Positions 1 through 64,000 of a stretch of DNA of 64,000 nt are shown one piece after another. The notes beneath the pieces are model-generated. The model saw only the letters and a list, made by a program, of their open reading frames with translations, did no database searches and had not been told where the DNA came from. The stretch comes from an uncultured Bacilli bacterium. Lineage in GTDB: Bacteria > Bacillota_I > Bacilli_A > RFN20 > CAG-631. The stretch lies in contig CANQTM010000003.1 in the NCBI GenBank assembly GCA_947626825.1, positions 40,692 to 104,691 on the forward strand. The letters run 5' to 3'. The translations under genes and the position numbers were made by a program. Within the stretch, counting starts at the first letter, position 1. Every line of letters starts with the position of its first letter.

Positions 1-327
1 TAAAAATGATTTTAACATTGAAAAATCAGAATACTCTGGATTCTCTTTTACTTTAAAATAATTTAATTTGTATCTTACCTTAGGTTGGGTTGCTTTAATT
101 GAAAGTTTTACATGTTTGCTTTTTTTATCAATATCTAAAATTTTAGCATAAATGATATCTTCAAGTTTAGCAACTTTATTGACATTTTTAATGAAATCAT
201 TAGAAATTTCTGAAATATGAATTAAGCCAGTATATTCTTGATTATCAAAACACCTTATAAAAATTCCATAAGGTTGAAAACCAATTACTATAGTCTTAAT
301 TACTTCACCAATTTTTAATTCTTCCAT
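1..327 (-). CDS. S1 RNA-binding domain protein (YugI/general stress protein 13-like), C-terminus runs off the window start
   Basis: The minus-strand ATG at 327 is preceded by GGAG. The translation MEELKIGEVIKTIVIGFQPYGIFIR...HISEIS... has S1-domain character. There is no stop before position 1. The ORF is not in the supplied track because it is open-ended. Confidence 0.55.
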   Translation of the reverse strand, partial: MEELKIGEVIKTIVIGFQPYGIFIRCFDNQEYTGLIHISEISNDFIKNVNKVAKLEDIIYAKILDIDKKSKHVKLSIKATQPKVRYKLNYFKVKENPEYSDFSMLKSFL

Positions 328-560
328 TTTTTTAACTCCTTGATAATTATACCACTTGTGGTATTAATTGTAAATTAATGAAGTGAAACTAATATGCAAT
401 TTTTGTAAGAAAAAATATGTATTTTTTTGAAATTAAAATGATTTAAAAATATTTTTAAATATATTTTATTCTAATAAAATAAAAATAGTGTTATAATAAA
501 TAGGCATTAAGGAGAAAGGAGCCATATGATTTAGTTTCTTTAAACTAAATTTTTAATATT

Positions 561-818
561 ATGAATAACGAAGAAATTGAAAAGAAAATAATAACAGTGC
601 TTGAAAAAATAAGACCATTTTTAATTAGAGATGGTGGCGATATTGAATTTGTTAAATACAAAGATGGCGAAGTTTTTGTTAAAATGGTTGGTGCTTGTGC
701 CGGATGTGAACTAATTGATTCTACATTACAAGATGGTGTTGCCACATTATTAGTAGAAGAAGTTCCAGGAGTAGTTAAAGTCACTAATATAATTGGTGAT
801 GATAGTCAAAATATATAA
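561..818 (+). CDS. NifU-like Fe-S cluster assembly domain protein (Nfu C-terminal domain type)
   Basis: 85 aa. It has the CxxC motif GACAGC and the overall NifU C-terminal domain pattern (IRPFLIRDGGDIEFV...). Confidence 0.7.
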   Translation: MNNEEIEKKIITVLEKIRPFLIRDGGDIEFVKYKDGEVFVKMVGACAGCELIDSTLQDGVATLLVEEVPGVVKVTNIIGDDSQNI

Positions 819-821
819 AAT

Positions 822-864
822 TAAAATCTGTCTAATAAATTTTTAAACTAGACAGATTTTTTTA
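822..864. terminator. Bidirectional rho-independent terminator between convergent genes
   Basis: Inverted repeat aaatctgtcta...tagacagattt followed by a T-run. It lies between the NifU-like gene (+) and the 876..2096 gene (-). Confidence 0.5.
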
Positions 865-875
865 TAAATATTTAT

Positions 876-2096
876 TTATTTTTTAGCAATAGAAAGCATT
901 AATTTTATTCTATTTTCTTGATTTACCTTTGTTGCTGATGGATCATAGTCGATGGCAACAATATTAGCATTTGGCCATAATTCCTTAATTCTTTTTATCA
1001 TTCCTTTGCCAACGATATGATTTGGCAAACAGCCAAATGGTTGTGTACAAATAATATTTTCAAATCCTTCTTGACATAACGCATACATTTCTGAATAAAG
1101 TAACCATCCTTCACCCATTATAATACCTAAACCACAAACTTTATTAGCTATTTTTCTTATTTCATCAAATGGCATTATTAAATCAAATTGTTGATAATTT
1201 TTAATTGCTAGATTAGCATATTTTTCATATGATTGTACATATTTATAAAATAATTTAGCAATGAAAGATACATACCATTTTCCACCATAAAGTTTGATTT
1301 GATCAAATTTTTGAGTAATACAATGATCTATAAATCCCATTAATCCTGGAACACGCACTTCACAGTGTTCACTAAGTAAAAATTCTTCTAGATTATTATT
1401 ACCCACATTTGAATATTTGACAAATATTTCACCAACAATACCAACTTTAATAAGTTTTTCTTTAACGTATGGAATTTTACTAAAACTTGAAACAATCATT
1501 TGACATTGTTTTTTTACTTTGTTTTTTCTATAACCATGATGATTAGTGATGTCATCACCAAGTTTACAAATCAATTCATCAATCAATTTGTTTGTTTGTC
1601 CTTTATTTTTTTCATATGGTTTTATTTGATTAGCTAGATGCATTATTAAATCGCCATATATAGATGCAGCTAAAGCCATTCTGATAAATTTAATTGATAA
1701 TTTAATAGAATATTCTTTTTCAAGGCCTGATAAATTAAGTGATAAGACTGTAACTTTTTCAAGGCCGGCTCTTACTAAAGCTTTTCTAAGTAAATGTAAA
1801 TAATTTGATGCTCTACAGCCACCACCTGTTTGTGTTATAATAACTGCTGTTTCTTCAGGAATATAATTTTCTTTTTTTATTGCTTCAATCATTTGGCCAA
1901 TTACAACAATTGCAGGATAACATGTATCATTATGAACATATTTTAAACCTTCTTGAATCATTGTTGGTGATGGCGTGTCTAAAATAATAGGATTATATCC
2001 TTCTTTTTTTAATATTTGTGCATACAATTTAAAATGTATTGGCAGCATCATTGGCATTAAAAGTTGCTTAAATTTAGTTTTTTTCATTTTGTTCAC
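876..2096 (-). CDS. Acyl-CoA dehydratase activase-associated protein (2-hydroxyacyl-CoA dehydratase D-component-like / DUF2229-like)
   Basis: 406 aa. It overlaps the upstream activase gene by 23 nt, which suggests translational coupling. The domain assignment is from recall of the usual partners of double-ATPase activases and is not verified. Confidence 0.4.
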   Translation of the reverse strand: MNKMKKTKFKQLLMPMMLPIHFKLYAQILKKEGYNPIILDTPSPTMIQEGLKYVHNDTCYPAIVVIGQMIEAIKKENYIPEETAVIITQTGGGCRASNYLHLLRKALVRAGLEKVTVLSLNLSGLEKEYSIKLSIKFIRMALAASIYGDLIMHLANQIKPYEKNKGQTNKLIDELICKLGDDITNHHGYRKNKVKKQCQMIVSSFSKIPYVKEKLIKVGIVGEIFVKYSNVGNNNLEEFLLSEHCEVRVPGLMGFIDHCITQKFDQIKLYGGKWYVSFIAKLFYKYVQSYEKYANLAIKNYQQFDLIMPFDEIRKIANKVCGLGIIMGEGWLLYSEMYALCQEGFENIICTQPFGCLPNHIVGKGMIKRIKELWPNANIVAIDYDPSATKVNQENRIKLMLSIAKK

Positions 2097-4998
2097 CTAT
2101 AACGCTTAGTAAGCTTCTAATACGAATTTTAGCAGCACCCAAATTAGTTATTTCATCAATTTTTATTTGAGTATATATTTTATCATGTCTTTCTAAAATT
2201 TCTTTTACTTCATCTGTTGTAATGGCATCTAAACCACAGCCAAAAGATACTAGTTGAATTAAATTCATTTTTGGTTGATTAGCGACATAATTTGCTGCTG
2301 CATATAATCTTGCATGATATGTCCATTGATTTATTATTGAAGTTTTTTCTTTGTGCGATTTTCTTGCTATACATTCTTCAAGTAAAACACATGCATTTAA
2401 ATTTACAATTAGTTTATCAATTTCATGATCAACTTTTGCATCAATATGATAAGGCCTTCCTGCCAAAACAATCATATTTAAATTATTTTTTGTAGCATAA
2501 TTAATAATTTCATCACATTTTTCATCCAATGATTTTTTAAAATTATTATATTCTTCTTTAGCTTTTTTTATGGCTTTTTTGACATTAGACAATTTAATAT
2601 TTGGTAAAAATTTATTTAATTCTTTTGTCAATTTAATAGGCATTTCTTTTTGATCAATGCCAACATATGCAGAAATATAATTAACATTTTTAATAATATC
2701 CATATTATTAGCAATAACTTCACTATAATATGCTACTACAGGACAATTAAAATTTTTTTCTGATAAACCTTCATCAACATTTCTTGTCATAATTGGATAA
2801 AAAATATTTTTAATATTTTTATTAATTAAATCCATTATATGGCCATGTACTATTTTAGCAGGATAACATATTGTATCTGAAGGAATTGTTGGTTGACCTT
2901 GCATAAACATTTTTTGTGTTGTTAAACCAGAAACTACAACATTAAAACCTAATTCTTTAAAAAATGTATACCAAAATGGTAACAAATCATACATATTTAA
3001 AACCATTGGAATGCCAATTGTTTTTTCATTAATAATTTCATCTTGACGATATTTTTTTAATAAATTTCTTTTATATTCAAACATATTCAAAAAATTATCG
3101 TTAGTTTTATTAGTTATTGGTTTTTCACATTTATTGCCAGCAATAAAACGACGATTATTTAATTGATTAGTAGATACAAAATTATGAATAGTTAAAGTAC
3201 AATTATTAGTACAGCCGCCACATTTTGTAGTTAAAATATTATATTTAAAGGTTAATAAATCATTTAAGTCAATCAATGTTGTTTGGTGATTATTTATATG
3301 ATTTTTTGCATATAAAGCTGCTCCATAGGCTCCCATTAAACCAGCAATATTAGGTCTAATAACTTGTAAATTTGTTTCTTGTTCAAATGCTCTTAATACT
3401 GCATCATTTAAAAATGTACCACCTTGAACTACTATATTTTTTCCAAGTTCTGATAAATCTGCAATACGAATAACTTTATATAATGCATTTTTAACAACGC
3501 TTTTTGATAAACCAGCAGATATATTTTCAATAGTAGCGCCATCTTTTTGTGCTTGTTTTACTAAAGAGTTCATAAAAACAGTACAACGTGATCCTAAATC
3601 GACAGGTTTATCACCAAATAAACCAAGTTTTGAAAATGTTTTAATATCATATCCTAAAGAATTAGCAAAAGTTTGTAAGAAAGAGCCACAACCCGAAGAA
3701 CATGATTCATTAAGAAAAATATTATCAATTGCCTTATTTTTTATTTTAAAACATTTCATATCTTGTCCGCCAATATCAATAACAAAATCAACATTTGGCA
3801 AAAAATATGAAGCAGCAGTATAATGAGCAATTGTTTCCACTAAACCAAAATCTAAGCCAAAAGCATTTTTCATTAATTCTTCGCCATAGCCAGTTGCACA
3901 TGAACCTTTAATAACAACTTTTGGATATTTTTGATATATGTCAATTAAAGTATTTTTTATTAATTCAATGCCATTTCCATTATTAGGTTCATAAATTTGA
4001 TATAAAATTTGACCTATATTGTCTATTAAAACTAATTTAATTGTTGTTGAGCCACTATCAATACCTAAAAAGGCTTCGCCTTCATAATTATTAATGTCAA
4101 CAATATCAATTTTGGCTTTTTGATGTCTTTTTATAAAAGTTTGGTATTCATCTTCATCATTAAAAAGTGGCTCATTAAAATTGTATGAAGTGATTTTTTG
4201 ATAATTATCAATGTCTTCAATAACTTTTGATAAAGAGACAACTTTGTCTTTCATAAAACTTGCACCGATTGCAACATAATATAATGCATTTTCTGGGCAT
4301 GTTCCTTTTAAATTTAATAATTCATCAAAACATTCTCGTAAAACACTATTAAAATATAAAGGGCCTCCTAAATATAAAATATTTCCTTTTATTTCTCTTC
4401 CTTGGGCTAAACCACCAATTGTTTGATTACAAATTGCATAAAATATTGATTTTGCTAAATCTTCTTTTTTAGCACCTTGATTTAATAATGGTTGAATATC
4501 GCTTTTTGCAAAAACACCACATCTAGAAGCAATTTGATATTTTTTTGTAGCTTTGGAGGCCATTTCATTCATTTTGTCTGTAGGAACATCTAAAAGTAAA
4601 GCCATTTGATCAATAAATGATCCTGTACCACCTGCACATGAACCATTCATTCTAACTTCAAGACCATGGGTCAAAAAAACAATTTTAGCATCTTCACCAC
4701 CAAGTTCAATAATAATATCACTATTAGCAGCCAATTTATCACAAGCAATTTTTTCACTGTAGACTTCTTGAATAAAATTGATATTGCAAAACTTAGCTAA
4801 ACCTATGGATGCAGAACCTGAAAATGTTAAATAACAAAAATCACCAAATTCATCTTTTAATTTTTCTAAGATTTCTTTGGTTTTATTTGTTACAAAAGAC
4901 ATATGTCTTAAATAATCACACTTAATTATTTCATTATTTTCATTAGTAACTACATATTTTATTGTAGTAGAGCCAATATCAATTCCAATGCTATACAT
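2074..4998 (-). CDS. CoA-substrate-specific enzyme activase, tandem BadF/BadG/BcrA/BcrD-type ATPase domains
   Basis: 974 aa. Two actin-fold ATPase N-termini are present: GIDIGSTTIKYVV at aa 5 and GIDSGSTTIKLVL at about aa 312. This is the typical signature of 2-hydroxyacyl-CoA dehydratase / benzoyl-CoA reductase activase proteins. Confidence 0.7.
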   Translation of the reverse strand: MYSIGIDIGSTTIKYVVTNENNEIIKCDYLRHMSFVTNKTKEILEKLKDEFGDFCYLTFSGSASIGLAKFCNINFIQEVYSEKIACDKLAANSDIIIELGGEDAKIVFLTHGLEVRMNGSCAGGTGSFIDQMALLLDVPTDKMNEMASKATKKYQIASRCGVFAKSDIQPLLNQGAKKEDLAKSIFYAICNQTIGGLAQGREIKGNILYLGGPLYFNSVLRECFDELLNLKGTCPENALYYVAIGASFMKDKVVSLSKVIEDIDNYQKITSYNFNEPLFNDEDEYQTFIKRHQKAKIDIVDINNYEGEAFLGIDSGSTTIKLVLIDNIGQILYQIYEPNNGNGIELIKNTLIDIYQKYPKVVIKGSCATGYGEELMKNAFGLDFGLVETIAHYTAASYFLPNVDFVIDIGGQDMKCFKIKNKAIDNIFLNESCSSGCGSFLQTFANSLGYDIKTFSKLGLFGDKPVDLGSRCTVFMNSLVKQAQKDGATIENISAGLSKSVVKNALYKVIRIADLSELGKNIVVQGGTFLNDAVLRAFEQETNLQVIRPNIAGLMGAYGAALYAKNHINNHQTTLIDLNDLLTFKYNILTTKCGGCTNNCTLTIHNFVSTNQLNNRRFIAGNKCEKPITNKTNDNFLNMFEYKRNLLKKYRQDEIINEKTIGIPMVLNMYDLLPFWYTFFKELGFNVVVSGLTTQKMFMQGQPTIPSDTICYPAKIVHGHIMDLINKNIKNIFYPIMTRNVDEGLSEKNFNCPVVAYYSEVIANNMDIIKNVNYISAYVGIDQKEMPIKLTKELNKFLPNIKLSNVKKAIKKAKEEYNNFKKSLDEKCDEIINYATKNNLNMIVLAGRPYHIDAKVDHEIDKLIVNLNACVLLEECIARKSHKEKTSIINQWTYHARLYAAANYVANQPKMNLIQLVSFGCGLDAITTDEVKEILERHDKIYTQIKIDEITNLGAAKIRIRSLLSVIGEQNEKN

Positions 4999-5049
4999 GC
5001 TTACCCCACTTTTTTTAATACACTATATAATAGTAACATAAAATCAATA

Positions 5050-5108
5050 AAAAAGCACTTGTTTTTTTTAGCCATAAAAAGTATAACTTTTTAAACAAGT
5101 GCTTTTCT
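5050..5108. terminator. Hairpin terminator between gpmI and the activase operon
   Basis: Inverted repeat aagcacttgtt (5054-5064) / aacaagtgctt (5094-5104) with flanking T/A runs. Confidence 0.4.
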
Positions 5109-5111
5109 TAA

Positions 5112-6698
5112 TTATTTTATAATTGGTTTTTCCCAACTTGTAGGAATTTTTAAATCCATTAATTTAGCTATTGTTGGTGCTACATTAGCTAAGCCAAAAC
5201 TTCCTTCATTTATAGTATATTTATTGTCGTCATCAACAATTATAAATGGAACAGGATTTAAAGAATGTGCTGTTCGAACACTTATATTTCCCTTTTTATC
5301 TTTTTCAAGCATCTCGTCAGCGTTTCCGTGATCTGCTGTTACAAGCATAATATATCCTTCTTCTTTACAAACCTTTAATAGTCTTGCAAGTGATAAATCT
5401 AAAGCTTCCATCGAACAAATTGTTGCAGGAAGTGATCCTGTATGACCAACCATATCGCCATTTGGATAATTCACTCTTAAAAATTGATATTTGTGACTTT
5501 TTAATTCTTTTAATAATCTATCAGTTATTTCTGCTGATTTCATCCAAGGTCTTTCATCAAATGAAACTTTATCAGAAGGAATTTCAACATAAGTTTCTAA
5601 TTTTTCAGAAAATTTTTCAGAACGATTACCATTCCAAAAGTAAGTTACATGACCATATTTTTGTGTTTCTGATATAGCAAATTCATTTATATTATTTTGA
5701 ACCATTAATTCTGTTAAAGTATTATGAATTTCAGGAGGATTTACTAAAAATCTTGCGGGTAATTTTAAATCACCATCATATTGTAATAAACCAGCATAAA
5801 CAACATTTGGATAATATTTTCTATCAAATTTATCAAATTCTTTTTGATCGAAGGCCATAGATATTTCTATTGCTCTATCACCTCTAAAATTAAATAAAAC
5901 AACTGAATCATTATCAACAATTTTACCGATTGGTTTATTATCTTTTGCAATAACAAAAGCAGGTAAATCTTGATCAATAATACCTTCTTGTTCTTGTCTA
6001 TAAGTTTCAATTGCTTCTGAAGCACTTCTAAACATACGTCCTTCACCTAAAACATGTGTTTTCCAACCATCTTCAACCATTTTCCAATTAGCTTGATAGC
6101 GGTCCATAGTAATTTTCATACGTCCTCCACCTGATGCTATTGCACAATCAAAATGAGAATCATTTAAAGATGAAATAACATCTTCTAATTGGTTTACATA
6201 AATTAAAGCACTTGTTGATGGAACATCTCGACCATCAAGTAAAATATGTATTCTAACTTTATTTACTTTTTCTTCTTTTACTTCTTTTAACATTGCAATT
6301 AAATGAGAAATATTAGAATGAACATTACCATCAGATAATAATCCTAAAAAATGTAATGTTGAATTATGTTTTTTAACATTATCTACAACTTCATGCCAGG
6401 AATTAGATGTATATATTTTTTTACTTTCTATAGATTCATTTACTAATTTGGCACCTTGTGAATAAATTTGACCACAGCCTAATGCATTATGTCCAACTTC
6501 TGAATTTCCCATATCATCATCTGTTGGTAAACCAACAGCACTTCCATGAGCTTTAAGTCTAACATTAGGATAATTAGCAAGTAAATAATCTAGTGTTGGT
6601 GTATTTGCTAAACTTACTGCATCTCCTAAATTGGTTTTTGAAAAACCAACACCATCCATAACAACTAACAAAATAGGTTTTTTCATAATTTCCTCCAT
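5112..6698 (-). CDS. gpmI: 2,3-bisphosphoglycerate-independent phosphoglycerate mutase
   Basis: 528 aa. It has the MGNSEVGHNALGCGQ motif, an N-terminal metal-binding region and the ADHGNAD motif characteristic of iPGM. Confidence 0.9.
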   Translation of the reverse strand: MEEIMKKPILLVVMDGVGFSKTNLGDAVSLANTPTLDYLLANYPNVRLKAHGSAVGLPTDDDMGNSEVGHNALGCGQIYSQGAKLVNESIESKKIYTSNSWHEVVDNVKKHNSTLHFLGLLSDGNVHSNISHLIAMLKEVKEEKVNKVRIHILLDGRDVPSTSALIYVNQLEDVISSLNDSHFDCAIASGGGRMKITMDRYQANWKMVEDGWKTHVLGEGRMFRSASEAIETYRQEQEGIIDQDLPAFVIAKDNKPIGKIVDNDSVVLFNFRGDRAIEISMAFDQKEFDKFDRKYYPNVVYAGLLQYDGDLKLPARFLVNPPEIHNTLTELMVQNNINEFAISETQKYGHVTYFWNGNRSEKFSEKLETYVEIPSDKVSFDERPWMKSAEITDRLLKELKSHKYQFLRVNYPNGDMVGHTGSLPATICSMEALDLSLARLLKVCKEEGYIMLVTADHGNADEMLEKDKKGNISVRTAHSLNPVPFIIVDDDNKYTINEGSFGLANVAPTIAKLMDLKIPTSWEKPIIK

Positions 6699-6700
6699 TT

Positions 6701-7072
6701 TTATTTTAAAATTGTTCTAGTAGCAATTAGATTTGCACCACTATCACAAATATTTTTTATTATAACATCTCCACACTTAATTGGAGCTTCAATTTGTATA
6801 TTATCTAAATATTTTAAAATTGTAAACATTAATTTTTTAGAAATTGGCATTGATGTTTTAACAGGTAACCTAACTACTTCTAAAGATTTAATTTTTATAG
6901 TTGAAGTAACAACTCGTTTAGGATTGCTTATTTCATCTAAAGCATATTTTTGTCCACGAATGCAAAAATTTCCTGTCACTTTTAAATTATCATCAATAGT
7001 TAAATTACAACCTCTTGGACATTCAATACAAGTAAGATTTTTCATTTTTATTTTAGTCCTCCATAATTTCAA
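6701..7072 (-). CDS. DUF1667 domain protein (Cys-rich partner of GlpA-like dehydrogenases)
   Basis: 123 aa with a CIECPRGC motif. It sits at the end of the GlpA-like / NAD(FAD) oxidoreductase gene pair, as in the usual three-gene operon. Confidence 0.65.
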   Translation of the reverse strand: MKLWRTKIKMKNLTCIECPRGCNLTIDDNLKVTGNFCIRGQKYALDEISNPKRVVTSTIKIKSLEVVRLPVKTSMPISKKLMFTILKYLDNIQIEAPIKCGDVIIKNICDSGANLIATRTILK

Positions 7073-8300
7073 TTGATAATGATTTGCAATCTTTTAATTC
7101 AGATAAATTTAAAGAAATATTTTCCATTTCTGATGGCAATAAAAACATTTTTTTAATACTTTTTATTGTCCTATCACCATCTTGAATCAATATTTTAACA
7201 TTTTGAAATGGCTTAGTTACTCTAAATTTAAACATTATTTCTTTATCTATATTTTGTAAACAAAACTTTTGAGGTACTACATAATTAATACCATTTTTAT
7301 TTTTTGTTTCAATATATTTACCATGTTTTAATAATCCTTTTACATAACGGCTTGCTCCTAAACCAGCTTGCATTGCTTCTTTAGTGACATAATCTACTAA
7401 ATCATGTACATGTAATGCATTACCACATGCAAAAATACCTTCAATAGATGTTTGATAATTTTCATCAACTACAGCACCTTTTGTTGATGACATTTGAACG
7501 CCTAAATCTTCTAAAACATTATTGTATGGCAATAAACCAACAGATAAAATTAACGTATCAACATCAAAAGTTTTTTCACTTCCTAAAATATAATTTTTAT
7601 TTTCATCAACTTGGCAAATAACAACTTGTTCAACATGATCTTTTCCTTTTACTTCTTTAACTGTATGTGATAAATATAAAGGTATATTAAAATCTTCTAA
7701 ACATTGAGCAATATTTCTACGTAAGCCATTAGAATAAGGCATTATTTCAGCAACACCTAGTACTTTTGCTCCTTCTAATGTCATACGTCTAGCCATAATT
7801 AAACCTATATCACCAGATCCTAAAATAAAAACTTTTTTTCCAACTAAATATCCTTCAATATTTAGATATCTTTGAGCAAGACCAGCCGTTAAAATCCCTG
7901 ATAATCTTTCTCCTTCAAGTTTAATTGCGCCTGGGGTTCTTTCAATACAACCAGTCGCCATGATAATGCTTTTTGCTTTAATAACTTGAAAGCCTTCAGC
8001 ATCATTTGAATAATAAATTGTTTTATCTTTATCTATTTTTGTAACATAGGAATTCAATTTGATTTCAATTGAAGTATTATCTAATTTATCAATAAATCTT
8101 TGAGCATATTCAGGACCACTTAATTGTTCATTAAAAACATGAATACCAAATCCTGTATGAATACATTGATTTAAAATTCCCCCAAGCGAAGAATTTTTTT
8201 CAATAATTAAAATTTTATTTAAACCATTTTCATAAGCAGATAAGGCAGCGGCTAAACCAGCACTTCCACCACCAATTACAACTACCTCATATTCTTGCAT
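7053..8300 (-). CDS. NAD(P)/FAD-dependent oxidoreductase (pyridine nucleotide-disulfide oxidoreductase family)
   Basis: 415 aa. There is an N-terminal VVVIGGGSAGLAAA dinucleotide-binding motif and a second GSGDIGL Rossmann motif. Confidence 0.75.
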   Translation of the reverse strand: MQEYEVVVIGGGSAGLAAALSAYENGLNKILIIEKNSSLGGILNQCIHTGFGIHVFNEQLSGPEYAQRFIDKLDNTSIEIKLNSYVTKIDKDKTIYYSNDAEGFQVIKAKSIIMATGCIERTPGAIKLEGERLSGILTAGLAQRYLNIEGYLVGKKVFILGSGDIGLIMARRMTLEGAKVLGVAEIMPYSNGLRRNIAQCLEDFNIPLYLSHTVKEVKGKDHVEQVVICQVDENKNYILGSEKTFDVDTLILSVGLLPYNNVLEDLGVQMSSTKGAVVDENYQTSIEGIFACGNALHVHDLVDYVTKEAMQAGLGASRYVKGLLKHGKYIETKNKNGINYVVPQKFCLQNIDKEIMFKFRVTKPFQNVKILIQDGDRTIKSIKKMFLLPSEMENISLNLSELKDCKSLSIEIMED

Positions 8301-8301
8301 G

Positions 8302-9738
8302 TTAATTTTCCCCTTTCGTTTTACTATATAAAATGTAGGAATTCAAATTATCATACATTATATCTTTTTTATCAACTTTATAAAATTTAGCTAAAACACT
8401 TAAGGCCTCTGCTTGACACATACCTCCTTGGCATTTTCCAAAACCAACTCTTAATCTTTTCTTTAAAGCCTTTATTGAATGAGGTGGACAAGAACGACTT
8501 AAGCAATCTTTAATTTCTCCTAAACTCACTTGTTCACATTTACAAATTATTGTTCCATAATCTTTATCAATTGCAAACATCTTTTTCTTTTCATCTAAAG
8601 TTAATTCTTTAATCTTAATATATTTTTTTATTTTAGGATTGTAATTTTCTTTTTTAGTTAAAGGTAACATTTTAGAAATAATTTCTTCAACTACCATTTT
8701 GGCAATAGCTGGAGAAGATGTTAAACCTGGTGATTCAATTCCTGCAACATTAATAAAATTTTTAGTATCACTTTCTTGTATAATAAAATCATGAGTTGAA
8801 GGTGTTGCTCTAAGACCAGCAAATGTTCTAATTGTTTGATAATATGGTATTTTATCTACCATTAAATTAGCTTGTTTTGCTACTTCATCTAAAGTTTTTA
8901 AATCAGTTGATTTAGAAAATTTATTTGTTTCTTCAGCACTAGGGCCTATCAAATAATTACCACTAGTAGTTGGACTAATTAAAACACCTTTTCCTTTATC
9001 TGAAGGAACCATAAATAATGTGTGTTTTACAAATTCATCTTTAAAATGATTTAAAACATAATATTGACCTTTTCTTGAAATAATTTTAAATGTTTCCTTG
9101 TTAACTAAATTATTTATTTCATCAGCATTAATACCAGCACAATTAATTACAACTTTACTTTGGTATTTATTATTTAAAATAAATAAATCATTTTCTTTAA
9201 TTATTTTGTTAATATTTTCATTTAAAATTAAAGTAACACCATTATCAATAGCGTTTTCCATAGCATGAATACATAAATTAAATGGATCAACAATTCCAGC
9301 AGTTTTAGCATATAATCCTGCTTTTACATTTTCATTAACAAATGGTTCAATTTGTTTTATTTGTTCATATGTTAAAATTTCAACGTCTACGCCATTATTA
9401 AATGCTCGTTGTTGCAGCATTTTTAAAGTTTCAACTTCTTTTTCATTAAAAGCTAATGTTAAAGAACCAATTCTTGAAAATTTTACATCTAATTCTTCAC
9501 ATATTTTATCAAACATTGCATTTCCTAAAACATTTAATTTAGCTTTTAAAGTATTTTCAATAGGATCATAACCCGAATGAACAATAGCGCTATTAGCCAT
9601 TGAAGCCTCATTGCCAACATCATTATCTTTTTCTAAAACAATGACATTTAAATTATATTGAGACAATTCTCTAGCCAAAAAACATCCAACAATTCCAGCA
9701 CCAATTATTGCAACATCATAAGTCATGATAACCACCAC
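8302..9738 (-). CDS. FAD-dependent glycerol-3-phosphate dehydrogenase-like oxidoreductase with C-terminal BFD-like [2Fe-2S] domain
   Basis: 478 aa with DVAIIGAGIVG. The C-terminal CKCEQVSLGEIKDCL...GKCQGGMC pattern is BFD-like. The true start may be the Met of MTYDV. Confidence 0.7.
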   Translation of the reverse strand: MVVIMTYDVAIIGAGIVGCFLARELSQYNLNVIVLEKDNDVGNEASMANSAIVHSGYDPIENTLKAKLNVLGNAMFDKICEELDVKFSRIGSLTLAFNEKEVETLKMLQQRAFNNGVDVEILTYEQIKQIEPFVNENVKAGLYAKTAGIVDPFNLCIHAMENAIDNGVTLILNENINKIIKENDLFILNNKYQSKVVINCAGINADEINNLVNKETFKIISRKGQYYVLNHFKDEFVKHTLFMVPSDKGKGVLISPTTSGNYLIGPSAEETNKFSKSTDLKTLDEVAKQANLMVDKIPYYQTIRTFAGLRATPSTHDFIIQESDTKNFINVAGIESPGLTSSPAIAKMVVEEIISKMLPLTKKENYNPKIKKYIKIKELTLDEKKKMFAIDKDYGTIICKCEQVSLGEIKDCLSRSCPPHSIKALKKRLRVGFGKCQGGMCQAEALSVLAKFYKVDKKDIMYDNLNSYILYSKTKGEN

Positions 9739-9831
9739 TTTCTTTTAGTAAATTATAATGCATTTAAAGGAAAAAATCATCTATCTTGTCATTATTTTTA
9801 TTAGTTTTTCATATATTTTTATATATAATTC

Positions 9832-10383
9832 ATGGAGGCTATTATGAAACAATTAAAATGTTTAGAAAATTTTAATATTAGTAAAACAAATTATTATAAT
9901 GAAGAACAAATGCAATTAATTGTAATATCAATGTTGAAAGAAAGAGGCATCGAAATAGATGATATTGCATTTTTATCTTATACTGCACAATGTAAATATC
10001 TTGATAATTTAACATTAGAAGAATGTAATAATGCAATAATGCAAGTAATAAAAAAACGTGAAACTTTCCACGCTGTTTTATTTGCCATAAATATTGATAT
10101 ATGTGCTGAAAAACATATTTTTGACGAACCATTAAATTCTATATTATTAGCTGATGTTGGCTTATTTGGTATTGATGAGGCTATTGCACTTTCAATTTGT
10201 GGCGATTATGGCACAATAGGTAAAACTAATTTTGGAAATTTAGATGTCAATAAACCAGGTAAAATTTATCAATTACAAAATAATAAAGAACATTGTCATT
10301 GCTTTTTAGACGACATTATTGGAGCAATTGCTGCTAATGCTGCAATTATGATTGCACAGAATCATGCTTCTATGAATTGCTAG
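9832..10383 (+). CDS. Hypothetical protein
   Basis: 183-aa ORF. No family was recognised with confidence. It overlaps the convergent downstream gene by 14 nt. Confidence 0.4.
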   Translation: MEAIMKQLKCLENFNISKTNYYNEEQMQLIVISMLKERGIEIDDIAFLSYTAQCKYLDNLTLEECNNAIMQVIKKRETFHAVLFAINIDICAEKHIFDEPLNSILLADVGLFGIDEAIALSICGDYGTIGKTNFGNLDVNKPGKIYQLQNNKEHCHCFLDDIIGAIAANAAIMIAQNHASMNC

Positions 10384-11236
10384 ATTCTAAACTATCAATA
10401 TAATTAAAATATTTTTGAAATTTTTTATAAAATTTTTGATTTTCTTTAGTAAAATCGTAATGATAATTTAAATTAATAATATTATTTAAATCATAATATT
10501 TATTAAGTTTAATTCTTTCAAGTAGTCCTATTGAAATTGCTTGTTGCGGACACAAAAAACTACAACGCATACACATCAAACATTTATTTCCAAAAACCAT
10601 TTTTCTTTTTTCTTTATTGTATGTAATATTTTGTGTTGGGCAATTTTTTTGGCATAAATGACATTTATTACATTTATCTTTATCTATTTTATAAAAATGA
10701 CTATTAATTTTACTACCTAATCTATAAATTTTAAAAATAAATGTAATAAAACGATAAAATAAATTTACATTATAAGGTTTTTTATTTAATAAATTATCAA
10801 CCATATAATTTAAATATTTAAGATTATATTGCATTTCTAAAGATATGAATTGTTCTTTTGTTTTAAAAAGAATATTATATGGCATTAAAAAATGATACTC
10901 TCCTAAAAAAGTATTATTTTTTTTCATAATTTTATAAATTTTATAAGAAGATGCTTTATTAAATTTAAATGGTTCTCCACTGTTTTTATAAATAAAATAA
11001 TTACAATTTGATAATTTTAAATTTTTAATATTTTGTTCGACAATTTTTGGAGCATTAAAAGCATATATTGGATAACCAATACCTATTAAATCATATTTTT
11101 TATTTGCAAAATTATTTTTATTTTCCAAAGAAAAAACATCAACTGAATTATTTTTCTTTAATAATAAATTTTTTAAAATTGAGGTTAAATATAATGTATT
11201 ATATGTTCCGCTAAAATATAATAAAGCAATTCTCAT
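10370..11236 (-). CDS. EFR1-family ferredoxin (flavodoxin-like fold plus 4Fe-4S ferredoxin-type domain)
   Basis: 288 aa. Two CxxCxxC-type clusters are present (CNKCHLCQKNCP and CLMCMRCSFLCP) after an N-terminal flavodoxin-like region. Confidence 0.55.
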   Translation of the reverse strand: MRIALLYFSGTYNTLYLTSILKNLLLKKNNSVDVFSLENKNNFANKKYDLIGIGYPIYAFNAPKIVEQNIKNLKLSNCNYFIYKNSGEPFKFNKASSYKIYKIMKKNNTFLGEYHFLMPYNILFKTKEQFISLEMQYNLKYLNYMVDNLLNKKPYNVNLFYRFITFIFKIYRLGSKINSHFYKIDKDKCNKCHLCQKNCPTQNITYNKEKRKMVFGNKCLMCMRCSFLCPQQAISIGLLERIKLNKYYDLNNIINLNYHYDFTKENQKFYKKFQKYFNYIDSLESSNS

Positions 11237-11237
11237 T

Positions 11238-12026
11238 TTATTTTTCCATTTCTATCATTTTTAATAAATGTTTAACAGCACCATCTTCATCATTAGTAAG
11301 CATAGTTATCTCATCAGCACATATTTTGGCAGCAAATTCAGCATTTTTCATAGCTATACCAATATTGGCATAAAATAATAATTCAGCATCGTTTTCACCA
11401 TCGCCAAAAAAAATCAAATCTTTTGCTGATTTATTATATAGTTTTAAAAGAACATCTACACCTTCCTTTTTAGAAAAATTTAAATTGTAAAACTCACCAA
11501 CTACATTCCAATATCTATAATGATAATCATTGTTACTTGTATTAATCAATTGGGCAATTCTTTCTTGATATTTATGATCTTTAGCCATAATAACCATTGT
11601 ATTAGGAGCTGATGGCAATGTTTTTTTAAAATCGCCAATTATATCAACATTGGGCCATCCTTTGCCAGTCAATGCATATGATTTATAATCAATTTCTACT
11701 AAAACATCTAAAACCATAGACATTATTTCTTGATTTGCTAATAAATCATTTAATATTTGCATAGGTATTGTAATATTACGATATTTAATGTTCTTTATAG
11801 GATCATAAACTAAAGCACCATTACATAATACACATATTTCTTTTATATGACATCTTCGATAAATTTCAATACTTGAAACAATGCTTCGACCTGTTACTAA
11901 AGTTATTTTATAACCATCATTTACTAATTTTGTTATAACATCATATGAATAATCTGATGGAAATGCATTACTTCTTGCTAAAGTGCCATCTATATCAAAG
12001 GCAATTAATTTATCTTTTAAAGCCAT
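11238..12026 (-). CDS. Cof-type HAD-IIB family hydrolase
   Basis: 262 aa with FDIDGTL at the N-terminus and GDGENDAELL near the C-terminus. Its stop overlaps the trpS start by 1 nt. Confidence 0.75.
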   Translation of the reverse strand: MALKDKLIAFDIDGTLARSNAFPSDYSYDVITKLVNDGYKITLVTGRSIVSSIEIYRRCHIKEICVLCNGALVYDPIKNIKYRNITIPMQILNDLLANQEIMSMVLDVLVEIDYKSYALTGKGWPNVDIIGDFKKTLPSAPNTMVIMAKDHKYQERIAQLINTSNNDYHYRYWNVVGEFYNLNFSKKEGVDVLLKLYNKSAKDLIFFGDGENDAELLFYANIGIAMKNAEFAAKICADEITMLTNDEDGAVKHLLKMIEMEK

Positions 12027-13018
12027 TATCTTAATCCTACTTTTCTATAAACTTTATTCAATTTTTTTCGAGCTTCATAAATAGCTTTATATGATCCCTC
12101 TTGAAGAATATTTTCAATTATACCACTTTTTTGTATGTCATTTACTTTTGATTGAAGTAAACTTAATTCATTAACTACAACATCGGCTACTTTCTTTTTA
12201 AAGACACCATAATTATCATTTTGACATTCATTTACAACATTTTCTATTGATTTATTTGTTAAAGCAGACATTATAGTTATTAAATTTGAAATTCCAGGTT
12301 TATTAACTGGATCATATATTATTTCATTACCACTATCTGTTACAGCAGACATTATTTTTTTACGAATAATTGCCAAATCTTCTAATAAATAAATTGTTCC
12401 TTTATCTGATTCTGATTTAGACATTTTCTTTAAAGGATTAGATAATGAATTTATTTTAGAACCAATTTTTGGAGTTAAAGGTTCAGGAATTTTAAATGTA
12501 TCTGAATATCTTGAATTAAAACGTATTGCTAAATCTCTAGTTAATTCAACATGTTGTTTTTGATCAATTCCAACTGGAACATAATCAGCATCATAAAGTA
12601 AAATATCTGCAGCCATTAATGTGGGATAAATAAATATTCCTGTAGGAATAGCCTCATTACTTGCTATTTTACTAACTTTATCCTTATATTGAGTCATTCT
12701 AGATAATTCACCTATATATGAATTAAATGTCATTATAAAGCCAAGTTCAGCATGCATTGGGACATCGCTTTGTCTAAACAATGTGACCTTTTTAGGATCT
12801 AAGCCACACGCTAAATAAACTGCTATTAAATTTTTAACATTATTTCGTAATTCTTTGGCTTCAATTGGCAATGTTAAGGCGTGCAAATCAGCAATAAAAA
12901 CATACATTTCATATTCATCTTGATATTTTATAAATTGTTTAATTGCACCAATATAATTACCTAATGTTAATTGCCCTGTTGGCTTAATGCCACTTACTAA
13001 TCTTTTAATTTCTGACAT
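12026..13018 (-). CDS. trpS: Tryptophan--tRNA ligase
   Basis: 330 aa. The class I HIGH-like region (SGIKPTGQLTLGNYIGA) and the KMSKS motif (KKMSKSE) are present, and the size is typical of TrpRS. Confidence 0.9.
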   Translation of the reverse strand: MSEIKRLVSGIKPTGQLTLGNYIGAIKQFIKYQDEYEMYVFIADLHALTLPIEAKELRNNVKNLIAVYLACGLDPKKVTLFRQSDVPMHAELGFIMTFNSYIGELSRMTQYKDKVSKIASNEAIPTGIFIYPTLMAADILLYDADYVPVGIDQKQHVELTRDLAIRFNSRYSDTFKIPEPLTPKIGSKINSLSNPLKKMSKSESDKGTIYLLEDLAIIRKKIMSAVTDSGNEIIYDPVNKPGISNLITIMSALTNKSIENVVNECQNDNYGVFKKKVADVVVNELSLLQSKVNDIQKSGIIENILQEGSYKAIYEARKKLNKVYRKVGLR

Positions 13019-13029
13019 AATAAAGTCCC

Positions 13030-13265
13030 CCTTTAAAAAAAATAAATCCTTAGAAAAAATCTAAGGACGCAAATTTTACGTGGTACCACCTTAGTTTATA
13101 GTTTCCTATGCACTTTATCTCTATAATGGGAGAACCCAGCGCCACTACTTTGTTCGTTTTGCCCTCAATGACCCATATTATCTACTTTTCTTATTTGCTT
13201 CCACCAAGTGCAAATTCTCTATAAAAGAAATTAGTAGTTTTTCTTCATCTCATCGGTTTATTACA
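13030..13265 (-). promoter_or_regulatory. T-box riboswitch leader upstream of trpS
   Basis: The minus-strand leader contains the conserved T-box sequence ACTAAGGTGGTACCACG (plus-strand 13079..13092 reads cgtggtaccacctt). It is followed by a terminator hairpin (tccttag...ctaagga) and a U-run immediately upstream of the trpS RBS. TGG triplets that could be specifier codons are present in the stem I region. Confidence 0.75.
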
Positions 13266-13282
13266 TTATATGATTTTTTATA

Positions 13283-14875
13283 TTATTTATCAATAATTAC
13301 TTTTTTTTTGTATGCTAAATTATATTCAATCTCTTTTTCAGTTCCTCGATATAATTTAGAAATTTTATTTCTATATTCATTACCTTTAGCAAGATATATC
13401 TTTTTTGGTGCCCTGACTAAATTATAATAATTATAAAATTCTTCCATATTTTCAACTATTTCAACAAAATTAGTAAAATCATGATTTATTGTATTTGTCC
13501 ATGATGCTTCTGAAAATGCCATTAATCTTGGCATAATTTGAAATTCTAAAATATTATTATTTTCAACCCATTCAGACCATAAACAACATTCCATACCTAA
13601 AATGTTTTTGTAAGCATTTCTTTTTAAAGAAGTTAAATGTATTCCTCTATTATATGTTCTAACAATAGGTAATTCACCATATGGGTCATTAAAATAAAAT
13701 TGTGAACAAGGAGAATATATTGTTTTTCTTCCTTGATTGATATAATCTATTTTATCCAATTCCATTTTATAATTCCAATATTGCATTATAACTCTATTAT
13801 CAGTATCATCAAAAACACCATCATGCCACATTATAACTTTTTTATTATAATTATCCATAATGTGTTTAGCGATTTCATTAGAAAAATGTGCTTGTAATTT
13901 AATAGTATTATCTAAATTTAATTCTTTCATTTTCTTTTGACAATTTGGACATTTTTCATAATTTTCATGATTTACTTCATCGCCACCAATATGAATATAT
14001 TTTGAATTAGAAAATAATTTACATAATTCATCAACTAATTTTTTGGCAAAATCATATGTAGTATCTTTACCTGGACACATTATTTCTTTAAATACACCAA
14101 AATCCCCACGAACTTCATATTGTTTATCAAAACAATGTAAGATAGGATATGCAGAAACAATAGCTGAAGTATGACCAGGCATATCAATTTCCGGTATTAT
14201 TTCAACATATTTTTCTTTAGCATATTTAACAATATCTAATATTTGATCACATGAATAACATCTTTGATATTCATTATTATCCCAATCATCATTTTCTTGA
14301 GAATTAATTTTAGTTTTTAAACGTTTAGATGCAATTTCTTTTAACTTAGGAAAGTTAGGAAAATCTATTCTAAATCCTTGATCATCTGACAAATGCCAAT
14401 GCAATGTATTAATTTTTAAATCAGATAAAACAGATATTATTTTTTTGACCTCTTCACATCCAAAAAAATGTCTAGATTCATCCAACATAAAAGATCTAAA
14501 TGCGAAACGAGGTTTATCTTCAATATAATAAATTTTTGATGTTATTTTATTTATTTGCCCTTTTTTCTTTAAATTAAATAATTGACTTAATGTTCTGGTA
14601 GCATAATAAAAGCCTTTTTCGCCACTTGCTAAAACTGAAGTGGCTTCTTTATCCATATAAATAATATATGCTTCTTCTTTTATTTCTTTACTAAAAACAA
14701 AAGAAAATTCATATTCATTAGCATTATCATCAATTTTTAATCTATTAGATAATTCATTATTTAAATTCTTAACAGCATTTTGATATTTTTTTTCAATTAA
14801 AATTTTATAATTCGAAAAATTTATTGTACCTTTTTCTTCTTTAATAATATTAGGAAATGGAATTAATTTTATCAT
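13283..14875 (-). CDS. Beta-N-acetylhexosaminidase (glycoside hydrolase family 20)
   Basis: 530 aa with the HIGGDE catalytic motif (KYIHIGGDEVN) and HWHLSDDQGFR, both typical of GH20. Confidence 0.8.
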   Translation of the reverse strand: MIKLIPFPNIIKEEKGTINFSNYKILIEKKYQNAVKNLNNELSNRLKIDDNANEYEFSFVFSKEIKEEAYIIYMDKEATSVLASGEKGFYYATRTLSQLFNLKKKGQINKITSKIYYIEDKPRFAFRSFMLDESRHFFGCEEVKKIISVLSDLKINTLHWHLSDDQGFRIDFPNFPKLKEIASKRLKTKINSQENDDWDNNEYQRCYSCDQILDIVKYAKEKYVEIIPEIDMPGHTSAIVSAYPILHCFDKQYEVRGDFGVFKEIMCPGKDTTYDFAKKLVDELCKLFSNSKYIHIGGDEVNHENYEKCPNCQKKMKELNLDNTIKLQAHFSNEIAKHIMDNYNKKVIMWHDGVFDDTDNRVIMQYWNYKMELDKIDYINQGRKTIYSPCSQFYFNDPYGELPIVRTYNRGIHLTSLKRNAYKNILGMECCLWSEWVENNNILEFQIMPRLMAFSEASWTNTINHDFTNFVEIVENMEEFYNYYNLVRAPKKIYLAKGNEYRNKISKLYRGTEKEIEYNLAYKKKVIIDK

Positions 14876-14962
14876 AAGATTTCACCTATCCTTTGTTATA
14901 AATTTTACTTTATATTTATTTTAAAGTAAAGAATATGCTATAATTAGTTTACAAAAAAAAGG

Positions 14963-15538
14963 ATGATGATTATGCAAAAAAAAATACATTGGATAATGAT
15001 TAATGTTGTTACATTTATTTTAATTGCTTTAATGCTTTTTGTACCTTTATTAAATGTTAAAGAGATCAATGGTGATTTAATTAATAAAGATTTATTTGGA
15101 TTTAATATTCTAAGTGGCTTTTCAATTAAAAATATAAATGATAGTGGTGAAATTAAAAATGATATTAGAGTTATGTCATCAAGTTTAACAAGTTTTGTAC
15201 CGATTATGCTTTTAATTTCGACATTTATTATTAATAAAGTAGTTAAAGGACAAATCAGTAAAGATATTATTAACTTTTTAGGAATTGGTATTTGTTTTGT
15301 TTATGTTGTCTTATTACCAATAATTTGTATTAATTTTGAAGCAGAAAATTATGTTAATCATTTAGATTTTACTAAATTATGGGGCTATTATTTATCATGT
15401 GTTATTTTTGGGCTTGCATTTATTTATTATTTTGTTTTGGCAATCATAGAATTAGTTCAAGTTTACAAAAATCAAAAAGCAAGTATAACTCCAACAAGTG
15501 AAAAACAAGAAGAAGATAAAGCTTCATTAAACCAATAA
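14963..15538 (+). CDS. Hypothetical integral membrane protein
   Basis: 191 aa with several hydrophobic segments. No family was recognised. Confidence 0.4.
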   Translation: MMIMQKKIHWIMINVVTFILIALMLFVPLLNVKEINGDLINKDLFGFNILSGFSIKNINDSGEIKNDIRVMSSSLTSFVPIMLLISTFIINKVVKGQISKDIINFLGIGICFVYVVLLPIICINFEAENYVNHLDFTKLWGYYLSCVIFGLAFIYYFVLAIIELVQVYKNQKASITPTSEKQEEDKASLNQ

Positions 15539-15539
15539 A

Positions 15540-15562
15540 AAAAGGACTTTGTCCTTTTTTTA
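15540..15562. terminator. Bidirectional rho-independent terminator
   Basis: aaaaaggactttgtccttttttt is a perfect hairpin flanked by A and T runs between convergent genes. Confidence 0.55.
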
Positions 15563-15565
15563 TAA

Positions 15566-15787
15566 TTATCTACTTGGAATTTTTAAAACATTTTTGGCTT
15601 GTAAGCCATTTTTGGTTTCAAACACTGTAAATTCTACTTCATCACCAGTATTTAAAGTACGATAACCCTTTTGCTTTATTTGTGAATAATGAACAAAAAT
15701 ATCCGTTTCATCATTGAAACGATTAATAAAACCAAAACCTTTTGCAGCATTAAACCATTTTACTTTTCCTGTTTCTTTGTTATTCAT
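15566..15787 (-). CDS. Cold shock protein (CspA family)
   Basis: The cold-shock domain KVKWFNAAKGFGFI...VHYS is present. The track ORF is longer, but an internal ATG at 15787 is preceded by GAGGTG. The N-terminal extension reads through the RBS and is rejected. Confidence 0.85.
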   Translation of the reverse strand: MNNKETGKVKWFNAAKGFGFINRFNDETDIFVHYSQIKQKGYRTLNTGDEVEFTVFETKNGLQAKNVLKIPSR

Positions 15788-15851
15788 TTCTTTACACCTC
15801 TTTATCAATATTTTAAATAAGTAATAAGAAAAAATAAAATAAAATCGTTCG

Positions 15852-16502
15852 TCAAAGTTCGACATTATGAACTGTTTTACTTAAAATTAAGGCCTTAATA
15901 TGACCTTTGTCAATATTTTGTTTAACTAACAAATTAATTATTGTTTTTAATGTGGCTCCACTTGTGAAAATATCATCAACAATCAAATATTTTTTATTTA
16001 TGTCTAATTTTTTATTTTTAATATCAATAACATTTGCTATTTTGTTTCTTTGTTTATAAGTATTAGATGATTGTTTATAATTACTTTTTTTATAAAATAG
16101 ATTCAAATATTTCATTTTTAAACATTCAATCATTTTTTCGATATGTCTAAAACCTCTTTTTTGATCATCGCTTTCATTTGAAGGAGGAAAAACAATAATA
16201 TATCCTTTATATTTCTTTTTTATTTGTTCTTTAAATTGATTAAAAAACACATCTTTTAAAACAATATCATAACAACCTTTGTATTGATAAATTAATTTAC
16301 GAATAAAATCATTATATTCATATAAAAATGTCGTTTCTACATTATTAAATTTACATGTTAAATTTAAAATTTTAAATTTTTTTAAACAATTTTGACAAAT
16401 TATTTTTTGAGAAGAAAACAAATTAGATAAAGATATTTCATTATTAAAATCTTTAAAACAAATTAAACATTGATTCTTTTTTAAAGGCAAATTATTTTTC
16501 AT
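15852..16502 (-). CDS. comFC: ComF family protein (ComFC), phosphoribosyltransferase-type domain
   Basis: 216 aa with N-terminal Cys pairs (CLICF...CQNC) and the C-terminal PRTase motif LIVDDIFTSGATL. It overlaps comFA by 11 nt. Confidence 0.7.
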   Translation of the reverse strand: MKNNLPLKKNQCLICFKDFNNEISLSNLFSSQKIICQNCLKKFKILNLTCKFNNVETTFLYEYNDFIRKLIYQYKGCYDIVLKDVFFNQFKEQIKKKYKGYIIVFPPSNESDDQKRGFRHIEKMIECLKMKYLNLFYKKSNYKQSSNTYKQRNKIANVIDIKNKKLDINKKYLIVDDIFTSGATLKTIINLLVKQNIDKGHIKALILSKTVHNVEL

Positions 16503-17613
16503 TATTTTTATTTATTATTTCATTAATTGCATCTTTCATTGCTTTTGATTTATTTGTTGCTAAAAAATAAATATTTCCTGTTGGTGCTTTAATTTTTCGA
16601 CCAACACGACCTGAAATTTGAATTAAAGATGAAATATCAAATAATGAATTATTTGCTTCATAAACAATTACTTGTACATCAAAAAATGTCATACCTCTTT
16701 CTAATATTGAAGTTGTAATTAATATTTGAATTTTTTTATTTTTAAATTTTTCAATATAAAGATTTTTATCTTTATATGATGAATAAATAAAGGGATAATT
16801 TGTTTGATATGAAAGTTTTAAACCAATAGCAATTGTTGGAACAAATATTAGTATTTGTTTTCTTTTTAATGAAAAAATTATTTCTTTTAAAACATTAATT
16901 TTATTAAAATAATTATATTTTATAAATTTTGGAACTGGTAAATCATAATTATGAAAACGACGATTTACATAAATAACATTTGTACAAATTTTCAAATAAT
17001 CATCTTTTATTGTAGCAGATAAATATGCTATAGGACCTTTAACACTATTATTTAAAAATGTTTCTAATAAATCATTTTGATAATATGGAAATGCATCTGC
17101 TTCATCTAAAATTAAAAAATCAAAATAATTTGGAAAACGATATAATTGGTGGGTTGTTAAAACAACTAATTGCCCTTCTAAATGAGTTGTGTTTCCTCCA
17201 TAAACTAAACTTATTTTAATTTTTGGATAATCGTTTTTTAATCGATTGTAAATTTCTAAACAAACATCTTTTCTTGGTATTGCAAAAGCTACTTTTTTAT
17301 TTTGATTTAAGAAATATTCAATTGCTTGATAAACTATTTCTGTTTTTCCAGCTCCACATACTGCATTAATTATTACTGATTTATTTGCTTTAACATATTC
17401 AAGCAAACTATCACTTGCATTTTGTTGTGCTAAAGTTAAACTATAATTAATATTTGCTTTAATATTATTTTTTAAATGATAATTTGTTTCTATTACTTTT
17501 TTTCCTTTGTTAAAAGTGATGCATTTTCTACAATATGGTTTTCCATTTAAAAAAGCTATATATTTTGGATTATCATTATGACAAACAGGACAAACAAAAA
17601 AATCACCTCCCAT
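16492..17613 (-). CDS. comFA: Competence helicase ComFA (DEAD/DEAH-box)
   Basis: 373 aa. It has N-terminal zinc-finger-like CPVCH...CRKC, Walker A AVCGAGKT and the DEAD-like LILDEADAF. Confidence 0.75.
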   Translation of the reverse strand: MGGDFFVCPVCHNDNPKYIAFLNGKPYCRKCITFNKGKKVIETNYHLKNNIKANINYSLTLAQQNASDSLLEYVKANKSVIINAVCGAGKTEIVYQAIEYFLNQNKKVAFAIPRKDVCLEIYNRLKNDYPKIKISLVYGGNTTHLEGQLVVLTTHQLYRFPNYFDFLILDEADAFPYYQNDLLETFLNNSVKGPIAYLSATIKDDYLKICTNVIYVNRRFHNYDLPVPKFIKYNYFNKINVLKEIIFSLKRKQILIFVPTIAIGLKLSYQTNYPFIYSSYKDKNLYIEKFKNKKIQILITTSILERGMTFFDVQVIVYEANNSLFDISSLIQISGRVGRKIKAPTGNIYFLATNKSKAMKDAINEIINKNNEK

Positions 17614-17650
17614 TAATAAGATAGTGATTTTTTTAAAATATTCTTTAAAA

Positions 17651-19009
17651 TTATAAGGTTAAAAAGGCTTTATATGCTAAATATGCTTCATAAACATCAG
17701 CTTTAGAAACAATTTCCATTGGTGCATGCATATTTAAAACAGCTACTCCAGCATCTATAACATTCATATTATAATTACCTAAAATATAGGCAATAGTACC
17801 GCCACCGCCTAAATCAACACGACCAAGTTCTGAAGTTTGGTAACAAACATTATTATTATCTAAAAGATTTCTAATTTCGGCAAAATATTCTGGCATTGCA
17901 TCATTTGCACCACTTTTACCCCTTGAACCTGTGTATTTATTAAAACAAAGACCATTACCTAAATATGCTGCATTTTTAGAATCATTAACTGATGGAAATA
18001 AAGGATCAAAACCTGCTGAAACATCACTTGATAACATTTTAGTATTTTCTAAAGCATGTCTAACTTTTAAATCAGAATATGTTGTAGTTAAATTAATAAG
18101 TTCTGCAATTGTATTTTCAAACCATTTAGATTCTGCTCCAGTAGCACCAATTGAACCAACTTCTTCTTTGTCAACCAAAACAACACATGAAGTATATTTA
18201 TTAGATTTTGAATCTAAAATTGCTCTTAAAGATGTATATGCACATACTCTATCATCATGACCATATCCTGCTAATAAAGATCTATCTAAACCATAATCTT
18301 TAGCTTTCATGGCAGGAACAACTTCAAGTTCAGCAGACAAGAAATCTTCTTCATCAACATGATATTTTTCTTCTAATAATTTCAAGATATTTGCTTTAAC
18401 TGCATCTTTTTCTTTATCTTTTAATGGTATAGAACCTAATGTAACATCAAGATCTTCCCCTTCAATAACTTTATTAGCTGTTTTTTGTAATTGTTCTGAT
18501 GACAAATGAATTAATAAATCTGAGATTCCAACTATTGGATCGTTTTCATCATCACCAATAGCAACATCTATAACACTACCATCTTTTTTACAAAAAACAC
18601 CATAAATTGCTAATGGAGTTGTTACCCATTGATATTTTTTAATACCCCCATAATAGTGAGTATCAAGTAAAGCAAAATCATTTTTTTCATATAATGGATT
18701 TTGTTTTATATCTAAACGTGGAGAATCAATATGGGCTCCTAAAACTCTTAAACCATTTTCAATTGGTTCTGAGCCAATAATAAATAAAGCAATATTTTTA
18801 TTTTTATTAATAGCATAAACTTTATCGCCTTCTTTTAAATGTTTTAAAGTTTTTATATCAACAAATCCTTTTTCTTTAGCTAATCTTTCACTTTCTTTAA
18901 CACAAAGTCTTTCAGTTTTACCAATATTTAAAAAATTCTTATAATCTTCATTAAATTTCATTATTTCATCATATGAATCATATTTTTTCCAAACATTTTT
19001 TGAATACAT
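17651..19009 (-). CDS. Aminopeptidase, M18/M42-type zinc metallopeptidase family
   Basis: 452 aa. Family assignment is from overall sequence character (GAHIDSP..., HDDRVCAYTS, GGGGT) and is not searched. Confidence 0.6.
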   Translation of the reverse strand: MYSKNVWKKYDSYDEIMKFNEDYKNFLNIGKTERLCVKESERLAKEKGFVDIKTLKHLKEGDKVYAINKNKNIALFIIGSEPIENGLRVLGAHIDSPRLDIKQNPLYEKNDFALLDTHYYGGIKKYQWVTTPLAIYGVFCKKDGSVIDVAIGDDENDPIVGISDLLIHLSSEQLQKTANKVIEGEDLDVTLGSIPLKDKEKDAVKANILKLLEEKYHVDEEDFLSAELEVVPAMKAKDYGLDRSLLAGYGHDDRVCAYTSLRAILDSKSNKYTSCVVLVDKEEVGSIGATGAESKWFENTIAELINLTTTYSDLKVRHALENTKMLSSDVSAGFDPLFPSVNDSKNAAYLGNGLCFNKYTGSRGKSGANDAMPEYFAEIRNLLDNNNVCYQTSELGRVDLGGGGTIAYILGNYNMNVIDAGVAVLNMHAPMEIVSKADVYEAYLAYKAFLTL

Positions 19010-19159
19010 AGTTTTTATCCTCCTAAGTGGCTAAATTATAACATTATTTTTTTTAGTTTACTATAACTATTTTTAGCATAATTTTATGATTTTATTTTTT
19101 ACTAGTATTTAATTTTAACTAGTTGTATAATTGCATATGGAAAAAAGAAGGTAGCAATT

Positions 19160-20131
19160 ATGTTGAAAAAATTTTTGCAAAAAATTAAAGAATTAGGTTT
19201 TAAAGGTATTTTACAAATGAACATTGGTTTAATATGTTGTGCTGTCGCAACAGCATTGCTTATTACACCAGCTAAATTAATTGTTGGTGGAGCCACAGGA
19301 TTTTCTGTTTTCCTTGGTTTACTAACTAAAGTCCCTTATTATGTTTATTTGTATAGTGTTAATATAATTTTAATTATTATTTCTTTTTTTACTTTAGGAA
19401 AAGATTTTACATTTAAAACAATATATGGATCATTGATGTTGCCAACATATGGATTTATAATTTCAGGGATTTGTACATTAACACACTTTAATATTGAAGA
19501 AACAATTTGTAAAGTAGAACCTATATTTATCGTTTTATTTGCCGCCTTACTTATGGGTTATGGCATTGGAATTAACATGAAACTTGGTGGTTCAACTGGT
19601 GGATTTGATATATTAGAATCATTATTTTTAAAATATTTTCACATCCCATATTCAACTTCAATTTATATAATAGATATAGTTTTAGTAGTTTTGGGAATGA
19701 TTTTTTATGATTCAAGCGCTCAATATTTAGTTTTTGAAAATGCACTTTCTGAAGGGCTTGGTGCAACAATATATATAGTTGTTGTTGGTGTAGTGGTCGA
19801 TACTATCACATTTGGTGGTTATAATAAAAGAGCAGTTTTTATACGTTCTGTTAAATATGAAGAAATACATGATGCTATTATTAATCGATTAATTCGTGGT
19901 TTAACTTATATTGATGCTGAAGGAGGTTATTCACAAACACCAACAAAAATGATAATTTGTATTTGTTATTCAAAAGAATATTTTATTTTAAGAGATATGA
20001 TTCAACAAATTGATCCAACAGCTTTTATTTTTGTTACAAAAGCTACCGAAGTTAGAGGACTTGGATTTAATTATGAAACACCTGAATATCTAAACCAAAG
20101 AAAAAAAATCAAAGAGAAAAAAGACACCTAA
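19160..20131 (+). CDS. YitT family membrane protein (DUF161/DUF2179)
   Basis: 323 aa, multi-pass membrane N-terminus plus the soluble C-terminal domain typical of YitT. Confidence 0.7.
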   Translation: MLKKFLQKIKELGFKGILQMNIGLICCAVATALLITPAKLIVGGATGFSVFLGLLTKVPYYVYLYSVNIILIIISFFTLGKDFTFKTIYGSLMLPTYGFIISGICTLTHFNIEETICKVEPIFIVLFAALLMGYGIGINMKLGGSTGGFDILESLFLKYFHIPYSTSIYIIDIVLVVLGMIFYDSSAQYLVFENALSEGLGATIYIVVVGVVVDTITFGGYNKRAVFIRSVKYEEIHDAIINRLIRGLTYIDAEGGYSQTPTKMIICICYSKEYFILRDMIQQIDPTAFIFVTKATEVRGLGFNYETPEYLNQRKKIKEKKDT

Positions 20132-20163
20132 ATATCAATAATGATTTTTAAGTGTCTTTCTTT

Positions 20164-20880
20164 TTAATTAATTAGTAGGTCATAGGAAGTTATGATTCCT
20201 AAAACCTTTTCATTTTCTTTACCATGTTCTGTAACAAAAATCATTGATAATCTTTTACAATTATTTTTCTTTGCAAACAATGGATAAATTTCACTAATTT
20301 TCATATCTTTTGCAACAAAGATAAAATACTCGGTTGCATGACAATGAATATTAAGATATTCGTCATATTCAAGTATAATAGATTTATTGGTTATTTTTAT
20401 ATTGTGTTTTTCAACAAAATAACTAAAAATGGTATTTTCACTAAATACTCCATAAAGACAGCCATCTTTTAAGATAGGTATATGTGTGTATCCATTTTTA
20501 ATCATACTATTTGCTACTTCAGAGACATTGCAATCTAAACCTGCACATAATACTTTTGAAATAGGTACACAGATCTTAAAGGCTGTAACTGGATGATCAA
20601 CAATTTCAATCTCATGTCTTAAGAAATCAATGATGTTTTGATTAATTAGAAAATTTTCGTCACTCGCGACTACTCGTTCGACATGAGCCAAACTGTTTCT
20701 TAAATTTCTAATGATATCTAATTGTTCACCTCGTTTATTATCATTAATTGAAGGTGAATTGTTTAATTCATTTATTCTTTTAACGATTACTGAAGTTGCC
20801 AAATTAGAAATATCATAATAGTTTCTTAAGCAATCATCTAGTTCATTATAAAGATTAAAAAATAGTTCATTATTCGTCAT
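20164..20880 (-). CDS. CBS domain pair protein with N-terminal HEPN-like region (Rx4H motif)
   Basis: 238 aa. The N-terminus has RNLRNSLAHVERV (R-x4-H). The C-terminal half has two CBS-like repeats (HIPILKDGCLYGVFSE and VLGIITSYDLL). Confidence 0.5.
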   Translation of the reverse strand: MTNNELFFNLYNELDDCLRNYYDISNLATSVIVKRINELNNSPSINDNKRGEQLDIIRNLRNSLAHVERVVASDENFLINQNIIDFLRHEIEIVDHPVTAFKICVPISKVLCAGLDCNVSEVANSMIKNGYTHIPILKDGCLYGVFSENTIFSYFVEKHNIKITNKSIILEYDEYLNIHCHATEYFIFVAKDMKISEIYPLFAKKNNCKRLSMIFVTEHGKENEKVLGIITSYDLLIN

Positions 20881-20999
20881 TTTGTTTCTAGAGTGTTTAA
20901 ACTCAATTTCTCCTTTTTAGATTTTTTAACAACATTTAGTCATATATCTAATAATTGCTATAAAAAATATTGGCCGCTTTCATTATAACAAATTATTTT

Positions 21000-22049
21000 T
21001 TATAAAACTACATGTGAAAAATTATCTTTTAAGGAGTTACTTATTGATTTATCATCTCCAAGTTGTATAGCATCATTAACATATAAGCGTTCATTAATAG
21101 TTAAAATGTCATAAATATTATTGTTTAAACATTCGATAATAATTTTATCAGTGGCATTATTTTCATTTAATTTATCATTCAAAAAGGTTTCTAAAAAATG
21201 ATTAATTCTTTCGATATTCATTTTAGCTGCAATACAAATAGGAATCATTATATATTTATTTGGTATATAACCAATTTCTGTAAATATTTTCTTATATTCT
21301 TCATTTGTTATATTAGCTTCATAACAAAATGAATAATCATCTTTATATTGTTCCTTAATGATTTGATATAATCTAAGAAATGGCTGATTTTCAACATTTA
21401 TATGATAATCATTTTCTTTTATAAGATTATAATGCGTTGGTAAAATATCATCGTTTTGATTAATAAAATCACGCAATTCGCAATCATTATTCAATGGGTA
21501 AACTGTTGATTTATGCCTTTTACTTAATGGATATGATGTTGATTCATAAGTTGAAACATAATTGTTTAGGTGATCGTTGATGGTTGTTTTATCAACCATT
21601 ATATAAGCCGCAAAATTTGTTTTATATAAATTCATAAAGTATTTTAAAAATGTTTTACATGTTCTATATGAATTCATATTTCCAAGTCTTTTATAGCTAA
21701 AATATAATGGTGGAAAGACCACATTCTGAAAATTTCCTTTAATAATAAATTTAAAAATATCATTATAAGAAAAATACATATCAATTTTAAATGTTGGACT
21801 TTTTATTAAATCAGGAACTATCACATGAATGATTCTTTTAGCTAAATTAGCACCATCTGTAATTACTGGTATTCCATAACCTTTTGGTTTGTTTAAATCA
21901 AACAAATGTTCTATAGTTGCACTACCAGCATAATTATATATTTGATTACAAACAGTTTCTTCTTTAAGAAAATCATTAACTTTTATCGGACAAACTATGC
22001 ACTCAAGTTTTGTTTTCAAAATATCATTATCAACAAAAAATATTGGCAT
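21000..22049 (-). CDS. Macro-like domain protein with about 200-aa C-terminal extension of unknown function
   Basis: 349 aa. The N-terminal about 110 aa (GYGIPVITDGANLAKRIIHVIVPD) resembles the macro (ADP-ribose binding) fold. The assignment is tentative. Confidence 0.4.
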   Translation of the reverse strand: MPIFFVDNDILKTKLECIVCPIKVNDFLKEETVCNQIYNYAGSATIEHLFDLNKPKGYGIPVITDGANLAKRIIHVIVPDLIKSPTFKIDMYFSYNDIFKFIIKGNFQNVVFPPLYFSYKRLGNMNSYRTCKTFLKYFMNLYKTNFAAYIMVDKTTINDHLNNYVSTYESTSYPLSKRHKSTVYPLNNDCELRDFINQNDDILPTHYNLIKENDYHINVENQPFLRLYQIIKEQYKDDYSFCYEANITNEEYKKIFTEIGYIPNKYIMIPICIAAKMNIERINHFLETFLNDKLNENNATDKIIIECLNNNIYDILTINERLYVNDAIQLGDDKSISNSLKDNFSHVVL

Positions 22050-22065
22050 CTTATCATCTTCCTTC

Positions 22066-23091
22066 TTATTCGTCGTTTAAGTAGGCGTCTCCCCACATCA
22101 TAATAAAACTAAATATGTCGCTATCTCCTAATGTACCACCAAATGGTTGAAAAGGATAAGCCATCATATTGTATGTTGCATCGGCTTCTGTTCTTTCAAC
22201 TAATCCTAACACGTAGCCAAATGCAGCAATAGTAAGGCCTAAAACATTTGCACGATATGAAGCTGGATTCCCATCACTATCGAAATATATATCACTCATA
22301 GCCTGATATAAATCAAGATTATTAGAAATATTACACCCCGTAACGATAACATTTTCAGAAATCTTATAATATTTGTAACTTACCCGAACATCTGGCACAT
22401 CAACAAATTCTACACGGAAATTTGATCTTAAATCATCAAAGACAAAATCAACATTACCGCATGATTCCCATAATGCAACAGCTTCTTCAATAAGATCTTT
22501 ATATACAAATGTTTCGCCTGTTATTTTGTCATAAACTTCTTGAAATGCACTTTCTGAGTAAGAATAATAAATTTTTGCTGGCCCTTGATGTGGAATAGAA
22601 TATCCATGCATTCTTTTAAAATCATAAACATACATTCCACTAGGATTTGGCGTTAATTCAATTGATCCTTCCCATCTGCAATTAGCTTGGCATCTAATTC
22701 GAAAATATACTGTATCTCCTTGATGTAAGAAAAAGACATTCATTTCTGTTGCACCTTCTCCTTGGTGATAAGTATAAATTGGTTTATCAAGACCTTGTGA
22801 TTCTATAAAGACATCTGCTGTTCCTTTTAAATTATCTGATACAAAGAAAACGAAGAAAAAACATCGCGAATATTTCGCAGTAAATTTACAGTAATCATAT
22901 GTATCTCTTATACCATAAACTTGCATTATTTGCCAATTTTTGAAAGTCATTTCTTCTGCATCTTCAAAAGATGTAGTTTCAGTAAAATCTTCATAGGCAT
23001 TACCTAAAGTTTTAATTGGTGCAGATCCAATTGAACTCGTACTCAACCCTAGTGTTAACACAGAGGCCAATAGGGCATTGCTTAATGTCAT
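22066..23091 (-). CDS. Secreted hypothetical protein (signal peptide)
   Basis: The start is taken at the minus-strand ATG 23091, preceded by GGGAGG. The N-terminus MTLSNALLASVLTLGLSTSSIGSAP is signal-peptide-like. The first 12 codons of the track ORF read through the RBS. Confidence 0.5.
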   Translation of the reverse strand: MTLSNALLASVLTLGLSTSSIGSAPIKTLGNAYEDFTETTSFEDAEEMTFKNWQIMQVYGIRDTYDYCKFTAKYSRCFFFVFFVSDNLKGTADVFIESQGLDKPIYTYHQGEGATEMNVFFLHQGDTVYFRIRCQANCRWEGSIELTPNPSGMYVYDFKRMHGYSIPHQGPAKIYYSYSESAFQEVYDKITGETFVYKDLIEEAVALWESCGNVDFVFDDLRSNFRVEFVDVPDVRVSYKYYKISENVIVTGCNISNNLDLYQAMSDIYFDSDGNPASYRANVLGLTIAAFGYVLGLVERTEADATYNMMAYPFQPFGGTLGDSDIFSFIMMWGDAYLNDE

Positions 23092-23157
23092 AAATAATTC
23101 CTCCCAATTTTTAATTATTTGAAACATTAATTATTAGGAGCACAACATTAGATTATT

Positions 23158-23889
23158 TTATACAGTTAATATGCTTAAAGTGCCAATATCGCCTTCGATA
23201 TCTAATTCGATATTATAAACACCTCTTTGAGAAATAAATGGTATTCTATTATTCCATATAATTAGATCAGAATTATATAAATTTTTATTTTGTGTCAAAG
23301 TAAAATTTCTATAACGAGTACCATTATTGTAAATTGAAATATACATTATGCATATTTCTTTTATATAAAAATCGTATTTCTTAAAATATTTATCAGATAA
23401 ATCTAATTTTTTAATACTATATTTTTGAGAATTTAAATTTTTATTATTTTCAATAAAATCGAAGCAATTATATTGACCTTCAATATCTTTAATAGTCATT
23501 GTAGCAGTAATTTGGTTTAAATCATTTTTATTTGTATTTATATCTGAATCAAATTTCTTATCAACAAATAAAACGGACATTCCTACTATTGAAATCACTA
23601 AAATAAGCATACTAAAAATTGACAACATAATAGAAAATCTTTTATGTCTTTTAGTTGCCTTATTTTGCTTCAAGATATATGAATCAACATCAAAATCCTC
23701 ACCAACTAAATCATCAATACTTACGTTGAACAATTTAGCAATAATGGCTATGTTTTCCCAACTTGGATTTCTTCGACCCATTTCCCAATTAGCAACTGTA
23801 CCTCTAGTTACATTACAAGCAATTGCAATATCATCTTGTTTCATATGCAATTCGATTCGAATCTTTTTTATCTTTTCAGATAAGTTCAT
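23158..23889 (-). CDS. Membrane-anchored XRE-family HTH transcriptional regulator
   Basis: 243 aa with an N-terminal HTH (LHMKQDDIAIACNVTRGTVANWEMGRRNPSWENIAIIAKLFNVS), one transmembrane segment (IMLSIFSMLILVISIVGMSVLFV) and a C-terminal extracytoplasmic domain. Confidence 0.6.
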   Translation of the reverse strand: MNLSEKIKKIRIELHMKQDDIAIACNVTRGTVANWEMGRRNPSWENIAIIAKLFNVSIDDLVGEDFDVDSYILKQNKATKRHKRFSIMLSIFSMLILVISIVGMSVLFVDKKFDSDINTNKNDLNQITATMTIKDIEGQYNCFDFIENNKNLNSQKYSIKKLDLSDKYFKKYDFYIKEICIMYISIYNNGTRYRNFTLTQNKNLYNSDLIIWNNRIPFISQRGVYNIELDIEGDIGTLSILTV

Positions 23890-24144
23890 AATGCCACCTC
23901 ATCTAATGAAGTACCAAAATTATTTTAACAAAGAAAATAACAATTTGTCACGTTGCTTTTAGCAAACCATATAAAATTTTCGGTAAATTCATACGAAAAA
24001 ATTATAACATTTTTTGAAAAAAGTACAATAAATTTATTTTTTTTCTTAAATAAATATCTTTTTTGTATCATATTTGTCATTAAAAATATTTAATTTTTTT
24101 TGTAAATAGTGTAATCTATTTTTTAGAAATGGTAGGTTAATTGT

Positions 24145-25179
24145 ATGAAAATTTTAGCTATAGTTGATAAATTTAAAAACACTTTAACTTCAAAACAAAT
24201 AGGAATAATTTGCAAAAAAGTCTTTGAAAGAAAAGGATTTAATGTAGATTATGTACCAATATCTGATGGCGGCGATGGCTTTTTAGATTGTATAAATTAT
24301 AAAAATAATTTACAAAAAATTTATTGTTATGCTCATAGTGCAAATGGAAAAAGAATCAAAACATATTATTATCAACTTAATGACGATATTTATATTGAAA
24401 CAGCAAAAATTATTGGTTATCGTAAAGATAGTACTTTTGACATTAAAAATGCATCATCTTATGGATTAGGTGAAGTTATAAAAAAAGCCATTAAAAATCA
24501 TGGAAAAAACATATATATTGGCTTAGGCGGAACATTAACAAACGATGCAGGAATTGGCATGTTTGAAGCTTTAGGTTTTGTTTTTGAAAAGGACAAAATA
24601 ATTTGGCCTAAACTATTATTAGAAAATAATGTTTCATTTCATATTATTAGTGATGTTACAAATCCTCTTATTGGCCCTAATGGTGCAACATATATGTTTG
24701 CAAAACAAAAAGGAGCAACAAAAAACGATTTACCAATTCTTGAAAATAAAATTAAAAATTTTTCTCTATATATAAATAAAATTCTAAATAATTGTTATAA
24801 TAATCTTCCTGCTGCTGGTGCTGCAGGAGGATTAGGATTTGCTTTTTTAAGTGTATTAAAAGCACAATATCATCATGGAATTAATTTTATGTTAGACTAT
24901 TTAAACATTCAAAACATTTTACCATCATATGATATTGTTATTACCGGTGAAGGACAAATAGATACTCAATCTTTATATGGAAAAACTGTTTTTGAAATAT
25001 TAAAATATTGTCAAAAGAAAACAATTATAATATGTGCTATAAATAAAATTAAAACTAAAATATGCAATAACAACATTATTGGATTATATAGTATTGTCCC
25101 TTCTATTGCAACTAAAGAACAATCATTAAAAAATCCTAAATTTTATTTAGAAAAACTTTTAAAAAATATAAAAATTTAA
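24145..25179 (+). CDS. glxK: Glycerate kinase
   Basis: 344 aa with the ISDGGDGF and GGTLTNDAGIG motifs of the glycerate kinase family. Confidence 0.75.
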   Translation: MKILAIVDKFKNTLTSKQIGIICKKVFERKGFNVDYVPISDGGDGFLDCINYKNNLQKIYCYAHSANGKRIKTYYYQLNDDIYIETAKIIGYRKDSTFDIKNASSYGLGEVIKKAIKNHGKNIYIGLGGTLTNDAGIGMFEALGFVFEKDKIIWPKLLLENNVSFHIISDVTNPLIGPNGATYMFAKQKGATKNDLPILENKIKNFSLYINKILNNCYNNLPAAGAAGGLGFAFLSVLKAQYHHGINFMLDYLNIQNILPSYDIVITGEGQIDTQSLYGKTVFEILKYCQKKTIIICAINKIKTKICNNNIIGLYSIVPSIATKEQSLKNPKFYLEKLLKNIKI

Positions 25180-25772
25180 TTCTTTTTGTATTTTTTATAA
25201 TATTTATAAAAAGTTGATCTTTTTAATCCAGTTTTATTTAAAGCATCCGTAATATTAATTTCATTTTTTGAATATTGTTCAAATATCATTAAAAATTTAT
25301 TTGTTAATTTTATTTTAGGGCGACCAAAAGCTACGCCCTTTTCTTTTGCTATCTTAATGCCTTCTGCTTGTCTTTGTTTTATATTTGCCCTTTCATTTTC
25401 GGCAACAAAAGATAAAATTTGTAAAACAATATCTGAAATAAATTTTCCTACTAAATTTTTATTTTCACTTCTAGTATCTAAAAGATTCATATCTAACACA
25501 ACAATATCACAGTTAACTGTTTTAGTAATATGAGCCCATTCTTCAATTATCATATCATAATTTCTTCCCAATCTATCAATTGACTTAATTACTAACAAAT
25601 CACCTTTTTGAAGTTTACTTCTTAAAATTTTATAATTTGTTCTATCAAAATCTTTCCCACTTTGCTTATCAACATAAATCCTATTTTCATTTACTCCAAA
25701 CTTTTTTAATTCTATTATTTGCCTATCAAGTTTTTGATCTTTTGAAGATACTCTTGCGTATCCATAAATCAT
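25176..25772 (-). CDS. Small serine recombinase (resolvase/invertase family) with C-terminal HTH
   Basis: Begins MIYGYARVSSKDQ with the catalytic Ser, followed by RQ...DRLGR motifs and a C-terminal HTH. The start is at ATG 25772 with RBS AGAGGTGA. The stop codon overlaps the glycerate kinase stop on the opposite strand. Confidence 0.8.
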   Translation of the reverse strand: MIYGYARVSSKDQKLDRQIIELKKFGVNENRIYVDKQSGKDFDRTNYKILRSKLQKGDLLVIKSIDRLGRNYDMIIEEWAHITKTVNCDIVVLDMNLLDTRSENKNLVGKFISDIVLQILSFVAENERANIKQRQAEGIKIAKEKGVAFGRPKIKLTNKFLMIFEQYSKNEINITDALNKTGLKRSTFYKYYKKYKKN

Positions 25773-25820
25773 AATAATCACCTCTGCTTAACTTATGTAG
25801 CAAATAAAATATAATATTTT

Positions 25821-25984
25821 TTGTTTATAAAAGTAAACATTTAGAGAATTAAAAAAAGAAACTTTTTAGGAAAAAATATGAGACTATTATGAAACTATAT
25901 TGAGATTTTCAAAAAAATAAGGTAGAATGTGACCAAAAAGTAAACAATTTGGGTTTGTTTATAAAAGTTTACTTTTATAGACAA
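25821..25984. repeat. Recombinase-adjacent element bounded by 18-bp inverted repeats with internal TGTTTA/TAAACA subsite repeats (candidate invertible switch or res-like site)
   Basis: ttgtttataaaagtaaac (25821-25838) and gtttacttttatagacaa (25967-25984) are reverse complements, matching 17 of 18. There is a direct copy of ttgtttataaaagt at 25955-25968 and an extra TAAACA at 25941-25946. The element lies 49 nt from the recombinase start. Confidence 0.55.
25900..25928 (+). promoter_or_regulatory. Consensus-like sigma-70 promoter inside the IR-bounded element, facing the 26002 gene
   Basis: TTGAGA (25900-25905), a 17-nt spacer, then TAGAAT (25923-25928). It is followed by RBS AGAGGGA and the ATG at 26002. 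Confidence 0.5.
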
Positions 25985-26001
25985 GAGGGAAAAATTAAAA
26001 T

Positions 26002-26253
26002 ATGGAAAAAAAATATGACAATTTAAAACTACTTAAAAAAATACAATTTTGGAAAAATATTACTTACATTATTAGTGCACTTTTTATAATGAGTACTATT
26101 TCATCACTATTAATTGTAATTTTGTCTGGCATTGATAAGATTGTTTTACTATTAGTTCTTTTAACTATATCTTTAGTAATGTGTTTAATAAATATAATAA
26201 TTAATTTGTACATTGATTCATTAATTAAGAATAAAGATAAGACTAATAACTAA
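26002..26253 (+). CDS. Small hypothetical membrane protein (two predicted TM helices)
   Basis: 83 aa, two hydrophobic stretches, good RBS. It lies downstream of the candidate switch promoter. Confidence 0.45.
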   Translation: MEKKYDNLKLLKKIQFWKNITYIISALFIMSTISSLLIVILSGIDKIVLLLVLLTISLVMCLINIIINLYIDSLIKNKDKTNN

Positions 26254-26430
26254 AAAATCCCACACATAAATAATAACATAAAGTCAAGCATTTTTTTCAT
26301 CTCTACATGAAAATAAATTTATATGACAAAGTCATATGTTTTTTCAAGTCTTTAAATAGTCTCTAAATAGTTTTTAATTAGTTGCATTTTTGTGTTTAAT
26401 TAGTCTCAAAAAATAAAAAAGGTGATAAAA

Positions 26431-27174
26431 TCACTCACCTATAATCTTAGTAATATAGCCAATTGGTAGCACTGTTATATTATCATTTACTGTTACAGGA
26501 TAACTTGGATGATAATGTCCAGCATACCAATGTTTAAAATTATTAGCATTATATATTTTTTGTAAAAAATCTTGAAGAGGACAAATCTGATCTTTAAATC
26601 TACCAGGTATAAAAGCAATTAATTTGTTAAAAATAGATAATGGAACATCATGTGTAATAACATAATCAACATGATGTGTGCAATAATATTGATAAGCGCT
26701 TTGGAAATCTTCTGTTTTAATTTCTTGTGGCCACCAAAACTTTTTATTATATTCAGCTTCCAATTTTAATCTTTTATCTTTATCAATAGATAAGCCACCA
26801 TTAAATGTAAAAAATTTTATACCATCTATATCAAAGATCTGACCATTTTTGGCATAGTAAACATCAACATCTGGTTCTTTATAGCATTTACCATTAAAAA
26901 TAATTTCTTCAGGAAAAGATTCAATGATATCATAATTTTCATGATTACCTAAAACAGCAATAATAATAAATGGTAAATTATTAAGATGTTTCATTCTTTG
27001 ACCTTTGCTAGTTTCGTTTTCATATGAATTAACAAATCCTGCATCACCAGCAACAAATAAAATATCTTTTTTTTCTAAAGATGTTTTTGATTTTGACTTT
27101 AATTCTTCAAATTTAATATCAAGAAGATCTAAGTCACCATGAATATCACCAATTACATATATATTGCGCTCCAT
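26431..27174 (-). CDS. Metallophosphoesterase (calcineurin-like phosphoesterase)
   Basis: NIYVIGDIHGD and GNHE motifs are present. The start is taken at the ATG for MERNIYV (27174), preceded by GGGGGAAAA. The track ORF begins 7 codons earlier. Confidence 0.7.
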   Translation of the reverse strand: MERNIYVIGDIHGDLDLLDIKFEELKSKSKTSLEKKDILFVAGDAGFVNSYENETSKGQRMKHLNNLPFIIIAVLGNHENYDIIESFPEEIIFNGKCYKEPDVDVYYAKNGQIFDIDGIKFFTFNGGLSIDKDKRLKLEAEYNKKFWWPQEIKTEDFQSAYQYYCTHHVDYVITHDVPLSIFNKLIAFIPGRFKDQICPLQDFLQKIYNANNFKHWYAGHYHPSYPVTVNDNITVLPIGYITKIIGE

Positions 27175-27379
27175 AGGATTTTCCCCCAAGACCATTTCAT
27201 ATTACAATACAATTTTCTTATATGCAACAAATAAAAAAATATAATTTAAGTTTTTTTATGTTTTATTGATAAGATTAAATTGAAATTTTTAATATTATTT
27301 TATTTGAATTAACAAAATTTATTTCAAATATTAAAAATTAAAATTTATTGTATAAATTTTACAAATTTTTTTAAAAAAA

Positions 27380-27452
27380 TTAGCACTCAAGTGTTGACAT
27401 TGCTAAAATGTGATGTATAATATAATTAGCAGTCAGGAAATATGAGTGCTAA
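27380..27452 (+). promoter_or_regulatory. Doubled, degenerate CIRCE (HrcA operator) elements overlapping the hsp20 promoter
   Basis: TTAGCACTC-N9-CATTGCTAA (27380-27406) and TTAGCAGTC-N9-GAGTGCTAA (27426-27452). The consensus is TTAGCACTC-N9-GAGTGCTAA. TTGACA (27394-27399) and TATAAT (27416-27421) sit in between. Confidence 0.6.
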
Positions 27453-27481
27453 AAAATATAATAATGAAAGGAAATATTATT

Positions 27482-27901
27482 ATGAACAACTATAACAAAA
27501 GAAACCAAATTGATTTATTTGATGATGATGATCCATTTTTCACACCATTCGTTAATTTTTTCTCAAAGGAAAGTAGCAAACTTTTAAAAACCGATATTAA
27601 AGAGACTGATAAAGAATACACTCTTTTAATGGATGTTCCAGGTTTGACAAAAAAAGACATTAAAATTTCTTTAGATCAAAAATATCTAACAGTTACTGCA
27701 ACAAGTGATCAAGAATCACAAGAAGGAACAAAATATATTCGTAAAGAAAGATTCTATGGTACAAGTACACGTTCTTTCTATGTAGGAGATATTGAACAAA
27801 AAGATATTAAAGCATCTTTTGAAAATGGTCTTTTAATTATTGTAATTCCTAAGAAGAATTATCAAAAAGCAGAAGAGAAAAAATATATCGATATCAATTA
27901 A
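27482..27901 (+). CDS. Hsp20/alpha-crystallin family small heat shock protein
   Basis: The alpha-crystallin domain (DIKETDKEYTLLMDVPGLTKKDIKISL...GLLIIVIPK) is present. The start is taken at ATG 27482 after AAAGGA. The track ORF starts at an upstream GTG. Confidence 0.85.
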   Translation: MNNYNKRNQIDLFDDDDPFFTPFVNFFSKESSKLLKTDIKETDKEYTLLMDVPGLTKKDIKISLDQKYLTVTATSDQESQEGTKYIRKERFYGTSTRSFYVGDIEQKDIKASFENGLLIIVIPKKNYQKAEEKKYIDIN

Positions 27902-27974
27902 TTCGATATAAATTAATTGCATAAAAGGTTGGCTTCATATATAATTTTGCCAACCTTTTTTATAAATTTGTTTA

Positions 27975-28469
27975 TTATTGTACTTTTAATCTTTCTTTTA
28001 ATTTTGTTTCAATTTCATCTTTAACAACAGATGGAACATAATTTGATATATCACTATTAAATAAAACAAGTTCTTTTATAGAAGATGATGATAAAAATAA
28101 ATTGTTAGCTGAAGGAAACAACAAAATTATTTCAATTGATTTATCTATTGTATGGTTAAATTGAAACAATTGCATTTCAGCATCAAAATCATTATGATTT
28201 CTTAATCCCCTAATAATGGCAGTAGCATGAACTTTTTGAGCATATTTCATTACTAAGTCATCAGAAAATACTACATTAACATTTTTTAAATGAGCACAAG
28301 ATTTTTTTACAATGTTAATTCTTTCTTCAATTGAAAAAATACATTTTTTATTGGGATTTACAGAAACCAAAACATAAAGTGTATCACATAATTTACTAGC
28401 TCTAGTTATAATATCAAGATGACCATTTGATAAAGGATCAAATGTTCCAGGATAGATAGCAACTTTCAT
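27975..28469 (-). CDS. coaD: Phosphopantetheine adenylyltransferase
   Basis: 164 aa. VAIYPGTFDPLSNGHLDII is the classic CoaD nucleotidyltransferase motif. Confidence 0.9.
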   Translation of the reverse strand: MKVAIYPGTFDPLSNGHLDIITRASKLCDTLYVLVSVNPNKKCIFSIEERINIVKKSCAHLKNVNVVFSDDLVMKYAQKVHATAIIRGLRNHNDFDAEMQLFQFNHTIDKSIEIILLFPSANNLFLSSSSIKELVLFNSDISNYVPSVVKDEIETKLKERLKVQ

Positions 28470-28474
28470 GATAG

Positions 28475-28978
28475 TTAGCCTCCTTGTTTTAAATATTTTT
28501 TAACTTCTCTTCTACTTTTAAATATATAAATTTTTTTCTCAGGGTGATTATTAATAAATTGATAAATGCGTTGACGACTTGTTTTATAAAAATCTTTAAA
28601 GACCCATTTTAAATAATCTTTAGATAATTCTTCATCACACAAGTCACTACGAGAATCTCTATGTTTTCCTTTGTATTTAAAATATCTTTTAATAACTGAA
28701 AACAAACAAGTAAAGCGATTTAAATCTAGAAAATAAATTGTGTCGCATTGTTCAAAACGAGCAAGAGCATTATTTAAAAAATTTCCATCAATAATCCAAT
28801 TTTCTTTTTCTAAAAAGCTCATAATATAATCCATATCATCATATTCTGGTTGTTTCCAATTGTGTTTATAAATGAGGGCATCAAGATGAAGATAATCAAC
28901 TTTTATTTTATTGGCTAAACTTACAGTAAATGTTGATTTACCACTACCAGAATTGCCAAGTACTATAATTTTAGGCAT
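28475..28978 (-). CDS. P-loop NTPase (topology modulation protein FlaR-like / adenylate-kinase-like)
   Basis: 167 aa, Walker A LGNSGSGKST. Confidence 0.5.
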   Translation of the reverse strand: MPKIIVLGNSGSGKSTFTVSLANKIKVDYLHLDALIYKHNWKQPEYDDMDYIMSFLEKENWIIDGNFLNNALARFEQCDTIYFLDLNRFTCLFSVIKRYFKYKGKHRDSRSDLCDEELSKDYLKWVFKDFYKTSRQRIYQFINNHPEKKIYIFKSRREVKKYLKQGG

Positions 28979-29107
28979 CTTTAGACCTCACTTTCTTTTT
29001 TATTATACAACACTAAAAGAAATTAAAGAATATAAATTTTAATTAGATTGAATTATATTTTTCCCTGAATTATAATATCTTTAGTGTTACAAGGAGACTT
29101 TACTATT

Positions 29108-29944
29108 ATGTATAATTATCACACTCACACCAAAAGATGCGGTCATGCTTCAGGAAAAGATGAAGATTATGTTTTAGCAGCAATTAAAGAAGGATATGAT
29201 GGACTAGGATTTAGTGATCATGTTATGTTACCAAACATAATTTCAGATTCTGTAAGAGGACGTTATGAACAAAAAAATGAATATTTAAATTCTATTAAAA
29301 GTTTAAAAGATAAATATCAAAACCAAATTGAAATTTATGTTGGTTTTGAGTGTGAATGGGATAAAAAATTTGAAAAATATTATCGTAGTTTATTAGATGG
29401 AAATGAAGTTGATTATTTAATTTTTGGTAATCATAGTTGCTATTTTAAAAATCATAGTGAATATGGATTAAAAATATCATCGACAACTGTATATTTAAAA
29501 CGTTATTTAAAAAAGACATTAGAAGCTTTTAAAAGTGGTTTATTTAAAATAATGGCTCATCCTGACATATATATGAGTAGTGTTCCTTGGAATAAGGGTG
29601 CCAAAAAATTAGCCTACACTATTTGTAAAGAAGCCAAAAAATATAATATTGCTTTAGAATTAAATTGTGGATGCTTTATCAACGATAAAAAAACAAATAT
29701 ATTTAATGAAGTACGTTATCGTTACCCATATCCAGAATTTTGGAAAATTGCTAAAGAAATAGGTAATACCATTATTGTTGGCATTGATGCCCATGCGCCA
29801 AGTGCTTTATATAGTGAAAAAAAGAAATTAATGGATGATTTCATTAAAGAATACAAATTAAAAGTTAGTGATAAAATTGACTTACGAAAGGAGTTAATTC
29901 ATGCCAAACGAAAAAGAAAATGCCATGATTTATCAAATAGATGA
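29108..29944 (+). CDS. HisJ-family histidinol-phosphatase-like PHP domain protein
   Basis: Begins MYNYHTHTKRCGHA, the PHP metal-binding motif. The start is at ATG 29108 after AAGGAG. The track ORF starts upstream. Confidence 0.7.
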   Translation: MYNYHTHTKRCGHASGKDEDYVLAAIKEGYDGLGFSDHVMLPNIISDSVRGRYEQKNEYLNSIKSLKDKYQNQIEIYVGFECEWDKKFEKYYRSLLDGNEVDYLIFGNHSCYFKNHSEYGLKISSTTVYLKRYLKKTLEAFKSGLFKIMAHPDIYMSSVPWNKGAKKLAYTICKEAKKYNIALELNCGCFINDKKTNIFNEVRYRYPYPEFWKIAKEIGNTIIVGIDAHAPSALYSEKKKLMDDFIKEYKLKVSDKIDLRKELIHAKRKRKCHDLSNR

Positions 29945-31061
29945 GAATCTATTTGAAGTTTTTTGGGATACTTATAAAGATAAACTTAATTTGAATAAAG
30001 ATTTTATCAAAAAAGTATTTTTAGCAGTTGATTTAAAATATAAAAACATCATTGCTGAAGCAACTGTATCAGACGCTTTATTAAAAAATGTTAGCGTTTA
30101 TGATATGGTTAACTACATTTGTGCTGAACATTATTTTCATTTAGCAATGATTAAAGCAGAATTAAAAAGTTCATTAGAAAATGATGAAAATTATTTTAAA
30201 CAACTTGTTAATATTTGCTTTGATAAATTAATTATTAATGAATTTGGCAATGTCAATTCCAAAGCAGTCATTTCAAAATATAGTGTAGAGACATCTATAT
30301 TAGAAATGTTTGTCAATAAACTTTTTGTATTACTTGGCAGTTTAAAATTAGATGCCAATTCATCAAAGCAAAAACTACAAGCTGATATTTATGCAAAATG
30401 TTTTATGTTAATAAAGTCAACATTGGATCAATTATGTGAAGGCCTAGAAACAGAAGCCATGAGTTCCTGGAGAACTTTCCATGAACTTTTATGTGTTTTA
30501 AGAGTCATTACGAAAGGTGATGAAAAAGTAGCTCAAGCCTATTTTAGACACCTAAATTATGGTTCTTATAATCGTGGAGAAATCAAAGATGAAAACGAAG
30601 TTGCTAAAATAACTAAGCAAATGGAAGAAGATATGCAAATTTTAGAAGTTAAAAAAGCAAACAAAGAAAAATTTATTAATTATGGTTGGATTCATTGGGC
30701 TTTTAAACGTTATAATGATGAAGAAGTAAAAATGAATTTTTTAGGTGGTCTTCAAAAAGTCGCTGATTTAACTGAATATAAAAAATTTTATGAAATTGCT
30801 AGTGATGTTACCCATTCAACACCATTACTTGTTTATGCTAACAAAATGAATTTAACAACTACAACTTTAAAAATTACATATGAACAATTTTTCCTTATAG
30901 AAACAATGTTTGTTAATTGGTGTCTTAATGATTTAAATCTTGATGCTAATAAATATCAACCTTTAAAAGATTATTTAATATTTAAAAAGATATACAAAGG
31001 GAAAATAGAAATAATTTATCAAAATATTAATGCTAAATATAATGCATTCAATAATAATTAA
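29901..31061 (+). CDS. Hypothetical protein
   Basis: 386-aa ORF with an AAGGAG RBS. No recognisable family. It overlaps the preceding gene by 44 nt. Confidence 0.45.
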   Translation: MPNEKENAMIYQIDENLFEVFWDTYKDKLNLNKDFIKKVFLAVDLKYKNIIAEATVSDALLKNVSVYDMVNYICAEHYFHLAMIKAELKSSLENDENYFKQLVNICFDKLIINEFGNVNSKAVISKYSVETSILEMFVNKLFVLLGSLKLDANSSKQKLQADIYAKCFMLIKSTLDQLCEGLETEAMSSWRTFHELLCVLRVITKGDEKVAQAYFRHLNYGSYNRGEIKDENEVAKITKQMEEDMQILEVKKANKEKFINYGWIHWAFKRYNDEEVKMNFLGGLQKVADLTEYKKFYEIASDVTHSTPLLVYANKMNLTTTTLKITYEQFFLIETMFVNWCLNDLNLDANKYQPLKDYLIFKKIYKGKIEIIYQNINAKYNAFNNN

Positions 31062-31143
31062 AATAATGTTATAGAATAAATTATTTATTATCATTATTTT
31101 ATGTTCTAAATCATATTTATTTAATATCGAAGGATAGATAAAT

Positions 31144-32406
31144 ATGAGTAGAGCATATGAAATAGTTGGTCAACCAAATATAAATGGAAAAATAAAAGTG
31201 CAAGGTTCAAAAAATTCTGCACTTGCAATAATTGTGGCATCTTTATTAACTAAAGATGTCATTTGTTTAGAAAACGTTCCAAACATTGCTGATGTTTTAG
31301 AATTATTAAAAATTATCAAAAAATTAAATTGTCCAGTATCGTTTTTAAAAAACAATTTAATAATTGATGCTTCTAATATTACTTATCAGTCATTATTGTT
31401 TCCTGAAATCAAAAGTTTTCGAGCTTCATATTATTTTGTTGGAGCTTTTTTAACATTATTTAATAAAGTTGAAATTTTCCTTCCAGGAGGATGTAAAATT
31501 GGTAAAAGACCAATTGATCAACACATAAAAGGTTTAACATCTTTAAATGTCAATTTATGTTTAACAAATGACATCTTAAGGGCAAATTCTTTAGATATCA
31601 TAGGAAATGAAATAAAATTAGATATTGCATCTGTAGGTGCTACAGTTAATTTAATTTTGACCTCACTTAATGCTAATGACAAAACAATTATTAAAAATGC
31701 TGCAAAAGAACCAGAAATTATTGATCTAGTGAATTTTCTAAAACAAATTGGCGCTAATATTATTGGTGAAGGAACAAATACAATAATAATTTATCCAATT
31801 AAAAAATTCCACAAAGCAAATTATAAAATAATGCCAGATAGAATCGCTACAGGAACATATTTATTATATGGTGCTTTATTTGCTAAAAAATTAACCTTAA
31901 CAAATATCAATACAATGGATAATTATGCCCTTATCAATGCCCTAATTTCTTTAGGTGCAGAAATGAATATTAGAAAAAATAGTATTACAATTTACAAATT
32001 AAATAATTTTGATAAATTGCAAATTAAAACTGATGTTTATCCTGCATTCCCTAGTGATTTGCAACAAATTATGTCAACATTTTTATTTTCAGGTCAAGGC
32101 ATTAGTTTAATTGAAGAAACTTTATTTGAAAATCGTTTTACTTTTTTAGAAGAAATTTCTAAAATGAATGGTAAATTTTTAATCATAGATAATAAAGCCT
32201 TAATCATACCTTCAAAATTCAAAAGTGGTGTAGTTTCTTGTAATGATTTACGTGGTGGAGCTGCTTTACTTTTAGCTTGTTTAATGGCAAGTGGTACAAG
32301 TATATTAAAAAATGTTGAATATATAGAAAGAGGTTATGAAAATATTATTGAAGTTTTACAAAATATAAATGTTAATATTAAGGAAATTGAACTTCATGAA
32401 GCATAA
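31144..32406 (+). CDS. murA: UDP-N-acetylglucosamine 1-carboxyvinyltransferase
   Basis: 420 aa, EPSP synthase/MurA fold. The N-terminus (QGSKNSALAIIVASLL) and the active-site region with CKIGKRPIDQH are present. Confidence 0.85.
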   Translation: MSRAYEIVGQPNINGKIKVQGSKNSALAIIVASLLTKDVICLENVPNIADVLELLKIIKKLNCPVSFLKNNLIIDASNITYQSLLFPEIKSFRASYYFVGAFLTLFNKVEIFLPGGCKIGKRPIDQHIKGLTSLNVNLCLTNDILRANSLDIIGNEIKLDIASVGATVNLILTSLNANDKTIIKNAAKEPEIIDLVNFLKQIGANIIGEGTNTIIIYPIKKFHKANYKIMPDRIATGTYLLYGALFAKKLTLTNINTMDNYALINALISLGAEMNIRKNSITIYKLNNFDKLQIKTDVYPAFPSDLQQIMSTFLFSGQGISLIEETLFENRFTFLEEISKMNGKFLIIDNKALIIPSKFKSGVVSCNDLRGGAALLLACLMASGTSILKNVEYIERGYENIIEVLQNINVNIKEIELHEA

Positions 32407-32980
32407 AAAAATATTAATTATTTGTTCAATAATATTATCAATAACAATTATTTTATTATCAATAGGTCTTTTTAATACTAAAAAGAATACTAAAAATTTT
32501 GGATTATTACTAGGAAATGGTAGTGAATATATAAATTTTAATAGTCCATATGATGATAGTTTTGCGTATGATTATAATACTTCTGATTTTCTTTATAAAA
32601 TGTTAGAAATGGATGCTTCTAAAAAAAATAATAACGAAAATATTATTAAATTATCACAATTTATTAAAAAAGCAAATTATGTTATTATTAATATTGGTAC
32701 TCATGATATTAAATCAAAAATAATTACTAATAAATATAATCAAACATTAAACTATGATTTAGAAATCTTAAATCGCTATAGTGAAGTATTAGTATCCAAT
32801 GTAACTAATATCATCTTAAAAATAAAAGAATACAATTCTAAAATAAATATTTATTTATTATCTTTAATATATCCATATAACATTTATAATGATGAAATTG
32901 CTAACTTATTTATTTCAATAAATAAATCATATGAACTATTGGCCAATAAATATCAAATCAATTATTTAAAGATATCATAA
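32396..32980 (+). CDS. Membrane-anchored hypothetical protein (possibly SGNH-like)
   Basis: Begins MKHKKILIICSIILSITIILLSIG, an N-terminal TM or signal anchor. The start is at ATG 32396. It overlaps the murA end. Confidence 0.4.
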   Translation: MKHKKILIICSIILSITIILLSIGLFNTKKNTKNFGLLLGNGSEYINFNSPYDDSFAYDYNTSDFLYKMLEMDASKKNNNENIIKLSQFIKKANYVIINIGTHDIKSKIITNKYNQTLNYDLEILNRYSEVLVSNVTNIILKIKEYNSKINIYLLSLIYPYNIYNDEIANLFISINKSYELLANKYQINYLKIS

Positions 32981-33099
32981 TTTTTCAAACTAAATGCAGT
33001 TTTAATAATACTTTTATATACAAGATTATACTTTTAAAAAACGTTTATTGAATCATTTTATTATTTTAAGTATAATACTACTTGTAGGAGGTTTTTAAC

Positions 33100-33876
33100 A
33101 TGAATAATAACGATTTTTATGCTGAATATAATGATAATGAAACACAAAATAAAACCTTAACTATCAGTGAAACTAATGTTGCTTTTGCAAAATCATATTT
33201 ATGGATGTTTTTAGGATCTATTATCACTTTTATTTCAGGAATTGCTTTTTCTCACTTATTTGCTATTTTTGCTCAAAATGCTGCAGGTAGTATAACTTTT
33301 TTAGTTATATCAATTGTTTCATTTATTGTTGAATTAGTTTTATGTAATGCCATTCATAAAAATGCTTTAATCCATGCAAATTTTACTAAAGCTTTATTAG
33401 AATTGATGGGCTTTGCACTTTTAACAGGATTTACATTTTCAAGTTTATTTGTTTATTTTCAAAGTGATATATTGTATATGGTTTTTGCAACTGTTTCTGT
33501 TTATTTTCTAATTTTATCTTTATTATCATTTTTATTTAGAAAAAAGGTTTATAAAATTGCTAATTTTGCCTTTTTTGGTTTAATAGCTTTACTAATTTCA
33601 AGTGCACTAATTTCTTTATTTTCAATTTTCTTATATCCAGTAAATCAAGTATTAACTAGTGGATTATTTTTAGTAATTAACATCATAGGTTTGGTTGTAT
33701 TTACAATTTTAACCATTGTCGATGTAAATTCTATGTATCATTTAATCAATAATTCTTATAATAAAAATGCTGCTTCTGTTGCTGCAGGATTTACTCTTTA
33801 TTTAGATTTCATTAATATCTTTATTTATATTTTAAGAATTTTAATGATTTTTGGTAAAAATAGTCGTAATAATTAA
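33100..33876 (+). CDS. Multi-pass membrane protein, Bax-inhibitor-1/YccA-like (tentative)
   Basis: 258 aa with about seven hydrophobic segments and an N-terminal polar region. The family call is tentative. Confidence 0.4.
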   Translation: MNNNDFYAEYNDNETQNKTLTISETNVAFAKSYLWMFLGSIITFISGIAFSHLFAIFAQNAAGSITFLVISIVSFIVELVLCNAIHKNALIHANFTKALLELMGFALLTGFTFSSLFVYFQSDILYMVFATVSVYFLILSLLSFLFRKKVYKIANFAFFGLIALLISSALISLFSIFLYPVNQVLTSGLFLVINIIGLVVFTILTIVDVNSMYHLINNSYNKNAASVAAGFTLYLDFINIFIYILRILMIFGKNSRNN

Positions 33877-33888
33877 AAGGAAGGTTTT

Positions 33889-35526
33889 ATGTTTATGGAT
33901 AAATACGAACAATTAGCAAAACTTATATGTCCTGATGTTAATATAACTATTGCAGATTTAGAAACAAAATTCCCACCTAGAAATTTAAATGAAAATGCAA
34001 AAGTAACCCGTTTTGCACCAAGTCCTACTGGTTTTTTACATACAGGTTCTTTATTTGCATCTTTTGTGGCTTCGAAATTAGCTTATGATAGTAATGGAGT
34101 TTTTTACCTTAGAATAGAAGATACTGATACTAAAAGAGAAGTTAAAGATTCTATAAAAACTTTAGTTGAACAATTATCTTTATTTAATATTAAAATTAAT
34201 GAAGGATATGGAATTGGTGGCAATTATGGACCATATATTCAATCAGAAAGAAGTTTTATTTATAATACAGTAATTTATGATATGATTTGCAAAGGACTTG
34301 CTTATCCTTGTTTTTGTAGTCAAGATGAATTAGATAAAGTAAGAGAAATTCAAACTGCAAATAAAGAAAGACCTGGATATTATGGCAAATATGCAAAATG
34401 TCGTAATTTAACTGTTGATGAAGCAATTTCAAAAATCAAAAATGGTGAACCTTATGTTGTAAGATTTAAAAGCACTGGTAATTTTGAAAATCATATTAAT
34501 TTTCATGATCAAATTCGTGGTGATTTAAATCTTTCAGAAAATGATTTAGATATTGTAATTCGTAAATCTGATGGCTTACCAACTTACCATTTTGCTCATG
34601 TATGTGATGATCATTTTATGCATACAACAGATGTTATCAGAGGCGAAGAATGGTTGCCATCAGTACCAATTCATGTGCAATTATTTAAAGCATTAAATTT
34701 TCCTTTGCCAAATTATGCACATGTTCCTGTTATAATGAAAAATGACAATGGAAATCGTCGTAAACTTTCAAAACGTTTAGATCCAGAAGCATCTGTTTTT
34801 TATTTTGTTGAGAAAGGTTATCCAACAGAAGCTTTACTTATTTATCTATGTACAATTGCTAATTCAAATTATGAAGAATTTCGTTTAACTACTAACAATG
34901 ATAATATTGATGATTTCAAATTATCTTATGATAAATTTTCTTTAGATGGTGCCTTATTTGATTTAGAAAAAATAAATAATATTTCTAAAGATATAATTTT
35001 TAAAACACCAATTGATACATTAGTTGATAAAGTTATAAATTGGGCTAAAATGTACGATAATAAATTATTTGATTTAATTAACATTGATACTGAAATGTTT
35101 AAAAAGATTATGAATTTTGGCAAAGAAGATTTACAACCAAGAAAAGATTATTATAAATATTCTGATATTTATGAACACATAAATTATATGTATAAAGAAG
35201 AATATGATAATTTAATTTGTGAAGAAACAAATTATGACAAAAATTTAATTAGTAAAGTTTGTCAACTATTTAAAAATGATTTACTTTCTAAAGAGCCAAT
35301 CAATAAAGACACATGGTTCAATCATCAAAAAGATATTGCAAGAAATATTGGATTTGCTTATAATAAAAAAGACATGAGGGATAATAATTTTGCTTATATG
35401 TTTAGCGATTATATGGCTATTATTCGTCTTTCATTAACTAAAAGAAAAAATGCTTTTGATTTAGTTGATATTATTACAACTATTGGCATTGATGAAGTAA
35501 TTCGTCGTTTAGATTTATTTATTTAG
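33889..35526 (+). CDS. gltX: Glutamate--tRNA ligase
   Basis: 545 aa. It has the class I signature RFAPSPTGFLHTGSL and the KMSKS-type motif RKLSKR. Confidence 0.9.
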   Translation: MFMDKYEQLAKLICPDVNITIADLETKFPPRNLNENAKVTRFAPSPTGFLHTGSLFASFVASKLAYDSNGVFYLRIEDTDTKREVKDSIKTLVEQLSLFNIKINEGYGIGGNYGPYIQSERSFIYNTVIYDMICKGLAYPCFCSQDELDKVREIQTANKERPGYYGKYAKCRNLTVDEAISKIKNGEPYVVRFKSTGNFENHINFHDQIRGDLNLSENDLDIVIRKSDGLPTYHFAHVCDDHFMHTTDVIRGEEWLPSVPIHVQLFKALNFPLPNYAHVPVIMKNDNGNRRKLSKRLDPEASVFYFVEKGYPTEALLIYLCTIANSNYEEFRLTTNNDNIDDFKLSYDKFSLDGALFDLEKINNISKDIIFKTPIDTLVDKVINWAKMYDNKLFDLINIDTEMFKKIMNFGKEDLQPRKDYYKYSDIYEHINYMYKEEYDNLICEETNYDKNLISKVCQLFKNDLLSKEPINKDTWFNHQKDIARNIGFAYNKKDMRDNNFAYMFSDYMAIIRLSLTKRKNAFDLVDIITTIGIDEVIRRLDLFI

Positions 35527-35548
35527 CAAGATAATATCTTGCTTTATT
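35526..35548 (+). terminator. Rho-independent terminator after gltX
   Basis: Hairpin gcaagata-at-atcttgc followed by tttatt. Confidence 0.55.
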
Positions 35549-35625
35549 GGCCTATTGGTGAAGCGGCTTAACACATCGCCCTCTCAAGGCGACATTCACG
35601 AATTCGAATTTCGTATAGGTCACCA
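35549..35625 (+). tRNA. tRNA with anticodon CTC (reads GAG; tRNA-Glu-like), encoded CCA
   Basis: 77 nt. The acceptor stem is GGCCTAT/ATAGGTC with discriminator A and CCA. The T arm is ACGAA-TTCGAAT-TTCGT, D-loop AAGCGGCTTAA. The anticodon stem is TCGCC/GGCGA with loop CTCTCAA, which resembles tRNA-Glu. Confidence 0.7.
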
Positions 35626-35637
35626 ATTAAAAAAATG

Positions 35638-35669
35638 CTCAATATTATTTAGTAATATTGAGTTTTTTT
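35638..35669 (+). terminator. Rho-independent terminator after the tRNA
   Basis: Hairpin ctcaatatta-tttag-taatattgag followed by ttttttt. Confidence 0.6.
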
Positions 35670-35815
35670 GTAAACCCAATCAATAAATTGTATTTTTTCT
35701 AATTTATAAATTTCAATTCAACCATTAGTTTAATACTTTTTTAAAATATCAACGAATAATTGCTATGTTTTTTATTTGTTCTATGGTATAAATTAATTGA
35801 AAGAAGGAACATATT

Positions 35816-36523
35816 ATGAAAGAAATTTTAGCAAATAACATAAAAAAACTTAGAAAAGAAACTCATTTAAGTCAAGAACAATTAGCTAACATTTGCCAAG
35901 TAAGCGTTCAAGCCGTTAGCAAATGGGAATGTTGTTTATCATATCCTGATATTGAATTATTACCTATTATAGCTAAAGCCTTTAATGTTACAATTGATAG
36001 TTTATTGCTAGATAAGGTAGAAGAACATGAAACATTTTCTTGGGATGATGATGATAAAATTCGTGTTGTTCAATATCATGGTCATAAATTATTAGCAGTT
36101 GATGAAATTACTAATAAAATTAATTTAAAGATGCCATCTTTTGATAATCGCAAAGAAAAAGACAAAGTAGCTTTTAATGTTGAAATTACTGGTGGTGCCC
36201 AAATAGAAGGTGCAATTGGTGGCAACGTTAGTGTTAATGCTGGAGATGTGTCTTGTCAAAAGGTTGGTGGAAATCTTATTGTTAATGCTGGTGCTGTATG
36301 TTGTCAAAAGGTCGGTGGAAATCTTACTGTTAATGCTGGAGATATGTCTTGTCAAAAAATTGGTGGCAATGTCAATGTCACTCATGGTGATATTGAGTGT
36401 AAAGAAAATTTAAATGTTGGTGGCTCTCTTGAATGTGATAATATTAATGTAAGTGGTGATTTATATTGCAAATCAAATATCAATTGCGATAATATTACAT
36501 GTAATTCTACTAATAAAACATAA
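35816..36523 (+). CDS. XRE-family HTH regulator fused to a Cys-containing tandem-repeat (beta-solenoid-like) C-terminal domain
   Basis: 235 aa with an N-terminal HTH (LSQEQLANICQVSVQAVSKWE). The C-terminal half consists of 16-aa repeats VNAGDVSCQKVGGNLI / VNAGAVCCQKVGGNLT / VNAGDMSCQKIGGNVN and then degenerate copies. Confidence 0.6.
   Translation: MKEILANNIKKLRKETHLSQEQLANICQVSVQAVSKWECCLSYPDIELLPIIAKAFNVTIDSLLLDKVEEHETFSWDDDDKIRVVQYHGHKLLAVDEITNKINLKMPSFDNRKEKDKVAFNVEITGGAQIEGAIGGNVSVNAGDVSCQKVGGNLIVNAGAVCCQKVGGNLTVNAGDMSCQKIGGNVNVTHGDIECKENLNVGGSLECDNINVSGDLYCKSNINCDNITCNSTNKT
36209..36376 (+). repeat. Intragenic 48-nt tandem repeat (about 3.5 copies) encoding the 16-aa repeat units
   Basis: gttaatgctgg recurs at 36233, 36281 and 36329. 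The copies are about 85-90% identical. Confidence 0.8.
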
Positions 36524-36648
36524 AAAATTGATTTTAGAGGCTTATTTATTAAGCCTTTTTTATTGCTTATTTTGATAAAACTTGACATTTATAAACCTAA
36601 TATATAGAATATTAATGATGTTACAAATGTAATATCAATGGAGGAATT

Positions 36649-37200
36649 ATGGGAAAAGTTAGTGAACTTAAATGTTCTAATAAAACTGCTAATCAATTAG
36701 CTAAACAATATTTAAAAAAAGCCTTAATTTCCTTAATGAGTCAAAAAGACTTTAATCATATTAGTATTACAGAACTTGTTAAAGAAGCAAATATTTCTAG
36801 AGAAGCATACTACAATAACTATAGTAGTAAAAATGAAATTATTAAAGATATTGTTTTAGAAATTAATTTTACTATTTTAGATTCTGTAGGTCGTCCTTTT
36901 ACTAAAGATGTTTCTTTAGATTGGTATTTAGATTTATTTACTAATGTTGAAAAATATCAAGATACTTTATTAACTTTAGCAAATGCTGGTTTGCAAAATG
37001 ATTATATTCAAATAGTTAATGACTACATTTTAAGCAAAAAAGACATTAAAAATGATGAAATTGCTTGTAAAAGAATTCTTTGGAATGGTGGAATTCAAAA
37101 TCTTATTTGGCAATGGATCAAAAAGAAAACAAAATTAACTAAAGAAAAAATAGCTATGTTGTGCTATGATTTCTTTCATAAAAATCAAGTTTATATTTAA
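36649..37200 (+). CDS. TetR/AcrR family transcriptional regulator
   Basis: 183 aa with an N-terminal TetR HTH region (FNHISITELVKEANISREAYYNNY). Confidence 0.7.
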   Translation: MGKVSELKCSNKTANQLAKQYLKKALISLMSQKDFNHISITELVKEANISREAYYNNYSSKNEIIKDIVLEINFTILDSVGRPFTKDVSLDWYLDLFTNVEKYQDTLLTLANAGLQNDYIQIVNDYILSKKDIKNDEIACKRILWNGGIQNLIWQWIKKKTKLTKEKIAMLCYDFFHKNQVYI

Positions 37201-37213
37201 AGGTGGGGAAAAA

Positions 37214-38089
37214 ATGGGAAAAATAAAAATTATTACTGATTCAAATTCAGGAATCAAACAAAAAGATGTAAATGATTTAGATATATTTGTTATACCAATG
37301 CCTTTTTATATTAATGGGCAAGAATATTTTGAAGATATTTCTTTAACAACAGAAGAATTTTTTAAATTTTTAGAACAAGATGCTAATATTTCAACATCAC
37401 AACCATCAACAATGTATTTACAAGATTTATTTACTAATACATTAAAAGACTATGATGAGATAGTTTATATTCCTATGTCAAGTGGTTTATCTAGCACTTG
37501 CGAAAGTGCTAAAGTTGTGGCTAAATCATTTAATAATAAAGTTCATGTTATAGATAATCTTAGAATATCTGTCACACAAAAATCTAGTGTTTTTGAAGCA
37601 AATAGACTTAAAAATTTAGGAAAAAGTGCTTCAGAAATTGAAACATATTTAATGGAAACTAAAAATATTGCCTCAATATATATTTATCTTGATACTTTAA
37701 AATATCTTAAAAAAGGTGGCAGAATTACACCAACAGCCGCTTTACTTGCAAATCTTTTAAAAATTAAACCAATTTTATATACAAGAGGTGGAAAATTTGA
37801 AAAATTTGCTACATGTAGAACAATTTATAAAGCTAAAGATATAATGATTGAACAAATAAAAAAGGAACTAGAAGGAGAATTTAAAGAATATTATCAACAA
37901 GGTTTAATGACTTTGCATATTGCCCATACTCAAAATTATGAAGAAGCACAAAATTTTAAAAAAGAAATTAATGAAAAATTACCAAATTTAAAAGTTGGTT
38001 ATATTGATCCATTATCATTAAGTGTTTCTTGTCATATTGGTGCAGGGGCTTTAGCTTTAGCAATGGCTATTGATCATACAAATAAATAA
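37214..38089 (+). CDS. fakB: DegV family fatty-acid-binding protein (FakB-type)
   Basis: Begins MGKIKIITDSNSG. The start is at ATG 37214 after AGGTGGGG. The DegV/EDD fold pattern is present. Confidence 0.8.
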   Translation: MGKIKIITDSNSGIKQKDVNDLDIFVIPMPFYINGQEYFEDISLTTEEFFKFLEQDANISTSQPSTMYLQDLFTNTLKDYDEIVYIPMSSGLSSTCESAKVVAKSFNNKVHVIDNLRISVTQKSSVFEANRLKNLGKSASEIETYLMETKNIASIYIYLDTLKYLKKGGRITPTAALLANLLKIKPILYTRGGKFEKFATCRTIYKAKDIMIEQIKKELEGEFKEYYQQGLMTLHIAHTQNYEEAQNFKKEINEKLPNLKVGYIDPLSLSVSCHIGAGALALAMAIDHTNK

Positions 38090-38674
38090 TTATTTATTTA
38101 ATTCATAGTATTGTTTTAATATTGTAACAGATAAATTTGCCAATATTTTGGCAGTTTTATTTTCATCAAAAGTGTTGTCTAAAATCCATTTTTCAATTAA
38201 ACCAATTGTACCATTGGCAGCATATTCGAAAATTAATTCAAAGGCAGCATTTTTAATATCAAGCCATTCATACAAAAACTTTTTAATAACTAAATATAAA
38301 TTGTTAATGTATCCCCTTAAAGAATCATCATTTAAAAGCACTTGATAAAAAGCAATATTAGGCTTAATTAAATGCAAAATATTTCTAAAACCCCAATGAA
38401 TGCTAATTTCATTATAATTTTTTGTATTTAAAGTTTGAAAAAAGGTTAAAGAATTTTGAATTTGCTCATTTAAATCAAACATCATTTTTTTAATAAGATC
38501 ATCTTTAGTATCATAATGTAAATAAAATGTATTTCGATTTATTTTTGCCTTTAAAGCAATTTCGCTAACGCTTACATTTTGATAACCTTTTTCCTTGATT
38601 AATTGAATAAAGGCCCCTTGAATGGCCTTTTTTGTTTTAATAACTCTAAGATCCATTGCATTATTTCTTTTCAT
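38090..38674 (-). CDS. TetR/AcrR family transcriptional regulator
   Basis: 194 aa with a TetR N-terminal HTH (YQNVSVSEIALKAKINRNTFYLHY). Confidence 0.7.
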   Translation of the reverse strand: MKRNNAMDLRVIKTKKAIQGAFIQLIKEKGYQNVSVSEIALKAKINRNTFYLHYDTKDDLIKKMMFDLNEQIQNSLTFFQTLNTKNYNEISIHWGFRNILHLIKPNIAFYQVLLNDDSLRGYINNLYLVIKKFLYEWLDIKNAAFELIFEYAANGTIGLIEKWILDNTFDENKTAKILANLSVTILKQYYELNK

Positions 38675-38794
38675 ATTTGCACCTCATTTAATATGTAATT
38701 GATAAATAAGCGACATATGTCGCTTTATTGTTGTTTGCACAAAATATTTTATGTGTTAGAATATTTTTTGTCAAGAAAGATAGAGGAAAAATTT

Positions 38795-39700
38795 ATGGAA
38801 AAAAGAGATTTTGTAATCGTTGTTGATTCTTGTTCTGATTTAAATAAAGAATTAAGAACAAAAAATGGTATTGAATATGTAAAAATGTCATTTGTTAAAA
38901 AATTTGCTGACCATGATGAAGAAGTTCCTGCATCACTAGATTGGGATTTATTTACTAATAAAGAACTAAATGATTGGCAAAGAAATGGAATGCAATTAAA
39001 AACTATTCAAGTAACAGCTGAAGAATTTACAAATAAATTTACTGAAATATTAAATCAAAATAAAGATGTTTTATATATTGCATGTTCAAGTGCTTTATCT
39101 GGTTCATATGACTATTCTTTAATAGTTAAAGATGAATTATTAACAAAATATCCTAATGCAAAAATTATTTGTGTTGATTCATTATGTTCATGTCTTGGTC
39201 AAGGATCAATGGCTTTAGATGTTGCTAAAATGCAAAAAGAAGGAGCAACTATTGAACAATGTCGTGATTATCTTGAAGAAAACAAATTATGTTATAACCA
39301 ATTAGCAACAGTTGAAACATTAGATTATTTAAAGAAAGCAGGTCGAATAAAAGCATCAACAGCATTTTTTGGAAATATTTTTGGTGTTAAACCAATTTTT
39401 ATTTCTGATGCTATTGGCCAAAATTTTGCTGTTAAAAAAGTTAAAGGAAGAAAAAATTCTTTTATTGAAATGGTTAATATGATGAAAGAATTAATTGTAG
39501 AACCAGAAAAACAAACTGTTTATGTTTGTCATTCAGATTGTTTAGAAGACGCCCAATATGTTAAAGAATTAATAGAAAAAGAAATTAAGCCACTTAATGT
39601 AAGTATTGAATATTTAGGTCCAATTATTGGAGTTAGTACAGGACCTGGTACTATTGGAATTTATTTTAAAGGACAAAAAGTTACTGTAACTGGAAAATAA
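38795..39700 (+). CDS. fakB: DegV family fatty-acid-binding protein (FakB-type)
   Basis: Begins MEKRDFVIVVDSCSDL. The start is at ATG 38795 after AGAGGAAAAA. The track ORF starts 32 codons upstream. Confidence 0.8.
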   Translation: MEKRDFVIVVDSCSDLNKELRTKNGIEYVKMSFVKKFADHDEEVPASLDWDLFTNKELNDWQRNGMQLKTIQVTAEEFTNKFTEILNQNKDVLYIACSSALSGSYDYSLIVKDELLTKYPNAKIICVDSLCSCLGQGSMALDVAKMQKEGATIEQCRDYLEENKLCYNQLATVETLDYLKKAGRIKASTAFFGNIFGVKPIFISDAIGQNFAVKKVKGRKNSFIEMVNMMKELIVEPEKQTVYVCHSDCLEDAQYVKELIEKEIKPLNVSIEYLGPIIGVSTGPGTIGIYFKGQKVTVTGK

Positions 39701-39701
39701 T

Positions 39702-41348
39702 ATGAATACCAAGTTATTAGATGGAAATACTTTTAAAACATTATTAATAAATGGCTGCCAAAGTTTAATTAATGATATTGATAGAATCAATGCTTTAAAT
39801 GTTTTTCCTGTTCCAGATGGCGATACAGGAACAAATATGAGACTCACTTTAGAAGGTGGAGTTAAAAGTATAATCAATGAAAATGAAAATGATTTATCAA
39901 AATTAAGTAAAACATTAGCTAGAGCCATGACATTTTCAGCACGAGGCAATTCTGGTGTCATTTTATCACAATTTTTTAAAGGACTTTCAAATGGTTTAGA
40001 GACTTTACCTAAAGCCACCGCAAATGATTTAGTTAAGGCCTTTGACGAAGGCGTAAAACAATCATATAAAGTTGTTAAAAGACCAACTGAAGGAACTATC
40101 CTTACAGTTATGAAAGATTCAACTAATTATTGTAAAGAAACAATCGATGAAAATAGTACCATTGAAGATTTTTTTGCTAGTTTTCTTAAAGAAGCCCACG
40201 CTTCTTTAGAAAGGACTCCTGACTTATTACCTGTTTTAAAAGAAGCTGGTGTTATAGATTCAGGTGGTGCTGGATTTAATAGAATTATTGAAGGAATGAT
40301 TATGGCCCTTGATGGAAATATTTTAGTAAATCAAGAAAAATTTGAAGAAGAAAAAGCAAAAAAAAGTGTTGGGCATTTCAATGCTGATAGTGTCTTGGAA
40401 TATGGTTATTGCACTGAATTTATTTTACAATTACAAAATAGTAAAGTTGATATCAAAACATTTGAATTAAAACAAATAACAGATTATTTAGAAAAAATCG
40501 GTAATTCAATAGTTGCTTTTAAAGATGATGATATAGTTAAAGTTCATGTACATACATTCACACCAGGTTTAGTAATTAATTTTTGCCAAAAATTTGGTGA
40601 ATATATAACATTTAAAATGGAAAATATGTCTGTACAACATTCAGAATTAGGAATTGCCAATAATGAAAAGCCAAAAGAACATAAAAAATATGTAGTTATT
40701 GCTGTAGCACCAAATGATAATTTAGGTCAAGCATTCAAAGATTTAGGTGCTGATGAAATTGTTTTTGGTGGGCAAACAATGAATCCATCAAGTGAAGATT
40801 TTGTCGAAGCATTTGAAAGATTTGATGCTGAAAACATTATTGTATTTCCAAATAATAGTAATATTATTTTAGCAGCTCAACAAGCCGCTGATAATTATGA
40901 AAAGGCAAATGTTGTTTTAATTCCTACAACATCTTTAGTACAATGTTATTGTTCTTTAACAATGCTTGATTTAGGACTTGATGATTTAGATATGATTGTT
41001 AACGATTTAACATCTACTGCAAAAAATGTTATTTCTCTAGCAATTACTAAAGCAACAAGAAACAGCAATATTCAACATGTCGATATTCATAAAGATGATT
41101 ATATAGCCTTAATTGATAAAAATATTGTTAAAGATAACAATAATAAAATTAATGTTGTAATCGAGGCATTAAAAACAATTAATGATATTTTAGATAAAGA
41201 TGTAATTACTATAATTTATGGAAAAGATGTTTCTGATGACGAAAAACAACAACTAGAAACATTAATAAAACAAAATTTCCCTAATTTAGAAATTGGAACT
41301 ATTAATGGACAACAAGATGTTTATAATTTCTTAATTGCAATTGAATAA
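39702..41348 (+). CDS. fakA: Fatty acid kinase FakA (DAK2 domain fusion protein YloV family)
   Basis: 548 aa with the N-terminal Dak2/DhaL-like nucleotide-binding motif PVPDGDTGTNM. It lies immediately after a DegV gene with a 1-nt gap. Confidence 0.8.
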   Translation: MNTKLLDGNTFKTLLINGCQSLINDIDRINALNVFPVPDGDTGTNMRLTLEGGVKSIINENENDLSKLSKTLARAMTFSARGNSGVILSQFFKGLSNGLETLPKATANDLVKAFDEGVKQSYKVVKRPTEGTILTVMKDSTNYCKETIDENSTIEDFFASFLKEAHASLERTPDLLPVLKEAGVIDSGGAGFNRIIEGMIMALDGNILVNQEKFEEEKAKKSVGHFNADSVLEYGYCTEFILQLQNSKVDIKTFELKQITDYLEKIGNSIVAFKDDDIVKVHVHTFTPGLVINFCQKFGEYITFKMENMSVQHSELGIANNEKPKEHKKYVVIAVAPNDNLGQAFKDLGADEIVFGGQTMNPSSEDFVEAFERFDAENIIVFPNNSNIILAAQQAADNYEKANVVLIPTTSLVQCYCSLTMLDLGLDDLDMIVNDLTSTAKNVISLAITKATRNSNIQHVDIHKDDYIALIDKNIVKDNNNKINVVIEALKTINDILDKDVITIIYGKDVSDDEKQQLETLIKQNFPNLEIGTINGQQDVYNFLIAIE

Positions 41349-41414
41349 ATATAAGAGAATTAGTTATTTTTAAACTAATTCTTTTTGTTAATAATAAATA
41401 AGAGGAAGGTTGAC

Positions 41415-42257
41415 ATGATCCCCTATTTTTTTATTAAAACGATATGTAATAAATATCTTAAAAACAACTTTTTACATAAGCCATTAGATGAAATATTAAA
41501 AGATGCTAACAAAAAAACTATCTATAAAAAAATAAATTCACAAAAAAATGAACAAATAACTTTAGATGATATGTTATATGTTTTTGACCATTTTAATTTA
41601 AAAGGAACAAAAACAATTTTTTATTTTTCTGGAGGGAGTTTTATGCAACCACCGTCAAAATTACATATCAATTTTGTTAAAAAATTAGCAAAAAAATTTG
41701 ATTATCATATTATTTTAGTACAATATCCACTAATTGCCGATTTAAATCCATTAGAAAACGCTAAATTAATTGCTAAAATAATTGCAAAAACAAAATATAC
41801 AGAAATAATTTTAATGGGAGATAGTGCTGGCGCTAATTTAACATTGTATATTTTAAAAAATTTACAATATAAAAAAATTGTTAAAAAAATTGTTTTATTT
41901 TCTCCTTGGATTGATGGCCATCTAAATCATGAAGATATTTCTTTAATTCAATATGATGATTTTATTTTAGATAAAACAAATTGTGTATCAATTGCAAATT
42001 TAGTTTATAAAAAATACAATCATAACAACTTATATTTGTGTCCAAATGAAAACGATTTTTTTTATTCTTGTAAAGTTCTTTTAATTAGTGGAGAAAAAGA
42101 AATATTTACGCCAGATGCAATTAAATGGACTTTAAGTCAAACTAATTTATCAGTTAAACATCTTGTATATAAGGACATGTGTCATTGCTTTGTTTTACTT
42201 CCTATATCTTTAGCCAATATAGCCCTTAAACAAGTTGATATTTTTTTAAAAAATTAA
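41415..42257 (+). CDS. Alpha/beta hydrolase fold esterase/lipase (HSL-like)
   Basis: Has MGDSAGANL, a GDSAG-type nucleophile elbow, and a C-terminal His region. The start is at ATG 41415 after AAGAGGAAGG. Confidence 0.65.
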   Translation: MIPYFFIKTICNKYLKNNFLHKPLDEILKDANKKTIYKKINSQKNEQITLDDMLYVFDHFNLKGTKTIFYFSGGSFMQPPSKLHINFVKKLAKKFDYHIILVQYPLIADLNPLENAKLIAKIIAKTKYTEIILMGDSAGANLTLYILKNLQYKKIVKKIVLFSPWIDGHLNHEDISLIQYDDFILDKTNCVSIANLVYKKYNHNNLYLCPNENDFFYSCKVLLISGEKEIFTPDAIKWTLSQTNLSVKHLVYKDMCHCFVLLPISLANIALKQVDIFLKN

Positions 42258-42387
42258 AAATTTTTTAATTGACTACAAATAATATATAAGATAAAATTTA
42301 TCTAGGAAGTTTATTAATAAGAATTTAAATTTAAACATAAAATTAAATAGTTTAATTCTAAAAAAAAAATAAAGAGAGGAAAAAAAT

Positions 42388-42924
42388 ATGGATTTAAAAG
42401 GATCAAGAACTGAAATGAATTTACAAACTGCTTTTGCTGGCGAATCACAAGCAAGAAATAAGTACACTTATTTTGCTAGCGTAGCAAAAAAAGAAGGCTA
42501 TGAACAAATAGCTCAAATTTTCCAAGAAACTGCTGATAATGAAAAAGAACATGCTAAAATTTGGTTTAAACATCTTGCAGGAATTGGCTCTACTGCTGAA
42601 AATTTAAAAGCTGCAGCTGCTGGTGAAAATTACGAATGGACAGAAATGTATGCTGAATTTGCACGTATAGCAAAAGAAGAAGGTTTTATGGCTATTGCAG
42701 CTCAATTTGAACTTGTAGCTAAAATTGAAAAATCACATGAAGAAAGATATCAAGCTTTACTTGCAAAAGTAGAAGGCGATGAAGTATTTACTAATAAAAC
42801 TGGCATTGTTGTTTGGAGATGTCGAAATTGTGGTTATTTACACACTGGAACATCTGCTCCTAAAGTATGTCCAGTATGTGCTCATCCACAAGCATATTTT
42901 GAAAGAGAAGTTGTTAATTACTAA
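42388..42924 (+). CDS. rbr: Rubrerythrin
   Basis: 178 aa with the ferritin-like diiron motifs (E...EKEH twice) and a C-terminal rubredoxin-like CRNCGY...CPVCAHP. Confidence 0.9.
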
Positions 42925-43028
42925 TTTATATTTAAAAAAGCAAATGATGAATCATCATTTGCTTTTTATTATAAAAAAATAATTGCTTTAATAAATACAT
43001 TTTATTATAATTTTTTTGGTGAAATTAA

Positions 43029-43682
43029 ATGAATTTTTTTGGTAAAAATTTAAAAGCAGCTATATTTGATCTTGATGGTACTCTTATCGATTCATGCAAT
43101 ATTTGGAAAGAAATTGATAAGACTTTTTTCCATATGCATAATTTAGAAGTTCCAAAAAATTATTCTAAAGAAGTTTCTCACATTGGTCTAAAAGAAGCAG
43201 CTATTTTAACTAAAGAAAAATATCATATTCAAGATAGTGTTGAAAACATTTTAAAGCAATGGGATGAAATGTCAAAAGAACAATATTTATATCATATTCA
43301 ACTAAAACCTCATGCATTAGAATTTTTATTAAAATTAAAAAATAGTAATGTAAAACTAGCAATTGCTACAGCAAATAAAAAATCTTTATACGAACCATGT
43401 TTAAAAAGATTGAAAATTTATGATTTTTTTGATTTCATTGCTGATGTTGATGTTGTACATGAAGGAAAAAGTTCTGTTAAATTATATGATTTTGTTACAA
43501 AAAAATTAAATGTTTCTAAAGAAGAAACAGCTATTTTTGAAGATATTTCAATTGGGTTGCAAACTGCTTTTGAAAATGGCTATATAGCAATAGCAGTTTA
43601 TGATAAAAATTCAGAAAATGAAGACACATTAAAAAGACAATATTCTCATATTTATGTAAAAGATTTTAATGAATTATTATAA
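43029..43682 (+). CDS. HAD-IA family hydrolase (beta-phosphoglucomutase-like)
   Basis: 217 aa with AAIFDLDGTLIDS at the N-terminus. Confidence 0.7.
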   Translation: MNFFGKNLKAAIFDLDGTLIDSCNIWKEIDKTFFHMHNLEVPKNYSKEVSHIGLKEAAILTKEKYHIQDSVENILKQWDEMSKEQYLYHIQLKPHALEFLLKLKNSNVKLAIATANKKSLYEPCLKRLKIYDFFDFIADVDVVHEGKSSVKLYDFVTKKLNVSKEETAIFEDISIGLQTAFENGYIAIAVYDKNSENEDTLKRQYSHIYVKDFNELL

Positions 43683-43779
43683 AAATCTTTTTTACAATTA
43701 AATGTTTAATTTAAATATAGTTTACTTTAAAAAAACTAAATCAATTTTGTTGGTTTAGTTTTTTTCTATAAATATTAAT

Positions 43780-45312
43780 TTATAATAATGATTGGAAAAT
43801 TTTTAAAAATGATATTAATAATCTCATAAAGAAATTATATTTTAATTCTTTTGGTGGAACAAGTTTGGATTTAGCAAAATCATCATCAAAATCCTTTTTA
43901 ATATCTAAAATACAATCTGAATTATATATCCAAACACCACATTCATAATGGTGAAGTAAAGATCGAAAATCTAAATTTGTAGTTCCAACATAAGCAACCT
44001 CATCATCAATTAAAAATGTTTTTGCATGGTTGAATCCAGGTGTAAATTTATATATTTCTACACCATTAATTGCTAATTCATAGGCAGCCGATTTAGTAAA
44101 TGCATATACTAAAGCTTTATCTGGCGTTGCAGGTATTAATAAACGAACTTTAACTCCTCTAGCAACAGCAGCAATTAAAGCATTAGATATTGCATAATCT
44201 ATAATCAAATAAGGAGTTGATATATCAATATTTTTACTTGCTTGATTAATTAAATTTAAAAAAGCATCAGTTGCAAAATTTTCATAGTATCTACTCCTCG
44301 GCCCTGTGCCATAAGGCATAACAATTTCATCATTTAAAATATCATTTAATGACTCATCATATAAATATTTTTCATAATTTTGTTGTTTTAAAGAAACAAT
44401 AGAAAAATTTTGTAAAAATAAAATAATTAAATTATTAATACCTTGGCCTGTTAAACGAACTGCATTATCTTTCCAATGTCCATATATTTGAACTAAATTC
44501 ATGTATTCATCAGAAATATTTATGCCACCTGTATAAGCAATTTTGCCATCAATAATTGCAATTTTTCTATGATCTCTATTATTATGATATGCCGATACAA
44601 ATGGCAACATTGTATTAAATTTATAACATTCTATGCCTAATTTTCTTAAATATTTATAATAACTTCCTCTTAAATATTTAACACAACCAACATCATCATA
44701 AATTAGTTTAACTTCTACACCTTCTTTTACTTTTTCTTTTAAAACATTTAAAATACTATTCCACATATGGCCGTGATTAATAATGAAATATTCTAAGAAA
44801 ATATATTTACTAGCATTTTCTAAATCTTTCATTAAACTTTCATAAAACTCTTTGCCATCTTTCAAAAAAGCGACTTTGGTATTTCTATAAGCTCTAAAAG
44901 ATGACATTGTTTCTAAATATTTTATTTGACCTGCATATTTATTGGCAATTTCGTATATTTTTTCTTGTTCTTTAACATTTTCTAAAGGCAAAGATGGCAA
45001 TTTAGCATATCTTCTTGTTCTTTTTGCCATTGGTTCTTCTGCTTTTAAAACAATATATATAACGATACCAACTATTGGGAAAGCAATTATCAAAAATGAC
45101 CAAAGCATTTTTTGTTCTGGTGGCACTTTATCATTAACAATTAAAACAAAAACAATTAAACCAATAATAGATGATATCAATTGGAAATAAACATATGATT
45201 CTGTTAAATTAAAAATATAATATGAAACAATAACTACTTGAGCAATAACAGAAATTGCCACAAAAAACAATCTACTAAAAATCAATTTAATGATTGATAA
45301 AAATTTTGCCAT
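43780..45312 (-). CDS. cls: Cardiolipin synthase (phospholipase D family, two HKD motifs)
   Basis: Two HxK(x)4D motifs are present (HRKIAIIDGKIAYTGGINISDE and HAKTFLIDDEVAYVGTTNLDFRS) after N-terminal TM segments. The start is taken at the ATG for MAKFLSII (45312) after AAGGAGG. The track ORF is 9 codons longer. Confidence 0.8.
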   Translation of the reverse strand: MAKFLSIIKLIFSRLFFVAISVIAQVVIVSYYIFNLTESYVYFQLISSIIGLIVFVLIVNDKVPPEQKMLWSFLIIAFPIVGIVIYIVLKAEEPMAKRTRRYAKLPSLPLENVKEQEKIYEIANKYAGQIKYLETMSSFRAYRNTKVAFLKDGKEFYESLMKDLENASKYIFLEYFIINHGHMWNSILNVLKEKVKEGVEVKLIYDDVGCVKYLRGSYYKYLRKLGIECYKFNTMLPFVSAYHNNRDHRKIAIIDGKIAYTGGINISDEYMNLVQIYGHWKDNAVRLTGQGINNLIILFLQNFSIVSLKQQNYEKYLYDESLNDILNDEIVMPYGTGPRSRYYENFATDAFLNLINQASKNIDISTPYLIIDYAISNALIAAVARGVKVRLLIPATPDKALVYAFTKSAAYELAINGVEIYKFTPGFNHAKTFLIDDEVAYVGTTNLDFRSLLHHYECGVWIYNSDCILDIKKDFDDDFAKSKLVPPKELKYNFFMRLLISFLKIFQSLL

Positions 45313-45313
45313 T

Positions 45314-46114
45314 TTATAGTTTCGCCTCCTTATATTCATATTTTAAATAATAATCTTGTAAAATACCACGATATGAATTTTTCCATGGTTTATTACGACC
45401 AAAATAATGGATAATACTACAATTTTGCTCAACCCAATTTAAATCAATTTTATTAACTAAATGTTTTAAATTATATAAAGTAATAGTTCTATCTGATAAA
45501 TTATATTTCAAATGATCAATTTGTAAAACTTTATCTCCATATAATCCTTGTAAAACATCTTGATCAGGTAACATTAAAGTCATTCTTTTCTTTAAAATAA
45601 AGTTATAAACTTCTTTACTTTGATCAAATTTTCGTAATTCTTTTAAATTAATTAATAATACACCTGTGTTAAGATATGGAGCTTTTTTAGGAGCACCATT
45701 TTTAACTTCATTAAATTTTCTTAAAATGTTTTTAACATTACTTGAACCAATGTAATAATTACCATTAAAATCAGAATTATATAAATCACTTAAATCTTTT
45801 AATACAATTATATCAGGATCAAGATATAATATTCTATCTAAATCATTAGGTAAAAATTTAGCAGCTAATAAACGATAATAAATTACTGATGGATATCTTT
45901 TGCTAGTAGGAGCACTATCTAATATTTCATCTTCAAAATGAATAATAGTGAACTTAACATTATCTACATGATAATTTTTAAAATCAGATATTGTTAAATC
46001 ATTCGCAACTACATAAACATTTAAAATATGTTTAGAATTATTAAAAGACAAAGAATTTAACATTGTAAATAATATTTTTAAATATTTTTTATTAATTGTT
46101 ACTAAAATATTCAT
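45314..46114 (-). CDS. Glycosyltransferase family 8 protein
   Basis: GT8 pattern with YLDPDIIVLKD and NTGVLLINL. The start is at the ATG for MNILVTIN (46114) after GAGGT. It is 1 nt from the cls start. Confidence 0.65.
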   Translation of the reverse strand: MNILVTINKKYLKILFTMLNSLSFNNSKHILNVYVVANDLTISDFKNYHVDNVKFTIIHFEDEILDSAPTSKRYPSVIYYRLLAAKFLPNDLDRILYLDPDIIVLKDLSDLYNSDFNGNYYIGSSNVKNILRKFNEVKNGAPKKAPYLNTGVLLINLKELRKFDQSKEVYNFILKKRMTLMLPDQDVLQGLYGDKVLQIDHLKYNLSDRTITLYNLKHLVNKIDLNWVEQNCSIIHYFGRNKPWKNSYRGILQDYYLKYEYKEAKL

Positions 46115-46122
46115 ATAATACC

Positions 46123-47874
46123 TCAACTTTCGAATTGTGAATGGTAAAGTTCAAAATAAAACCCTTTCTTTTTTAATAAATTCTCATGATTACCTATTTC
46201 AACAATATGGCCATCTTTCATTACTATTATAACATCTGCATTGACAATAGTCGATAATCTATGGGCCACAATAAATGATGTTTTATTTTTCATTAATTCA
46301 TTAAATGCTTCTTGAACTTTTTTTTCAAGTCTTGTATCAATATTACTTGTTGCTTCATCTAAAATTAAAATTGTTTTTTTACATAACATTACCCTAGCAA
46401 TGCATAACAATTGTTTTTGACCTGTTGATAGCATACCACCATCTTCATTAATAATAGTGTCTATTCCATTTGGCAATTGTTTTATAAAACTTTGACAATT
46501 ACATTTTTCTAAAGCTTCATTAATTTCATTTATTGTTGCATTTGGATTACCAAAACATAAATTTTCTTTGATTGATGTACTTTTTAACCAAGTATCTTGT
46601 AAAACCATTCCAATATTATCTCTTAGACTATTAGTCTTAATATCTTTAAGGTTATAATCATCATAATAAATATTTCCACTATCTACTTCATAAAATTTCA
46701 TTAATAGATTTATTAATGTTGTTTTACCGCAACCTGTTGGACCTACAATCGCTACTTTTTGACCTTTGGTAACTTTTATATTAAAATCTTCAATTAAAGA
46801 TTTATTTTTATCATAAGAAAAATAAACATTTTTTAAAAGAACATTTCCTTGTAAATCAACATCTAATAAATGATTTTCGTTTGGCAATTCTTTTTGATTT
46901 AGCAATTCAAAGATTCTACTAGCACAAGCTAAAGAATTTTGCATTTCAGTAATTACTCCACTTATTTCATTAAATGGTTTGCCATATTGATTAGCATAAC
47001 TTAAAAATGTTGTTAATAAACCTGCTGTTAAAACACCTTGTTGTGTAACAATTAATATTGTACCTAAAATAGCAACACCAGCATAAACTAAAGCATTGAC
47101 AAAACGAGTTAATGGATTTGTTAATGATGAATAAAAATTAGCTTTTAGTGAAACATCTTTTAATTTCATATTAATTTGTTCAAATTTTACTTCATTTTCT
47201 TTTTGATATGAAAAGGCTTGAACTATTTTTTGATTATTAATCATTTCTTCTATAAACCCTGTTTGTTCACCTTTTATTGTCGCTTGTTCTTTAAACTTTT
47301 TGTAAATTTTTGATGATATAATTTTAGCGACTAAAAAAGAAATAGGAGTTAATACAAAAACTAATATAGCAATGTAAATATTATAATAAATCATAATTGC
47401 TAAAGTTAAAATAATAGTTAAAATTCCCGTAAAAAATTGACTAAAACCTAAAAGCAAGCCATCTCCAAAAGTATCAATGTCACTAATTATTCTTGAAACG
47501 ATTTCACCTTTTTCTTGATTATCTAAATAAGATAAAGGTAAATTATTTATTTTAGCAATAGCTTGATTTCTAAGTTTTTGATTTACTTTATAAACGATAT
47601 GATTATTAATAATAGCCATCAACCAATTTGTCATAGCTAAAACCAATACATCAATAACCATAATAATAAAATAATGACTTAATTTAATAAAATCAACATT
47701 ATCAATATCAATTATAAGGTCGATGCTTCTTCCAATTAAAATAGGGAATAATAAAGTTGCCAAAACAATAATAATGGCCAAAAGTAAAGATAATATAATC
47801 AAAGGTATCATTGGTTTTAATTGTTTTAGAACCATTTTAAAAGTTGAAGGATGTTTTTTAACCATAAATTTCAT
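46123..47874 (-). CDS. ABC transporter ATP-binding/permease fusion protein (exporter, half-transporter)
   Basis: 583 aa. The N-terminal half has 6 TM segments. It has Walker A GPTGCGKTT, signature LSTGQKQLLCIAR and Walker B ILILDEATS. Confidence 0.85.
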   Translation of the reverse strand: MKFMVKKHPSTFKMVLKQLKPMIPLIILSLLLAIIIVLATLLFPILIGRSIDLIIDIDNVDFIKLSHYFIIMVIDVLVLAMTNWLMAIINNHIVYKVNQKLRNQAIAKINNLPLSYLDNQEKGEIVSRIISDIDTFGDGLLLGFSQFFTGILTIILTLAIMIYYNIYIAILVFVLTPISFLVAKIISSKIYKKFKEQATIKGEQTGFIEEMINNQKIVQAFSYQKENEVKFEQINMKLKDVSLKANFYSSLTNPLTRFVNALVYAGVAILGTILIVTQQGVLTAGLLTTFLSYANQYGKPFNEISGVITEMQNSLACASRIFELLNQKELPNENHLLDVDLQGNVLLKNVYFSYDKNKSLIEDFNIKVTKGQKVAIVGPTGCGKTTLINLLMKFYEVDSGNIYYDDYNLKDIKTNSLRDNIGMVLQDTWLKSTSIKENLCFGNPNATINEINEALEKCNCQSFIKQLPNGIDTIINEDGGMLSTGQKQLLCIARVMLCKKTILILDEATSNIDTRLEKKVQEAFNELMKNKTSFIVAHRLSTIVNADVIIVMKDGHIVEIGNHENLLKKKGFYFELYHSQFES

Positions 47875-49606
47875 CCTCCTTTTTAACTTGAGAATTATAT
47901 ATTTCTTGATAGATTTTACAATTATTTAATAATTGTTGATGATTACCATAACCAACCATTTCTCCCTTATCAAGAACAATTATTTTATCTGCATGAGCTA
48001 CAGTAGAAACTCTTTGTGAAATTATAAAAACAATAGGATTATATGATAATTTTTTTAAATTTTGACGAAAAGAAGCTTCTGTTTTATAATCAAGGGCACT
48101 TGTTGAATCATCTAAGATCAAAATAGGTGCTTTTTTTAATAAAGCTCTAGCAATTGTTAGCCTTTGTCTTTGACCGCCTGAAAAGTTTTTACCATCTTGG
48201 CTTACTTCGCTATCAAGACCTTTTTCTTTATTCAAAACAAATTCTTTAGCCATAGCTAAATTTAAAGCATCGATCATTTCTTCATCTTTAGCATTTTTAT
48301 TACCCCAAAGTAAATTTTCCTTAATAGTTCCTTTAAATAAAACGGCTTTTTGTGGAACGATAGATATCATTTCTCTTAAACTAAAAATATCTAAATTAGC
48401 AATATTAGTGCCATTTATATAAATATTACCTTCACTTGTATCATAAAAATGGGCTAATAAATTTATTAAACTAGTTTTACCACTTCCTGTTGAGCCAATA
48501 ATTCCAATAGTTTCTCCTTTGTTAACACTAAAAGAAATGTCTTTTAATGATTCTTTAGCAGAATTTTGATATGTTAAAGAAACATTATCAAAAACGACAT
48601 ATCCTGATTTATTTATAGTTTTATCATCTTTAAATTTTAATGATGATTCTTTTTTCATAATATTATCAATTCTATTAGCACAAGCAATTGATTTATTTAA
48701 AGTAATTAATAAATTAGCAAACTTAATTAATTCCACTAAAATAATAGACATATAGTTATATAAAGCAACGACTTCACCTTGAGACAAATCACCAACATTG
48801 ACCTTTAATGCCCCAAAATAAATAAGTAAAACAATGGCACCATTAATAATCAAATAAGTAAATGGATTTAATAAAGATGCTATTTTGCCAACATGTAATT
48901 GGCTTTTTGTATGATTTTCATTTAAAACATTAAATTCTTTAACTTCATCTTCTTGTTTGTTAAAAGCCCTAATAACACGAATACCATTTAAATTTTCTCT
49001 TGTGTGTTTCAATAAATTATCTTGTTTTGTTTGAACGTTTTTATATAATGGTACAGTTATTTTTGTAATTAAAAACACGACCAAAAATAATACACAAGTA
49101 ACAAATAAAAAAATCAAACCAGCTTTAATATTAATGAATAATGCCATTATAGTAGCACCAAAAACAACAATTGGTGATCTTAGCAATAAACGTAATAATA
49201 AATTAATTCCTGTTTGTACTTGATTGACATCACTAGTCATTACATTTATAAGCGATGAAAATCCTAAATTATCATATTCACTATAGGATAAAGATTGTAT
49301 TTTATTAAAAAGATTTTTTCTTAAATTAGTTGCTATATTAATTGCAGCATAAGCAGAATAATATTGAGCAATTATTGAAAATAACAAACCAATTAAAGGA
49401 AAAACAATTAATAAAATGCTAATAACAATAATATAAGTGTGATTATTTTGTTTAATACCAATATCAATTAATGAAGCGATAAGAATGGGAATAAATAATT
49501 CAAAAATAGCTTCAAAAAGTTTAAATAGAGGGCCTAAAATTGACTCCTTTTTATATTGTTTTAGCATTTTTAAAATATTTTTCATTGTTCTTTCCTCAAT
49601 TATCAC
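47858..49606 (-). CDS. ABC transporter ATP-binding/permease fusion protein (exporter, half-transporter partner)
   Basis: 582 aa. It has Walker A GSTGSGKTS, signature FSGGQRQRLTIARA and Walker B ILILDDSTSALD. It overlaps the downstream partner by 17 nt. Confidence 0.85.
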   Translation of the reverse strand: MIIEERTMKNILKMLKQYKKESILGPLFKLFEAIFELFIPILIASLIDIGIKQNNHTYIIVISILLIVFPLIGLLFSIIAQYYSAYAAINIATNLRKNLFNKIQSLSYSEYDNLGFSSLINVMTSDVNQVQTGINLLLRLLLRSPIVVFGATIMALFINIKAGLIFLFVTCVLFLVVFLITKITVPLYKNVQTKQDNLLKHTRENLNGIRVIRAFNKQEDEVKEFNVLNENHTKSQLHVGKIASLLNPFTYLIINGAIVLLIYFGALKVNVGDLSQGEVVALYNYMSIILVELIKFANLLITLNKSIACANRIDNIMKKESSLKFKDDKTINKSGYVVFDNVSLTYQNSAKESLKDISFSVNKGETIGIIGSTGSGKTSLINLLAHFYDTSEGNIYINGTNIANLDIFSLREMISIVPQKAVLFKGTIKENLLWGNKNAKDEEMIDALNLAMAKEFVLNKEKGLDSEVSQDGKNFSGGQRQRLTIARALLKKAPILILDDSTSALDYKTEASFRQNLKKLSYNPIVFIISQRVSTVAHADKIIVLDKGEMVGYGNHQQLLNNCKIYQEIYNSQVKKEDEIYG

Positions 49607-49837
49607 TTATTTTACCACATTTTAACAATATTTAACACATTTTGATAAACAAATAGGCATTTAGGGAAAATTTGTAATAACAATAAAGTTATTAAAAACA
49701 AATTTTTGTCTCTTGTTTGAGTAATTATGTCGCAAAAATTTAATTATTTATTGAAAATTAAATCATCCCTTAAATGTCAAGATAAAAAAACATTAGATAT
49801 ATTGCTTTATTTATGTTAAAATAATATCAATACATTT

Positions 49838-52462
49838 TTGGAGGGTAAAAATATGTTTAAAAAATTATTAGGTATACTCTTATTGATTGGTTTAGTAAGT
49901 TGTGATGCAAACGAAATAAGCCATTCTTTAGACTCAACACCAAGCACTCAAGATTCTTCATCTAGTAGTGCTGATGAATCTTTATCAAACTCAAATTCGA
50001 GCAGTAGTTTTGATTCATCATCTTCTAGTGATTCAAGTGCAACAGAAGTTATTACATCAATTGTAATAAATAATAAAATTGATGAATTAGTTCAAGGTTC
50101 AACGCACACATTAAATGTTGCAGTAACACCATCTTCATTGGCAAGTCAAGTTGTTTATAAATCATCATTGCCATCTTGTGCATCAATAAGTAATGATGGT
50201 CAAATAACTGCATTGCTTCCTGGTTCAACTATTATTACTGTTTCAGCACCTGATTATTCAATTAGTGATTCTTTTACATTAAAAGTAACAAAGAAAATCA
50301 TTCATGTTGAAAATGTAACTATAAATAATAGTGAAACAGAAATGGTTGAAACAACTACATTAAAATTAGATGTAACAGTTTCACCACAAGATGCCACAAA
50401 TAAAGAATTAACTTATACAAGTAGTGATAATAGTTATGCTACTGTTTCTAATGATGGACTAATTACTGCTTTAAAACCAACTCTTGAAGGACAACCAGTT
50501 GTAATAAAAGCAATTTCAAAAGATAATACTCAAATAGAAGACTCTTTATCTTTAACAATTAAAAGAAAAGCTATTTCAGTTCAAAGTATCACAGCAACAT
50601 TATTATCAAATGATATCATGCCAAATGATAAAATAAATTTTGAGGTAACATTATTACCTGAAAATGCTGATAATAAAGAATATACTGTTACAACTACAAC
50701 TCCTGAAATTTTAGAAGTTGGAAATAATAATGTTGTTACAGCTTTAAAAGAAGGTTTAGGAAAATTAACATTTACATCTAACGATGTTCCAACAGTTACT
50801 ACTAGTTTAGATGTTCCTGTATTAAAATCAACAAATTATGATTATATTAAAGAAAAATTAGCTGAAGCTTCTACTATTGAACATGAAAGTGCAAGTAGTG
50901 GACATTTTGAAAAAAATGAAAAAAGTTTTTATGATGATGAGCCAGAAGTAATTACAAATAATTGGACAGTTTATACTGATGGTGTAATGATTGATAGAAA
51001 CGATAATTTAGGTCATACAAAAAAATTATCAGTTAAAAACGGCAATATGCTTTGTGTTTTAGAAGATTCAACAAGTGACTATAGTAGTTATAATGGAGTT
51101 ACTTATGAAGAAGATGAATTCGATGATTGGTTTAATAAAGAAGAAAATGCATTCTTACCTGAAATCGAAAGTTCTAGTAATAGCGTTGGTTTATGTAACT
51201 ATATTGCTGACTATTTAGATAATTATTCATCATTCTCTAAAGACGAAATTGTTGAAAATGCTAGAGTTATAGTTAAACCAGGTAGCAATCAAGAAACAAT
51301 TACCCTAACTAGTTCGGCAGAATATAATGATTCTTATTGGGATGAAAGCGTTTCTTACATGGAAGTTAGTATGAAATTAATTTTCAATGAAAACAATGCT
51401 TTAGTAAGTTTTGAAAGTTCTTATCTTAAAATAGATAGTGATAATTATGATGCTGAAAATCATACATCAATTGACGAAAGCCAAAATGATACAACAGTTA
51501 TAAGTGCAACTATAAATTATGATACACGTGTAGCCACTGATGACAACAGAATTAAAAAAGAAGATTATTATGTCACTTCATTTGAAATTGATACATCTAA
51601 TTTTATCGATGGTAATAAAATCAATTTAAAAGAAGATGTAAATATTGCTGTTATAAATGAAGTTCCAGAAAGACACCTTGAAGAAAAATATACTGTTTCA
51701 TCAAACAACGAAAGCATTATTGAATGTTATAATTCAAATAGAACAAGTATTTGCGGCCAAAGTGAAGGACAAGCAACAATAACTGTCACTTCAGAAGGCG
51801 GTGTTTCTGCATCAATTGAACTTACTGTAATCGTTCCTGAAGTTAGTTCAATATCACTTTCTTATTTACCTTCATCTATGAGAGTTGGCGAAAAACAAGA
51901 AGAAATTTATGCTGTTGTTAATCCTAGTGGTGCAGATCAAAGTTATGAAATTGTTTTAACAGAAGATTCTAAAGATTTTGCTACTTTAGAAAAAGTAAAT
52001 GATAAATATGATTTAACTGCTATTGCTCCAGGAAAAGTAACAATCATTGCAAGAAGTTTATCTAAACCAGAAATAACTGATGAAGAAACAATTACAATTA
52101 AACCTGAACTTAACGTTGAAAGTGCTAAAGAAACATTAATCAATAACACATATTCTGCTGGATATTCTGGCAATGAAACTCTAGTATTTAATGGAGATGG
52201 AACTGGCGTACTTAAAGTTGATGGTGGTGGTGAATTTACATTTAAATGGGAACTAGTATTAACTGAAACATGGTTAGGACAATCTTTCCAATTAAATATA
52301 ACTGATATAGTGGAAATTTCTAGTTCAGAAGATGATTATTTATATAAAGGAACTACATCTACATGGACTGTTTCAGAGGATGCAGATCAAATTTCTGTAA
52401 AAATATATGATGATTTCTGGGAAGAAGATACTACACTAACTTATGAATTGGTAAGTGAATAA
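49838..52462 (+). CDS. Large surface lipoprotein with Ser-rich linker and Big_2-type Ig-like domains
   Basis: 874 aa. The N-terminus has a lipobox LVSC at MFKKLLGILLLIGLVSCD. There is a Ser-rich low-complexity stretch (aa 30-70) and a Big_2-like segment (VTSIVINN...LNVAVTPSS...ISNDGQITALLPG). Confidence 0.6.
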   Translation: MEGKNMFKKLLGILLLIGLVSCDANEISHSLDSTPSTQDSSSSSADESLSNSNSSSSFDSSSSSDSSATEVITSIVINNKIDELVQGSTHTLNVAVTPSSLASQVVYKSSLPSCASISNDGQITALLPGSTIITVSAPDYSISDSFTLKVTKKIIHVENVTINNSETEMVETTTLKLDVTVSPQDATNKELTYTSSDNSYATVSNDGLITALKPTLEGQPVVIKAISKDNTQIEDSLSLTIKRKAISVQSITATLLSNDIMPNDKINFEVTLLPENADNKEYTVTTTTPEILEVGNNNVVTALKEGLGKLTFTSNDVPTVTTSLDVPVLKSTNYDYIKEKLAEASTIEHESASSGHFEKNEKSFYDDEPEVITNNWTVYTDGVMIDRNDNLGHTKKLSVKNGNMLCVLEDSTSDYSSYNGVTYEEDEFDDWFNKEENAFLPEIESSSNSVGLCNYIADYLDNYSSFSKDEIVENARVIVKPGSNQETITLTSSAEYNDSYWDESVSYMEVSMKLIFNENNALVSFESSYLKIDSDNYDAENHTSIDESQNDTTVISATINYDTRVATDDNRIKKEDYYVTSFEIDTSNFIDGNKINLKEDVNIAVINEVPERHLEEKYTVSSNNESIIECYNSNRTSICGQSEGQATITVTSEGGVSASIELTVIVPEVSSISLSYLPSSMRVGEKQEEIYAVVNPSGADQSYEIVLTEDSKDFATLEKVNDKYDLTAIAPGKVTIIARSLSKPEITDEETITIKPELNVESAKETLINNTYSAGYSGNETLVFNGDGTGVLKVDGGGEFTFKWELVLTETWLGQSFQLNITDIVEISSSEDDYLYKGTTSTWTVSEDADQISVKIYDDFWEEDTTLTYELVSE

Positions 52463-53851
52463 TTGGAGAAAATAATAAAAATGAAAAAAATTTATTTATT
52501 ATTAGGAATTGCATTAGGACTTTGTAGTTGTGGTGGCAACACCATAACTACAAGCAATAGTTCTTCATCAAATGTTGAAGAACAAACCACTTTAAATATT
52601 ATTGGCCCTAATGAAGTTTCAATTGGTGATGTTGTCAAATATACAGTTGAACCAAACATTGATGTAAGTTTTCAAAGTTCTGATGATTTAGTTTTAAGTA
52701 TTAATGGCAGAGGTGAAGCTACAACATTTAAAGAAGGTCAAGTTACAATTACAGCAACATCTAAAGAAGATGCAAATGTTAAAGGAACTTTAAATGTTAA
52801 AGTTAATCCTGCAAAAATGCAATTACCAAATGATTATTTAGGAATTACCGAATTAATTAATAAAGCCAAAGAACTTGAAAGTTCAGCTAGCGAAATTTCA
52901 ATGGAAACAATTAAAACAGATCTTAAAGAAACAAGATTACAAAATGTTAAACTTTATGATGGTAATTTCTATATTGAAACAATTGATGATGAATACACTA
53001 ATCATTCTGGATATACACATGAAATAACTACAGTATTTAATGGCGTTTATCAAAACAATTATTATGAAATCCATGATGGAAACATAGGTAGTTATGTTAT
53101 TAAACAAAAAATTGTTGATGAAAATGCTGTTAGAGACAATAATGAAATTTTAGAAAGTGATGCTATTAAAAAAGGCACAAATCCATCTTATGTTTCAGCT
53201 TTTACTTATGATATTTATTCATTATGGGGTGCAAGAACATTAGATTTAAAAATTGATGGTGAAGTCACAAATGAAGGCATGACATTAACATTAAGTAATA
53301 TTTATCTATTTTGTTGGGCTGATGGTGTCACAAATGAATCAACATATTATGAAACGACTTTAAAATTTGATAATGATGGTTTCCTATATGAAGGAATATA
53401 TCAAGAAATCGAATATCAAGAAAATCAATATGATACAAAAATCAATGATTTTGTTGAAGATGCTGAAATAAAAGACACAAAAACTGTGACATTTAATGCC
53501 AAAAAAGGCGTAAAATTTGCAAGCAATACTTCTAACATTTTACCAACAGATTATTTTGTATCATCTGTTACTAAAGCAAATTATGCAATAGATGTACATG
53601 TTAATGATCTAATTTTAGTTAGAAATGTTGAACTTGTTGAATATGAAGGTGCTAAAGCATTAGATATTGATGAAATTAAGATAATTGATGTTATTAATGA
53701 TGATGATAAAATATTATTATCTAAGGATGCCTTTTCTGGTCAATATATGGCTATGCAAGAAGGAACTGCATATTTACTTTGTCAAATGACTTATTCAAAT
53801 GATGTTCAATTTTTAGTTGAAATAGTAATCTTACCAAAGGAAGGTGCTTAA
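52463..53851 (+). CDS. Lipoprotein with Big_2-type Ig-like domain
   Basis: 462 aa. The N-terminus MKKIYLLLGIALGLCSCGG has a lipobox. A Big_2-like region follows (LNIIGPNEVSIGDVVKYTVEP). The start abuts the previous stop. Confidence 0.55.
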   Translation: MEKIIKMKKIYLLLGIALGLCSCGGNTITTSNSSSSNVEEQTTLNIIGPNEVSIGDVVKYTVEPNIDVSFQSSDDLVLSINGRGEATTFKEGQVTITATSKEDANVKGTLNVKVNPAKMQLPNDYLGITELINKAKELESSASEISMETIKTDLKETRLQNVKLYDGNFYIETIDDEYTNHSGYTHEITTVFNGVYQNNYYEIHDGNIGSYVIKQKIVDENAVRDNNEILESDAIKKGTNPSYVSAFTYDIYSLWGARTLDLKIDGEVTNEGMTLTLSNIYLFCWADGVTNESTYYETTLKFDNDGFLYEGIYQEIEYQENQYDTKINDFVEDAEIKDTKTVTFNAKKGVKFASNTSNILPTDYFVSSVTKANYAIDVHVNDLILVRNVELVEYEGAKALDIDEIKIIDVINDDDKILLSKDAFSGQYMAMQEGTAYLLCQMTYSNDVQFLVEIVILPKEGA

Positions 53852-56216
53852 AATGAAAAAATGCTTATTTGTTTTAGCAAGTTTTCTTTTATTATCGTCT
53901 TGTCAAAATAACCAAACAAGTAATAGTTTATCAAATACAGATAGTTCTTCTTCAAGTGAAGAAATTAAAAATGAAACTGTTGAAGATATTTTAAATAAAA
54001 TAGAAGATAATTATAGTGTTGTTTATACAAGTGCTTCTGGAAAATATCATATTTATAAAACAAAAAATTATTTTTATGATGAAGAAATTGGTGGCGGACA
54101 ATTTGTTTTAGATGACGATACAATGTATATATATACTGTTCATAACAATGTAATCGTTCCAAGAAATAAATATTCAGCAACTAGAACTGATTTTGAAAAT
54201 TTCTTTCCAAAATTTGAAGTTAACATGGATAAATTTGAAATAATAGATGACATGTATGTTACTTCTGATGCACAAACCATGACAAGTTTATGCAAATTAA
54301 TTAATATGTCTTCTTATAATCGTGCAGAATTATTCATGGATGATAATTTTCTTAATTTTAGATTTTATGATAATTACAATCGCATGTTGGTTAGTGGTAA
54401 ATTTTATGGGGTTGGTGAAACAAATTACAATATTTTAGATGAATATCTTAATCAAAAAATTGCACCAGAAACAGAAACTTACACAAATAGTCCACTAATT
54501 GATGTATTAGGCGATTTAAATAATAATATGACATTTGTTGGACAAAGTGTTACTTCCCATGAAGGCTTATCATTATTATTAACAGATAAATATTTAGCCA
54601 CTTTTTCAGGTAATGGTAAACAAATATCTGATGGTGATGGCTATTTACAATTAAATGACAATTTACATCAATTTACATTAAAAGATAATAAATTAGATGT
54701 AGATTATGAATATCTTGATACTGATGAAACATTAGACATGAAAAGTTTTACTCTTCAAAGACATGATTTTACAAAATTTAAAGAAATAGATACTAATACA
54801 TATATTTCAAGCGATTATTATAATGTTAAAAATTTAACAGATTTTCTATTATTAGATGCGCAAAATGTTAATTTAGTCAAAATAAAAGTTGACACAACAT
54901 CTAAAGAAGCAGAAATAACTTTTTTACAAGATCAAGTTGAATTATATACTGGAAGAATATTTAACATTAACTCTTCATCATTACCTCAACTTGATGAATA
55001 TTTAGAAAACAAATCCGAACCAGCATTGAAATATTATGAAAATAGTGAATTAATGGCTGCTGTTGCTAACTTAAATGATAATTTTACATATATTCGCGAT
55101 GATTTAACTCCACAAGATAATAATGAAGAAGGAATTGAATTTTATGGTGTACGATCAACTGTTAATGGTCGTAAAGAATACAAATCATATTATAATAATT
55201 TCCCATCAACTGATTATATCACTTATAATCAAAAAGCTTATCATTATGTATTAAATGGAGATAGTATCATTCTTAAAAATAATGGTTCAATATCAAAAAA
55301 TAAATATGAAGAATATTTTTCTTTTTCAAAAATTAATTTTCATTATTTTGAACCTTTAGGAAATAATAAATATTTTACTTCATCAACAAGAATATTAAGA
55401 CAATTATCAAAATTAATCAGTTCAAATCCATATAATTTAGGACGTTGTTATATAAGTATTGAAAATGGAACTATAAATATTGAAATGCAAGATCAATACT
55501 TAAATACTAATTCTATAGGTCATCTTGAAAAAATAAACGAAACCTCTTTACCAATGGTTGATAATTATAAAACAAATAATCAAGATGAAAACAATTTATT
55601 TCCAAAATATAATAATAGTAAAATTAAAGATGTTGTTAAACAAATCAATGATGGTAATAATTTTACAGTTGCTTATCAAGATGATATAGAATATGGCATA
55701 GAATTTACTGCAGATGATTATGATTATTATACAAATGAAACTATTTATTATGGTATGTATAAAGATGGTTTTATAACTGGATCGTTATCAAAATATATTT
55801 ATAATTTTGGTTGGGTAACTGATGAAGAAACAGAAGTTAGAGAATTCACATTAAGTGATCATCCATCATTATATTTAAGTAGTATGGCAGAAATGAATCC
55901 TTTCCAATCATTAAGTGATGACATGATTGATAGATTTGTTCCATATCAAAACAACAAATTTCTATCATTAGATGAAGATATTTGTAGCGTATTTAGTTTG
56001 GCACTACAAATGGGCGGTGTTGTTGATGTTGTTGGAGTTATGTTAAGTTTTAATAATAAAAATGAATTAGTAATTGAAGTTATTGATGAAATTGAAGTTA
56101 CTTATGACGAAAACAACATTCGTAACGAAGAATATATTGTTTTTGCAACAGCAATTATTACTGATGTAGGCACTACAAAAATTCCATCAAATGCTCTTAT
56201 TCCAACAATGAAATAA
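53844..56216 (+). CDS. Large hypothetical lipoprotein
   Basis: 790 aa. The signal and lipobox MKKCLFVLASFLLLSSCQNN are present. It overlaps the previous gene by 8 nt. No other domain was recognised. Confidence 0.5.
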   Translation: MLKMKKCLFVLASFLLLSSCQNNQTSNSLSNTDSSSSSEEIKNETVEDILNKIEDNYSVVYTSASGKYHIYKTKNYFYDEEIGGGQFVLDDDTMYIYTVHNNVIVPRNKYSATRTDFENFFPKFEVNMDKFEIIDDMYVTSDAQTMTSLCKLINMSSYNRAELFMDDNFLNFRFYDNYNRMLVSGKFYGVGETNYNILDEYLNQKIAPETETYTNSPLIDVLGDLNNNMTFVGQSVTSHEGLSLLLTDKYLATFSGNGKQISDGDGYLQLNDNLHQFTLKDNKLDVDYEYLDTDETLDMKSFTLQRHDFTKFKEIDTNTYISSDYYNVKNLTDFLLLDAQNVNLVKIKVDTTSKEAEITFLQDQVELYTGRIFNINSSSLPQLDEYLENKSEPALKYYENSELMAAVANLNDNFTYIRDDLTPQDNNEEGIEFYGVRSTVNGRKEYKSYYNNFPSTDYITYNQKAYHYVLNGDSIILKNNGSISKNKYEEYFSFSKINFHYFEPLGNNKYFTSSTRILRQLSKLISSNPYNLGRCYISIENGTINIEMQDQYLNTNSIGHLEKINETSLPMVDNYKTNNQDENNLFPKYNNSKIKDVVKQINDGNNFTVAYQDDIEYGIEFTADDYDYYTNETIYYGMYKDGFITGSLSKYIYNFGWVTDEETEVREFTLSDHPSLYLSSMAEMNPFQSLSDDMIDRFVPYQNNKFLSLDEDICSVFSLALQMGGVVDVVGVMLSFNNKNELVIEVIDEIEVTYDENNIRNEEYIVFATAIITDVGTTKIPSNALIPTMK

Positions 56217-56230
56217 TAATTATAATTAAC

Positions 56231-56272
56231 AAAACTCTGTAATTTGATTAATTCATTTTATAGAGTTTTTTT
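56231..56272 (+). terminator. Rho-independent terminator after the lipoprotein operon
   Basis: aaaactctgtaa...tatagagttttttt: inverted repeat aactct/agagtt plus a T-run. Confidence 0.5.
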
Positions 56273-56400
56273 TACTTTTTTATATAATTATGTAGAAAAA
56301 ATATTTTTTAAAAAAATAACCTTTTTATATTATTAAAAAATGTTAATAAAACAATAAAAAAATGTTAAAATAATATTACAACATCTATTGGAGAAAAGAT

Positions 56401-59400
56401 ATGGGAAATATTGATAACAAATTCGAAATTTGGACAAAAAAACTTTATGATATATCTAAAAAAAATTATATGATTAATTTTAGAGGGCAAAAAAATCGAT
56501 GTTTAACAATAACTAAGCCTGATATTTTTGAATTATATGATTCTTTAGTATTTAAAGATAATTCTATGTCTTTTAAAAGAGCAATTACTGCTGATACAAA
56601 TTTCAATATTTTTGCTATTAATACTTTAATTAATTGTTTAGGTAATAGTACCATTTTTGAAGAAGGAGATATTTCTGTTGCACCGAAAGTCAACAAAACC
56701 CCATATTTTATTTTAAGAAACATTAAGAAAACTGCTAATTTTTTTAAACAAGAACAAGGCATTGATGTCATGTATATGACTTTTTTATATGTAAGATGGC
56801 ATCCAATTGGCTCAACAGATGAATATTTAACACCTTTAGTTAATGTTCCTGTTTCTTTAGAACAAGATAATATCTATTCATTATTTATATTAAAAAAACA
56901 AGGTGAACCTGAAATAAACCCAATATTTTTATATATGTTAGAGCAACAACAAATGACAATACCTTCTATAAATGACAAACCATTAAAAGAATATTTGGTA
57001 GAATTAGAAAAAATATTTGCAGATTTGGATTTTGAAATAATTCAACAGGCTAATCTATGTGTACTATTTTTCCAAAAAATGGTAATGTTTAAAGATTTAG
57101 TAAATAATAAAGAAAGAATTATAAATCATCCAATCATTAAAATGTTTTGTAATGATAATGAAGAAAATACGATTTTTGATTTAGATAATTTTCCACAAAT
57201 AAAAGAAAGCCAAAAAATTGTTGTAATTGATGCAGATTCAAGTCAAAGCAAGGCTTTAGATTTAGCAACTCAAGGGCAATCATTTGTATTGCAAGGCCCA
57301 CCTGGAACTGGCAAAAGTCAAACAATTACTAATATAATAGCAAGTCAAATATATCAAGGCAAAAAAATTCTATTTGTCTCGCAAAAGACTGCCGCTTTAG
57401 AAGTTGTTTTTAATATGCTTAAGAAAATTGGACTTAGTGATTTAGCCTTAACTTTACATAACAATAACAAATTAAATAAAAATGAAATTATAAATGAAAT
57501 TTATGCTCCTTTTTCATTTAAAAAGTTTAATGTTAAAGAAGAAAAAATAAATTATTTAATGAAAATCGATCAAATTTTAAATGATTTAGAACAATATAAT
57601 GAACTTTTAAATACCAAAGTTTATTCATTAAATGATACATTATATGAATTAATTAATAAATATTTTGATCTTATAGAAATATCAAAAAGTAATTTTAAAA
57701 TTAATTTTGATTTAACTTCATTAGATTATAAAACACTTCTAGAAAATGTAAATTCAATTAATCTTTTTGAAAACGAATGGAAATCAATTACAATAAATAA
57801 TGATGATTGTTATGATTATTTTGCTATTGACGATATATCATTACAAACCAAAGAAAAATTAGATAACGATTTATTATTAATTTACAATAAAATTGAACCA
57901 TTAGTAAACACATACTTGAATTTAAAAAAATATATTAGTAATTTATCTTTAACTTTTGATAATTCTTTAAATATTTTAGACGATTTAAATAAATTAAATA
58001 ATATTGATTTTAATGATATTAAAATAAACAATATTGAACTTTTAAATGAATATATCGATGATATTAATTTTTATTTAAAAAGTGATGAAGACTTAAAAAA
58101 GACATACCAAGAAATAAATAATATTTTTTATGATAATATTTTTAATATTGATATGAAAGAATTAGCAAATATTATTGAAAATAATCTTAATATTATTAAA
58201 ACTAATATTAAAGATTTTGCTAATTGTTCACATTACGAAATAATGCAACAATTAAATAATTATGCTAATAGTCTTAATAATTTTATCAATAATAAGGAAA
58301 CATTTGATAAAACAACTAATTATTTAACAACTTTATTACATGTTTCTTTGGATACTTTATTATCTTATGACTTATACCATATAAATGAAGAATTAAAAAA
58401 TAACACATATTCTTTAAGTTATTTTTCTGTAGCTTATAGTAATTATGATGTTGTTATAAATAATTTAAATAGATATAAAGAATTAAAAGAAAACCAAAAA
58501 CATTTAAAAAAATTAATTACTAATTTATCATATGAAGCTATTTTAACTTTAAATGAAAATCAAGTAGATAATTATTTAATTATTTTAGATGAAAAAACTA
58601 ATTGGTTTAATTTTAGTAAAAAAGAAGCTAAAAAAGATGTTATTAATAAAATATCAACTTATTTATACGATAATCAAACAAATATAGAAACTGTTATAAA
58701 CATTTTACATCTTGTTAAAAATTATCAAGAAATTACTAATCACTTAAAGCAATTAGGTCAAGCAATAAAGCCATTATTAAATGACACGATTAATCTTGAT
58801 AATAGTGAAATTGACTGCCAAAGTTATATCAATGAATTAGACAAATTGCATCATATTATTATATTATTACCAAATGTTAAAGAAAATATTTTAAAAAGTA
58901 TTTTAAGTTTTGATAATGCTTTAAATTTTAAAAATAATCTTTACAATCTTTTAGAATGTTTACCAATGGTTATAAATAATTATGATAATGATTTACAAAC
59001 TTTAATAGAAAACGAAAAAATTGTAAATGAAACATTAAAATTTGTTAACACATTAAAATTATATTGTAAAGATTTTACACTATTAAAAGATATTGAAAAC
59101 AAATATATTTATTTAAAAAATTATGCTAAAATCAAACAAGAAAATCAAGAAAAGAAAACTATTTTAGATAATATTTTTACATATGATATTTTAAAATCAA
59201 AAAAGCAATTATTTTATATAAATCAAATTAATTGTTTTGCCAAAACATATAATTTAAATCAAAACGAATTATTATTAAATTTAATAAATCACTCAAAAGA
59301 TATTTTCTTTCTTATTTTGCAATTTAAAGAAAGATATAGCCAATCTTTACCATCATATAATCATTTTAAAGAAATGTTTACCAAAGAAAAAAATCTTGAA

Positions 59401-61809
59401 AATTATGATTTAAAAGAATTGTTAGATTTAATTTATCGTTGTCAATTGAATATTAACACATTAAAAGATAAGAAAAGATTTAATAAAAATTTAATAAATT
59501 ATCGTTCAAATCCTTATTTAACCAATTTTATTGATTATTGTCTTGAAAATAATTTAAAAGAAGATTTAGCTAATATTTATTTAAAAAAGATTTATCATAA
59601 TTTAATTGAAAATTTTATTTATGATAATGATATTTTAGAAAATTTAAATAAAACAAAATTAGATAATGATATAAAAGAATTAGAAAAATTAAGTTATTAT
59701 CAAATGGAAATTTCAAGACAACAAGTGAAAAGTGCTTGGATAGATAATGTTCCATCGATTAAAACAATAATGGCTAGTAATGATGAAAGAAACTTTTTAC
59801 AAAATGAAAAAAGAAAAGTTAGAAAAAAATCATTAAGAGTAATTTTAGATCACATACCTCATATTTTAATGGCATTAAAACCATGTTTGATGATGTCACC
59901 ATTAACTGTTTCTAATTATCTTGAAAATGATAATTATGATTTTGATTTAGTTATTTTTGATGAAGCTTCACAAATAAAACCAGAAGAAGCAATCGGATCA
60001 ATTTATCGAGGAAAACAAGTTATAATTGCTGGTGATAGCAAACAATTACCACCAACAAGTTTCTTTGAAAAACAAATAGAAAATGATGAAGATTATGATG
60101 ATGAAGACATCGATGAAACTATTGATGAATCAATTTTAGATTTAGCATCTAGAAAATTACCATCAATCACTTTATTATGGCATTATCGTAGTAAAATTGA
60201 AAGTTTAATTGCTTTTTCTAATAATAATTTTTATGACAATGAATTAATAACTATTCCATCTGCTAAACAAAATCAAATTGATTATGGCATTGAATATATT
60301 AAAGTTGATGGCATTTATGAAAAAAATAGCCGTTATGCTAATGTTATCGAAGCCAAAAAGGTTGTAGAATTAATTTATCAACATATTTTAAACCATAATG
60401 ATAAATCATTAGGAATCATTGCTTTTGGCGAAAGACAAAGAAATACTATTGAAAAAGTATTATTTGATTATCGAAAAAATTTAAAAAATCAAGATGAAAA
60501 GCTTTTTAAAGAAAGTGAAGAATTCTTTAATAATAATGATAAAGAACCATTTTTTATTAAAAATATTGAAAATGTTCAAGGCGATGAAAGAGATGTCATT
60601 ATATTTTCAATAGGTTATGGTCCTGATGAAGAAAATAACTTTAAATATAATTTTGGACCTTTGTCGAAACAAGGCGGACAAAGAAGATTAAATGTCGCTA
60701 TTTCAAGAGCAAAATATAATCTTAAAATAGTTTGTTCTTTTTTACCAACTGATTTAGAATTATCACGAATTGAATCTGAAGGTGGACGTTTATTTAAAGA
60801 ATATCTTGAATATGCCCAAATGGTTTCACTTGGTATTCATAAATTTAATGATGATATTTTATCAGTTGATGGTGTAAAAGCAAGCATTGCATCATTTTTA
60901 CATGAAAATGGTTATAAATATTTATTAAACTATGGCTATTCGTCTTTTAAAATCGATATTGCTATATTTAATCCTAATGATGATAAGCAATTAATTTGTG
61001 GAATTATAATTGATAATCAAGATGCTAATATTACCATTAAAGATAAAGAAGTTATTCTAAAAAAAGTTTTATATTATAATGAATGGAAAATTTACAATGT
61101 AAATTGCAAACTTTATTTTGAAAATCCTTCATTTATTAATGAAAACATTTTAGAATTCTTAAACAATAATATAGTTGAAGAAAAAATTGATTTAATAACC
61201 ACTGATGAAAATGATTTAATTACTATTAAAGAAGATGAAAGTGATGATACTAGTTATAATTTTATATTATATCAAGAATTTGATTTTAATGAATATTTAG
61301 CTATTAATGGTTTAACAGATGTCAAACTTTGGGTCATTGATGAAAAAATAATGACTGCATTTTTAAACAAAGAAGGTCCAACTTTATTTAAAATATTAGT
61401 TGATAAATTTGCTAAAGCATTTAATGCAACAGCAAAAGAAATAACAGGTAGTATTCAAAAAGTTATCACAAAAGAACCATTTATATGGAATCGACAAAAT
61501 AACTTTGTTTATAATAGTCATGAAAATCCTTGTATTGTTCGTCAATGCATTGATAACAAAAGTAGAAGTTTTGAAAGTATTTATCCATTAGAAATTAGTA
61601 ATTGCTTAACCACAATTATTCGTCAAAATATTGGTTTATCTGCTGATGGCATTATTGAAGAAGCTATGCGTATTTATAATCAAAAAAATAAATCTGCATC
61701 TTTAATAATAAATTATAAAACACATTTAGAACGTTTAAAAGAAGATAAAAAAATTCAAGAAATAAATGGCGTCTATACAATTTATCAAGGAGGGAAAAAT
61801 CATGAATGA
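56401..61809 (+). CDS. Giant SF1 (Upf1/DNA2-like) helicase with DUF4011-like N-terminal domain and C-terminal Vsr/DUF559-like PD-(D/E)xK nuclease plus DUF3320-like tail
   Basis: 1802 aa. Walker A VLQGPPGTGKSQTITNII is at about aa 297. About 800 aa of K/N/L/I-rich low-complexity helical insertion follows. Motif II is VIFDEASQ, motif III IIAGDSKQLPPT, motif VI GGQRRLNVAISRAKYNL. After that, FKIDIAIFNPND...GIIIDNQD looks like an endonuclease core. Domain names are from recall of this architecture and are not searched. Confidence 0.75.
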   Translation: MGNIDNKFEIWTKKLYDISKKNYMINFRGQKNRCLTITKPDIFELYDSLVFKDNSMSFKRAITADTNFNIFAINTLINCLGNSTIFEEGDISVAPKVNKTPYFILRNIKKTANFFKQEQGIDVMYMTFLYVRWHPIGSTDEYLTPLVNVPVSLEQDNIYSLFILKKQGEPEINPIFLYMLEQQQMTIPSINDKPLKEYLVELEKIFADLDFEIIQQANLCVLFFQKMVMFKDLVNNKERIINHPIIKMFCNDNEENTIFDLDNFPQIKESQKIVVIDADSSQSKALDLATQGQSFVLQGPPGTGKSQTITNIIASQIYQGKKILFVSQKTAALEVVFNMLKKIGLSDLALTLHNNNKLNKNEIINEIYAPFSFKKFNVKEEKINYLMKIDQILNDLEQYNELLNTKVYSLNDTLYELINKYFDLIEISKSNFKINFDLTSLDYKTLLENVNSINLFENEWKSITINNDDCYDYFAIDDISLQTKEKLDNDLLLIYNKIEPLVNTYLNLKKYISNLSLTFDNSLNILDDLNKLNNIDFNDIKINNIELLNEYIDDINFYLKSDEDLKKTYQEINNIFYDNIFNIDMKELANIIENNLNIIKTNIKDFANCSHYEIMQQLNNYANSLNNFINNKETFDKTTNYLTTLLHVSLDTLLSYDLYHINEELKNNTYSLSYFSVAYSNYDVVINNLNRYKELKENQKHLKKLITNLSYEAILTLNENQVDNYLIILDEKTNWFNFSKKEAKKDVINKISTYLYDNQTNIETVINILHLVKNYQEITNHLKQLGQAIKPLLNDTINLDNSEIDCQSYINELDKLHHIIILLPNVKENILKSILSFDNALNFKNNLYNLLECLPMVINNYDNDLQTLIENEKIVNETLKFVNTLKLYCKDFTLLKDIENKYIYLKNYAKIKQENQEKKTILDNIFTYDILKSKKQLFYINQINCFAKTYNLNQNELLLNLINHSKDIFFLILQFKERYSQSLPSYNHFKEMFTKEKNLENYDLKELLDLIYRCQLNINTLKDKKRFNKNLINYRSNPYLTNFIDYCLENNLKEDLANIYLKKIYHNLIENFIYDNDILENLNKTKLDNDIKELEKLSYYQMEISRQQVKSAWIDNVPSIKTIMASNDERNFLQNEKRKVRKKSLRVILDHIPHILMALKPCLMMSPLTVSNYLENDNYDFDLVIFDEASQIKPEEAIGSIYRGKQVIIAGDSKQLPPTSFFEKQIENDEDYDDEDIDETIDESILDLASRKLPSITLLWHYRSKIESLIAFSNNNFYDNELITIPSAKQNQIDYGIEYIKVDGIYEKNSRYANVIEAKKVVELIYQHILNHNDKSLGIIAFGERQRNTIEKVLFDYRKNLKNQDEKLFKESEEFFNNNDKEPFFIKNIENVQGDERDVIIFSIGYGPDEENNFKYNFGPLSKQGGQRRLNVAISRAKYNLKIVCSFLPTDLELSRIESEGGRLFKEYLEYAQMVSLGIHKFNDDILSVDGVKASIASFLHENGYKYLLNYGYSSFKIDIAIFNPNDDKQLICGIIIDNQDANITIKDKEVILKKVLYYNEWKIYNVNCKLYFENPSFINENILEFLNNNIVEEKIDLITTDENDLITIKEDESDDTSYNFILYQEFDFNEYLAINGLTDVKLWVIDEKIMTAFLNKEGPTLFKILVDKFAKAFNATAKEITGSIQKVITKEPFIWNRQNNFVYNSHENPCIVRQCIDNKSRSFESIYPLEISNCLTTIIRQNIGLSADGIIEEAMRIYNQKNKSASLIINYKTHLERLKEDKKIQEINGVYTIYQGGKNHE

Positions 61810-63499
61810 AAATATTAATCGTGAAACATTATTAAACCCTTTATTATTCAATGATAAAAGTGAAACGACAAATAATGATGATGAAAACAATGATGTAATC
61901 AACAAAGATACTATTTTAAATAATAAATATCTAATTATTGATAGACTTCAAGATTCATCATCAAAAACACAAGTTTATGTAGCTAAATATAATAATCAAT
62001 ATTATACACTTAAAGTTTATAATAAAGATTTTAAAATTTCTTTAGATATTTTAGATATCTTAAAAAAATTAGAATTTGATTATCTTGAAAAAATATATGA
62101 ATTTTTTGAACTTGATGATCAAAGACAAGTTATTGTTAGTAAATATTATTTAAATGGAAATTTAAAAGACAAAAAAATTTCTATAAAAGATTTAAAAGAC
62201 TATATAATTCCATCATTAAATGAAGCAATAAATATTTTGCATGAAAATCACATTTTACATATGGATATTAAACCTGCTAATATTATGTTTGCCGATGATA
62301 AAAAACATGTTGTTTTAATCGATTATAGTTCAGCATTAAAAATAAATAATATAAAAGATGTAATAATTTGCCAAAAGCCATTTATTACACCTCATTATAG
62401 TGCTATTGAAACATGTACTTCTCACCAATGTTCTATTTATTCAGATTATTATTCATTTGGAATTACTTTATATGAATTATTATTAGGACATAGTCCTTTT
62501 ATAAATTTAGATGATGAACAGATTATTCGTTTTATGCAAACTAATAGATTAGCCTTTGATGAGTCAATTGATTTGAATTTTAAAAATTTAATTTTAGGAT
62601 TAACTTATCGTGATATTGCCAATCGTAATGATTATAATAATTTTAATGTTCGTTGGACTTATAAACAAGTATCTGATTGGTTAAATGGTAAAACAATGAT
62701 TGTTCCTGGTGAAGGTATATTAACAAAAACAAATATAATGCCATTTAATTTTAAAAATAAAGTTTATTTAAATGTAGATGAATTAATTGATGCTTTAGCA
62801 ATAAATTGGAATGATGGCATTAGATGTTTAAGTTCAAAAAATTTATCAAATTATTTTAAAAACATTAATCATCAATATTACGAAATAACATTAAATTTTG
62901 AAATTAAATTTTTTGATAAAAACATTAAAATTAATCCTGATGTAGAATTTTTTAAATATATTTATACATTATTACCACAAACAAGTAAATTTTATTATAA
63001 AGGATTTGTTTATGAATCTATACAAGATTTAGGTTTTGCTTTAATTGATACATTAGATGCCAATAAAGACACAGAAACATCAGCAAACTTTTTTAAAAAT
63101 TTATTAAAGAACAAAATATTATCAACTTATTGCTCATTGAAATCAATTGATAACCAAGAAATGATTGACATGATAAAAGAAATTGAAAATACTTTTCAAA
63201 GTGAACTTTTGACTAATAGAGAGAAACAAAAAAATCTATATACATTAAGTTACATTCTTACAGGGCAAAAAGAATATAAAATAGATGATCAAATTTTTAA
63301 CAATAAAGATGATTTTATTAATTATATTGTTGATGCCTATAAAAAGTCATTTACCGATTTGAATAAAATTTGTAAAACATTAATGCCAAGACGCAATTTA
63401 GATGTTAAATTAGAAGCGTGGCTTGATGCATTAGGTTATAAAAATGAAGTTAATAAATTTATTGCCTTAATTACTACTCAAGGAGGTGATGAGGAATGA
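61802..63499 (+). CDS. Eukaryotic-like Ser/Thr protein-kinase-like protein with about 280-aa uncharacterised C-terminal domain
   Basis: The start is at ATG 61802 after AGGAGGG and overlaps the helicase stop by 8 nt. Kinase motifs are a beta3 Lys (YTLKVY), a catalytic loop HMDIKPANIMF, a DYS in the DFG position, and an APE-like TPHYSAIE...SDYYSFGITLYELLLGHSPF. Confidence 0.65.
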   Translation: MNENINRETLLNPLLFNDKSETTNNDDENNDVINKDTILNNKYLIIDRLQDSSSKTQVYVAKYNNQYYTLKVYNKDFKISLDILDILKKLEFDYLEKIYEFFELDDQRQVIVSKYYLNGNLKDKKISIKDLKDYIIPSLNEAINILHENHILHMDIKPANIMFADDKKHVVLIDYSSALKINNIKDVIICQKPFITPHYSAIETCTSHQCSIYSDYYSFGITLYELLLGHSPFINLDDEQIIRFMQTNRLAFDESIDLNFKNLILGLTYRDIANRNDYNNFNVRWTYKQVSDWLNGKTMIVPGEGILTKTNIMPFNFKNKVYLNVDELIDALAINWNDGIRCLSSKNLSNYFKNINHQYYEITLNFEIKFFDKNIKINPDVEFFKYIYTLLPQTSKFYYKGFVYESIQDLGFALIDTLDANKDTETSANFFKNLLKNKILSTYCSLKSIDNQEMIDMIKEIENTFQSELLTNREKQKNLYTLSYILTGQKEYKIDDQIFNNKDDFINYIVDAYKKSFTDLNKICKTLMPRRNLDVKLEAWLDALGYKNEVNKFIALITTQGGDEE

Positions 63500-64000
63500 G
63501 CGGACCAAAATATAATCGTTACCGTATGTTAGAAGCAAAAAGAAGAGAATTATTGAAATTGCAAATTCAAAAAGAATTATATAATAAAGAAAATGTTCGA
63601 GTAAATAAATTAATTATTGCTGAAAATGATGGTATTACAGTCGCCAAACGCCAAATTGATAAGCAAAAAGAAGTAACATTAAAAAATATTAAAACATATT
63701 TAAATAATATTAAAATTGAATTAGAAAAATTGAAAAATAATAGCGACACTATTATAGCAATCAACGATGATTCAATTTTAAAGTTTTATAATGAATATTA
63801 CCAAATTTATCAAAATCTTGTTATTGAAAGTTCTTATTTAAACAATACAGTAACATTAAAAGAATTAGATAAATATTATCAAAAAATTAACAATACTTTT
63901 TTTGAAATATGTAATTATAATATTACTTCATTAAAAAAAGTAAAACAAAAAGAAAAACAACTAAAAGTTGATCTATCTAATAAATTAAATGATAATTTAG
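63496..64000 (+). CDS. Hypothetical coiled-coil protein, partial (runs off window end)
   Basis: ATG 63496 overlaps the kinase stop (ATGA) and follows GGAGGTGATGAGGA. The frame stays open for 168 codons to the window end (MSGPKYNRYRMLEAKRRELLKLQIQ...). It is not in the supplied track because no stop codon is reached. Confidence 0.55.
   Translation, partial: MSGPKYNRYRMLEAKRRELLKLQIQKELYNKENVRVNKLIIAENDGITVAKRQIDKQKEVTLKNIKTYLNNIKIELEKLKNNSDTIIAINDDSILKFYNEYYQIYQNLVIESSYLNNTVTLKELDKYYQKINNTFFEICNYNITSLKKVKQKEKQLKVDLSNKLNDNL

Follow-up and report, generated by a model that had tools for sequence, protein, structure and literature searches.

The locus at 25176 to 26253 of the window, the 64-kb stretch of DNA analysed here, was read as a site-specific inversion switch (inverton), a reading to which we assign a probability of about 0.8. 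A 132-bp segment carrying a promoter lies between two inverted crossover sites, with the gene of a small serine recombinase on one side and that of a small predicted membrane protein on the other. Invertible-promoter phase variation is a well-known kind of bacterial regulation, found here in an uncultured gut bacterium. A reading of the DNA made beforehand from the letters alone (the sequence-only reading) had proposed a phase-variable promoter switch with an adjacent recombinase, and this proposal is supported, as the segment is in the opposite orientation in the nearest relatives (loci L015 and L127/L128) and both states occur in three related species. As both orientations exist in close relatives, the segment should turn the small membrane-protein gene on and off. 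Comparison of sequences demonstrates the two sites, the conserved promoter and, in orthologous loci, the inversion together with its point of exchange. The features of the locus are as follows.

25176..25772, minus strand: gene of a small serine recombinase of 198 aa, with the catalytic Ser9 in YARVSS and a predicted DNA-binding region at the C terminus
25808..25837, minus strand: candidate recombinase promoter (TTTACT, lying in the crossover-site core, 18-nt spacer, TATATT; consensus scan 9/12)
25821..25850, no strand: recombinase-proximal crossover site, TTGTTTATAAAAGT-AA-ACATTTAGAGAATT, central dinucleotide 25835-25836
25837..25968, no strand: invertible segment, 132 bp between the central dinucleotides, from comparison with inverted relatives
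25900..25928, plus strand: candidate invertible promoter, TTGAGA-17-TAGAAT (consensus scan 10/12), facing the small membrane-protein gene in the window
25955..25984, no strand: distal crossover site, in inverted orientation to the proximal one, TTGTTTATAAAAGT-TT-ACTTTTATAGACAA, with 25969-25970 as the central dinucleotide
26002..26253, plus strand: putative regulated gene, encoding an orphan 83-aa predicted two-helix membrane hairpin (from its position and layout in syntenic relatives and AlphaFold2)
26320..26344, plus strand: weak terminator-like hairpin of low confidence (8-bp stem followed by a T run), past the small gene

Each crossover site is a dyad-symmetric 30-bp sequence composed of a 14-bp half-site, a 2-bp centre and a second 14-bp half-site. 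The element at 25821-25984 had been described as bounded by 18-bp inverted repeats; the inverted repeat is real, but its ends are these 30-bp dyad sites, and the exchanged segment, previously placed at 25839-25966, is corrected to 25837-25968. Because both ends are dyad-symmetric, they are also direct repeats of TTGTTTATAAAAGT. The arms of the inverted repeat (25821-25843 and 25962-25984) are 23 nt long and 91% complementary. Across the 229-bp intergenic region, the top score of any 23-nt inverted repeat was 21 matches, a value reached in 0/300 first-order Markov simulations (mean 16.2, sd 1.0, max 19), and the repeat is thus beyond chance. The site core AAARGT-NN-ACWTTT was found in the 64 kb only at these two sites, against 0.4 expected, and the 64-kb window held no further copy of the inverted repeat or the site core, so that the notion of a shufflon or multi-locus control found no sign there. 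An extra inverted pair noticed inside the element does exist at 25941-25961, but it is kept in the closest relative only and is absent from the other aligned lineages.

In the closest relatives, whose recombinases are 73-83% identical to that of the window and which share its gene neighbourhood, the segment is inverted relative to the recombinase gene. The interior of the segment in the window matched that of L015 at 99/138 positions as the reverse complement and at 80/142 in the forward direction, with shuffled sequences giving 73.5±3.3. Between the window and L015/L127 the half-sites are swapped at the proximal site, as a central crossover predicts, and the same junction swap between states was seen in the orthologous loci L095/L096 and L115/L116. 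Contigs with identical recombinase and identical flanks were found in both orientations in three related species (P0050 group, L095 versus L096-L104; P0025 group, L116/L118 versus L115/L117; P0073 group, L146/L147 versus L148). The exchange point was confined to 6-10 bp around the central dinucleotide, and in the P0025 group to the 6-bp GTAAAC core; exchange at this dinucleotide would be expected for a serine recombinase. In ten sequences from the eight lineages measured, the segment always spanned 132-133 bp.

Such differences in orientation might also be rare, old inversions that arose by general recombination between the inverted repeats and became fixed in individual strains, and it is true that each orientation came from a different sample, with no single sample shown to hold both. 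We regard this as very improbable, since the same event turns up repeatedly, in three species as well as between three lineages, the exchange falls at the dyad centre, and the architecture of the sites fits serine recombinases. The repeats are identical over only 6-13 bp at the exchange point and are therefore too short for homologous recombination. In addition, six truncated contigs start exactly at GTTTAC (L008 and L010 from the species of the window, and L108, L114, L120 and L122). As GTTTAC marks the first base common to both states, contig starts there are expected for a branch in the assembly graph, and the repeated breakage of contigs at the crossover base indicates mixed populations within samples. 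In the species of the window itself, the 9/9 spanning sequences (eight contigs and the window) were in one orientation, ON. Look-ups of the flipped state by the exact recombinase and both small-protein variants returned the window orientation or broken-off contigs only, and no match came from JGI metagenomes scanned with a 24-mer specific to the species; a scan with a lineage-level 21-mer recovered two relatives, in both of which the promoter faces the recombinase gene, along with five chance matches. Because spanning contigs of this species show only the window orientation, switching there rests on the two contig ends and on homology, from which we infer that the segment flips in this species too, with TTGTTTATAAAAGTAAACTTTTATAAACAAACCC and AATTCTCTAAATGTTTACTTTTATAGACAAGAGG as the predicted flipped-state junctions. 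The uniform orientation could instead mean that the species carries the remnant of a switch, locked ON, whose sites serve only as operators for a recombinase-derived autorepressor, and the conserved candidate recombinase promoter overlapped by the proximal site would suit that as well. This is unlikely, though less so than fixed inversions, as the recombinase retains its catalytic Ser and Arg motifs, the GT-AA-AC core is retained in both sites, two contigs of the species end exactly at the crossover base, and the orthologous loci flip in sister species.

An inversion switch at this locus would act through the promoter within the segment. A candidate sigma-70 promoter aimed at the small gene, as had been noted from the sequence alone, is present with conserved -35 and -10 elements, but the TTGAGA-17-TAGAAT match by itself is not significant, since promoter-like matches are not enriched in the 25% GC DNA of the window (11 found, 12 expected). 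When seven lineages were aligned, neither the -35 TTG..A nor the -10 TA.AAT varied, and the half-sites and the promoter were the only conserved elements within the segment. No enhancer or accessory factor was evident. In flipped relatives, this promoter faces the recombinase gene. The recombinase gene probably has a weak promoter of its own, with its -35 within the proximal crossover site; TATATT, 17-18 nt past TTTACT, is invariant across the seven aligned lineages, and the sequence beyond TATATT diverges. Both candidate promoters are presumably active. Because the -35 of the candidate recombinase promoter lies inside the proximal site, a recombinase bound there would repress its own gene, and site occupancy may thus bring about autorepression. 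In some relatives (P0012 and P0025 groups), a hairpin terminator (GGCTGGC..GCTAGCC followed by a T run) separates the proximal site from the start of the recombinase gene; the window has no terminator hairpin in this interval. The idea that presence or absence of this terminator sets the predominant state was dropped, because L015, L127 and L133 are without it, yet their promoter faces the recombinase gene.

The recombinase is encoded by an open reading frame of 198 aa starting at an ATG preceded by a GAGGTG ribosome-binding site (the mechanical open reading frame from an upstream GTG is 201 aa), and the identical protein is encoded by 11 metagenome contigs. Its earlier description as a 198-aa recombinase with the catalytic Ser in YARVSS was borne out: it matched Pfam Resolvase (PF00239) at 99.5 bits (cutoff 23.3) and aligned over residues 2-191 with Sin/Bin3 (109 bits) and gamma-delta/Tn3 resolvase (91 bits). 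YARVSS with Ser9 and IDRLGRN align with S10 and D67/R68/R71 of gamma-delta resolvase and with Sin, and by alignment the catalytic Ser and Arg motifs are intact. The alignments to gamma-delta and Tn3 resolvases reach residues 191-192 and cover the DNA-binding domain of those resolvases; HTH_7 (PF02796) is present in close homologues and was not reported by the Pfam scan of the window protein. The protein also matched PHROG 125, annotated as DNA invertase (1.5e-49), and the NCBIfam Mpi model NF009949 at 55.3 bits, under the equivalog cutoff of 272. Gin scored 49 bits, against 109 for Sin. In sequence, Sin and plasmid resolvases are nearer relatives of the recombinase than Hin/Gin, with Gin much further away.

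The best relatives in sequence and among solved structures, namely Sin/Bin3, gamma-delta/Tn3 and the Firmicutes plasmid 'res' recombinases, are what one would expect if the array were a three-subsite res site of a resolvase left by a degraded transposon or plasmid, resolving cointegrates or dimers at direct repeats; a three-subsite res site from a degraded mobile element had been offered as an alternative. Like res in front of tnpR, the hexamer array directly precedes the gene. However, conservation is limited to two sites and does not include the third pair; the reverse-complementary centres of the two place them in inverted orientation, and the rearrangement seen is an inversion, not a deletion. 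The locus lies in syntenic chromosomal DNA between housekeeping genes in several species, no transposase, plasmid or other mobile-element gene was found near it, and the 64 kb holds no further site copies. We therefore reject the res alternative, the least credible of those considered. The GC-skew minimum near the locus was also considered as a replication origin, an idea set aside because neither dnaA nor another origin gene was found nearby.

The gene that the inversion switch would control starts at 26002 and, as had been anticipated, encodes a small protein with two predicted transmembrane segments. An AlphaFold2 model (pLDDT 79) predicts a plain helical hairpin of helices 2-42 and 46-82, and an open reading frame of 83-90 aa with two hydrophobic helices occupies the same position in every syntenic relative, at identities of 18-28% (44% between the two closest lineages). 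The protein had no match in Pfam, NCBIfam, PHROGs or PADLOC. A word-indexed search returned one near-identical cluster, and an exhaustive HMMER search of 1.8 billion representatives gave 3 matches, of which 1 is probably an orthologue and 1 is of low complexity. Past the gene, the minimum-energy fold of 26254-26350 (-9.2 kcal/mol in total, with a z of only -1.48) includes the hairpin at 26320-26344, which a terminator scan did not detect.

The following mechanism is proposed. Recombinase dimers would bind the two inverted 30-bp dyad sites, centred on AA at 25835-36 and TT at 25969-70, and the sites would synapse, although with centres 134 bp apart the distance is short for synapsis. Ser9 would then cut both strands at the central dinucleotides with a 2-bp stagger, and rotation of the subunits would let the DNA be rejoined with the intervening 132 bp inverted. 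In the state of the window, the sigma-70-type promoter would read through the distal site into the gene of the 83-aa protein (ON); in the other state, it would read toward the recombinase gene and the small gene would lose its promoter (OFF). Recombinase bound at the proximal site would repress its own weak promoter. The adjacent recombinase is the putative catalyst, a role supported by exchange at the dyad centre and by the way the sites accompany this recombinase clade in front of unrelated cargo.

Paired AAARGT-NN-ACYTTT motifs with reverse-complementary centres were found upstream of the recombinase gene in six genome relatives among the closest (~63-73% identity), and a single match to this core in four more. 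Among ~67 more distant loci, it occurred once only, as a single match far upstream. As the cargo genes differ among the motif-bearing relatives, the sites and the recombinase travel together, and in more distant relatives the same cassette lies upstream of restriction-modification genes. A tentative wider reading, about which we are more doubtful than hopeful, is that a portable, self-contained cassette derived from Firmicutes plasmid resolvases has been placed repeatedly before costly genes by gut Bacillota, that the small protein is a phase-variable defence or envelope effector, that the toggle is self-biasing, and that the segment is held at 132-133 bp because a serine invertase working independently of an enhancer is constrained by looping or phasing. 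If so, the costly cargo would comprise DNA methyltransferases with a SNF2/ResIII-type helicase gene, large surface proteins and the orphan two-helix protein, and the bias would come from the alternative target of the promoter (the recombinase gene) together with the asymmetric half-sites. In other gut Bacillota, the position of the cassette before restriction-modification genes suggests that methylation or defence is phase-variable in them. The conserved, fast-evolving 83-90 aa membrane protein is one whose expression the bacterium apparently hedges. The locus offers a cleanly delimited, comparatively validated switch in uncultured, very AT-rich gut Bacilli, a group for which reports describe invertons as scarce, and it defines a crossover site (14-2-14 bp) for a clade of resolvase-like recombinases behaving as promoter invertases. 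A site this short and an enzyme this small could serve as a compact genetic toggle.

Like Hin/hix, Gin/gix, Cin and Pin, the locus combines a small serine recombinase with two inverted dyad sites whose 2-bp centre is asymmetric (AA/TT, as in hix), and, as in Hin/Gin-type switches, a promoter in the segment is predicted to give ON/OFF control of a flanking gene. Unlike in Salmonella Hin and phage Gin, the recombinase gene lies outside the segment, which is 132 bp compared with ~1 kb (Hin) and ~3 kb (Gin); also unlike Hin/Gin, no enhancer is evident in the segment, and the protein falls outside the Hin/Gin subfamily by sequence (Gin 49 bits). Bacillota are not known to have Fis. As with Sin, Tn552 Bin, beta-type and Firmicutes plasmid resolvases, the recombination site directly precedes the recombinase gene, whose candidate promoter it overlaps. 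The res sites resolved by those enzymes are direct repeats with accessory subsites on plasmids or transposons, in contrast to the two simple inverted chromosomal sites here, with inversion as the product. Dependence on an HU-like bending protein is plausible for the recombinase, as for its Sin-type relatives. A full-text literature search did not find this recombinase clade with AAAGGT-NN-ACCTTT sites described, which is not proof of absence. Bacteroides fragilis Mpi is likewise a gut-bacterial serine recombinase, flipping short promoter segments (<~200 bp) by which flanking genes are controlled. As a master invertase of many dispersed loci (PMC5903667), Mpi differs from the single local switch abutting the recombinase gene here, which has no other site in 64 kb and whose recombinase scores below the cutoff of the Mpi model. 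In the PhaseFinderDC study of a defined gut community, the median number of invertons per genome was 0 for Bacillus-like Firmicutes (PMC11892184), and the invertase links highlighted in the accessible parts of the gut surveys were of the tyrosine type. The layout of the locus agrees with that of gut invertons catalogued by PhaseFinder, PhaseFinderDC and DeepInverton: intergenic inverted repeats around a promoter, with an invertase gene nearby (PMC11892184, PMC11602134).

Sequence comparison supports the interpretation of this locus as a promoter inversion switch, in which a 132-bp promoter-bearing segment (25837-25968) lies between two inverted crossover sites beside a small serine recombinase gene. 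The 229 bp between this gene and an 83-aa ORF hold the inverted repeat, sites and promoter listed here with the flanking features.

25176-25772, - strand: small serine recombinase gene, 198 aa, ATG start preceded by GAGGTG
25821-25843 and 25962-25984: inverted repeat arms, 23 nt, 91% complementary
25821-25850: proximal site (recombinase side), 30 bp, dyad-symmetric, TTGTTTATAAAAGT-AA-ACATTTAGAGAATT
25900-25928: promoter-like TTGAGA-17-TAGAAT, facing the 83-aa ORF in the window
25955-25984: distal site (83-aa ORF side), 30 bp, dyad-symmetric, TTGTTTATAAAAGT-TT-ACTTTTATAGACAA
26002-26253, + strand: 83-aa ORF, faced by the invertible promoter
26320-26344: weak hairpin followed by a T run, after the small gene

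The top 23-nt inverted repeat of the region has 21 matches, compared with 16.2 ± 1.0 (maximum 19) in 300 Markov simulations, which bears out the repeat that the sequence-only reading had placed at the ends of the element. A direct repeat is also present between the ends because each end is a dyad-symmetric site, and as the central dinucleotides AA and TT are reverse complements, the sites are inversely oriented. The site core AAARGT-NN-ACWTTT matched only these two sites in 64 kb (0.4 matches expected); further repeat copies, which the same reading had proposed seeking in the rest of the genome, are absent elsewhere in the window. In the alignment across lineages, three of the four half-sites are close to TTGTTTATAAAAGT, while the fourth (AATTCTCTAAATGT in the window), although conserved, has no outer TTGTTT. 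The site pairs thus differ between the two states, an inequality that could, speculatively, bias switching.

The promoter-like TTGAGA-17-TAGAAT is not significant by itself (11 sites found, 12 expected in DNA of 25% GC). When all lineages were set to one orientation, however, its -35 (TTG..A) and -10 (TA.AAT) were invariant, as were the two site cores, the whole proximal palindrome and a TATATT hexamer that follows the site-core TTTACT by 17-18 nt. All eight lineages measured (ten sequences) had a segment interior of 132-133 bp. TTTACT and TATATT may form the promoter of the recombinase gene, and by analogy with res/tnpR, enzyme bound at the proximal site would occlude this candidate promoter. 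The lineages of two groups of loci defined by recombinase protein, P0012 and P0025 (L105-L124), carry a GC-rich hairpin and T run (GGCTGGC..GCTAGCC-ATTTTT) in the stretch that separates the proximal site from the recombinase ribosome-binding site. This structure is absent from the window's species and, in the recombinase-facing state, would stop transcription coming from the invertible promoter.

Inversion was indicated by comparison with relatives. In the nearest genome relative (L015, recombinase 73% identical) and the nearest metagenome relative (L127/L128, 83%), the element is collinear with the + strand of the window and the recombinase gene lies on the opposite side, so the interior is reversed with respect to the flanks. 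The interiors of the window and L015 matched at 99/138 positions as reverse complement versus 80/142 forward (shuffles, 73.5 ± 3.3). Outer half-sites remained with the flanks and only inner half-sites were exchanged, as expected for exchange at the site centre. Moreover, both states were found within species, with identical recombinase and identical flanks, on contigs from different samples, in three groups.

P0050 group: L095 versus L096-L104
P0025 group: L116/L118 versus L115/L117
P0073 group (more distant): L146/L147 versus L148

The exchange point was mapped to within the 6-bp GTAAAC core in the P0025 pair and within 10 bp in the P0050 pair, and coincides with the dyad centre of the site, the position at which serine recombinases make cuts staggered by 2 bp. 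Numerous contigs break in the switch region, and six (L008 and L010, both of the window's species, and L108, L114, L120 and L122) start exactly at GTTTAC, the first base common to both states; these starts are suggestive of an assembly-graph branch from a mixed population, though not proof of it. The low-coverage contigs L005, L006 and L126 end instead at an A7 run inside the proximal site (25847-25857), not at the crossover base, which may reflect homopolymer length variation or chance. In the window's own species, the promoter faces the small gene in 9/9 sequences (the window and eight spanning contigs), whereas the opposite state predominates in most relatives. Flipping probably continues in this species, judging from the preserved sites and catalytic motif, from the two contig ends in that species and from homology.

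Six of the closest genome relatives (~63-73% identity) have AAAGGT-NN-ACCTTT-type sites in pairs whose centres are complementary (AA/TT or AC/GT); the proximal centre precedes the recombinase start by 57-117 bp. Four further genome relatives have a single core match, and the ~67 more distant loci together gave one lone match, far upstream. In these comparisons, sites and recombinase travel together and the cargo, the gene facing the distal site, varies among site-bearing relatives. All syntenic relatives have at this position an 83-90 aa ORF that shares one layout (two hydrophobic helices between a basic N-terminus and a basic C-terminus), although these ORFs are only 18-28% identical to each other (44% between the two closest lineages). 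The 83-aa protein matched no family in any library searched, gave three hits in an exhaustive search of 1.8 billion representatives, and was modelled by AlphaFold2 as a helical hairpin (pLDDT 79). With 60-64% identical recombinases, the cargo is an Eco57I-type, N6/N4 or Dam-class methylase or a SNF2/ResIII helicase; at L016, L019, L022, L023, L026 and L028, a switch of the same type lies 200-400 bp upstream of the recombinase start, before restriction-modification/helicase genes. From this placement, methylation or defence may be phase-variable in Christensenellales, Acholeplasmatales and other gut Bacillota. The P0100 group (L136-L145) carries a 1148-aa surface protein (Flg_new/DUF6273) behind a shorter switch (~95 bp centre to centre, TTGTCA-17-TATAAT, ~95-180 bp upstream of the recombinase start). 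In L141, one strain of this group, an identical leader and ribosome-binding site precede another gene, so cargo was swapped directly outside the distal site.

The surroundings are chromosomal housekeeping genes (glycerate kinase, metallophosphatase, HSP20, CoaD-like (CTP_transf_like) nucleotidyltransferase, EPSP synthase, a class I (Glu/Gln-type) tRNA synthetase, a T-box leader and a tRNA), with no transposase, plasmid or phage genes near the switch. Most related lineages with 73-83% identical recombinases preserve this arrangement: CoaD-like gene, HSP20, metallophosphatase, small ORF, switch, recombinase, glycerate kinase or TetR, and HTH protein; the P0050 group has other genes beyond the small ORF. 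A 243-aa protein bearing an HTH_3 domain at its N-terminus and, after it, a 353-aa protein without family match (22066-23889, - strand) have counterparts adjoining the switch in all syntenic relatives (HTH_3 protein and 335-353 aa protein). Cumulative GC skew reaches its minimum at ~26000-28000, where genes change from mostly - on the left to mostly + on the right, an origin-like signature; neither dnaA nor other origin genes were among the scanned neighbours. The T-box leader (13060-13262, - strand, 98.5 bits, upstream of ORF 12026-13018) and the tRNA gene (35549-35622, + strand, after the synthetase gene) are ordinary features, and an 1802-aa ORF (56401-61809, + strand) lies where the window is richest in AT (18% GC around 58-60 kb).

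The recombinase, a 201-aa ORF if read mechanically from a GTG upstream of the chosen ATG, matched Pfam Resolvase at 99.5 bits. Alignment to Sin/Bin3 (109 bits) and the gamma-delta and Tn3 resolvases (91 bits; residues 2-191/192) showed that the nucleophilic serine (Ser9 in YARVSS) and the DRLGR motif are retained, confirming the catalytic residue first assigned by eye. Gin scored just 49 bits and the NCBIfam Mpi model 55 bits, below its cutoff of 272; PHROG 125, 'DNA invertase', matched at 1.5e-49. The closest plasmid homologues (~50-53% identical) are annotated as res or recombinase family proteins, and by sequence the enzyme belongs with Sin and the plasmid resolvases. This affiliation is in keeping with the other option of the sequence-only reading, a three-subsite res site of a degraded mobile element, yet the locus lacks the defining features of res systems and its housekeeping surroundings contain no mobile-element genes, so that option was rejected in favour of the phase-variable promoter switch, which both orientations with identical flanks and exchange at the dyad centre support.

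A full-text literature search found no description of this recombinase clade or its site motif. Inverton surveys establish this kind of switch (PMC11892184, PMC11602134, PMC5903667); in one of them, on a defined gut community, the per-genome inverton count of Bacillus-like Firmicutes had a median of 0 (PMC11892184). The kind of switch is thus already known, and some clade-level features merit follow-up. The window recombinase fails the sequence tests for Hin/Gin and Mpi, and their architecture is missing, as the segment contains no gene or enhancer and the enzyme is not a master invertase; the switch nevertheless has the same mode of working as Hin/hix and the Mpi promoter invertons.

Follow-up and report, generated by a model that had tools for sequence, protein, structure and literature searches.

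A putative XRE-type regulator with a predicted one-cysteine-per-turn beta-helical tail, from a large helix-turn-helix family without a name of its own

The gene described here, located in a window of 64,000 nucleotides (the whole stretch of DNA that was analysed), appears to encode an XRE-family DNA-binding regulator whose tail is predicted to form a beta-helix with one cysteine stacked per turn. Proteins with such a tail make up a large family, which has no name of its own and is annotated only as "helix-turn-helix protein". We propose that the protein is an orphan, self-regulated XRE factor in which the solenoid would act as a rigid module for self-association or docking, an explanation on which, taken as a whole, our judgement is evenly balanced. 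The gene and its parts are:

35816..36523, forward strand: gene for the 235-aa HTH–solenoid protein (from the ORF list; complete, ATG start, stop codon included)
35840..36001, forward strand: XRE HTH, residues 9-62 (PF01381 HTH_3, Foldseek and PDB sequence matches)
36038..36169, forward strand: linker or 'cap' module, residues 75-118 (conservation; hairpin in the AF2 model)
36170..36520, forward strand: predicted beta-solenoid domain, residues 119-235 (AF2 pLDDT 85-94, 16-aa register, family profile)
36216..36370, forward strand: 48-nt DNA tandem repeat, 3.2 copies, made up of units R1-R3 and part of R4 (TRF)

The initial annotation had read the gene as an XRE HTH fused to 16-aa repeats, and the ORF is exactly as it was noted there. 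The HTH is confirmed by a match of residues 9-62 to PF01381 HTH_3 (E 4.4e-10; 39.9 bits, against a Pfam cut-off of 23). In the AF2 model this part is a five-helix HTH (helices 2-15, 20-27, 31-38, 46-56 and 60-64; pLDDT 87-97), which Foldseek superimposes on C.BclI, DdrO, SinR and P22 C2 with target TM scores of 0.76-0.87 and rmsd of 0.9-1.5 A, and PDB sequence matches to the HTH include PezA and DdrO. An HTH of this subtype, with 57-70% identity across residues 1-64, is followed by a TPR tail in some clostridial proteins. The solenoid tail of the window protein has no match in Pfam or NCBIfam, searches of PDB sequences and of PADLOC with the window protein returned HTH matches only, as did Foldseek with the full-length model, and PHROGs gave only phrog_3163, of unknown function. 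On viral contigs, all 57 matches were limited to residues 1-77, that is, to the HTH, and none contained the solenoid, for which a phage origin was therefore rejected. A literature search for XRE–bactofilin fusions found no publication on such an architecture.

At the DNA level, TRF finds a single array in the ORF, at 36216-36370 (period 48, 82% matches, no indels, score 212), in agreement with the 48-nt repeat that had been proposed to underlie the 16-aa units. The solenoid consists of a degenerate coil without cysteine (R0, residues 119-134, AFNVEITGGAQIEGAI), four coils in a 16-aa register (R1, GGNVSVNAGDVSCQKV; R2, GGNLIVNAGAVCCQKV; R3, GGNLTVNAGDMSCQKI; R4, GGNVNVTHGDIECKEN) and then tapering, shorter coils. 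Its cysteines are at positions 147, 163, 179 and 195 in the ladder coils, followed by 207, 218, 224 and 229. Units R1-R3 are 81-85% identical to one another (39-41 of 48 positions), so that the 85-90% given earlier for the central copies was slightly too high, and R4 is 58-67% identical to them. The similarity of R1-R3 is far above chance, as 48-mers taken in frame from the gene's N-terminal half share 32% identity on average and 56% at most.

The same annotation had taken the repeat to be young or variable by slippage. If so, the gene could be a contingency locus, in which slippage or recombination alters the number of 48-nt copies and thereby generates variants of the regulator. The similarity of the three tandem units would fit such a locus, as would the range of ladder lengths among distant members (1-14, median 5) and the additional 17-aa unit of the relative P0004. 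However, comparison with a species whose version of the protein shows 82% identity gives 88-92% DNA identity between orthologous units and only 77-85% between paralogous ones. The number of repeats is the same in 15 of 15 full-length sequences from four species-level clusters (90% identity), and an identical window protein is encoded by three independent metagenome contigs. In addition, dN/dS relative to the L007 ortholog is 0.34 for the whole gene and 0.13 in the central units, the strongest purifying selection in the gene. Because orthologous units are closer than paralogous ones and the copy number is constant, the reading as a young, slippage-prone repeat fails, and a contingency locus, being largely refuted, retains only a minimal probability. 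A scan of JGI metagenome contigs for exact 21-mers gave four matches, all of them by chance, and no homolog.

A profile built from the cap and solenoid recovers 1468 clusters (at 50% identity) with E<=1e-3, 666 with E<=1e-10 and 145 with E<=1e-30, and matches the window protein itself at residues 80-237 with an E-value of 8e-48. The tail is obligately fused to an XRE HTH across the family: HTH_3 is present in 108 of the 115 top matches, at least four of the remainder being fragments, and a query with the solenoid alone returned almost exclusively HTH-fused proteins. The hosts are gut and rumen anaerobes represented by MAGs; that of the window is an uncultured Bacilli-like bacterium, and the first named relative of its GluRS is from a 'MAG Bacilli bacterium' (51% identity). 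Among 198 family proteins, a spacing of 15 residues accounts for 45% of all Cys–Cys spacings and is the dominant one in 160, the clade of the window protein having 16. The one-cysteine-per-repeat ladder that had been pointed out in this gene is thus real and characterises the family throughout: its cysteine is invariant or at least 90% conserved in the alignments. The cap, too, is characteristic, with a family motif PDDxxLRVVQxxGxxLL that takes the form SWDDDDKIRVVQYHGHKLL in the window protein. Residues D79, R82, Q86 and G89 are at least 90% conserved in at least one family alignment, as are D79 and V85 in alignment A1, and AF2 places a beta-hairpin across residues 83-97. In long relatives, one polypeptide contains three solenoid modules in a row, and the cap motif precedes every solenoid in P0071 and P0076, both of them multi-module relatives.

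The proposal that the tail is a beta-solenoid is backed by AF2, which models the C-terminal part as such with a pLDDT of 87 and a pTM of 0.81. Residues 122-234 form a regular strand–turn–strand structure with 16 residues per coil and a 5-2-6-3 pattern of strands and turns. Both models, full-length and tail-only, are of monomers. Foldseek with the tail-only model found no significant match in the PDB (E>=0.75), every match being a beta-helix, and in BFVD the best one was an unnamed Yersinia phage protein (E 5e-3, TM 0.41). A logo of 1026 repeat units reads G-[DN]-[VI]-G-G-[DN]-[VA]-x-A-G-G-x-[VI]-x-C, with three Gly corners. As the ladder cysteine lies two residues past a conserved V/I and is followed by a Gly corner, the register suggests that the ladder probably faces the solenoid core, which makes a structural role likelier. 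The occurrence of Cys at the conserved Ala position in 7% of the units of relatives fits this idea of Cys as a small core residue.

Alternatively, the ladder could be a redox or metal sensor, the stacked thiols either binding a soft metal or Fe-S or being oxidised by O2 or ROS, with consequences for solenoid stability and, through it, for DNA binding. In such a ladder, successive thiols would be separated by about 4.8 A in the direction of the helix axis. Chemical activity of this kind would go well with the conservation and dominant spacing of the ladder cysteines, with a Cys content of about 5% of tail residues and with the further cysteines (C207, C218, C224 and C229) grouped at the tapering C-terminal end, and a sensor would be useful to strict gut anaerobes. 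The near-invariance of Cys at the ladder position, where Ala, Ser or Val might have served, also exceeds what core packing by itself needs and may reflect a chemical role of the thiol. On the other hand, the register that puts the cysteines on the conserved V/I face implies the core, the tail has neither a CxxC nor another known metal motif, Pfam, NCBIfam and a PDB profile search revealed no resemblance to metal-binding families, and members such as P0050-P0053 have Thr or Ser in place of Cys in the first coils. We therefore consider a sensor unlikely. If the Cys ladder were nevertheless chemically active, it would constitute a new sensor architecture in strict gut and rumen anaerobes.

Very short coils that each contribute at least one Cys to a row running along the helix are also found in the beta-helical antifreeze proteins of Tenebrio (12-residue coils) and spruce budworm (15-residue coils), which are secreted, eukaryotic and disulfide-bonded and have Thr-rich ice-binding faces. 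The window protein, in contrast, is cytoplasmic and its hosts are anaerobes, and it has no sequence match and no significant fold match to these proteins, other antifreeze proteins being reached by Foldseek only at E>2.

With respect to the origin of the solenoid, sequence comparisons suggest that it is distantly related to the cytoplasmic beta-helical scaffolds bactofilin and Toastrack/DUF4097. Bactofilin/DUF583 and DUF4097 had been named at the outset as families to search, and this was the right neighbourhood, since 30 of 115 relatives match PF04519 (Bactofilin) at E<=1e-3 and one matches DUF4097 (E 1.6e-12), but the window protein itself matches neither: PF04519 gives no match to the full protein or to the tail alone even at E<=10. 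Among 22 members, 13 match PF04519 at E<1, and two members other than those 30 exceed its cut-off of 27.9 (P0030 with 33.0 bits and P0049 with 30.7 bits), whereas P0004, which of the members scanned is the nearest to the window protein, scores no more than 15.1 bits. The solenoid-only search reached a single non-HTH bactofilin, at E 8e-4, and repeat composition could inflate such scores, as it could those of the relatives against PF04519. Comparisons with known structures gave no significant match: the tail profile matches the Thermus bactofilin 6ria with E 0.79, and Foldseek aligns the tail model with BacA (2n3d) at E 8 (TM 0.21-0.28) and, at E 4-5, with 3ljy and 3pet, two putative adhesin chains that we take to be DUF4097-like. 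The window protein also matches the solenoid+SHOCT-like proteins P0066-P0070 (E 3e-6 to 4e-4; 31% pairwise identity with P0066), a similarity of the repeats that is its one connection to Toastrack-associated modules. Since 30 of 115 relatives match Bactofilin and the window protein does not, its tail is best described as bactofilin/Toastrack-like, not as a proven member of either family.

This kinship raises the question of whether the solenoids polymerise as bactofilins do, joining end to end into filaments that would act as a DNA-coating or DNA-bridging factor or as an inactive storage polymer. The members that match the Pfam Bactofilin model ('polymer-forming cytoskeletal'), two of them above the gathering score, and the chaining of three modules in the long relatives would speak for it. 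The window protein, however, lacks the PF04519 match, the structural similarities just given are poor, and neither a canonical bactofilin partner nor any second solenoid or bactofilin gene was found within the 64-kb window. Moreover, a conserved cap for each module and the tapering C-terminal coils resemble closed ends, and these same features could block end-to-end contacts, which would count against self-association in general. Polymers of this type seem to us quite improbable.

Compared with the bactofilins (PF04519/DUF583; Caulobacter BacA, Helicobacter CcmA, B. subtilis BacE/BacF), which are likewise cytoplasmic beta-helices rich in Gly, Asp and Val and with Gly corners, the family differs in several respects. 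Its turns have 15-16 residues instead of the approximately 18 of bactofilins, as in the BacA structures, each of these turns carries a single conserved Cys, the coils are preceded by a conserved cap motif, and the solenoid is nearly always fused to an XRE HTH, while bactofilins are small, stand-alone, polymerising proteins. To our knowledge, the documented link between an XRE repressor and a beta-helical scaffold exists only in trans, in BacR with BacE/F. In B. subtilis, BacR is kept from binding DNA by the bactofilins BacE/F, to which it binds (PMC13649987). BacR (YhbD) and BacE/BacF thus likewise couple a DNA-binding regulator to a beta-helical scaffold, but regulator and scaffold are distinct products of a single operon and the regulator has a DUF4004 HTH, whereas the window protein combines an XRE HTH and a solenoid in a single polypeptide and no partner gene is conserved near the family loci. 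Toastrack proteins (DUF4097/DUF2154/DUF2807; LiaG, YvlB, VraT) also have intracellular beta-helical repeats that are sometimes linked to an HTH; such fusions and associations have been noted, and the domains have been proposed to be docking platforms (bioRxiv 10.1101/2020.09.24.301986). Unlike these, the window protein has no DUF4097 match and no PspC, LiaF, SHOCT or membrane-anchor module. It also lacks a psp/lia neighbourhood, and no psp/lia genes recur near family genes where neighbours were annotated (the window and loci L001-L008).

A further idea is that the acidic beta-helix is an intramolecular mimic of DNA, comparable to pentapeptide-repeat proteins, which would auto-inhibit the HTH or compete for DNA-binding proteins. 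Family tails are indeed acidic (median net charge -18, range -52 to -2; pI 4.3), and the outward repeat positions are mostly D, N, S, T or E. Yet in the window protein the acidity past the HTH is mild (net charge -7; -5 for the solenoid alone), so that strong acidity is not conserved in its clade, no similarity to pentapeptide-repeat families was seen with Pfam or Foldseek, and acidic surfaces are common among cytosolic proteins. DNA mimicry is very unlikely.

Turning to the explanation that we prefer, the orphan, self-regulated factor with a rigid self-association or docking module, the C-terminal two-thirds of the protein would form one folding unit, a cap hairpin followed by a short beta-helix in which each turn is set by corners rich in Gly and by small residues in the core (V/I, V/A, A, V/I, C). 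The cysteines, if indeed oriented towards the core, would mainly be compact core residues. The solenoid, as a rigid module for self-association and/or the docking of a partner, would set the oligomeric state and the spacing of the HTH domains and in this way control DNA binding. Such a division of labour resembles that of other XRE repressors (SinR, phage 434/P22 C2, DdrO, RRNPP), which share the five-helix HTH_3 fold and the logic of a C-terminal domain that governs the oligomeric state or senses a signal. Their C-terminal domains are, however, helical, TPR or peptidase domains, none being a beta-solenoid. More ambitiously, the family could be seen as a novel class of transcription factors of gut anaerobes, in which oxidation of, or metal binding by, the internal thiol ladder of a miniature bactofilin-like beta-helix switches assembly (through polymerisation or unfolding) and with it DNA binding; we regard it as decidedly doubtful.

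The family brings together two fields that are usually separate, XRE repressors and beta-helical cytoplasmic scaffolds. Should the solenoid control assembly of the regulator, this would be a new way of setting the valency of a transcription factor, and should the thiol ladder switch assembly, a cytoskeleton-type scaffold and a redox-sensing regulator would be directly fused in one protein. In any case, the family merits a domain model of its own, combining the cap motif PDDxxLRVVQxxG with the 15/16-residue unit given by the repeat logo above.

Under the preferred explanation, the protein would first target the conserved TCAAC-type sites that precede its own promoter, from which we infer autoregulation. 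The features surrounding the gene are:

35549-35625: tRNA-Glu
35627..35673, forward strand: AT-rich inverted repeat with T-run (21-nt arms, 86% complementary, 5-nt loop)
35713..35758, forward strand: conserved upstream blocks, candidate operator sites (alignment of the window, L007 and L008)
35782..35793, forward strand: probable extended -10 element TATGGTATAAAT (read from the sequence)
35803-35808, forward strand: RBS GAAGGA, 7 nt before the ATG
36536..36558, forward strand: terminator-like hairpin with T-run (terminator scan; 9-bp stem, 5-nt loop, T-rich tail)
36582-36610: the downstream gene's own promoter, TTGACA-17-TAGAAT

The upstream blocks are invariant among the window, L007 and the close relative L008 although the upstream genes differ, and the 125 nt upstream of the gene are 73-75% identical among the three, compared with 67-89% for the CDS. 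They contain a direct repeat, TCAACCATTA (35718-35727) and TCAACGAATA (35749-35758), with starts 31 nt apart. This spacing corresponds to about three helical turns and would suit an array of HTH domains, a point in favour of the polymer explanation. The 10-mer pattern occurs four times in the window against 1.0 expected, a count reached in 2 of 100 shuffles, and the 22-mer box is unique within the window. The TCAAC-type boxes are a putative operator, conserved among three related species only. The block TTCTATGGTATAAATTA is likewise invariant in all three orthologous upstream regions. Because TATGGTATAAAT is absent from the list produced by a simple -35/-10 scan, the promoter assignment is an interpretation of the sequence, in which it is probably an extended -10 element.

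The gene is monocistronic and stands alone, with hairpins on both sides, a downstream gene that has its own promoter and no conserved neighbours. The hairpin at 36536..36558 sits directly past the stop codon, and the inverted repeat that follows the tRNA-Glu gene probably ends the gltX/tRNA transcript and so insulates the gene. An all-against-all comparison of 20 family loci revealed no conserved neighbour gene; DegV adjoins the gene only in the window, L008 and L015. Homologs in L004 and L007 adjoin nrdDG (anaerobic ribonucleotide reductase), which would be in keeping with a sensor, but this adjacency is limited to two of about 20 family loci, while a locus with a partial match has nrdDG at a distance of about 5 kb, and as the adjacency is not general the link was rejected. 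The GC content of the host is about 25%.

The HTH–solenoid gene was located together with its repeat array, for which Tandem Repeats Finder returned one array:

35816-36523, + strand: HTH–solenoid ORF, 235 aa
36216-36370: 48-nt tandem array, 3.2 copies, 82% matches, 0 indels

The tail of this protein is that of a large, unnamed family, which is notable for its size and for a striking Cys ladder. A first search gave ~53 full-length relatives sharing the same layout, i.e. an XRE HTH, the conserved motif PDDxxLRVVQxxGxxLL and Cys-containing repeats. A profile of the cap (the conserved module preceding the solenoid) and solenoid, scored against 1.84 billion representatives, matched 1468 clusters at E<=1e-3, of which 666 remained at <=1e-10 and 145 at <=1e-30. 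In the matched proteins, the aligned part usually begins near residue 75-100. Since HTH_3 is present in 108 of the 115 top profile matches (at least four of the HTH_3-less ones being N-terminal truncations), and since a solenoid-only query from the relative P0049 retrieved almost exclusively HTH-fused proteins, the fusion looks obligate; an XRE DNA-binding domain is here permanently tied to a capped Cys-ladder beta-helix. The cap and solenoid form an autonomous unit, as P0071 (644 aa) and P0076 (700 aa) carry three tandem cap+solenoid modules behind a single XRE HTH. In both, the first module is without most of the ladder Cys. Family hosts are gut and rumen MAGs of Oscillospiraceae, Ruminococcaceae, Christensenellales and other Clostridia, as well as Bacilli MAGs; viral contigs matched the HTH part only and never the solenoid.

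The HTH_3 domain was matched in Pfam at residues 9-62 (39.9 bits; cut-off 23), and the N-terminal part of the model can be superposed on C.BclI, DdrO, SinR, P22 C2 and similar XRE repressors. The tail had zero matches in Pfam, NCBIfam and PDB sequences. In an AlphaFold2 model of the full-length protein, built on a 38-member alignment, the HTH is confident, the linker (beta-hairpin at 83-97) is less so, and residues 122-234 form a regular solenoid. The beta-solenoid proposed in the initial annotation was the correct fold class: residues 75-235 modelled alone reached a pLDDT of 87 and a pTM of 0.81, with a secondary-structure period of strand(5)-turn(2)-strand(6)-turn(3), or 16 residues. Foldseek with this tail model returned beta-helical proteins only, all at E>=0.75 and TM<=0.40, among them tapirin, HpmA, antifreeze proteins, CsgA, BacA (2n3d) and the putative adhesins 3ljy and 3pet, which we take to be DUF4097-like; the best E in BFVD was only 5e-3. 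The predicted fold class is thus clear, with no close solved structure found by Foldseek in PDB and BFVD.

The Cys ladder is regular across the family. Spacing 15 makes up 45% of all Cys–Cys spacings in 198 family proteins and is dominant in 160 of them, spacing 16 dominating in only 8, including the clade studied here. The repeat logo (1026 units) reads G-[DN]-[VI]-G-G-[DN]-[VA]-x-A-G-G-x-[VI]-x-C, with three Gly-rich corners, hydrophobics at positions i and i+2 along two longer sides and one more on a short side. From this pattern, the solenoid is probably a small three-sided helix in which the ladder Cys would share the inner face with the conserved V/I that precedes it by two positions. 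A thiol-based redox or metal switch, a rival explanation, could draw on the regularity of the ladder, and has to be set beside this presumed inner position and beside relatives in which a second Cys replaces the conserved Ala (giving spacings of 6+9), a replacement that would fit Cys as a small core residue. Another rival, an acidic DNA-mimic auto-inhibitor, agrees with the very acidic tails of the family (median net charge -18); the charge C-terminal to the HTH in our protein is only -7.

In the 16-residue register, the tail comprises a degenerate first unit (residues 119-134), four clean units (GGNVSVNAGDVSCQKV, GGNLIVNAGAVCCQKV, GGNLTVNAGDMSCQKI and GGNVNVTHGDIECKEN) and shorter coils, with Cys at 147, 163, 179, 195, 207, 218, 224 and 229. 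DNA identity among the three central units is 81-85%, against an in-frame background within the gene of 32% on average (maximum 56%), which confirms the tandem repeat, although the 85-90% first claimed was a little high; the fourth unit is 58-67% identical to these three. Several ORFs of 47-86 aa run across the repeats in alternative frames and on the opposite strand (36082-36588, both strands), and seem to result from the periodicity of the repeat rather than to be genes.

The proposal that the repeat is young or prone to slippage did not hold. In the L007 locus, whose ortholog P0002 is 82% identical in protein, the units match their positional counterparts at 88-92% DNA identity and non-counterparts at only 77-85%, so the units are older than the species split and show no ongoing homogenisation. 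Copy number, for which a comparison among strains had been suggested, is kept within each cluster in 15 of 15 full-length sequences (four species-level 90% clusters); length differences within clusters reflect alternative start calls or truncation, and the identical protein occurs on three independent contigs. The protein is under purifying selection, with a dN/dS against L007 of 0.34 overall and 0.13 in the three central units. A slippage-driven contingency locus is thereby largely refuted. Copy number does change at deeper divergence (P0004 has one additional unit, of 17 residues), and ladder length ranges from 1 to 14 across the family. One strain variant in the cluster of our protein, P0294, is identical to it except over the first ~27 residues, which are those of the P0002 lineage; this suggests recombination between lineages inside the HTH region.

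Of the HMM searches suggested earlier (bactofilin/DUF583 and DUF4097), none matched the protein itself, whereas relatives did match. PF04519 was matched by 13 of 22 members at E<1 and by 30 of 115 at E<=1e-3, P0030 (33.0 bits) and P0049 (30.7 bits) exceeding the cut-off of 27.9 bits and P0004, the scanned member nearest to our protein, reaching only 15.1 bits; among the 115, a few matched FapA and one Toastrack/DUF4097. The protein also matches solenoid+SHOCT-like proteins (P0066-P0070) at E 3e-6 to 4e-4, with 31% pairwise identity to P0066, a repeat similarity shared with an architecture described for Toastrack proteins (bioRxiv 10.1101/2020.09.24.301986). The tail can thus be placed approximately, as probably bactofilin/Toastrack-like, where no known family had been assigned before, but because its own HMM searches were negative and Foldseek scores low, we refrain from assigning it to either family. 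Genuine bactofilin-type filament formation, a further rival, has the matches of the relatives on its side and the same negative searches against it. The XRE regulator with such a solenoid is an unannotated combination of known kinds, not a categorically new system; our literature searches found no paper on an XRE–bactofilin fusion.

We favor the view that the solenoid is most likely a rigid self-association or partner-docking module, which would set HTH valency and thereby control DNA binding. Such control is the usual logic of XRE regulators that carry a C-terminal domain. The nearest precedent for a regulator coupled to a beta-helical scaffold is BacR, whose DNA binding is blocked by the bactofilins BacE/F (PMC13649987), and the docking role proposed for Toastrack domains (bioRxiv 10.1101/2020.09.24.301986) points the same way.

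The first DNA target would be the gene's own promoter. Around the gene, in a window of ~25% GC, lie:

within 33889-35673: GluRS gene, 545 aa (PF00749 and PF19269)
35549-35625: tRNA-Glu(CTC), directly after the GluRS gene
35627-35673: AT-rich hairpin, after the tRNA
36536-36558: terminator-like hairpin, downstream of the HTH–solenoid gene
36649-41348: fatty-acid kinase cluster, immediately downstream

Since hairpins flank the gene and the next one has its own near-consensus promoter, it is most likely monocistronic. Despite differing upstream genes, the window, L007 and the close relative L008 keep a conserved stretch of about 110 nt upstream of the gene, at a pairwise identity (73-75%) comparable to that of the coding sequence. 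Three blocks are kept with single-base variation only: AATTCAACCATTRGTTTAAT, AATATCAACRAA and TTCTATGGTATAAATTA, the last being a probable extended -10 element. The two TCAAC boxes have a start-to-start distance of 31 nt, and the 22-mer upstream box has no second copy within the window. This region is probably a promoter with a candidate autoregulatory operator.

The gene is an orphan, no neighbor being conserved across 20 family loci. The kinase cluster comprises a TetR-like 183-aa protein (unannotated, no Pfam match), two DegV/FakB paralogs, a divergent TetR and FakA; L008 alone shares this synteny, with the 183-aa protein and first DegV beside the gene. In L007 (4226-7177), P0002 has beside it another HTH_3 protein, 270 aa long, after which come nrdG and nrdD, and in L004 an nrdD/nrdG pair follows the relative P0007, but adjacency in these two loci does not generalise to an nrdDG partnership. 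The 270-aa protein has hydrophobic segments resembling predicted membrane spans. At 33889-35673, the synthetase gene adjoins a cognate tRNA gene; the closest named relative of this GluRS, from a 'MAG Bacilli bacterium', is 51% identical.

Elsewhere in the window, further features were noted:

13060-13262, - strand: T-box leader (RF00230, 98.5 bits), upstream of a tRNA synthetase ORF
12026-13018, - strand: class-I Trp/Tyr-type tRNA synthetase ORF, 3′ of the leader
56401-61809: 1802-aa ORF with DUF4011, AAA_11/AAA_12 helicase and REase_MTES_1575 nuclease domains

At ~26000-29000, cumulative GC skew has its minimum and the predominant gene strand changes from minus to plus. A replication origin or a strand-switch point might lie here; no dnaA-sized ORF was noticed. 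Local GC at the 1802-aa ORF (18-24%) is the lowest in the window, and the gene might belong to a defence system or a mobile element.

Follow-up and report, generated by a model that had tools for sequence, protein, structure and literature searches.

An operon around an Hhe-like helicase and a Ser/Thr kinase as a probable phospho-threonine-regulated defence system

Hhe, attributed to Gao et al. (2020), is reportedly a single-gene defence protein that joins a DUF4011 domain, an SF1 helicase and a Vsr/REase-like domain, and to our knowledge the mechanism of giant helicase-nucleases of this type is largely unknown. In Mokosh type I the MkoA helicase, which sometimes carries a Ser/Thr kinase domain, acts with the PLD nuclease MkoB. 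The threonine-phosphorylation pathway of the T6SS is formed by the PpkA kinase, the PP2C phosphatase PppA, Fha1 and the AAA+ protein ClpV, with phospho-Fha promoting assembly and the recruitment of ClpV. The kinase-kinase-phosphatase module of Pf prophages, KKP, comprises a PP2C phosphatase and, after it, two kinases that carry fused CSD and FHA domains, and its toxic phosphorylation defends once a phage protein inhibits the phosphatase (PMC11341870).

The window, the whole stretch of 64,000 nucleotides analysed here, ends within a chain of three genes encoding a helicase, a protein kinase and a coiled-coil protein of a family designated X (Table 1). The initial annotation had taken this trio as a unit; related loci show instead an operon of 6-8 genes that continues with zinc-ribbon/FHA, radical-SAM (rSAM) and AAA+ genes, with or without PP2C, and by comparison with them the trio is the 5' half of that conserved operon, cut by the window end. 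The operon most likely represents an unnamed phospho-threonine-regulated anti-phage or anti-plasmid system built around an Hhe-like helicase, for which we infer both the defence role and the mechanism.

Table 1. Positions of the features of the operon in the window and in its proteins.
Feature	Position	Strand	Details
Candidate intrinsic terminator	56231..56277 (hairpin 56231-56269)	+	AT-rich hairpin + U-run; 3' of lipoprotein gene
Candidate extended -10 promoter	56343-56371	+	TTAATA-17-TAAAAT with TG; 5' of ORF1
Shine-Dalgarno	56390-56393	+	GGAG; 5' of ORF1
ORF1, helicase	56401-61809	+	1802 aa
DUF4011	ORF1 aa 14-180		Pfam 65 bits, cut-off 22
Upf1-like SF1 helicase	ORF1		split by ~780-aa helical insert; Pfam AAA_11/AAA_12/AAA_19
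Walker A GPPGTGKS	ORF1 aa 299-306 (K305)		
DEAS motif	ORF1 aa 1187-1190		
Motif VI RRLNVA	ORF1 aa 1428-1433		
REase (MTES_1575)-like domain	60883..61158 (ORF1 aa 1495-1586)	+	Pfam 34.3 bits, cut-off 38.2
Further C-terminal domain	ORF1, after REase-like domain		
ORF2, kinase	61802-63499	+	565 aa
T-[ILV]-[IL]-N motifs of N-terminal tail	ORF2 aa 9-12, 37-40		
Hanks kinase domain	ORF2 aa 60-275		K71, HMD D155, N160, D174 (DYS replacing DFG)
C-terminal domain	ORF2 aa ~262-565		three beta-hairpin + helical-bundle repeats
ORF3 (family X)	63496-64000, running past window end	+	first 168 aa

The overlaps that chain the three genes had been described before and are both seen. The first, ATGAATGA (61802-61809), holds the ATG of ORF2 (61802-61804) and the TGA of ORF1 (61807-61809); the second, ATGA (63496-63499), holds the ATG of ORF3 (63496-63498) and the TGA of ORF2 (63497-63499). 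Both the 8-nt and the 4-nt overlap are present in the relative L097, the 8-nt helicase/kinase overlap also in L002 and L098, and relatives with recurring overlaps stand at 43-61% protein identity. An earlier ORF2 start in the ORF listing (ATG 61766) was rejected, as the homologues begin at 61802, which is preceded by a GGAGGG Shine-Dalgarno sequence. A Mollicutes-type code with TGA read as Trp was likewise rejected: Trp is encoded by TGG (9 in ORF1) and table 11 fits. In-frame TGA is absent from the 1802 + 565 codons of ORF1 and ORF2, and TGA stops 6 of 51 long ORFs. The window genome is Bacillota-like, with 25% GC, code 11 and use of T-boxes; the operon has 21% GC, slightly under the 25% of the rest of the window.

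The lipoprotein cluster reported upstream consists of three ORFs, all with lipoboxes. The terminator proposed between this cluster and the operon is borne out as a structure, its hairpin folding as RNA at -20.2 kcal/mol (z = -4.87 vs shuffles) ahead of a U-run, and fails in a GC-biased consensus terminator scan, which found nothing at that position; an intrinsic terminator isolating the operon from the upstream lipoprotein gene is plausible. Evidence for the ORF1 promoter is weak, because the AT-rich DNA of the window holds no more promoter-like sites than its shuffled versions do. A cardiolipin-synthase-like PLD is encoded at 43780-45339, 11 kb from the operon and on the opposite strand.

The identification of ORF1 as an 1802-aa SF1 helicase with a DUF4011 domain stands, with scores above the Pfam cut-offs for DUF4011, AAA_11, AAA_12 and AAA_19 (65 bits each for AAA_11 and AAA_12) and IGHMBP2, Sen1 and Upf1 as PDB relatives. 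In PADLOC it matches PDC-S37 with 906 bits, Hhe with 386 and MkoA with 111. Its best NCBIfam match is ProA (NF058533; 882 bits, under the 1500 cut-off, model positions 853-1899), which is also the best match of the L002 helicase (1000 bits), and the Hhe equivalog NF042953 gives 566 bits, under its cut-off of 2000. Judged by these matches, the ORF1 helicase is an already catalogued defence candidate (PADLOC PDC-S37) and a relative of the validated Hhe and of NCBIfam ProA. It is the only protein of the whole operon to match known defence models (PDC-S37, with ProA and Hhe below cut-off), none of the others matching any NCBIfam 'Pro' model. A literature search found no source paper for ProA.

The C-terminal nuclease of the initial annotation is present as a REase-like domain; it scores under the Pfam cut-off and has lost a conserved Glu. 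Alignment of 11 helicases sets KIDIAI ... IIIDN ... KDKE ... NVNC of the window against IDIAV ... IECDG ... RDRE ... RVWS of the family, so that the D ... E-x-D ... R motif is not intact, IECDG being changed to IIIDN and RVWS to NVNC. None of the four members of the window's AT-rich clade has the Glu, which Clostridial and proteobacterial members keep. Because of this loss and the low score, the nuclease of the window clade may be inactive, in which case a D/E-K mutant would be uninformative for the window protein; activity may nonetheless survive the Glu-to-Ile change.

The Pkinase domain (PF00069, 90 bits vs a cut-off of 31.7) confirms the second protein as a kinase with a C-terminal domain of its own, as had been proposed, its length being 565 aa and not 566. 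K71, H153/D155/N160 and D174 are invariant among 17 ORF2 homologues and the Gly-rich loop is atypical; on domain score and catalytic residues ORF2 is a Hanks-type Ser/Thr protein kinase. Weaker matches are to the PD-T4-6 and mad6 models and to the MkoA N-terminus (61 bits, PADLOC). The third gene is, as described before, a coiled-coil ORF running beyond the window end. Full-length X proteins of relatives have ~420-460 aa, those of the surveyed loci ~430-455 aa, and ~455 aa are expected for that of the window; they share an invariant MSGPKxxRY N-terminus and a long coiled coil, to which full-length relatives add a small C-terminal beta5-alpha domain. ORF3 shares 43% identity with the L097 member and 35% with that of L002, and the family counts 818 representatives at 50% clustering. 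Neither the C-terminal domain of ORF2, compared with family models and folds, nor X, searched against Pfam, NCBIfam and PADLOC and by a structural model (P0130, pLDDT 77), gave a match, and two protein families without model or fold match are thus defined.

The synteny survey took in about a dozen loci, with 9 non-redundant loci for the helicase and 8 with downstream sequence. The expected co-occurrence of the three genes was found: the helicase lies directly 5' of the kinase in 8/9 loci, and X lies 3' of the kinase in 8/8, accompanied in all of them by zinc-ribbon/FHA, NrdG-like rSAM and ClpB-D2-like AAA+ genes. PP2C follows in 5/8 loci and is absent from the window's clade (L002, L097, L098), DUF4236 is sometimes present, and the junctions overlap or abut. 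The order in the AT-rich clade is DUF4011-SF1 helicase, Ser/Thr kinase, X, zinc-ribbon+FHA, NrdG-like rSAM and ClpB-D2-like AAA+. Since the window ends before them, the FHA, rSAM and AAA+ genes of its genome are an extrapolation from relatives with 54-61% kinase identity; lengths of ~211, ~204 and ~617 aa would be expected for the zinc-ribbon/FHA, rSAM and AAA+ proteins, respectively. As a negative control, 80 loci around unrelated Ser/Thr kinases sharing the generic catalytic-loop pattern were analyzed; the helicase, X, rSAM, AAA+ N-domain and kinase C-terminal domain occurred in 0/80, FHA in 6/80 and PP2C in 13/80.

The motifs of the downstream proteins are intact in relatives (rSAM CX3CX2C/GGDP, FHA GR/SxxH/N, PP2C DGVGG/DD, AAA+ Walker A/B). 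The rSAM scores 87-110 bits against TIGR02491 (NrdG; cut-off 126) with the CX3CX2C cluster motif present; no glycyl-radical motif RVxG[FWY] is conserved in the operon proteins, and aerobes, among them Rhizobium and Acinetobacter, have the gene too. The architecture varies, with seven genes in the Clostridial operon and 3-4 in the Rhizobium/Caballeronia form; the operon is present, for example, in Aristaeella lactis (NZ_CP069422.1, 15062-28538) and C. thermosuccinogenes, and the shorter form in R. leguminosarum (NZ_CP090092.1, 295317-305413). One helicase-less locus has an LRR protein in the helicase's place, and Rhizobium (two species) and Caballeronia plasmids carry a kinase::helicase-nuclease fusion of ~2100 aa (Pkinase+DUF4011+SF1+MTES_1575) that adjoins AAA+ and NrdG-like rSAM genes. 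No PP2C or FHA gene was seen beside these proteobacterial fusion loci, and a 452-aa gene 3' of the Rhizobium fusion was rejected as X (hhalign probability 1%). A large subfamily of Hhe-type helicases is in this way connected with a kinase, through translational coupling of separate genes in Bacillota and as one fused protein in Proteobacteria, and a ClpB-like AAA+ and a small rSAM always accompany it. In an Acinetobacter plasmid the AAA+/rSAM pair stands with an MkoA-like helicase (320 bits) and a PIN protein. Identity between loci is 56-70% for AAA+, 47-58% for rSAM, 35-46% for the helicase and 33-38% for X, a gradient that would be expected if effectors are conserved while sensors diversify.

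The genomic surroundings of the related loci point to defence. Their neighbours include GmrSD, a resolvase, a caspase-like peptidase and IS elements, in Aristaeella the operon is on a plasmid, and a distant relative of the kinase adjoins type I RM/GmrSD/HNH genes. The proposal that the combination is unnamed agrees with PADLOC-DB v2, NCBIfam r20, the PGAP names on plasmids and a literature search, which found no description of it; the helicase by itself is already catalogued as PDC-S37. Neither X nor the AAA+ N-domain nor the kinase C-terminal domain had matches among viral and phage sequences, and a further homology search with the AAA+ N-domain gave mostly truncated proteins. The further suggestion that the operon is accessory cargo is unsupported for the window genome, since the ~15 kb of the window that precede it are free of defence genes.

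Under the defence reading, the sensor of foreign nucleic acid or of a phage protein would be the helicase, a fast-evolving protein, perhaps aided by the C-terminal domain of the kinase. Sensing would activate the kinase and lead to threonine phosphorylation; candidate phosphosites are the repeated T-x-x-N motifs in the N-terminal tail of the kinase itself, or else positions in X or in the helicase. The FHA protein would read the phospho-threonine and, with X as a coiled-coil scaffold, recruit the conserved AAA+/rSAM pair, which would carry out the response together with the REase domain where this is intact; PP2C would reset the switch. The window's clade has lost the nuclease Glu and has no PP2C, and its helicase would accordingly be a sensor or motor and not the nuclease effector. 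If the operon is a defence system, it offers a tractable entry into signalling by Hhe-type helicases and adds to bacterial immunity a full phospho-threonine writer/reader/eraser circuit and a new AAA+/rSAM effector pair, common to Mokosh-like helicases. A broader proposal, at present doubtful, is that of an undescribed immune family with a conserved effector pair of ClpB-like unfoldase and NrdG-like rSAM, driven through Ser/Thr phosphorylation by Upf1-like helicases of DUF4011/Hhe or MkoA type. The Bacillota form would then, just as tentatively, be the one with the complete writer/reader/eraser circuit (kinase, FHA, PP2C) and a new coiled-coil adaptor. Were this so, the system would be a bacterial immune pathway built like eukaryotic DNA-damage and innate-immune kinase signalling, and its radical chemistry would be an effector mode of a new kind.

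The alternative that survives best, although unlikely, is a housekeeping or stress module in which the kinase/FHA/PP2C threonine-phosphorylation circuit would control the Upf1-like helicase and the unfoldase in DNA/RNA quality control or replication stress. The window shows no defence island around the operon, other samples of the species have the same lipoprotein gene on its 5' side, and kinase/FHA/PP2C sets are common regulators, as their frequencies in the control loci illustrate. In P. aeruginosa, a DUF4011 gene beside a radical-SAM gene belongs to the core genome and not to an island, which counts against the defence reading. Against a housekeeping role stand the patchy distribution across Clostridia, Bacilli-like MAGs, Alpha- and Betaproteobacteria and plasmids, the GmrSD, resolvase and IS neighbours, the modular architecture with LRR swap, PP2C loss and fusion, and the defence models matched by the helicase.

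Considerably less probable is abortive infection of the KKP kind, with the kinase as toxin, PP2C as antitoxin, and the helicase, AAA+ and rSAM as accessory or unrelated genes. Modules of kinase, PP2C and FHA can indeed defend through toxic phosphorylation (PMC11341870), and single-gene kinase defences exist, such as those of the PD-T4-6 and mad6 models that ORF2 matches; but the window's clade has no PP2C, the proteobacterial kinase is fused to a helicase with neither PP2C nor FHA seen beside it, and the most conserved genes are AAA+ and rSAM. Finally, a self-contained three-gene system, with the nuclease as effector and unrelated downstream neighbours, would fit the translational coupling of helicase, kinase and X, the single-gene action of Hhe-like helicase-nucleases implied by their PADLOC/NCBIfam names and the mostly solitary DUF4011 helicases of plasmids, but is very improbable given that FHA, rSAM and AAA+ genes continue every related locus with overlapping or abutting junctions, that the kinase::helicase fusion, too, keeps AAA+ and rSAM beside it across phyla and that the window's clade has lost the nuclease Glu.

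Several known systems resemble the operon in part. ORF1 resembles Hhe/PDC-S37 in its domain order, DUF4011, Upf1-like SF1 with a large insert, MTES_1575 REase-like and C-terminal domain, all in one polypeptide with the REase below cut-off. However, Hhe and PDC-S37 are catalogued as single genes, whereas the ORF1 helicase overlaps the kinase gene or is fused with it, in 6-8 gene synteny with X, FHA, rSAM, AAA+ and sometimes PP2C; ORF1 also falls under the NCBIfam equivalog cut-off and lacks, in the window's clade, the nuclease Glu. The ProA model has ~350 N-terminal positions additional to those of ORF1. KKP provides a precedent in anti-phage defence for a Ser/Thr kinase, PP2C and FHA acting as a phosphorylation switch, but it consists of three genes of Gram-negative prophages with no helicase, AAA+ or rSAM, while the operon has a single kinase, an FHA gene apart from it, no CSD, no phage matches and, in the window clade, no PP2C. 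The combination of an Upf1-like helicase with a kinase domain, and the AAA+/rSAM pair beside the MkoA-like helicase of Acinetobacter, recall Mokosh type I. The helicase of the operon is nevertheless of DUF4011/Hhe type, the MkoA matches are weak (61-111 bits), MkoB is lacking, with a PLD gene in no related operon, and FHA, X, rSAM and AAA+ are extra. Membership in MADS is not indicated, MAD6 remaining under cut-off (59 bits for ORF2, cut-off 460) and no methyltransferase being found in the operon, nor in the TerY-P triad (TerY vWA, PP2C and Ser/Thr kinase), as vWA/TerY occurs in no locus. With the T6SS pathway the operon has four kinds of parts in common, a Hanks kinase, PP2C, an FHA reader and a ClpB-family AAA+, but it differs in having no T6SS structural genes and in its AAA+, which in relatives has one ring, of D2 type, and an N-domain of its own. 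This resemblance is taken as a working analogy for the flow of the signal, functional only and without membership.

The genes of the giant helicase (ORF1), the Ser/Thr kinase (ORF2) and the coiled-coil protein (ORF3, family X) lie on one strand and, as the initial annotation claimed, are chained by start/stop overlaps, with a strong Shine-Dalgarno sequence before each start. The genetic code was checked because the DNA is only 21-25% GC: TGG is a Trp codon, no in-frame TGA occurs and TGA stops 6 of 51 long ORFs, hence table 11 applies. The operon indeed follows a lipoprotein cluster, with lipoboxes in all three upstream ORFs and a Pfam domain (Big_2) in the first only. In another sample (L087) the helicase gene is preceded by the same gene of 787-790 aa. 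A plausible candidate for the proposed upstream terminator is a hairpin and U-run folding much better than shuffles, although a GC-biased consensus scan did not pick it up. GC content is 21.4% in the operon (56401-64000) against 25.3% in 1-56400, with an 18% minimum within the helicase insert, a mild drop that is not decisive for horizontal origin. Elsewhere, a T-box leader upstream of a 330-aa ORF, presumably an aminoacyl-tRNA synthetase, supports a Bacillota-type host, and genes turn from mostly minus to mostly plus at the cumulative GC-skew minimum, a pattern that would be expected near a replication origin.

Coordinates of features in the window and in homologous loci (L numbers)
Feature	Position	Strand	Detail
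330-aa ORF	12026-13018		
T-box leader	13060-13262	-	98.5 bits
GC-skew minimum	~26000-29000		
Three lipoprotein genes	49838-56216		874, 462, 790 aa; Ser-rich linkers after lipobox
Hairpin + U-run	56231-56277		z = -4.9
ORF1	56401-61809	+	1802 aa
ORF1/ORF2 overlap	61802-61809		ATGAATGA
ORF2	61802-63499	+	565 aa
ORF2/ORF3 overlap	63496-63499		ATGA
ORF3	63496 to window end	+	168 aa seen
X N-terminus	63496-63522; L005:11887-13176 and relatives		M-S-G-P-K-x-x-R-Y
ORF between helicase and kinase	L004:9591-9998		135 aa
DUF4236, Clostridial	L004:16953-17915; L093:17672-18601		
DUF4236, Aristaeella plasmid	L092:4446-5792	-	
DUF4236, Caballeronia	L105:10082-11815		
DUF6273 proteins and kinases	L092:20197-24569; L089-L091 ~8078-12376		
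pNDM1_010055 cluster	L102:1737-13709		

Full-length kinase homologues (146 matches) were mapped onto contigs for a gene-neighbourhood survey. In the closest relative (L097), whose kinase is 61% identical to ORF2, helicase, kinase and X (455 aa, its start again in an ATGA overlap) are followed by a zinc-ribbon/FHA protein (211 aa), an NrdG-like radical-SAM enzyme (rSAM, 204 aa) and a ClpB-D2-like AAA+ ATPase cut by the contig end. The same six genes occur in L002/L003 and L098; C. thermosuccinogenes (L005/L006) adds a PP2C phosphatase, whereas PP2C and DUF4236 are both added in GCA_017887325 (L004), with GmrSD upstream and ParAB downstream, and in L093-96, with a caspase-like peptidase gene upstream. 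An Aristaeella lactis plasmid carries seven genes under generic PGAP names only, then a DUF6273 protein and a second kinase, and L088 is without the helicase and has an LRR_5 gene inserted. HMMs built from the operon genes, run over all fetched loci, placed the helicase upstream of the kinase in 8 of 9 non-redundant loci and X, FHA, rSAM and AAA+ downstream in 8/8; PP2C was found in five of the eight and is missing from the window's AT-rich clade. None of 80 control loci around unrelated bacterial Ser/Thr kinases held the helicase, X, an operon-type rSAM, the AAA+ N-domain or the kinase C-terminal domain, while FHA was present in 6 and PP2C in 13. The proposed synteny thus extends to other genomes, but the three genes are not the whole unit: gene order indicates that the operon genes in the window form the first half of a system of six to eight genes around a known kind of defence helicase. 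A DUF4236 protein, possibly a further component, recurs beside the operon in Clostridial loci and on the Aristaeella plasmid; in Caballeronia its gene immediately precedes the AAA+ gene.

The helicase assignment of ORF1 stands, with Pfam DUF4011 and SF1 domains (AAA_19, AAA_11, AAA_12), the latter interrupted by a ~780-aa insert; its relatives of solved structure are the Upf1-like IGHMBP2, Sen1 and Upf1. Among PADLOC models it matches the candidate PDC-S37 at 906 bits and Hhe at 386 bits. Its NCBIfam matches, 'anti-phage protein ProA' at 882 bits and Hhe at 566 bits, lie below the respective cut-offs of 1500 and 2000. The claimed C-terminal nuclease holds only in part. A REase-like MTES_1575 domain is present, but scores 34.3 bits against a Pfam cut-off of 38.2, and the family motif IDIAV...IECDG...RDRE...RVWS, retained in Clostridial and proteobacterial helicases, reads IDIAI...IIIDN...KDKE...NVNC in the window. 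The conserved Glu is replaced by a hydrophobic residue in 4/4 clade members (window, L097, L002, L098); the nuclease is probably degenerate and may be inactive in this genome. In L004, the C-terminal end of the PDC-S37 model, positions 1438-1540, is matched by an ORF of its own, as if the helicase C-terminal domain had become a separate gene there. DUF4011/DUF3320 helicases occur on 461 plasmids and, in contrast to the kinase-linked ones, stand alone on both plasmids inspected.

ORF2 proved to be a Hanks kinase as annotated (Pkinase, 90 bits), with Lys71, His153-x-Asp155, Asn160 and Asp174 of the catalytic site invariant in 17 homologues. In all homologues the N-terminal tail has between one and three T-[VILM]-[ILVM]-N motifs. 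The ~300-aa C-terminal domain is predicted to form three beta-hairpin plus helical-bundle repeats (pLDDT 81), and the model gave no meaningful match in PDB fold comparison. DUF6273 proteins and DUF6273-fused kinases share this domain; on the Aristaeella plasmid one such pair comes after the operon, and others are found by themselves next to type I RM, GmrSD and HNH genes or prophage recombinases. ORF3, unmatched in Pfam, NCBIfam and PADLOC, is 43% identical to X of L097. The sizeable X family comprises 818 representatives at 50% clustering (325 below 1e-30), with a single architecture throughout the best 150 listed. Its N-terminus, invariant in 22 homologues otherwise only ~28% identical, might serve as a signal for processing, modification or AAA+ recognition.

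The downstream partners keep their catalytic sites in the relatives. The FHA protein has two zinc ribbons and a GR / SxxH / N phospho-threonine pocket; PP2C retains DGVGG and the C-terminal DD; the AAA+ protein, with intact Walker A and B, consists of one ClpB/ClpC D2-type ring that lacks a ClpP-docking loop, preceded by an N-domain of 280 aa that is conserved. The rSAM, NrdG-like below cut-off, has CX3CX2C and GGDP intact (in L088 the gene call is too short, the ORF complete). No glycyl-radical motif is conserved in its partner proteins, and an oxygen-labile glycyl radical is made less likely by the gene's presence in aerobes.

When plasmids were searched by tblastn with the AAA+ N-domain, matches came from Rhizobium, Caballeronia, Acinetobacter and Geminocystis. 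AAA+ and NrdG-like rSAM genes are followed, in R. leguminosarum, Rhizobium sp. 11515TR and Caballeronia, by one ~2100-aa protein uniting Pkinase, DUF4011, SF1 helicase and MTES_1575 (60 bits, above cut-off). Nothing supports joint function of the genes more strongly than this fusion, in a different phylum, of ORF2-type kinase domain and ORF1-type helicase beside the same AAA+ and rSAM partners. Acinetobacter sp. WCHA55 plasmid pNDM1_010055 carries in a row an MkoA-like helicase, a 720-aa PIN protein, a hypothetical protein, a ClpB-like AAA+ and an NrdG-like rSAM, then a second trio (small AAA ATPase, radical SAM, hypothetical protein); this NDM-1 plasmid seems to encode a related system that has no name. 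Such an association suggests that the AAA+/rSAM pair may serve several Upf1-like helicase systems.

A putative role in defence is favoured by the ORF1 model matches, by neighbours such as GmrSD, resolvase and IS elements, by the occurrence of the operon on plasmids and its patchy distribution among phyla, and by a related kinase that stands alone next to type I RM/GmrSD/HNH genes. Against it, a DUF4011 plus radical-SAM pair is core-genome in P. aeruginosa; within 15 kb upstream of the operon in the window no defence genes were found. In PADLOC v2 and NCBIfam r20, X, FHA, rSAM, AAA+ and PP2C matched no defence model other than PDC-M37B and DolB, through generic P-loop similarity, and ZorA, through coiled coils. 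No description of the operon was found in the literature; the source of 'ProA' was not located, and a prior description is possible. Within those databases and the literature searched the combination is unnamed, as anticipated. Hence, of the undescribed three-gene system first envisaged, a real, coupled, unnamed operon remains, with a helicase of already known kind, a probably degenerate nuclease and, by gene order, apparently only the front half of the system.

Between clades, AAA+ (56-70% identity) and rSAM (47-58%) are far better conserved than helicase (35-46%) and X (33-38%), which, together with the LRR protein in the helicase's place in L088, fits diversifying sensors and conserved effectors. 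Infection would be sensed by the helicase and/or the kinase C-terminal domain; the kinase would phosphorylate threonines; the FHA protein and X would then assemble the AAA+/rSAM pair, joined by the REase where active; and PP2C would reset the system. ORF1 is of the same kind as Hhe and ProA, yet falls under both NCBIfam equivalog cut-offs and is thus an equivalog of neither. For the mechanism, precedent is offered by the T6SS pathway, whose PpkA, PppA, Fha1 and ClpV are the same kinds of part as those of the operon. A further precedent is the KKP defence module, which is built of kinase, PP2C and FHA parts and is triggered by a phage protein that inhibits the phosphatase (PMC11341870).

What the first reader, a model, noticed from the sequence alone, without database searches (positions are those of the whole stretch)
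56401..61809. Helicase carries an about 800-aa low-complexity helical insertion between Walker A and motif II
The Walker A motif lies at about aa 297, but DEAS-type motif II is only at about aa 1180. The intervening region is extremely K/N/L/I/E-rich, with repeated short words (NNLN..., KNL..., NIEL...). This is far longer than the 1B/1C insertions of Upf1/DNA2-like helicases. It may be a coiled-coil arm or stalk, a sensor, or a scaffold for the partner kinase.
Basis: seen in the sequence. Interest (0 to 1): 0.55.

Follow-up and report, generated by a model that had tools for sequence, protein, structure and literature searches.

The report
Modular helical insert in defence helicase
The roughly 800-residue helical stretch that splits this helicase's motor domain is real, but it is the normal build of a known family of anti-phage helicase-nucleases (Hhe / ProA / PDC-S37) and consists of duplicated helical modules of about 133 residues; its asparagine-rich look comes from the AT-rich genome.

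Summary
ORF 56401-61809 encodes 1802 aa, with Walker A at aa 299-306 and DEASQ at aa 1187, 888 aa apart. There is no frameshift.

The insertion is not special to this gene. In 121 relatives the same gap is 433-1447 aa, in discrete classes of about 625, 760, 910 and more than 1050 aa. The insertion sequence alone hits only this family, always at the same position.

New here:
- The insert is all-alpha, with about 35 helices of at most 36 aa. It is not a long coiled coil.
- It contains four modules of about 133 aa in the order A-A'-B-B'.
- Family length classes track module copy number: 1A+1B, 2A+2B, 3A+3B. This fits an out-and-back modular arm at the Upf1 domain-1C position, but does not prove it.
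- The N-richness and lack of G/P are lineage AT bias. The repeated short words are largely explained by composition.
- The insert is not kinase-specific. Eight kinase-less relatives have the same 2A+2B insert.

Beyond the finding, the helicase is gene 1 of a conserved cluster that PADLOC does not list as a system. The cluster is helicase, kinase, helical protein, Zn-ribbon-FHA, NrdG-like radical SAM and ClpB-like AAA+, plus PP2C in some loci. The window end cuts it off.

The parts
56401..61809 (+). DUF4011-type SF1B (Upf1-like) helicase with a Vsr-like nuclease domain, 1802 aa; Hhe / ProA / PDC-S37 superfamily
   Evidence: PADLOC PDC-S37 E=1.8e-272. NCBIfam ProA 882 bits (cutoff 1500) and Hhe 566 bits (cutoff 2000).
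56440..56940 (+). DUF4011 N-terminal domain (aa 14-180)
   Evidence: Pfam PF13195, 65.3 bits against a cutoff of 22.2
57238..57477 (+). N-terminal half of RecA domain 1A with Walker A GPPGTGKS (aa 299-306 = nt 57295-57318)
   Evidence: strands and helices in the AF2 model; invariant columns in A2
57478..59880 (+). All-alpha insertion (aa ~360-1160) at the topological site of Upf1 domain 1C. The entry (360-496) and basic exit (1025-1160) segments are the better conserved parts. The middle evolves fast (10-15% identity to relatives).
   Evidence: AF2 models, pLDDT 78 and 81, helices only; conservation profile; charge analysis
57889..58284 (+). Helical module A (aa 497-628)
   Evidence: hhalign self-comparison: 496-606 matches 630-739, prob 92-94%, E about 2e-7; controls reach at most 3.6%. 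Module HMM hit.
58291..58686 (+). Helical module A' (aa 631-762), a tandem copy of A
58681..59076 (+). Helical module B (aa 761-892)
   Evidence: hhalign: 760-852 matches 893-976, prob 88-90%, E about 1.5e-6. Module HMM hit covers aa 761-880; the 892 end follows the module range used to build the HMM.
59086..59472 (+). Helical module B' (aa 896-1024), a tandem copy of B
59959..60054 (+). Motif II DEASQ (aa 1187-1191) and motif III GDxKQLPP (aa 1211-1218): C-terminal half of RecA 1A
60148..60738 (+). RecA domain 2A (AAA_12, aa 1250-1446) with QGDERD and RRLNVAISRAK
   Evidence: Foldseek prob 1.0 to Aquarius, SETX/Sen1, IGHMBP2, UPF1 and DNA2
60883..61158 (+). Vsr / MTES_1575-like endonuclease domain (aa 1495-1586) with a degenerate motif: family GIECDG..Y..RTARDRDRLR, here GIIIDN..(2-aa deletion)..TIKDKEVILK
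   Evidence: Pfam PF18741, 34.3 bits, below the cutoff of 38.2; alignments
61802..63499 (+). Partner Ser/Thr kinase (565 aa from the ATG at 61802). An SD AGGAGGG lies 8 nt upstream, and the start overlaps the helicase stop (ATGAATGA). A conserved C-terminal domain of about 270 aa has unknown function.
   Evidence: orthologues downstream of the helicase in L001, L011, L003, L002, L031, L006 (E 1e-85 to 1e-100) and L081/L082
63496..64000 (+). 5' part of the third operon gene (MSGPKYNRYRM...). Its start overlaps the kinase stop (ATGA), and the window end truncates it.
   Evidence: phmmer E=1.7e-14 to the 454-aa gene that follows the kinase next to P0122; the same gene is present in all six kinase-linked loci

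Best explanation
The ORF is a member of the DUF4011 / Upf1-like helicase plus Vsr-like nuclease superfamily, which contains the anti-phage proteins Hhe and ProA and the PADLOC candidate PDC-S37. The region of about 800 aa between Walker A and motif II is that family's standard accessory domain. It is inserted into RecA domain 1A at the position of Upf1 domain 1C (the Sen1 'prong'). Shown: it is all-alpha, with about 35 helices of 10-36 aa. It has conserved entry and exit segments around four five-helix modules of about 133 aa, ordered A-A'-B-B' (aa 497-1024). Across the family the insertion length falls into classes that match module copy number: 1A+1B at about 625 aa, 2A+2B at about 910 aa, 3A+3B at about 1050-1200 aa. 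The asparagine-rich, G/P-free look here is AT-bias drift acting on a weakly constrained sequence. Inferred: A and B numbers rise in step while the order stays AA..BB rather than ABAB. The simplest reading is that outgoing A modules pack against returning B modules, giving a hairpin-like helical arm of tunable length that projects from the motor. The modules are net acidic and the most divergent part of the protein, while the exit segment next to the RecA core is basic and conserved. I therefore propose that the arm is a protein-facing regulatory or sensing surface (or oligomerisation surface) that gates nucleic-acid access to the 5'-3' helicase channel, and not a DNA-binding element. In this lineage the helicase works within a translationally coupled operon with a Ser/Thr kinase and further genes. 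The arm predates that association and does not depend on it.
For: Family membership. Gap of 433-1447 aa in all 121 relatives, in discrete classes. The insertion alone, searched against 1.84 billion representatives, gives 64 hits, all in the same family and starting at about residue 330; several are colinear over 2-813. The Hhe profile is colinear with the 910-class protein of L001 (115-1669 against 127-1711). The PDC-S37 profile (1550 positions) is colinear with the 625-class protein of L021. All-alpha models with pLDDT 78 and 81. Internal repeats at prob 88-94% against at most 3.6% for reversed controls and at most 0.3% for column-shuffled controls. Module counts scale with length, A and B hits do not overlap, and the order is AABB or AAABBB. 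Gaps and extras of the other classes fall inside the A and B regions. Composition of relatives compared with ours. Identity is 10-15% in aa 431-980 against 50-68% in the core. Acidic modules and a basic exit segment. Kinase independence. RecA core matches Upf1-like helicases at Foldseek prob 1.0.
Against: The 3D arrangement of the modules is not established. pTM is only 0.40-0.41, no coordinates or PAE were available, and the insertion-only model has no PDB match at E<=1e-3. A/B pairing is therefore inferred from copy-number co-variation alone. The module HMMs were built from the 910 class, so the 2A+2B count there holds by construction. In the longest and most divergent proteins the counts are less tidy (L031 4+2, L003 2+3, P0125 2+3), and the 760 class shows partial modules. 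No experiment or paper on the function of this insertion was found. The defence function is by homology only: scores fall below both NCBIfam equivalog cutoffs, and the visible left flank is housekeeping genes, not a defence island.
Confidence: 0.6

Rival explanations
1. The modules are independent helical bundles strung like beads. They form a passive spacer or linker, with no A-B pairing and no sensing role.
For: Each module has its own self-consistent five-helix pattern. pTM is low at 0.40-0.41. Sequence conservation is very low.
Against: A pure spacer would not be expected to keep A and B numbers equal while preserving AA..BB order across classes. Nor would it keep length within a few residues inside a class across bacteria and archaea.
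Confidence: 0.22
2. The insertion is a docking scaffold for the downstream kinase, at least in this subclade.
For: The kinase is translationally coupled. It is conserved next to the helicase in all of the closest relatives. The kinase-linked clade shows the widest range of insert lengths, 887-1447 aa. Its conserved C-terminal domain of about 270 aa has no assigned function.
Against: Eight relatives with the same 2A+2B insert and 9-10 kb of flank have no kinase. The 625 and 760 classes have none either. The insert therefore predates the kinase and exists without it.
Confidence: 0.12
3. It is a classical long two-stranded coiled-coil arm of the SMC / Rad50 / MukB type.
For: The weak best Foldseek hits of the insertion-only model are condensin, JetC and MukB arms. 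The region is L-rich and G/P-poor.
Against: Those hits have prob <=0.72, TM about 0.1 and rmsd above 50 A, and none reaches E<=1e-3. The longest predicted helix is 36 aa, with about 35 helices separated by loops.
Confidence: 0.04
4. It is a lineage-specific low-complexity expansion, or an artefact such as a frameshift, a gene fusion or a misassembly.
For: Nucleotide GC is 13-19%, N is 15-16%, and there are short AT-rich DNA repeats.
Against: The ORF is continuous and colinear with relatives of the same length from organisms with ordinary composition. An identical public fragment exists (P0121). Word repeats are largely at shuffle level.
Confidence: 0.02

Closest known systems
Hhe (Gao et al. 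2020 single-gene anti-phage system; NCBIfam NF042953, PADLOC PDLC02194)
   Same: Both have DUF4011 at the N-terminus, a Upf1-like SF1B core split by an insertion of roughly 900 aa, and a Vsr-like endonuclease after the helicase. The Hhe profile aligns colinearly with the 910-class relative L001. Hhe is reported active against lambda, T3, T7 and PhiV-1, and needs nuclease residue E1731 (bioRxiv 10.1101/2022.06.16.496414).
   Different: Our protein scores 566 bits against a cutoff of 2000. The glutamate of the family's nuclease motif GIECDG is replaced here (GIIIDN); I did not verify that this glutamate corresponds to Hhe E1731. The motif is further eroded. Our gene sits in a multi-gene operon and is not a single-gene system.
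ProA (NCBIfam NF058533) and PDC-S37 (PADLOC PDLC05009)
   Same: These are the best-scoring named families (882 bits; E=1.8e-272). They share the domain order and the same A/B-module insertion.
   Different: True ProA (for example L038 from Pedobacter, 2237 bits) has an extra N-terminal extension of about 350-400 aa and a 1A+1B insert of about 640 aa. The PDC-S37 profile corresponds to the 625 class. Ours falls below the ProA cutoff and has 2A+2B. I found no primary literature for ProA or PDC-S37.
Upf1-like SF1B helicases (UPF1, IGHMBP2, Sen1/SETX, Aquarius, DNA2, nsp13)
   Same: The RecA 1A/2A fold and motifs match (Foldseek prob 1.0; PDB sequence hits). They also have accessory domains inserted into domain 1A.
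   Different: Their insert between Walker A and motif II is about 50-150 aa (my knowledge). Here it is about 800 aa, all-alpha and modular. They lack DUF4011 and the Vsr-like domain.
Mokosh MkoA variants (PADLOC PDLC03920)
   Same: A Ser/Thr kinase is paired with a Upf1-like helicase. One MkoA profile matches our kinase (profile positions 6-267) and our helicase (785-1077).
   Different: There the two are fused in one protein, without DUF4011, without the helical arm, and with different partners.

Membership tests
SF1B Upf1-like helicase | Walker A, motif II DExx, motif III GDxxQLPP, motifs V and VI, and two RecA domains with the Upf1-like fold | tested here: met
   Motifs at aa 299, 1187, 1211, 1393 and 1428. 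AAA_11 and AAA_12 above cutoff. Foldseek prob 1.0 to Aquarius, SETX, IGHMBP2, UPF1 and DNA2.
DUF4011 helicase superfamily | N-terminal DUF4011 domain (PF13195) above the gathering score | tested here: met
   65.3 bits against 22.2, aa 14-180
DUF4011 helicase superfamily | Long helical insertion between Walker A and motif II | tested here: met
   888 aa here; 433-1447 aa in 121 relatives
Hhe (NCBIfam equivalog NF042953) | Whole-protein score of at least 2000 bits | tested here: not met
   566 bits. The relatives L001 and L012 reach only 849 and 935 bits.
Hhe | Intact Vsr-like nuclease motif (GIECDG...RDRDRLR). E1731 is required in E. coli Hhe. | tested here: not met
   Ours reads GIIIDN..TIKDKEVILK with a 2-aa deletion, and Pfam MTES_1575 scores 34.3, below 38.2. 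True ProA-class proteins also lack the E, so loss of activity is not proven.
ProA (NCBIfam equivalog NF058533) | Whole-protein score of at least 1500 bits | tested here: not met
   882 bits
ProA (NCBIfam equivalog NF058533) | N-terminal extension that covers profile positions 1 to about 356 | tested here: not met
   Walker A is at aa 299 here, against about 696 in the true ProA of L038, which aligns 28-1928 to profile 1-1903. The shorter proteins of L021 and L005 align only from profile position 357.
PDC-S37 (PADLOC candidate, single gene) | Match to the HMM | tested here: met
   E=1.8e-272
PDC-S37 (PADLOC candidate, single gene) | Stand-alone gene | tested here: not met
   The gene heads an operon with translational coupling to the kinase and to a third gene.
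SMC/Rad50-type coiled-coil arm | Two very long uninterrupted antiparallel helices | tested here: not met
   The longest helix is 36 aa. Foldseek hits to SMC arms have prob <=0.72 and TM about 0.1.
Anti-phage defence system (functional class) | Experimental protection against phage | not testable with these tools
   Homology only. The visible flank is housekeeping.

The most novel reading that the evidence does not exclude
The helicase is the first gene of a conserved conflict system that PADLOC v2 does not list as a system. Its order is Hhe-like DUF4011 helicase(-nuclease), Ser/Thr kinase, helical protein of about 450 aa, Zn-ribbon-FHA protein, NrdG-like radical-SAM activase and ClpB-like AAA+ ATPase, with a PP2C phosphatase in some loci. 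In this system the A/B-module insert would be a length-tunable hairpin arm that senses an invader or docks partners. Phospho-signalling (kinase / FHA / PP2C) would replace or control the eroded Vsr nuclease as the output.
Probability: 0.3. Interest if true: 0.7.

Novelty: new member of a known kind. Interest (0 to 1): 0.38.

Why it matters
The finding as stated, an unusually long insertion, is answered: it is ordinary family architecture. Two things make the locus worth a note. First, I found no solved structure and no paper for the Hhe/ProA/PDC-S37 insertion. The analysis here gives it an anatomy: A and B modules of about 133 aa whose paired copy number sets the length classes. That is a concrete, testable hypothesis for how these large defence helicases are built. 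Second, the kinase-linked subclade belongs to a conserved cluster of six to seven genes that combines a helicase-nuclease with a full Ser/Thr phospho-signalling set, a radical-SAM activase and a Clp-like ATPase. PADLOC v2 does not list this combination as a system.

Tried and rejected
- The search for homologous proteins timed out with the full protein and with the N-terminal 450 aa.
- With the insertion alone, the search for homologous proteins returned nothing, because the word prefilter is swamped by AT-rich composition. With the C-terminal 672 aa it returned only proteins of at most 1173 aa. I therefore took full-length relatives from genome contigs and from the exhaustive HMMER search.
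- The look-up of encoding contigs did not find the window's kinase, so the source organism stays unidentified.
- Literature searches for ProA, PDC-S37, 'Prometheus', DUF4011 and the gene cluster gave no mechanistic or structural paper. 'Prometheus' is a DefenseFinder system name that I could not link to ProA.
- blastp of the insert against itself and k-mer counts found no repeats in the single sequence. The duplication became visible only at profile level.
- Foldseek of the insertion-only model gave no usable fold match.
No coordinates or PAE are returned, so A-B contacts could not be read from the models.
- Frameshift or fusion, lineage-specific low complexity, a classical coiled coil and a kinase-specific scaffold were considered and rejected or down-weighted, as set out under the rival explanations.
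Full report
**1. Observation.**
The window is very AT-rich, at about 25% GC. ORF 56401..61809 (+) is uninterrupted and encodes 1802 aa. The motifs lie at:
- GPPGTGKS, aa 299-306
- DEASQ, aa 1187
- GDxKQLPP, aa 1211-1218
- QGDERD, aa 1393
- RRLNVA, aa 1428

Pfam finds DUF4011 (aa 14-180), a split AAA_11/AAA_19 (282-365 and 1161-1220), AAA_12 (1250-1446) and a sub-threshold MTES_1575 Vsr-like nuclease (1495-1586).

The composition claim needs qualifying. Against the other proteins of the window, only N (15-16% against 8%) and L (15% against 10%) are enriched. K, I and E are close to background, although K is slightly raised in the insert as a whole. G+P falls to 0-2 per 100 residues, and nucleotide GC falls to 13-19%.

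The 'repeated short words' are largely a composition effect:
- Repeated 4- and 5-mers are within the shuffle range.
- 3-mers seen at least 4 times are only modestly above it (16 against 9.9 +/- 2.7).
- blastp of the insert against itself gives no off-diagonal hit.
- TRF finds only short AT-rich DNA repeats.

**2. Is the insertion special to this gene? No.**
PADLOC and NCBIfam place the protein in the Hhe / ProA / PDC-S37 superfamily. Those profiles are themselves 1550-1911 positions long.

I scanned one genome per species with a C-terminal alignment and fetched 80 loci from Firmicutes, Bacteroidota, Proteobacteria, Planctomycetes and archaea. In their full-length ORFs the Walker A to DE[AS]xQ distance runs from 433 to 1447 aa. 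It clusters at about 625, 760, 820, 910 and above 1200 aa.

An exhaustive HMMER search with the insertion alone (aa 330-1150) against 1.84 billion representatives gave only 64 hits at E<=1e-3. All are in proteins of this family, and the match starts near residue 330. Several are colinear over the whole 813 residues. The closest, P0122 (1796 aa), has a gap of 887 aa. P0121 is a public fragment 100% identical to aa 992-1150.

Two profile comparisons confirm that the insertion belongs to the family:
- The NCBIfam Hhe profile aligns in one piece with the 910-class protein of L001 (115-1669 against 127-1711).
- The PADLOC PDC-S37 profile is colinear with a 625-class protein.

The long insertion is thus family architecture, and there is no frameshift.

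Two things are lineage-specific:
- **Composition.** Relatives have N 3-7% and G+P 4-10% in this region.
- **Divergence.** Identity to relatives is 10-15% in aa 431-980 (23% to P0122), against 50-68% in the helicase core.

Only the edges of the insert (aa 330-430 and about 980-1150) are well conserved.

**3. Anatomy of the insertion.**
Two AlphaFold2 models were built on an alignment of 22-23 family members: aa 270-1460 (pLDDT 78, pTM 0.40) and aa 355-1125 (pLDDT 81, pTM 0.41). Between the two halves of RecA 1A they show only helices, about 35 of them, 10-36 residues long.
- The RecA core matches Aquarius, SETX/Sen1, IGHMBP2, UPF1, DNA2 and nsp13 at Foldseek probability 1.0.
- The insertion alone has no PDB match at E<=1e-3. 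The weak top hits are generic SMC, JetC and MukB arms, with TM about 0.1.

It is therefore not a classical coiled coil.

Profile-profile self-comparison of the 910-class alignment reveals internal duplications with a period of about 133 aa:
- aa 496-606 matches 630-739 (prob 92-94%, E about 2e-7).
- aa 760-852 matches 893-976 (prob 88-90%, E about 1.5e-6).
- A and B resemble each other only weakly (prob 22-33%).
- Reversed-block controls peak at 3.6% and column-shuffled controls at 0.3%.
- The predicted helix patterns of A against A' and of B against B' agree.

HMMs of modules A and B, searched over 121 family proteins, give the following counts:

| Insertion length | Modules found |
|---|---|
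| about 625 aa | 1A+1B |
| about 760 aa | partial second copies |
| about 910 aa (ours and 35 others) | 2A+2B, order A-A'-B-B' |
| 1056-1204 aa | 3A+3B, order AAABBB |
| longest, most divergent proteins | up to 3-4 of each, but uneven (for example 4A+2B, 2A+3B) |

The gaps and extras of the other classes fall inside the A and B regions. Module copy number therefore explains the discrete length classes.

**4. How it probably works (inference).**
By position between motif I/Ia and motif II, the insert occupies the site of Upf1 domain 1C, the 'prong' of Sen1. That site sits over the nucleic-acid channel and modulates binding and unwinding (established knowledge of Upf1-like structures).

A and B numbers rise together while the order stays AA..BB and not ABAB. 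That is hard to obtain by simple tandem duplication of one unit. It suggests that outgoing A modules pack against returning B modules, forming a hairpin-like arm of modular length.

Modules A, B and B' are net acidic (median charges -10, -5.5, -7.5). The conserved exit segment next to the core is basic (+8).

I therefore favour a protein-facing regulatory, sensing or oligomerisation arm, with only its base near the nucleic acid. The 3D arrangement itself is not shown: pTM is low, and no coordinates or PAE were available.

**5. Relation to the kinase.**
The real kinase start is most likely the ATG at 61802. It has an AGGAGGG Shine-Dalgarno sequence and overlaps the helicase stop (ATGAATGA).

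Orthologous kinases follow the helicase in the six best-scoring loci (L001, L011, L003, L002, L031, L006) and next to P0122. They share HxDxKPxN, a DFG-like Asp, the beta-3 Lys and a conserved C-terminal domain of about 270 aa.

Eight relatives with the same 2A+2B insert and 9-10 kb of flank have no kinase at all. The insert is therefore not a kinase-specific scaffold.

**6. Beyond the finding.**
The neighbourhood of P0122 and all six kinase-linked loci share a conserved cluster in this gene order:
- helicase
- kinase
- helical protein of about 450 aa
- Zn-ribbon-FHA protein
- NrdG-like radical-SAM activase
- ClpB-D2-like AAA+ ATPase
- a PP2C phosphatase in L031 and L002

In our window the third gene starts at 63496 (MSGPKYNRY...), overlaps the kinase stop, and matches that helical protein (E=1.7e-14). 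The window then ends. PADLOC v2 has no system with this composition, and I found no paper describing it.

In ours and in P0122 the Vsr-like motif is eroded: GIECDG..RDRDRLR has become GIIIDN..KDKEVILK. The other kinase-linked relatives keep it. True ProA-class proteins also lack the Glu, so loss of activity is not proven.

**7. Verdict.**
The insert is helical and arm-like, but it is ordinary for the family, it is not truly low-complexity, and it is not kinase-specific.
- The protein is a new member of a known kind. It falls below the equivalog cutoffs for both Hhe (566 of 2000 bits) and ProA (882 of 1500 bits).
- The modular A/B anatomy and the conserved kinase / FHA / rSAM / AAA+ cluster are the parts worth following up.

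Noticed in passing
window 63496-64000 (+); L081 6001-17391; L001, L002, L003, L006, L011, L031: The helicase and kinase are the first two genes of a conserved cluster. The order is helicase, STK, helical protein of about 450 aa, Zn-ribbon-FHA, NrdG-like radical SAM and ClpB-like AAA+, followed by PP2C in L031 and L002. L001 has two BspA-type LRR genes inserted. The window ends inside gene 3. PADLOC v2 has no matching system.
   Followed up: partly
window 60883-61158 (aa 1495-1586): The Vsr / MTES_1575-like nuclease motif is eroded in this protein and in its closest relative P0122: GIECDG has become GIIIDN or GILLDN, there is a 2-aa deletion, and RDRDRLR has become KDKEVILK. The other kinase-linked relatives keep the canonical motif. 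Nuclease activity here is doubtful but not excluded.
   Followed up: partly
window 61766-61809: The mechanical ORF call for the kinase (ATG at 61766) is probably too long. The ATG at 61802 has a strong SD (AGGAGGG) and overlaps the helicase stop codon (ATGAATGA). Gene 3 likewise starts with an ATGA overlap at 63496. This looks like translational coupling along the operon.
   Followed up: yes
window 61802-63499 (kinase): The kinase has no glycine-rich loop. It reads HMD where its orthologues read HKD, and DYS where they read DFG. The poor G-loop (only one Gly) is shared by all orthologues. Its C-terminal 270 aa form a conserved domain with no family hit. In L004 the partner gene keeps only that domain and lacks the kinase.
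   Followed up: partly
L038, L033, L046, L047 and other loci (Bacteroidota and others): True ProA-class proteins (NCBIfam 2237 bits for L038) carry an extra N-terminal region of about 350-400 aa ahead of DUF4011, with Walker A near residue 700. They have the short insert of about 640 aa and read GIL/V.DG in place of GIECDG in the nuclease motif.
   Followed up: partly
one search hit list (P0042, P0072 and others): All 120 listed hits to the C-terminal helicase-nuclease half are at most 1173 aa. Some lie on megabase contigs (783 aa on 2.25 Mb, 669 aa on 3.5 Mb). They may be split or truncated genes, stand-alone C-terminal versions, or a ranking artefact of that search.
   Followed up: no
window 49838-56216 (+): Directly upstream of the helicase are three consecutive large ORFs of 874, 462 and 790 aa. 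The first has Big_2 / Ig-like domains, the second only a sub-threshold Big_2 hit, and the third no Pfam hit. They are probably surface proteins, and no defence genes are visible on this side.
   Followed up: no
window ~24000-29000: Cumulative GC skew reaches its minimum near 26-28 kb, and gene orientation switches there from mostly the minus strand to mostly the plus strand. A serine resolvase gene lies at 25176-25781. No dnaA was seen among the ORFs scanned.
   Followed up: no
literature: PMC10250203 (P. aeruginosa cDHS1): In Pseudomonas aeruginosa a core DUF4011 gene sits beside a radical-SAM gene on the flank of a defence hotspot. This echoes the DUF4011 and radical-SAM linkage in the cluster found here.
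   Followed up: no
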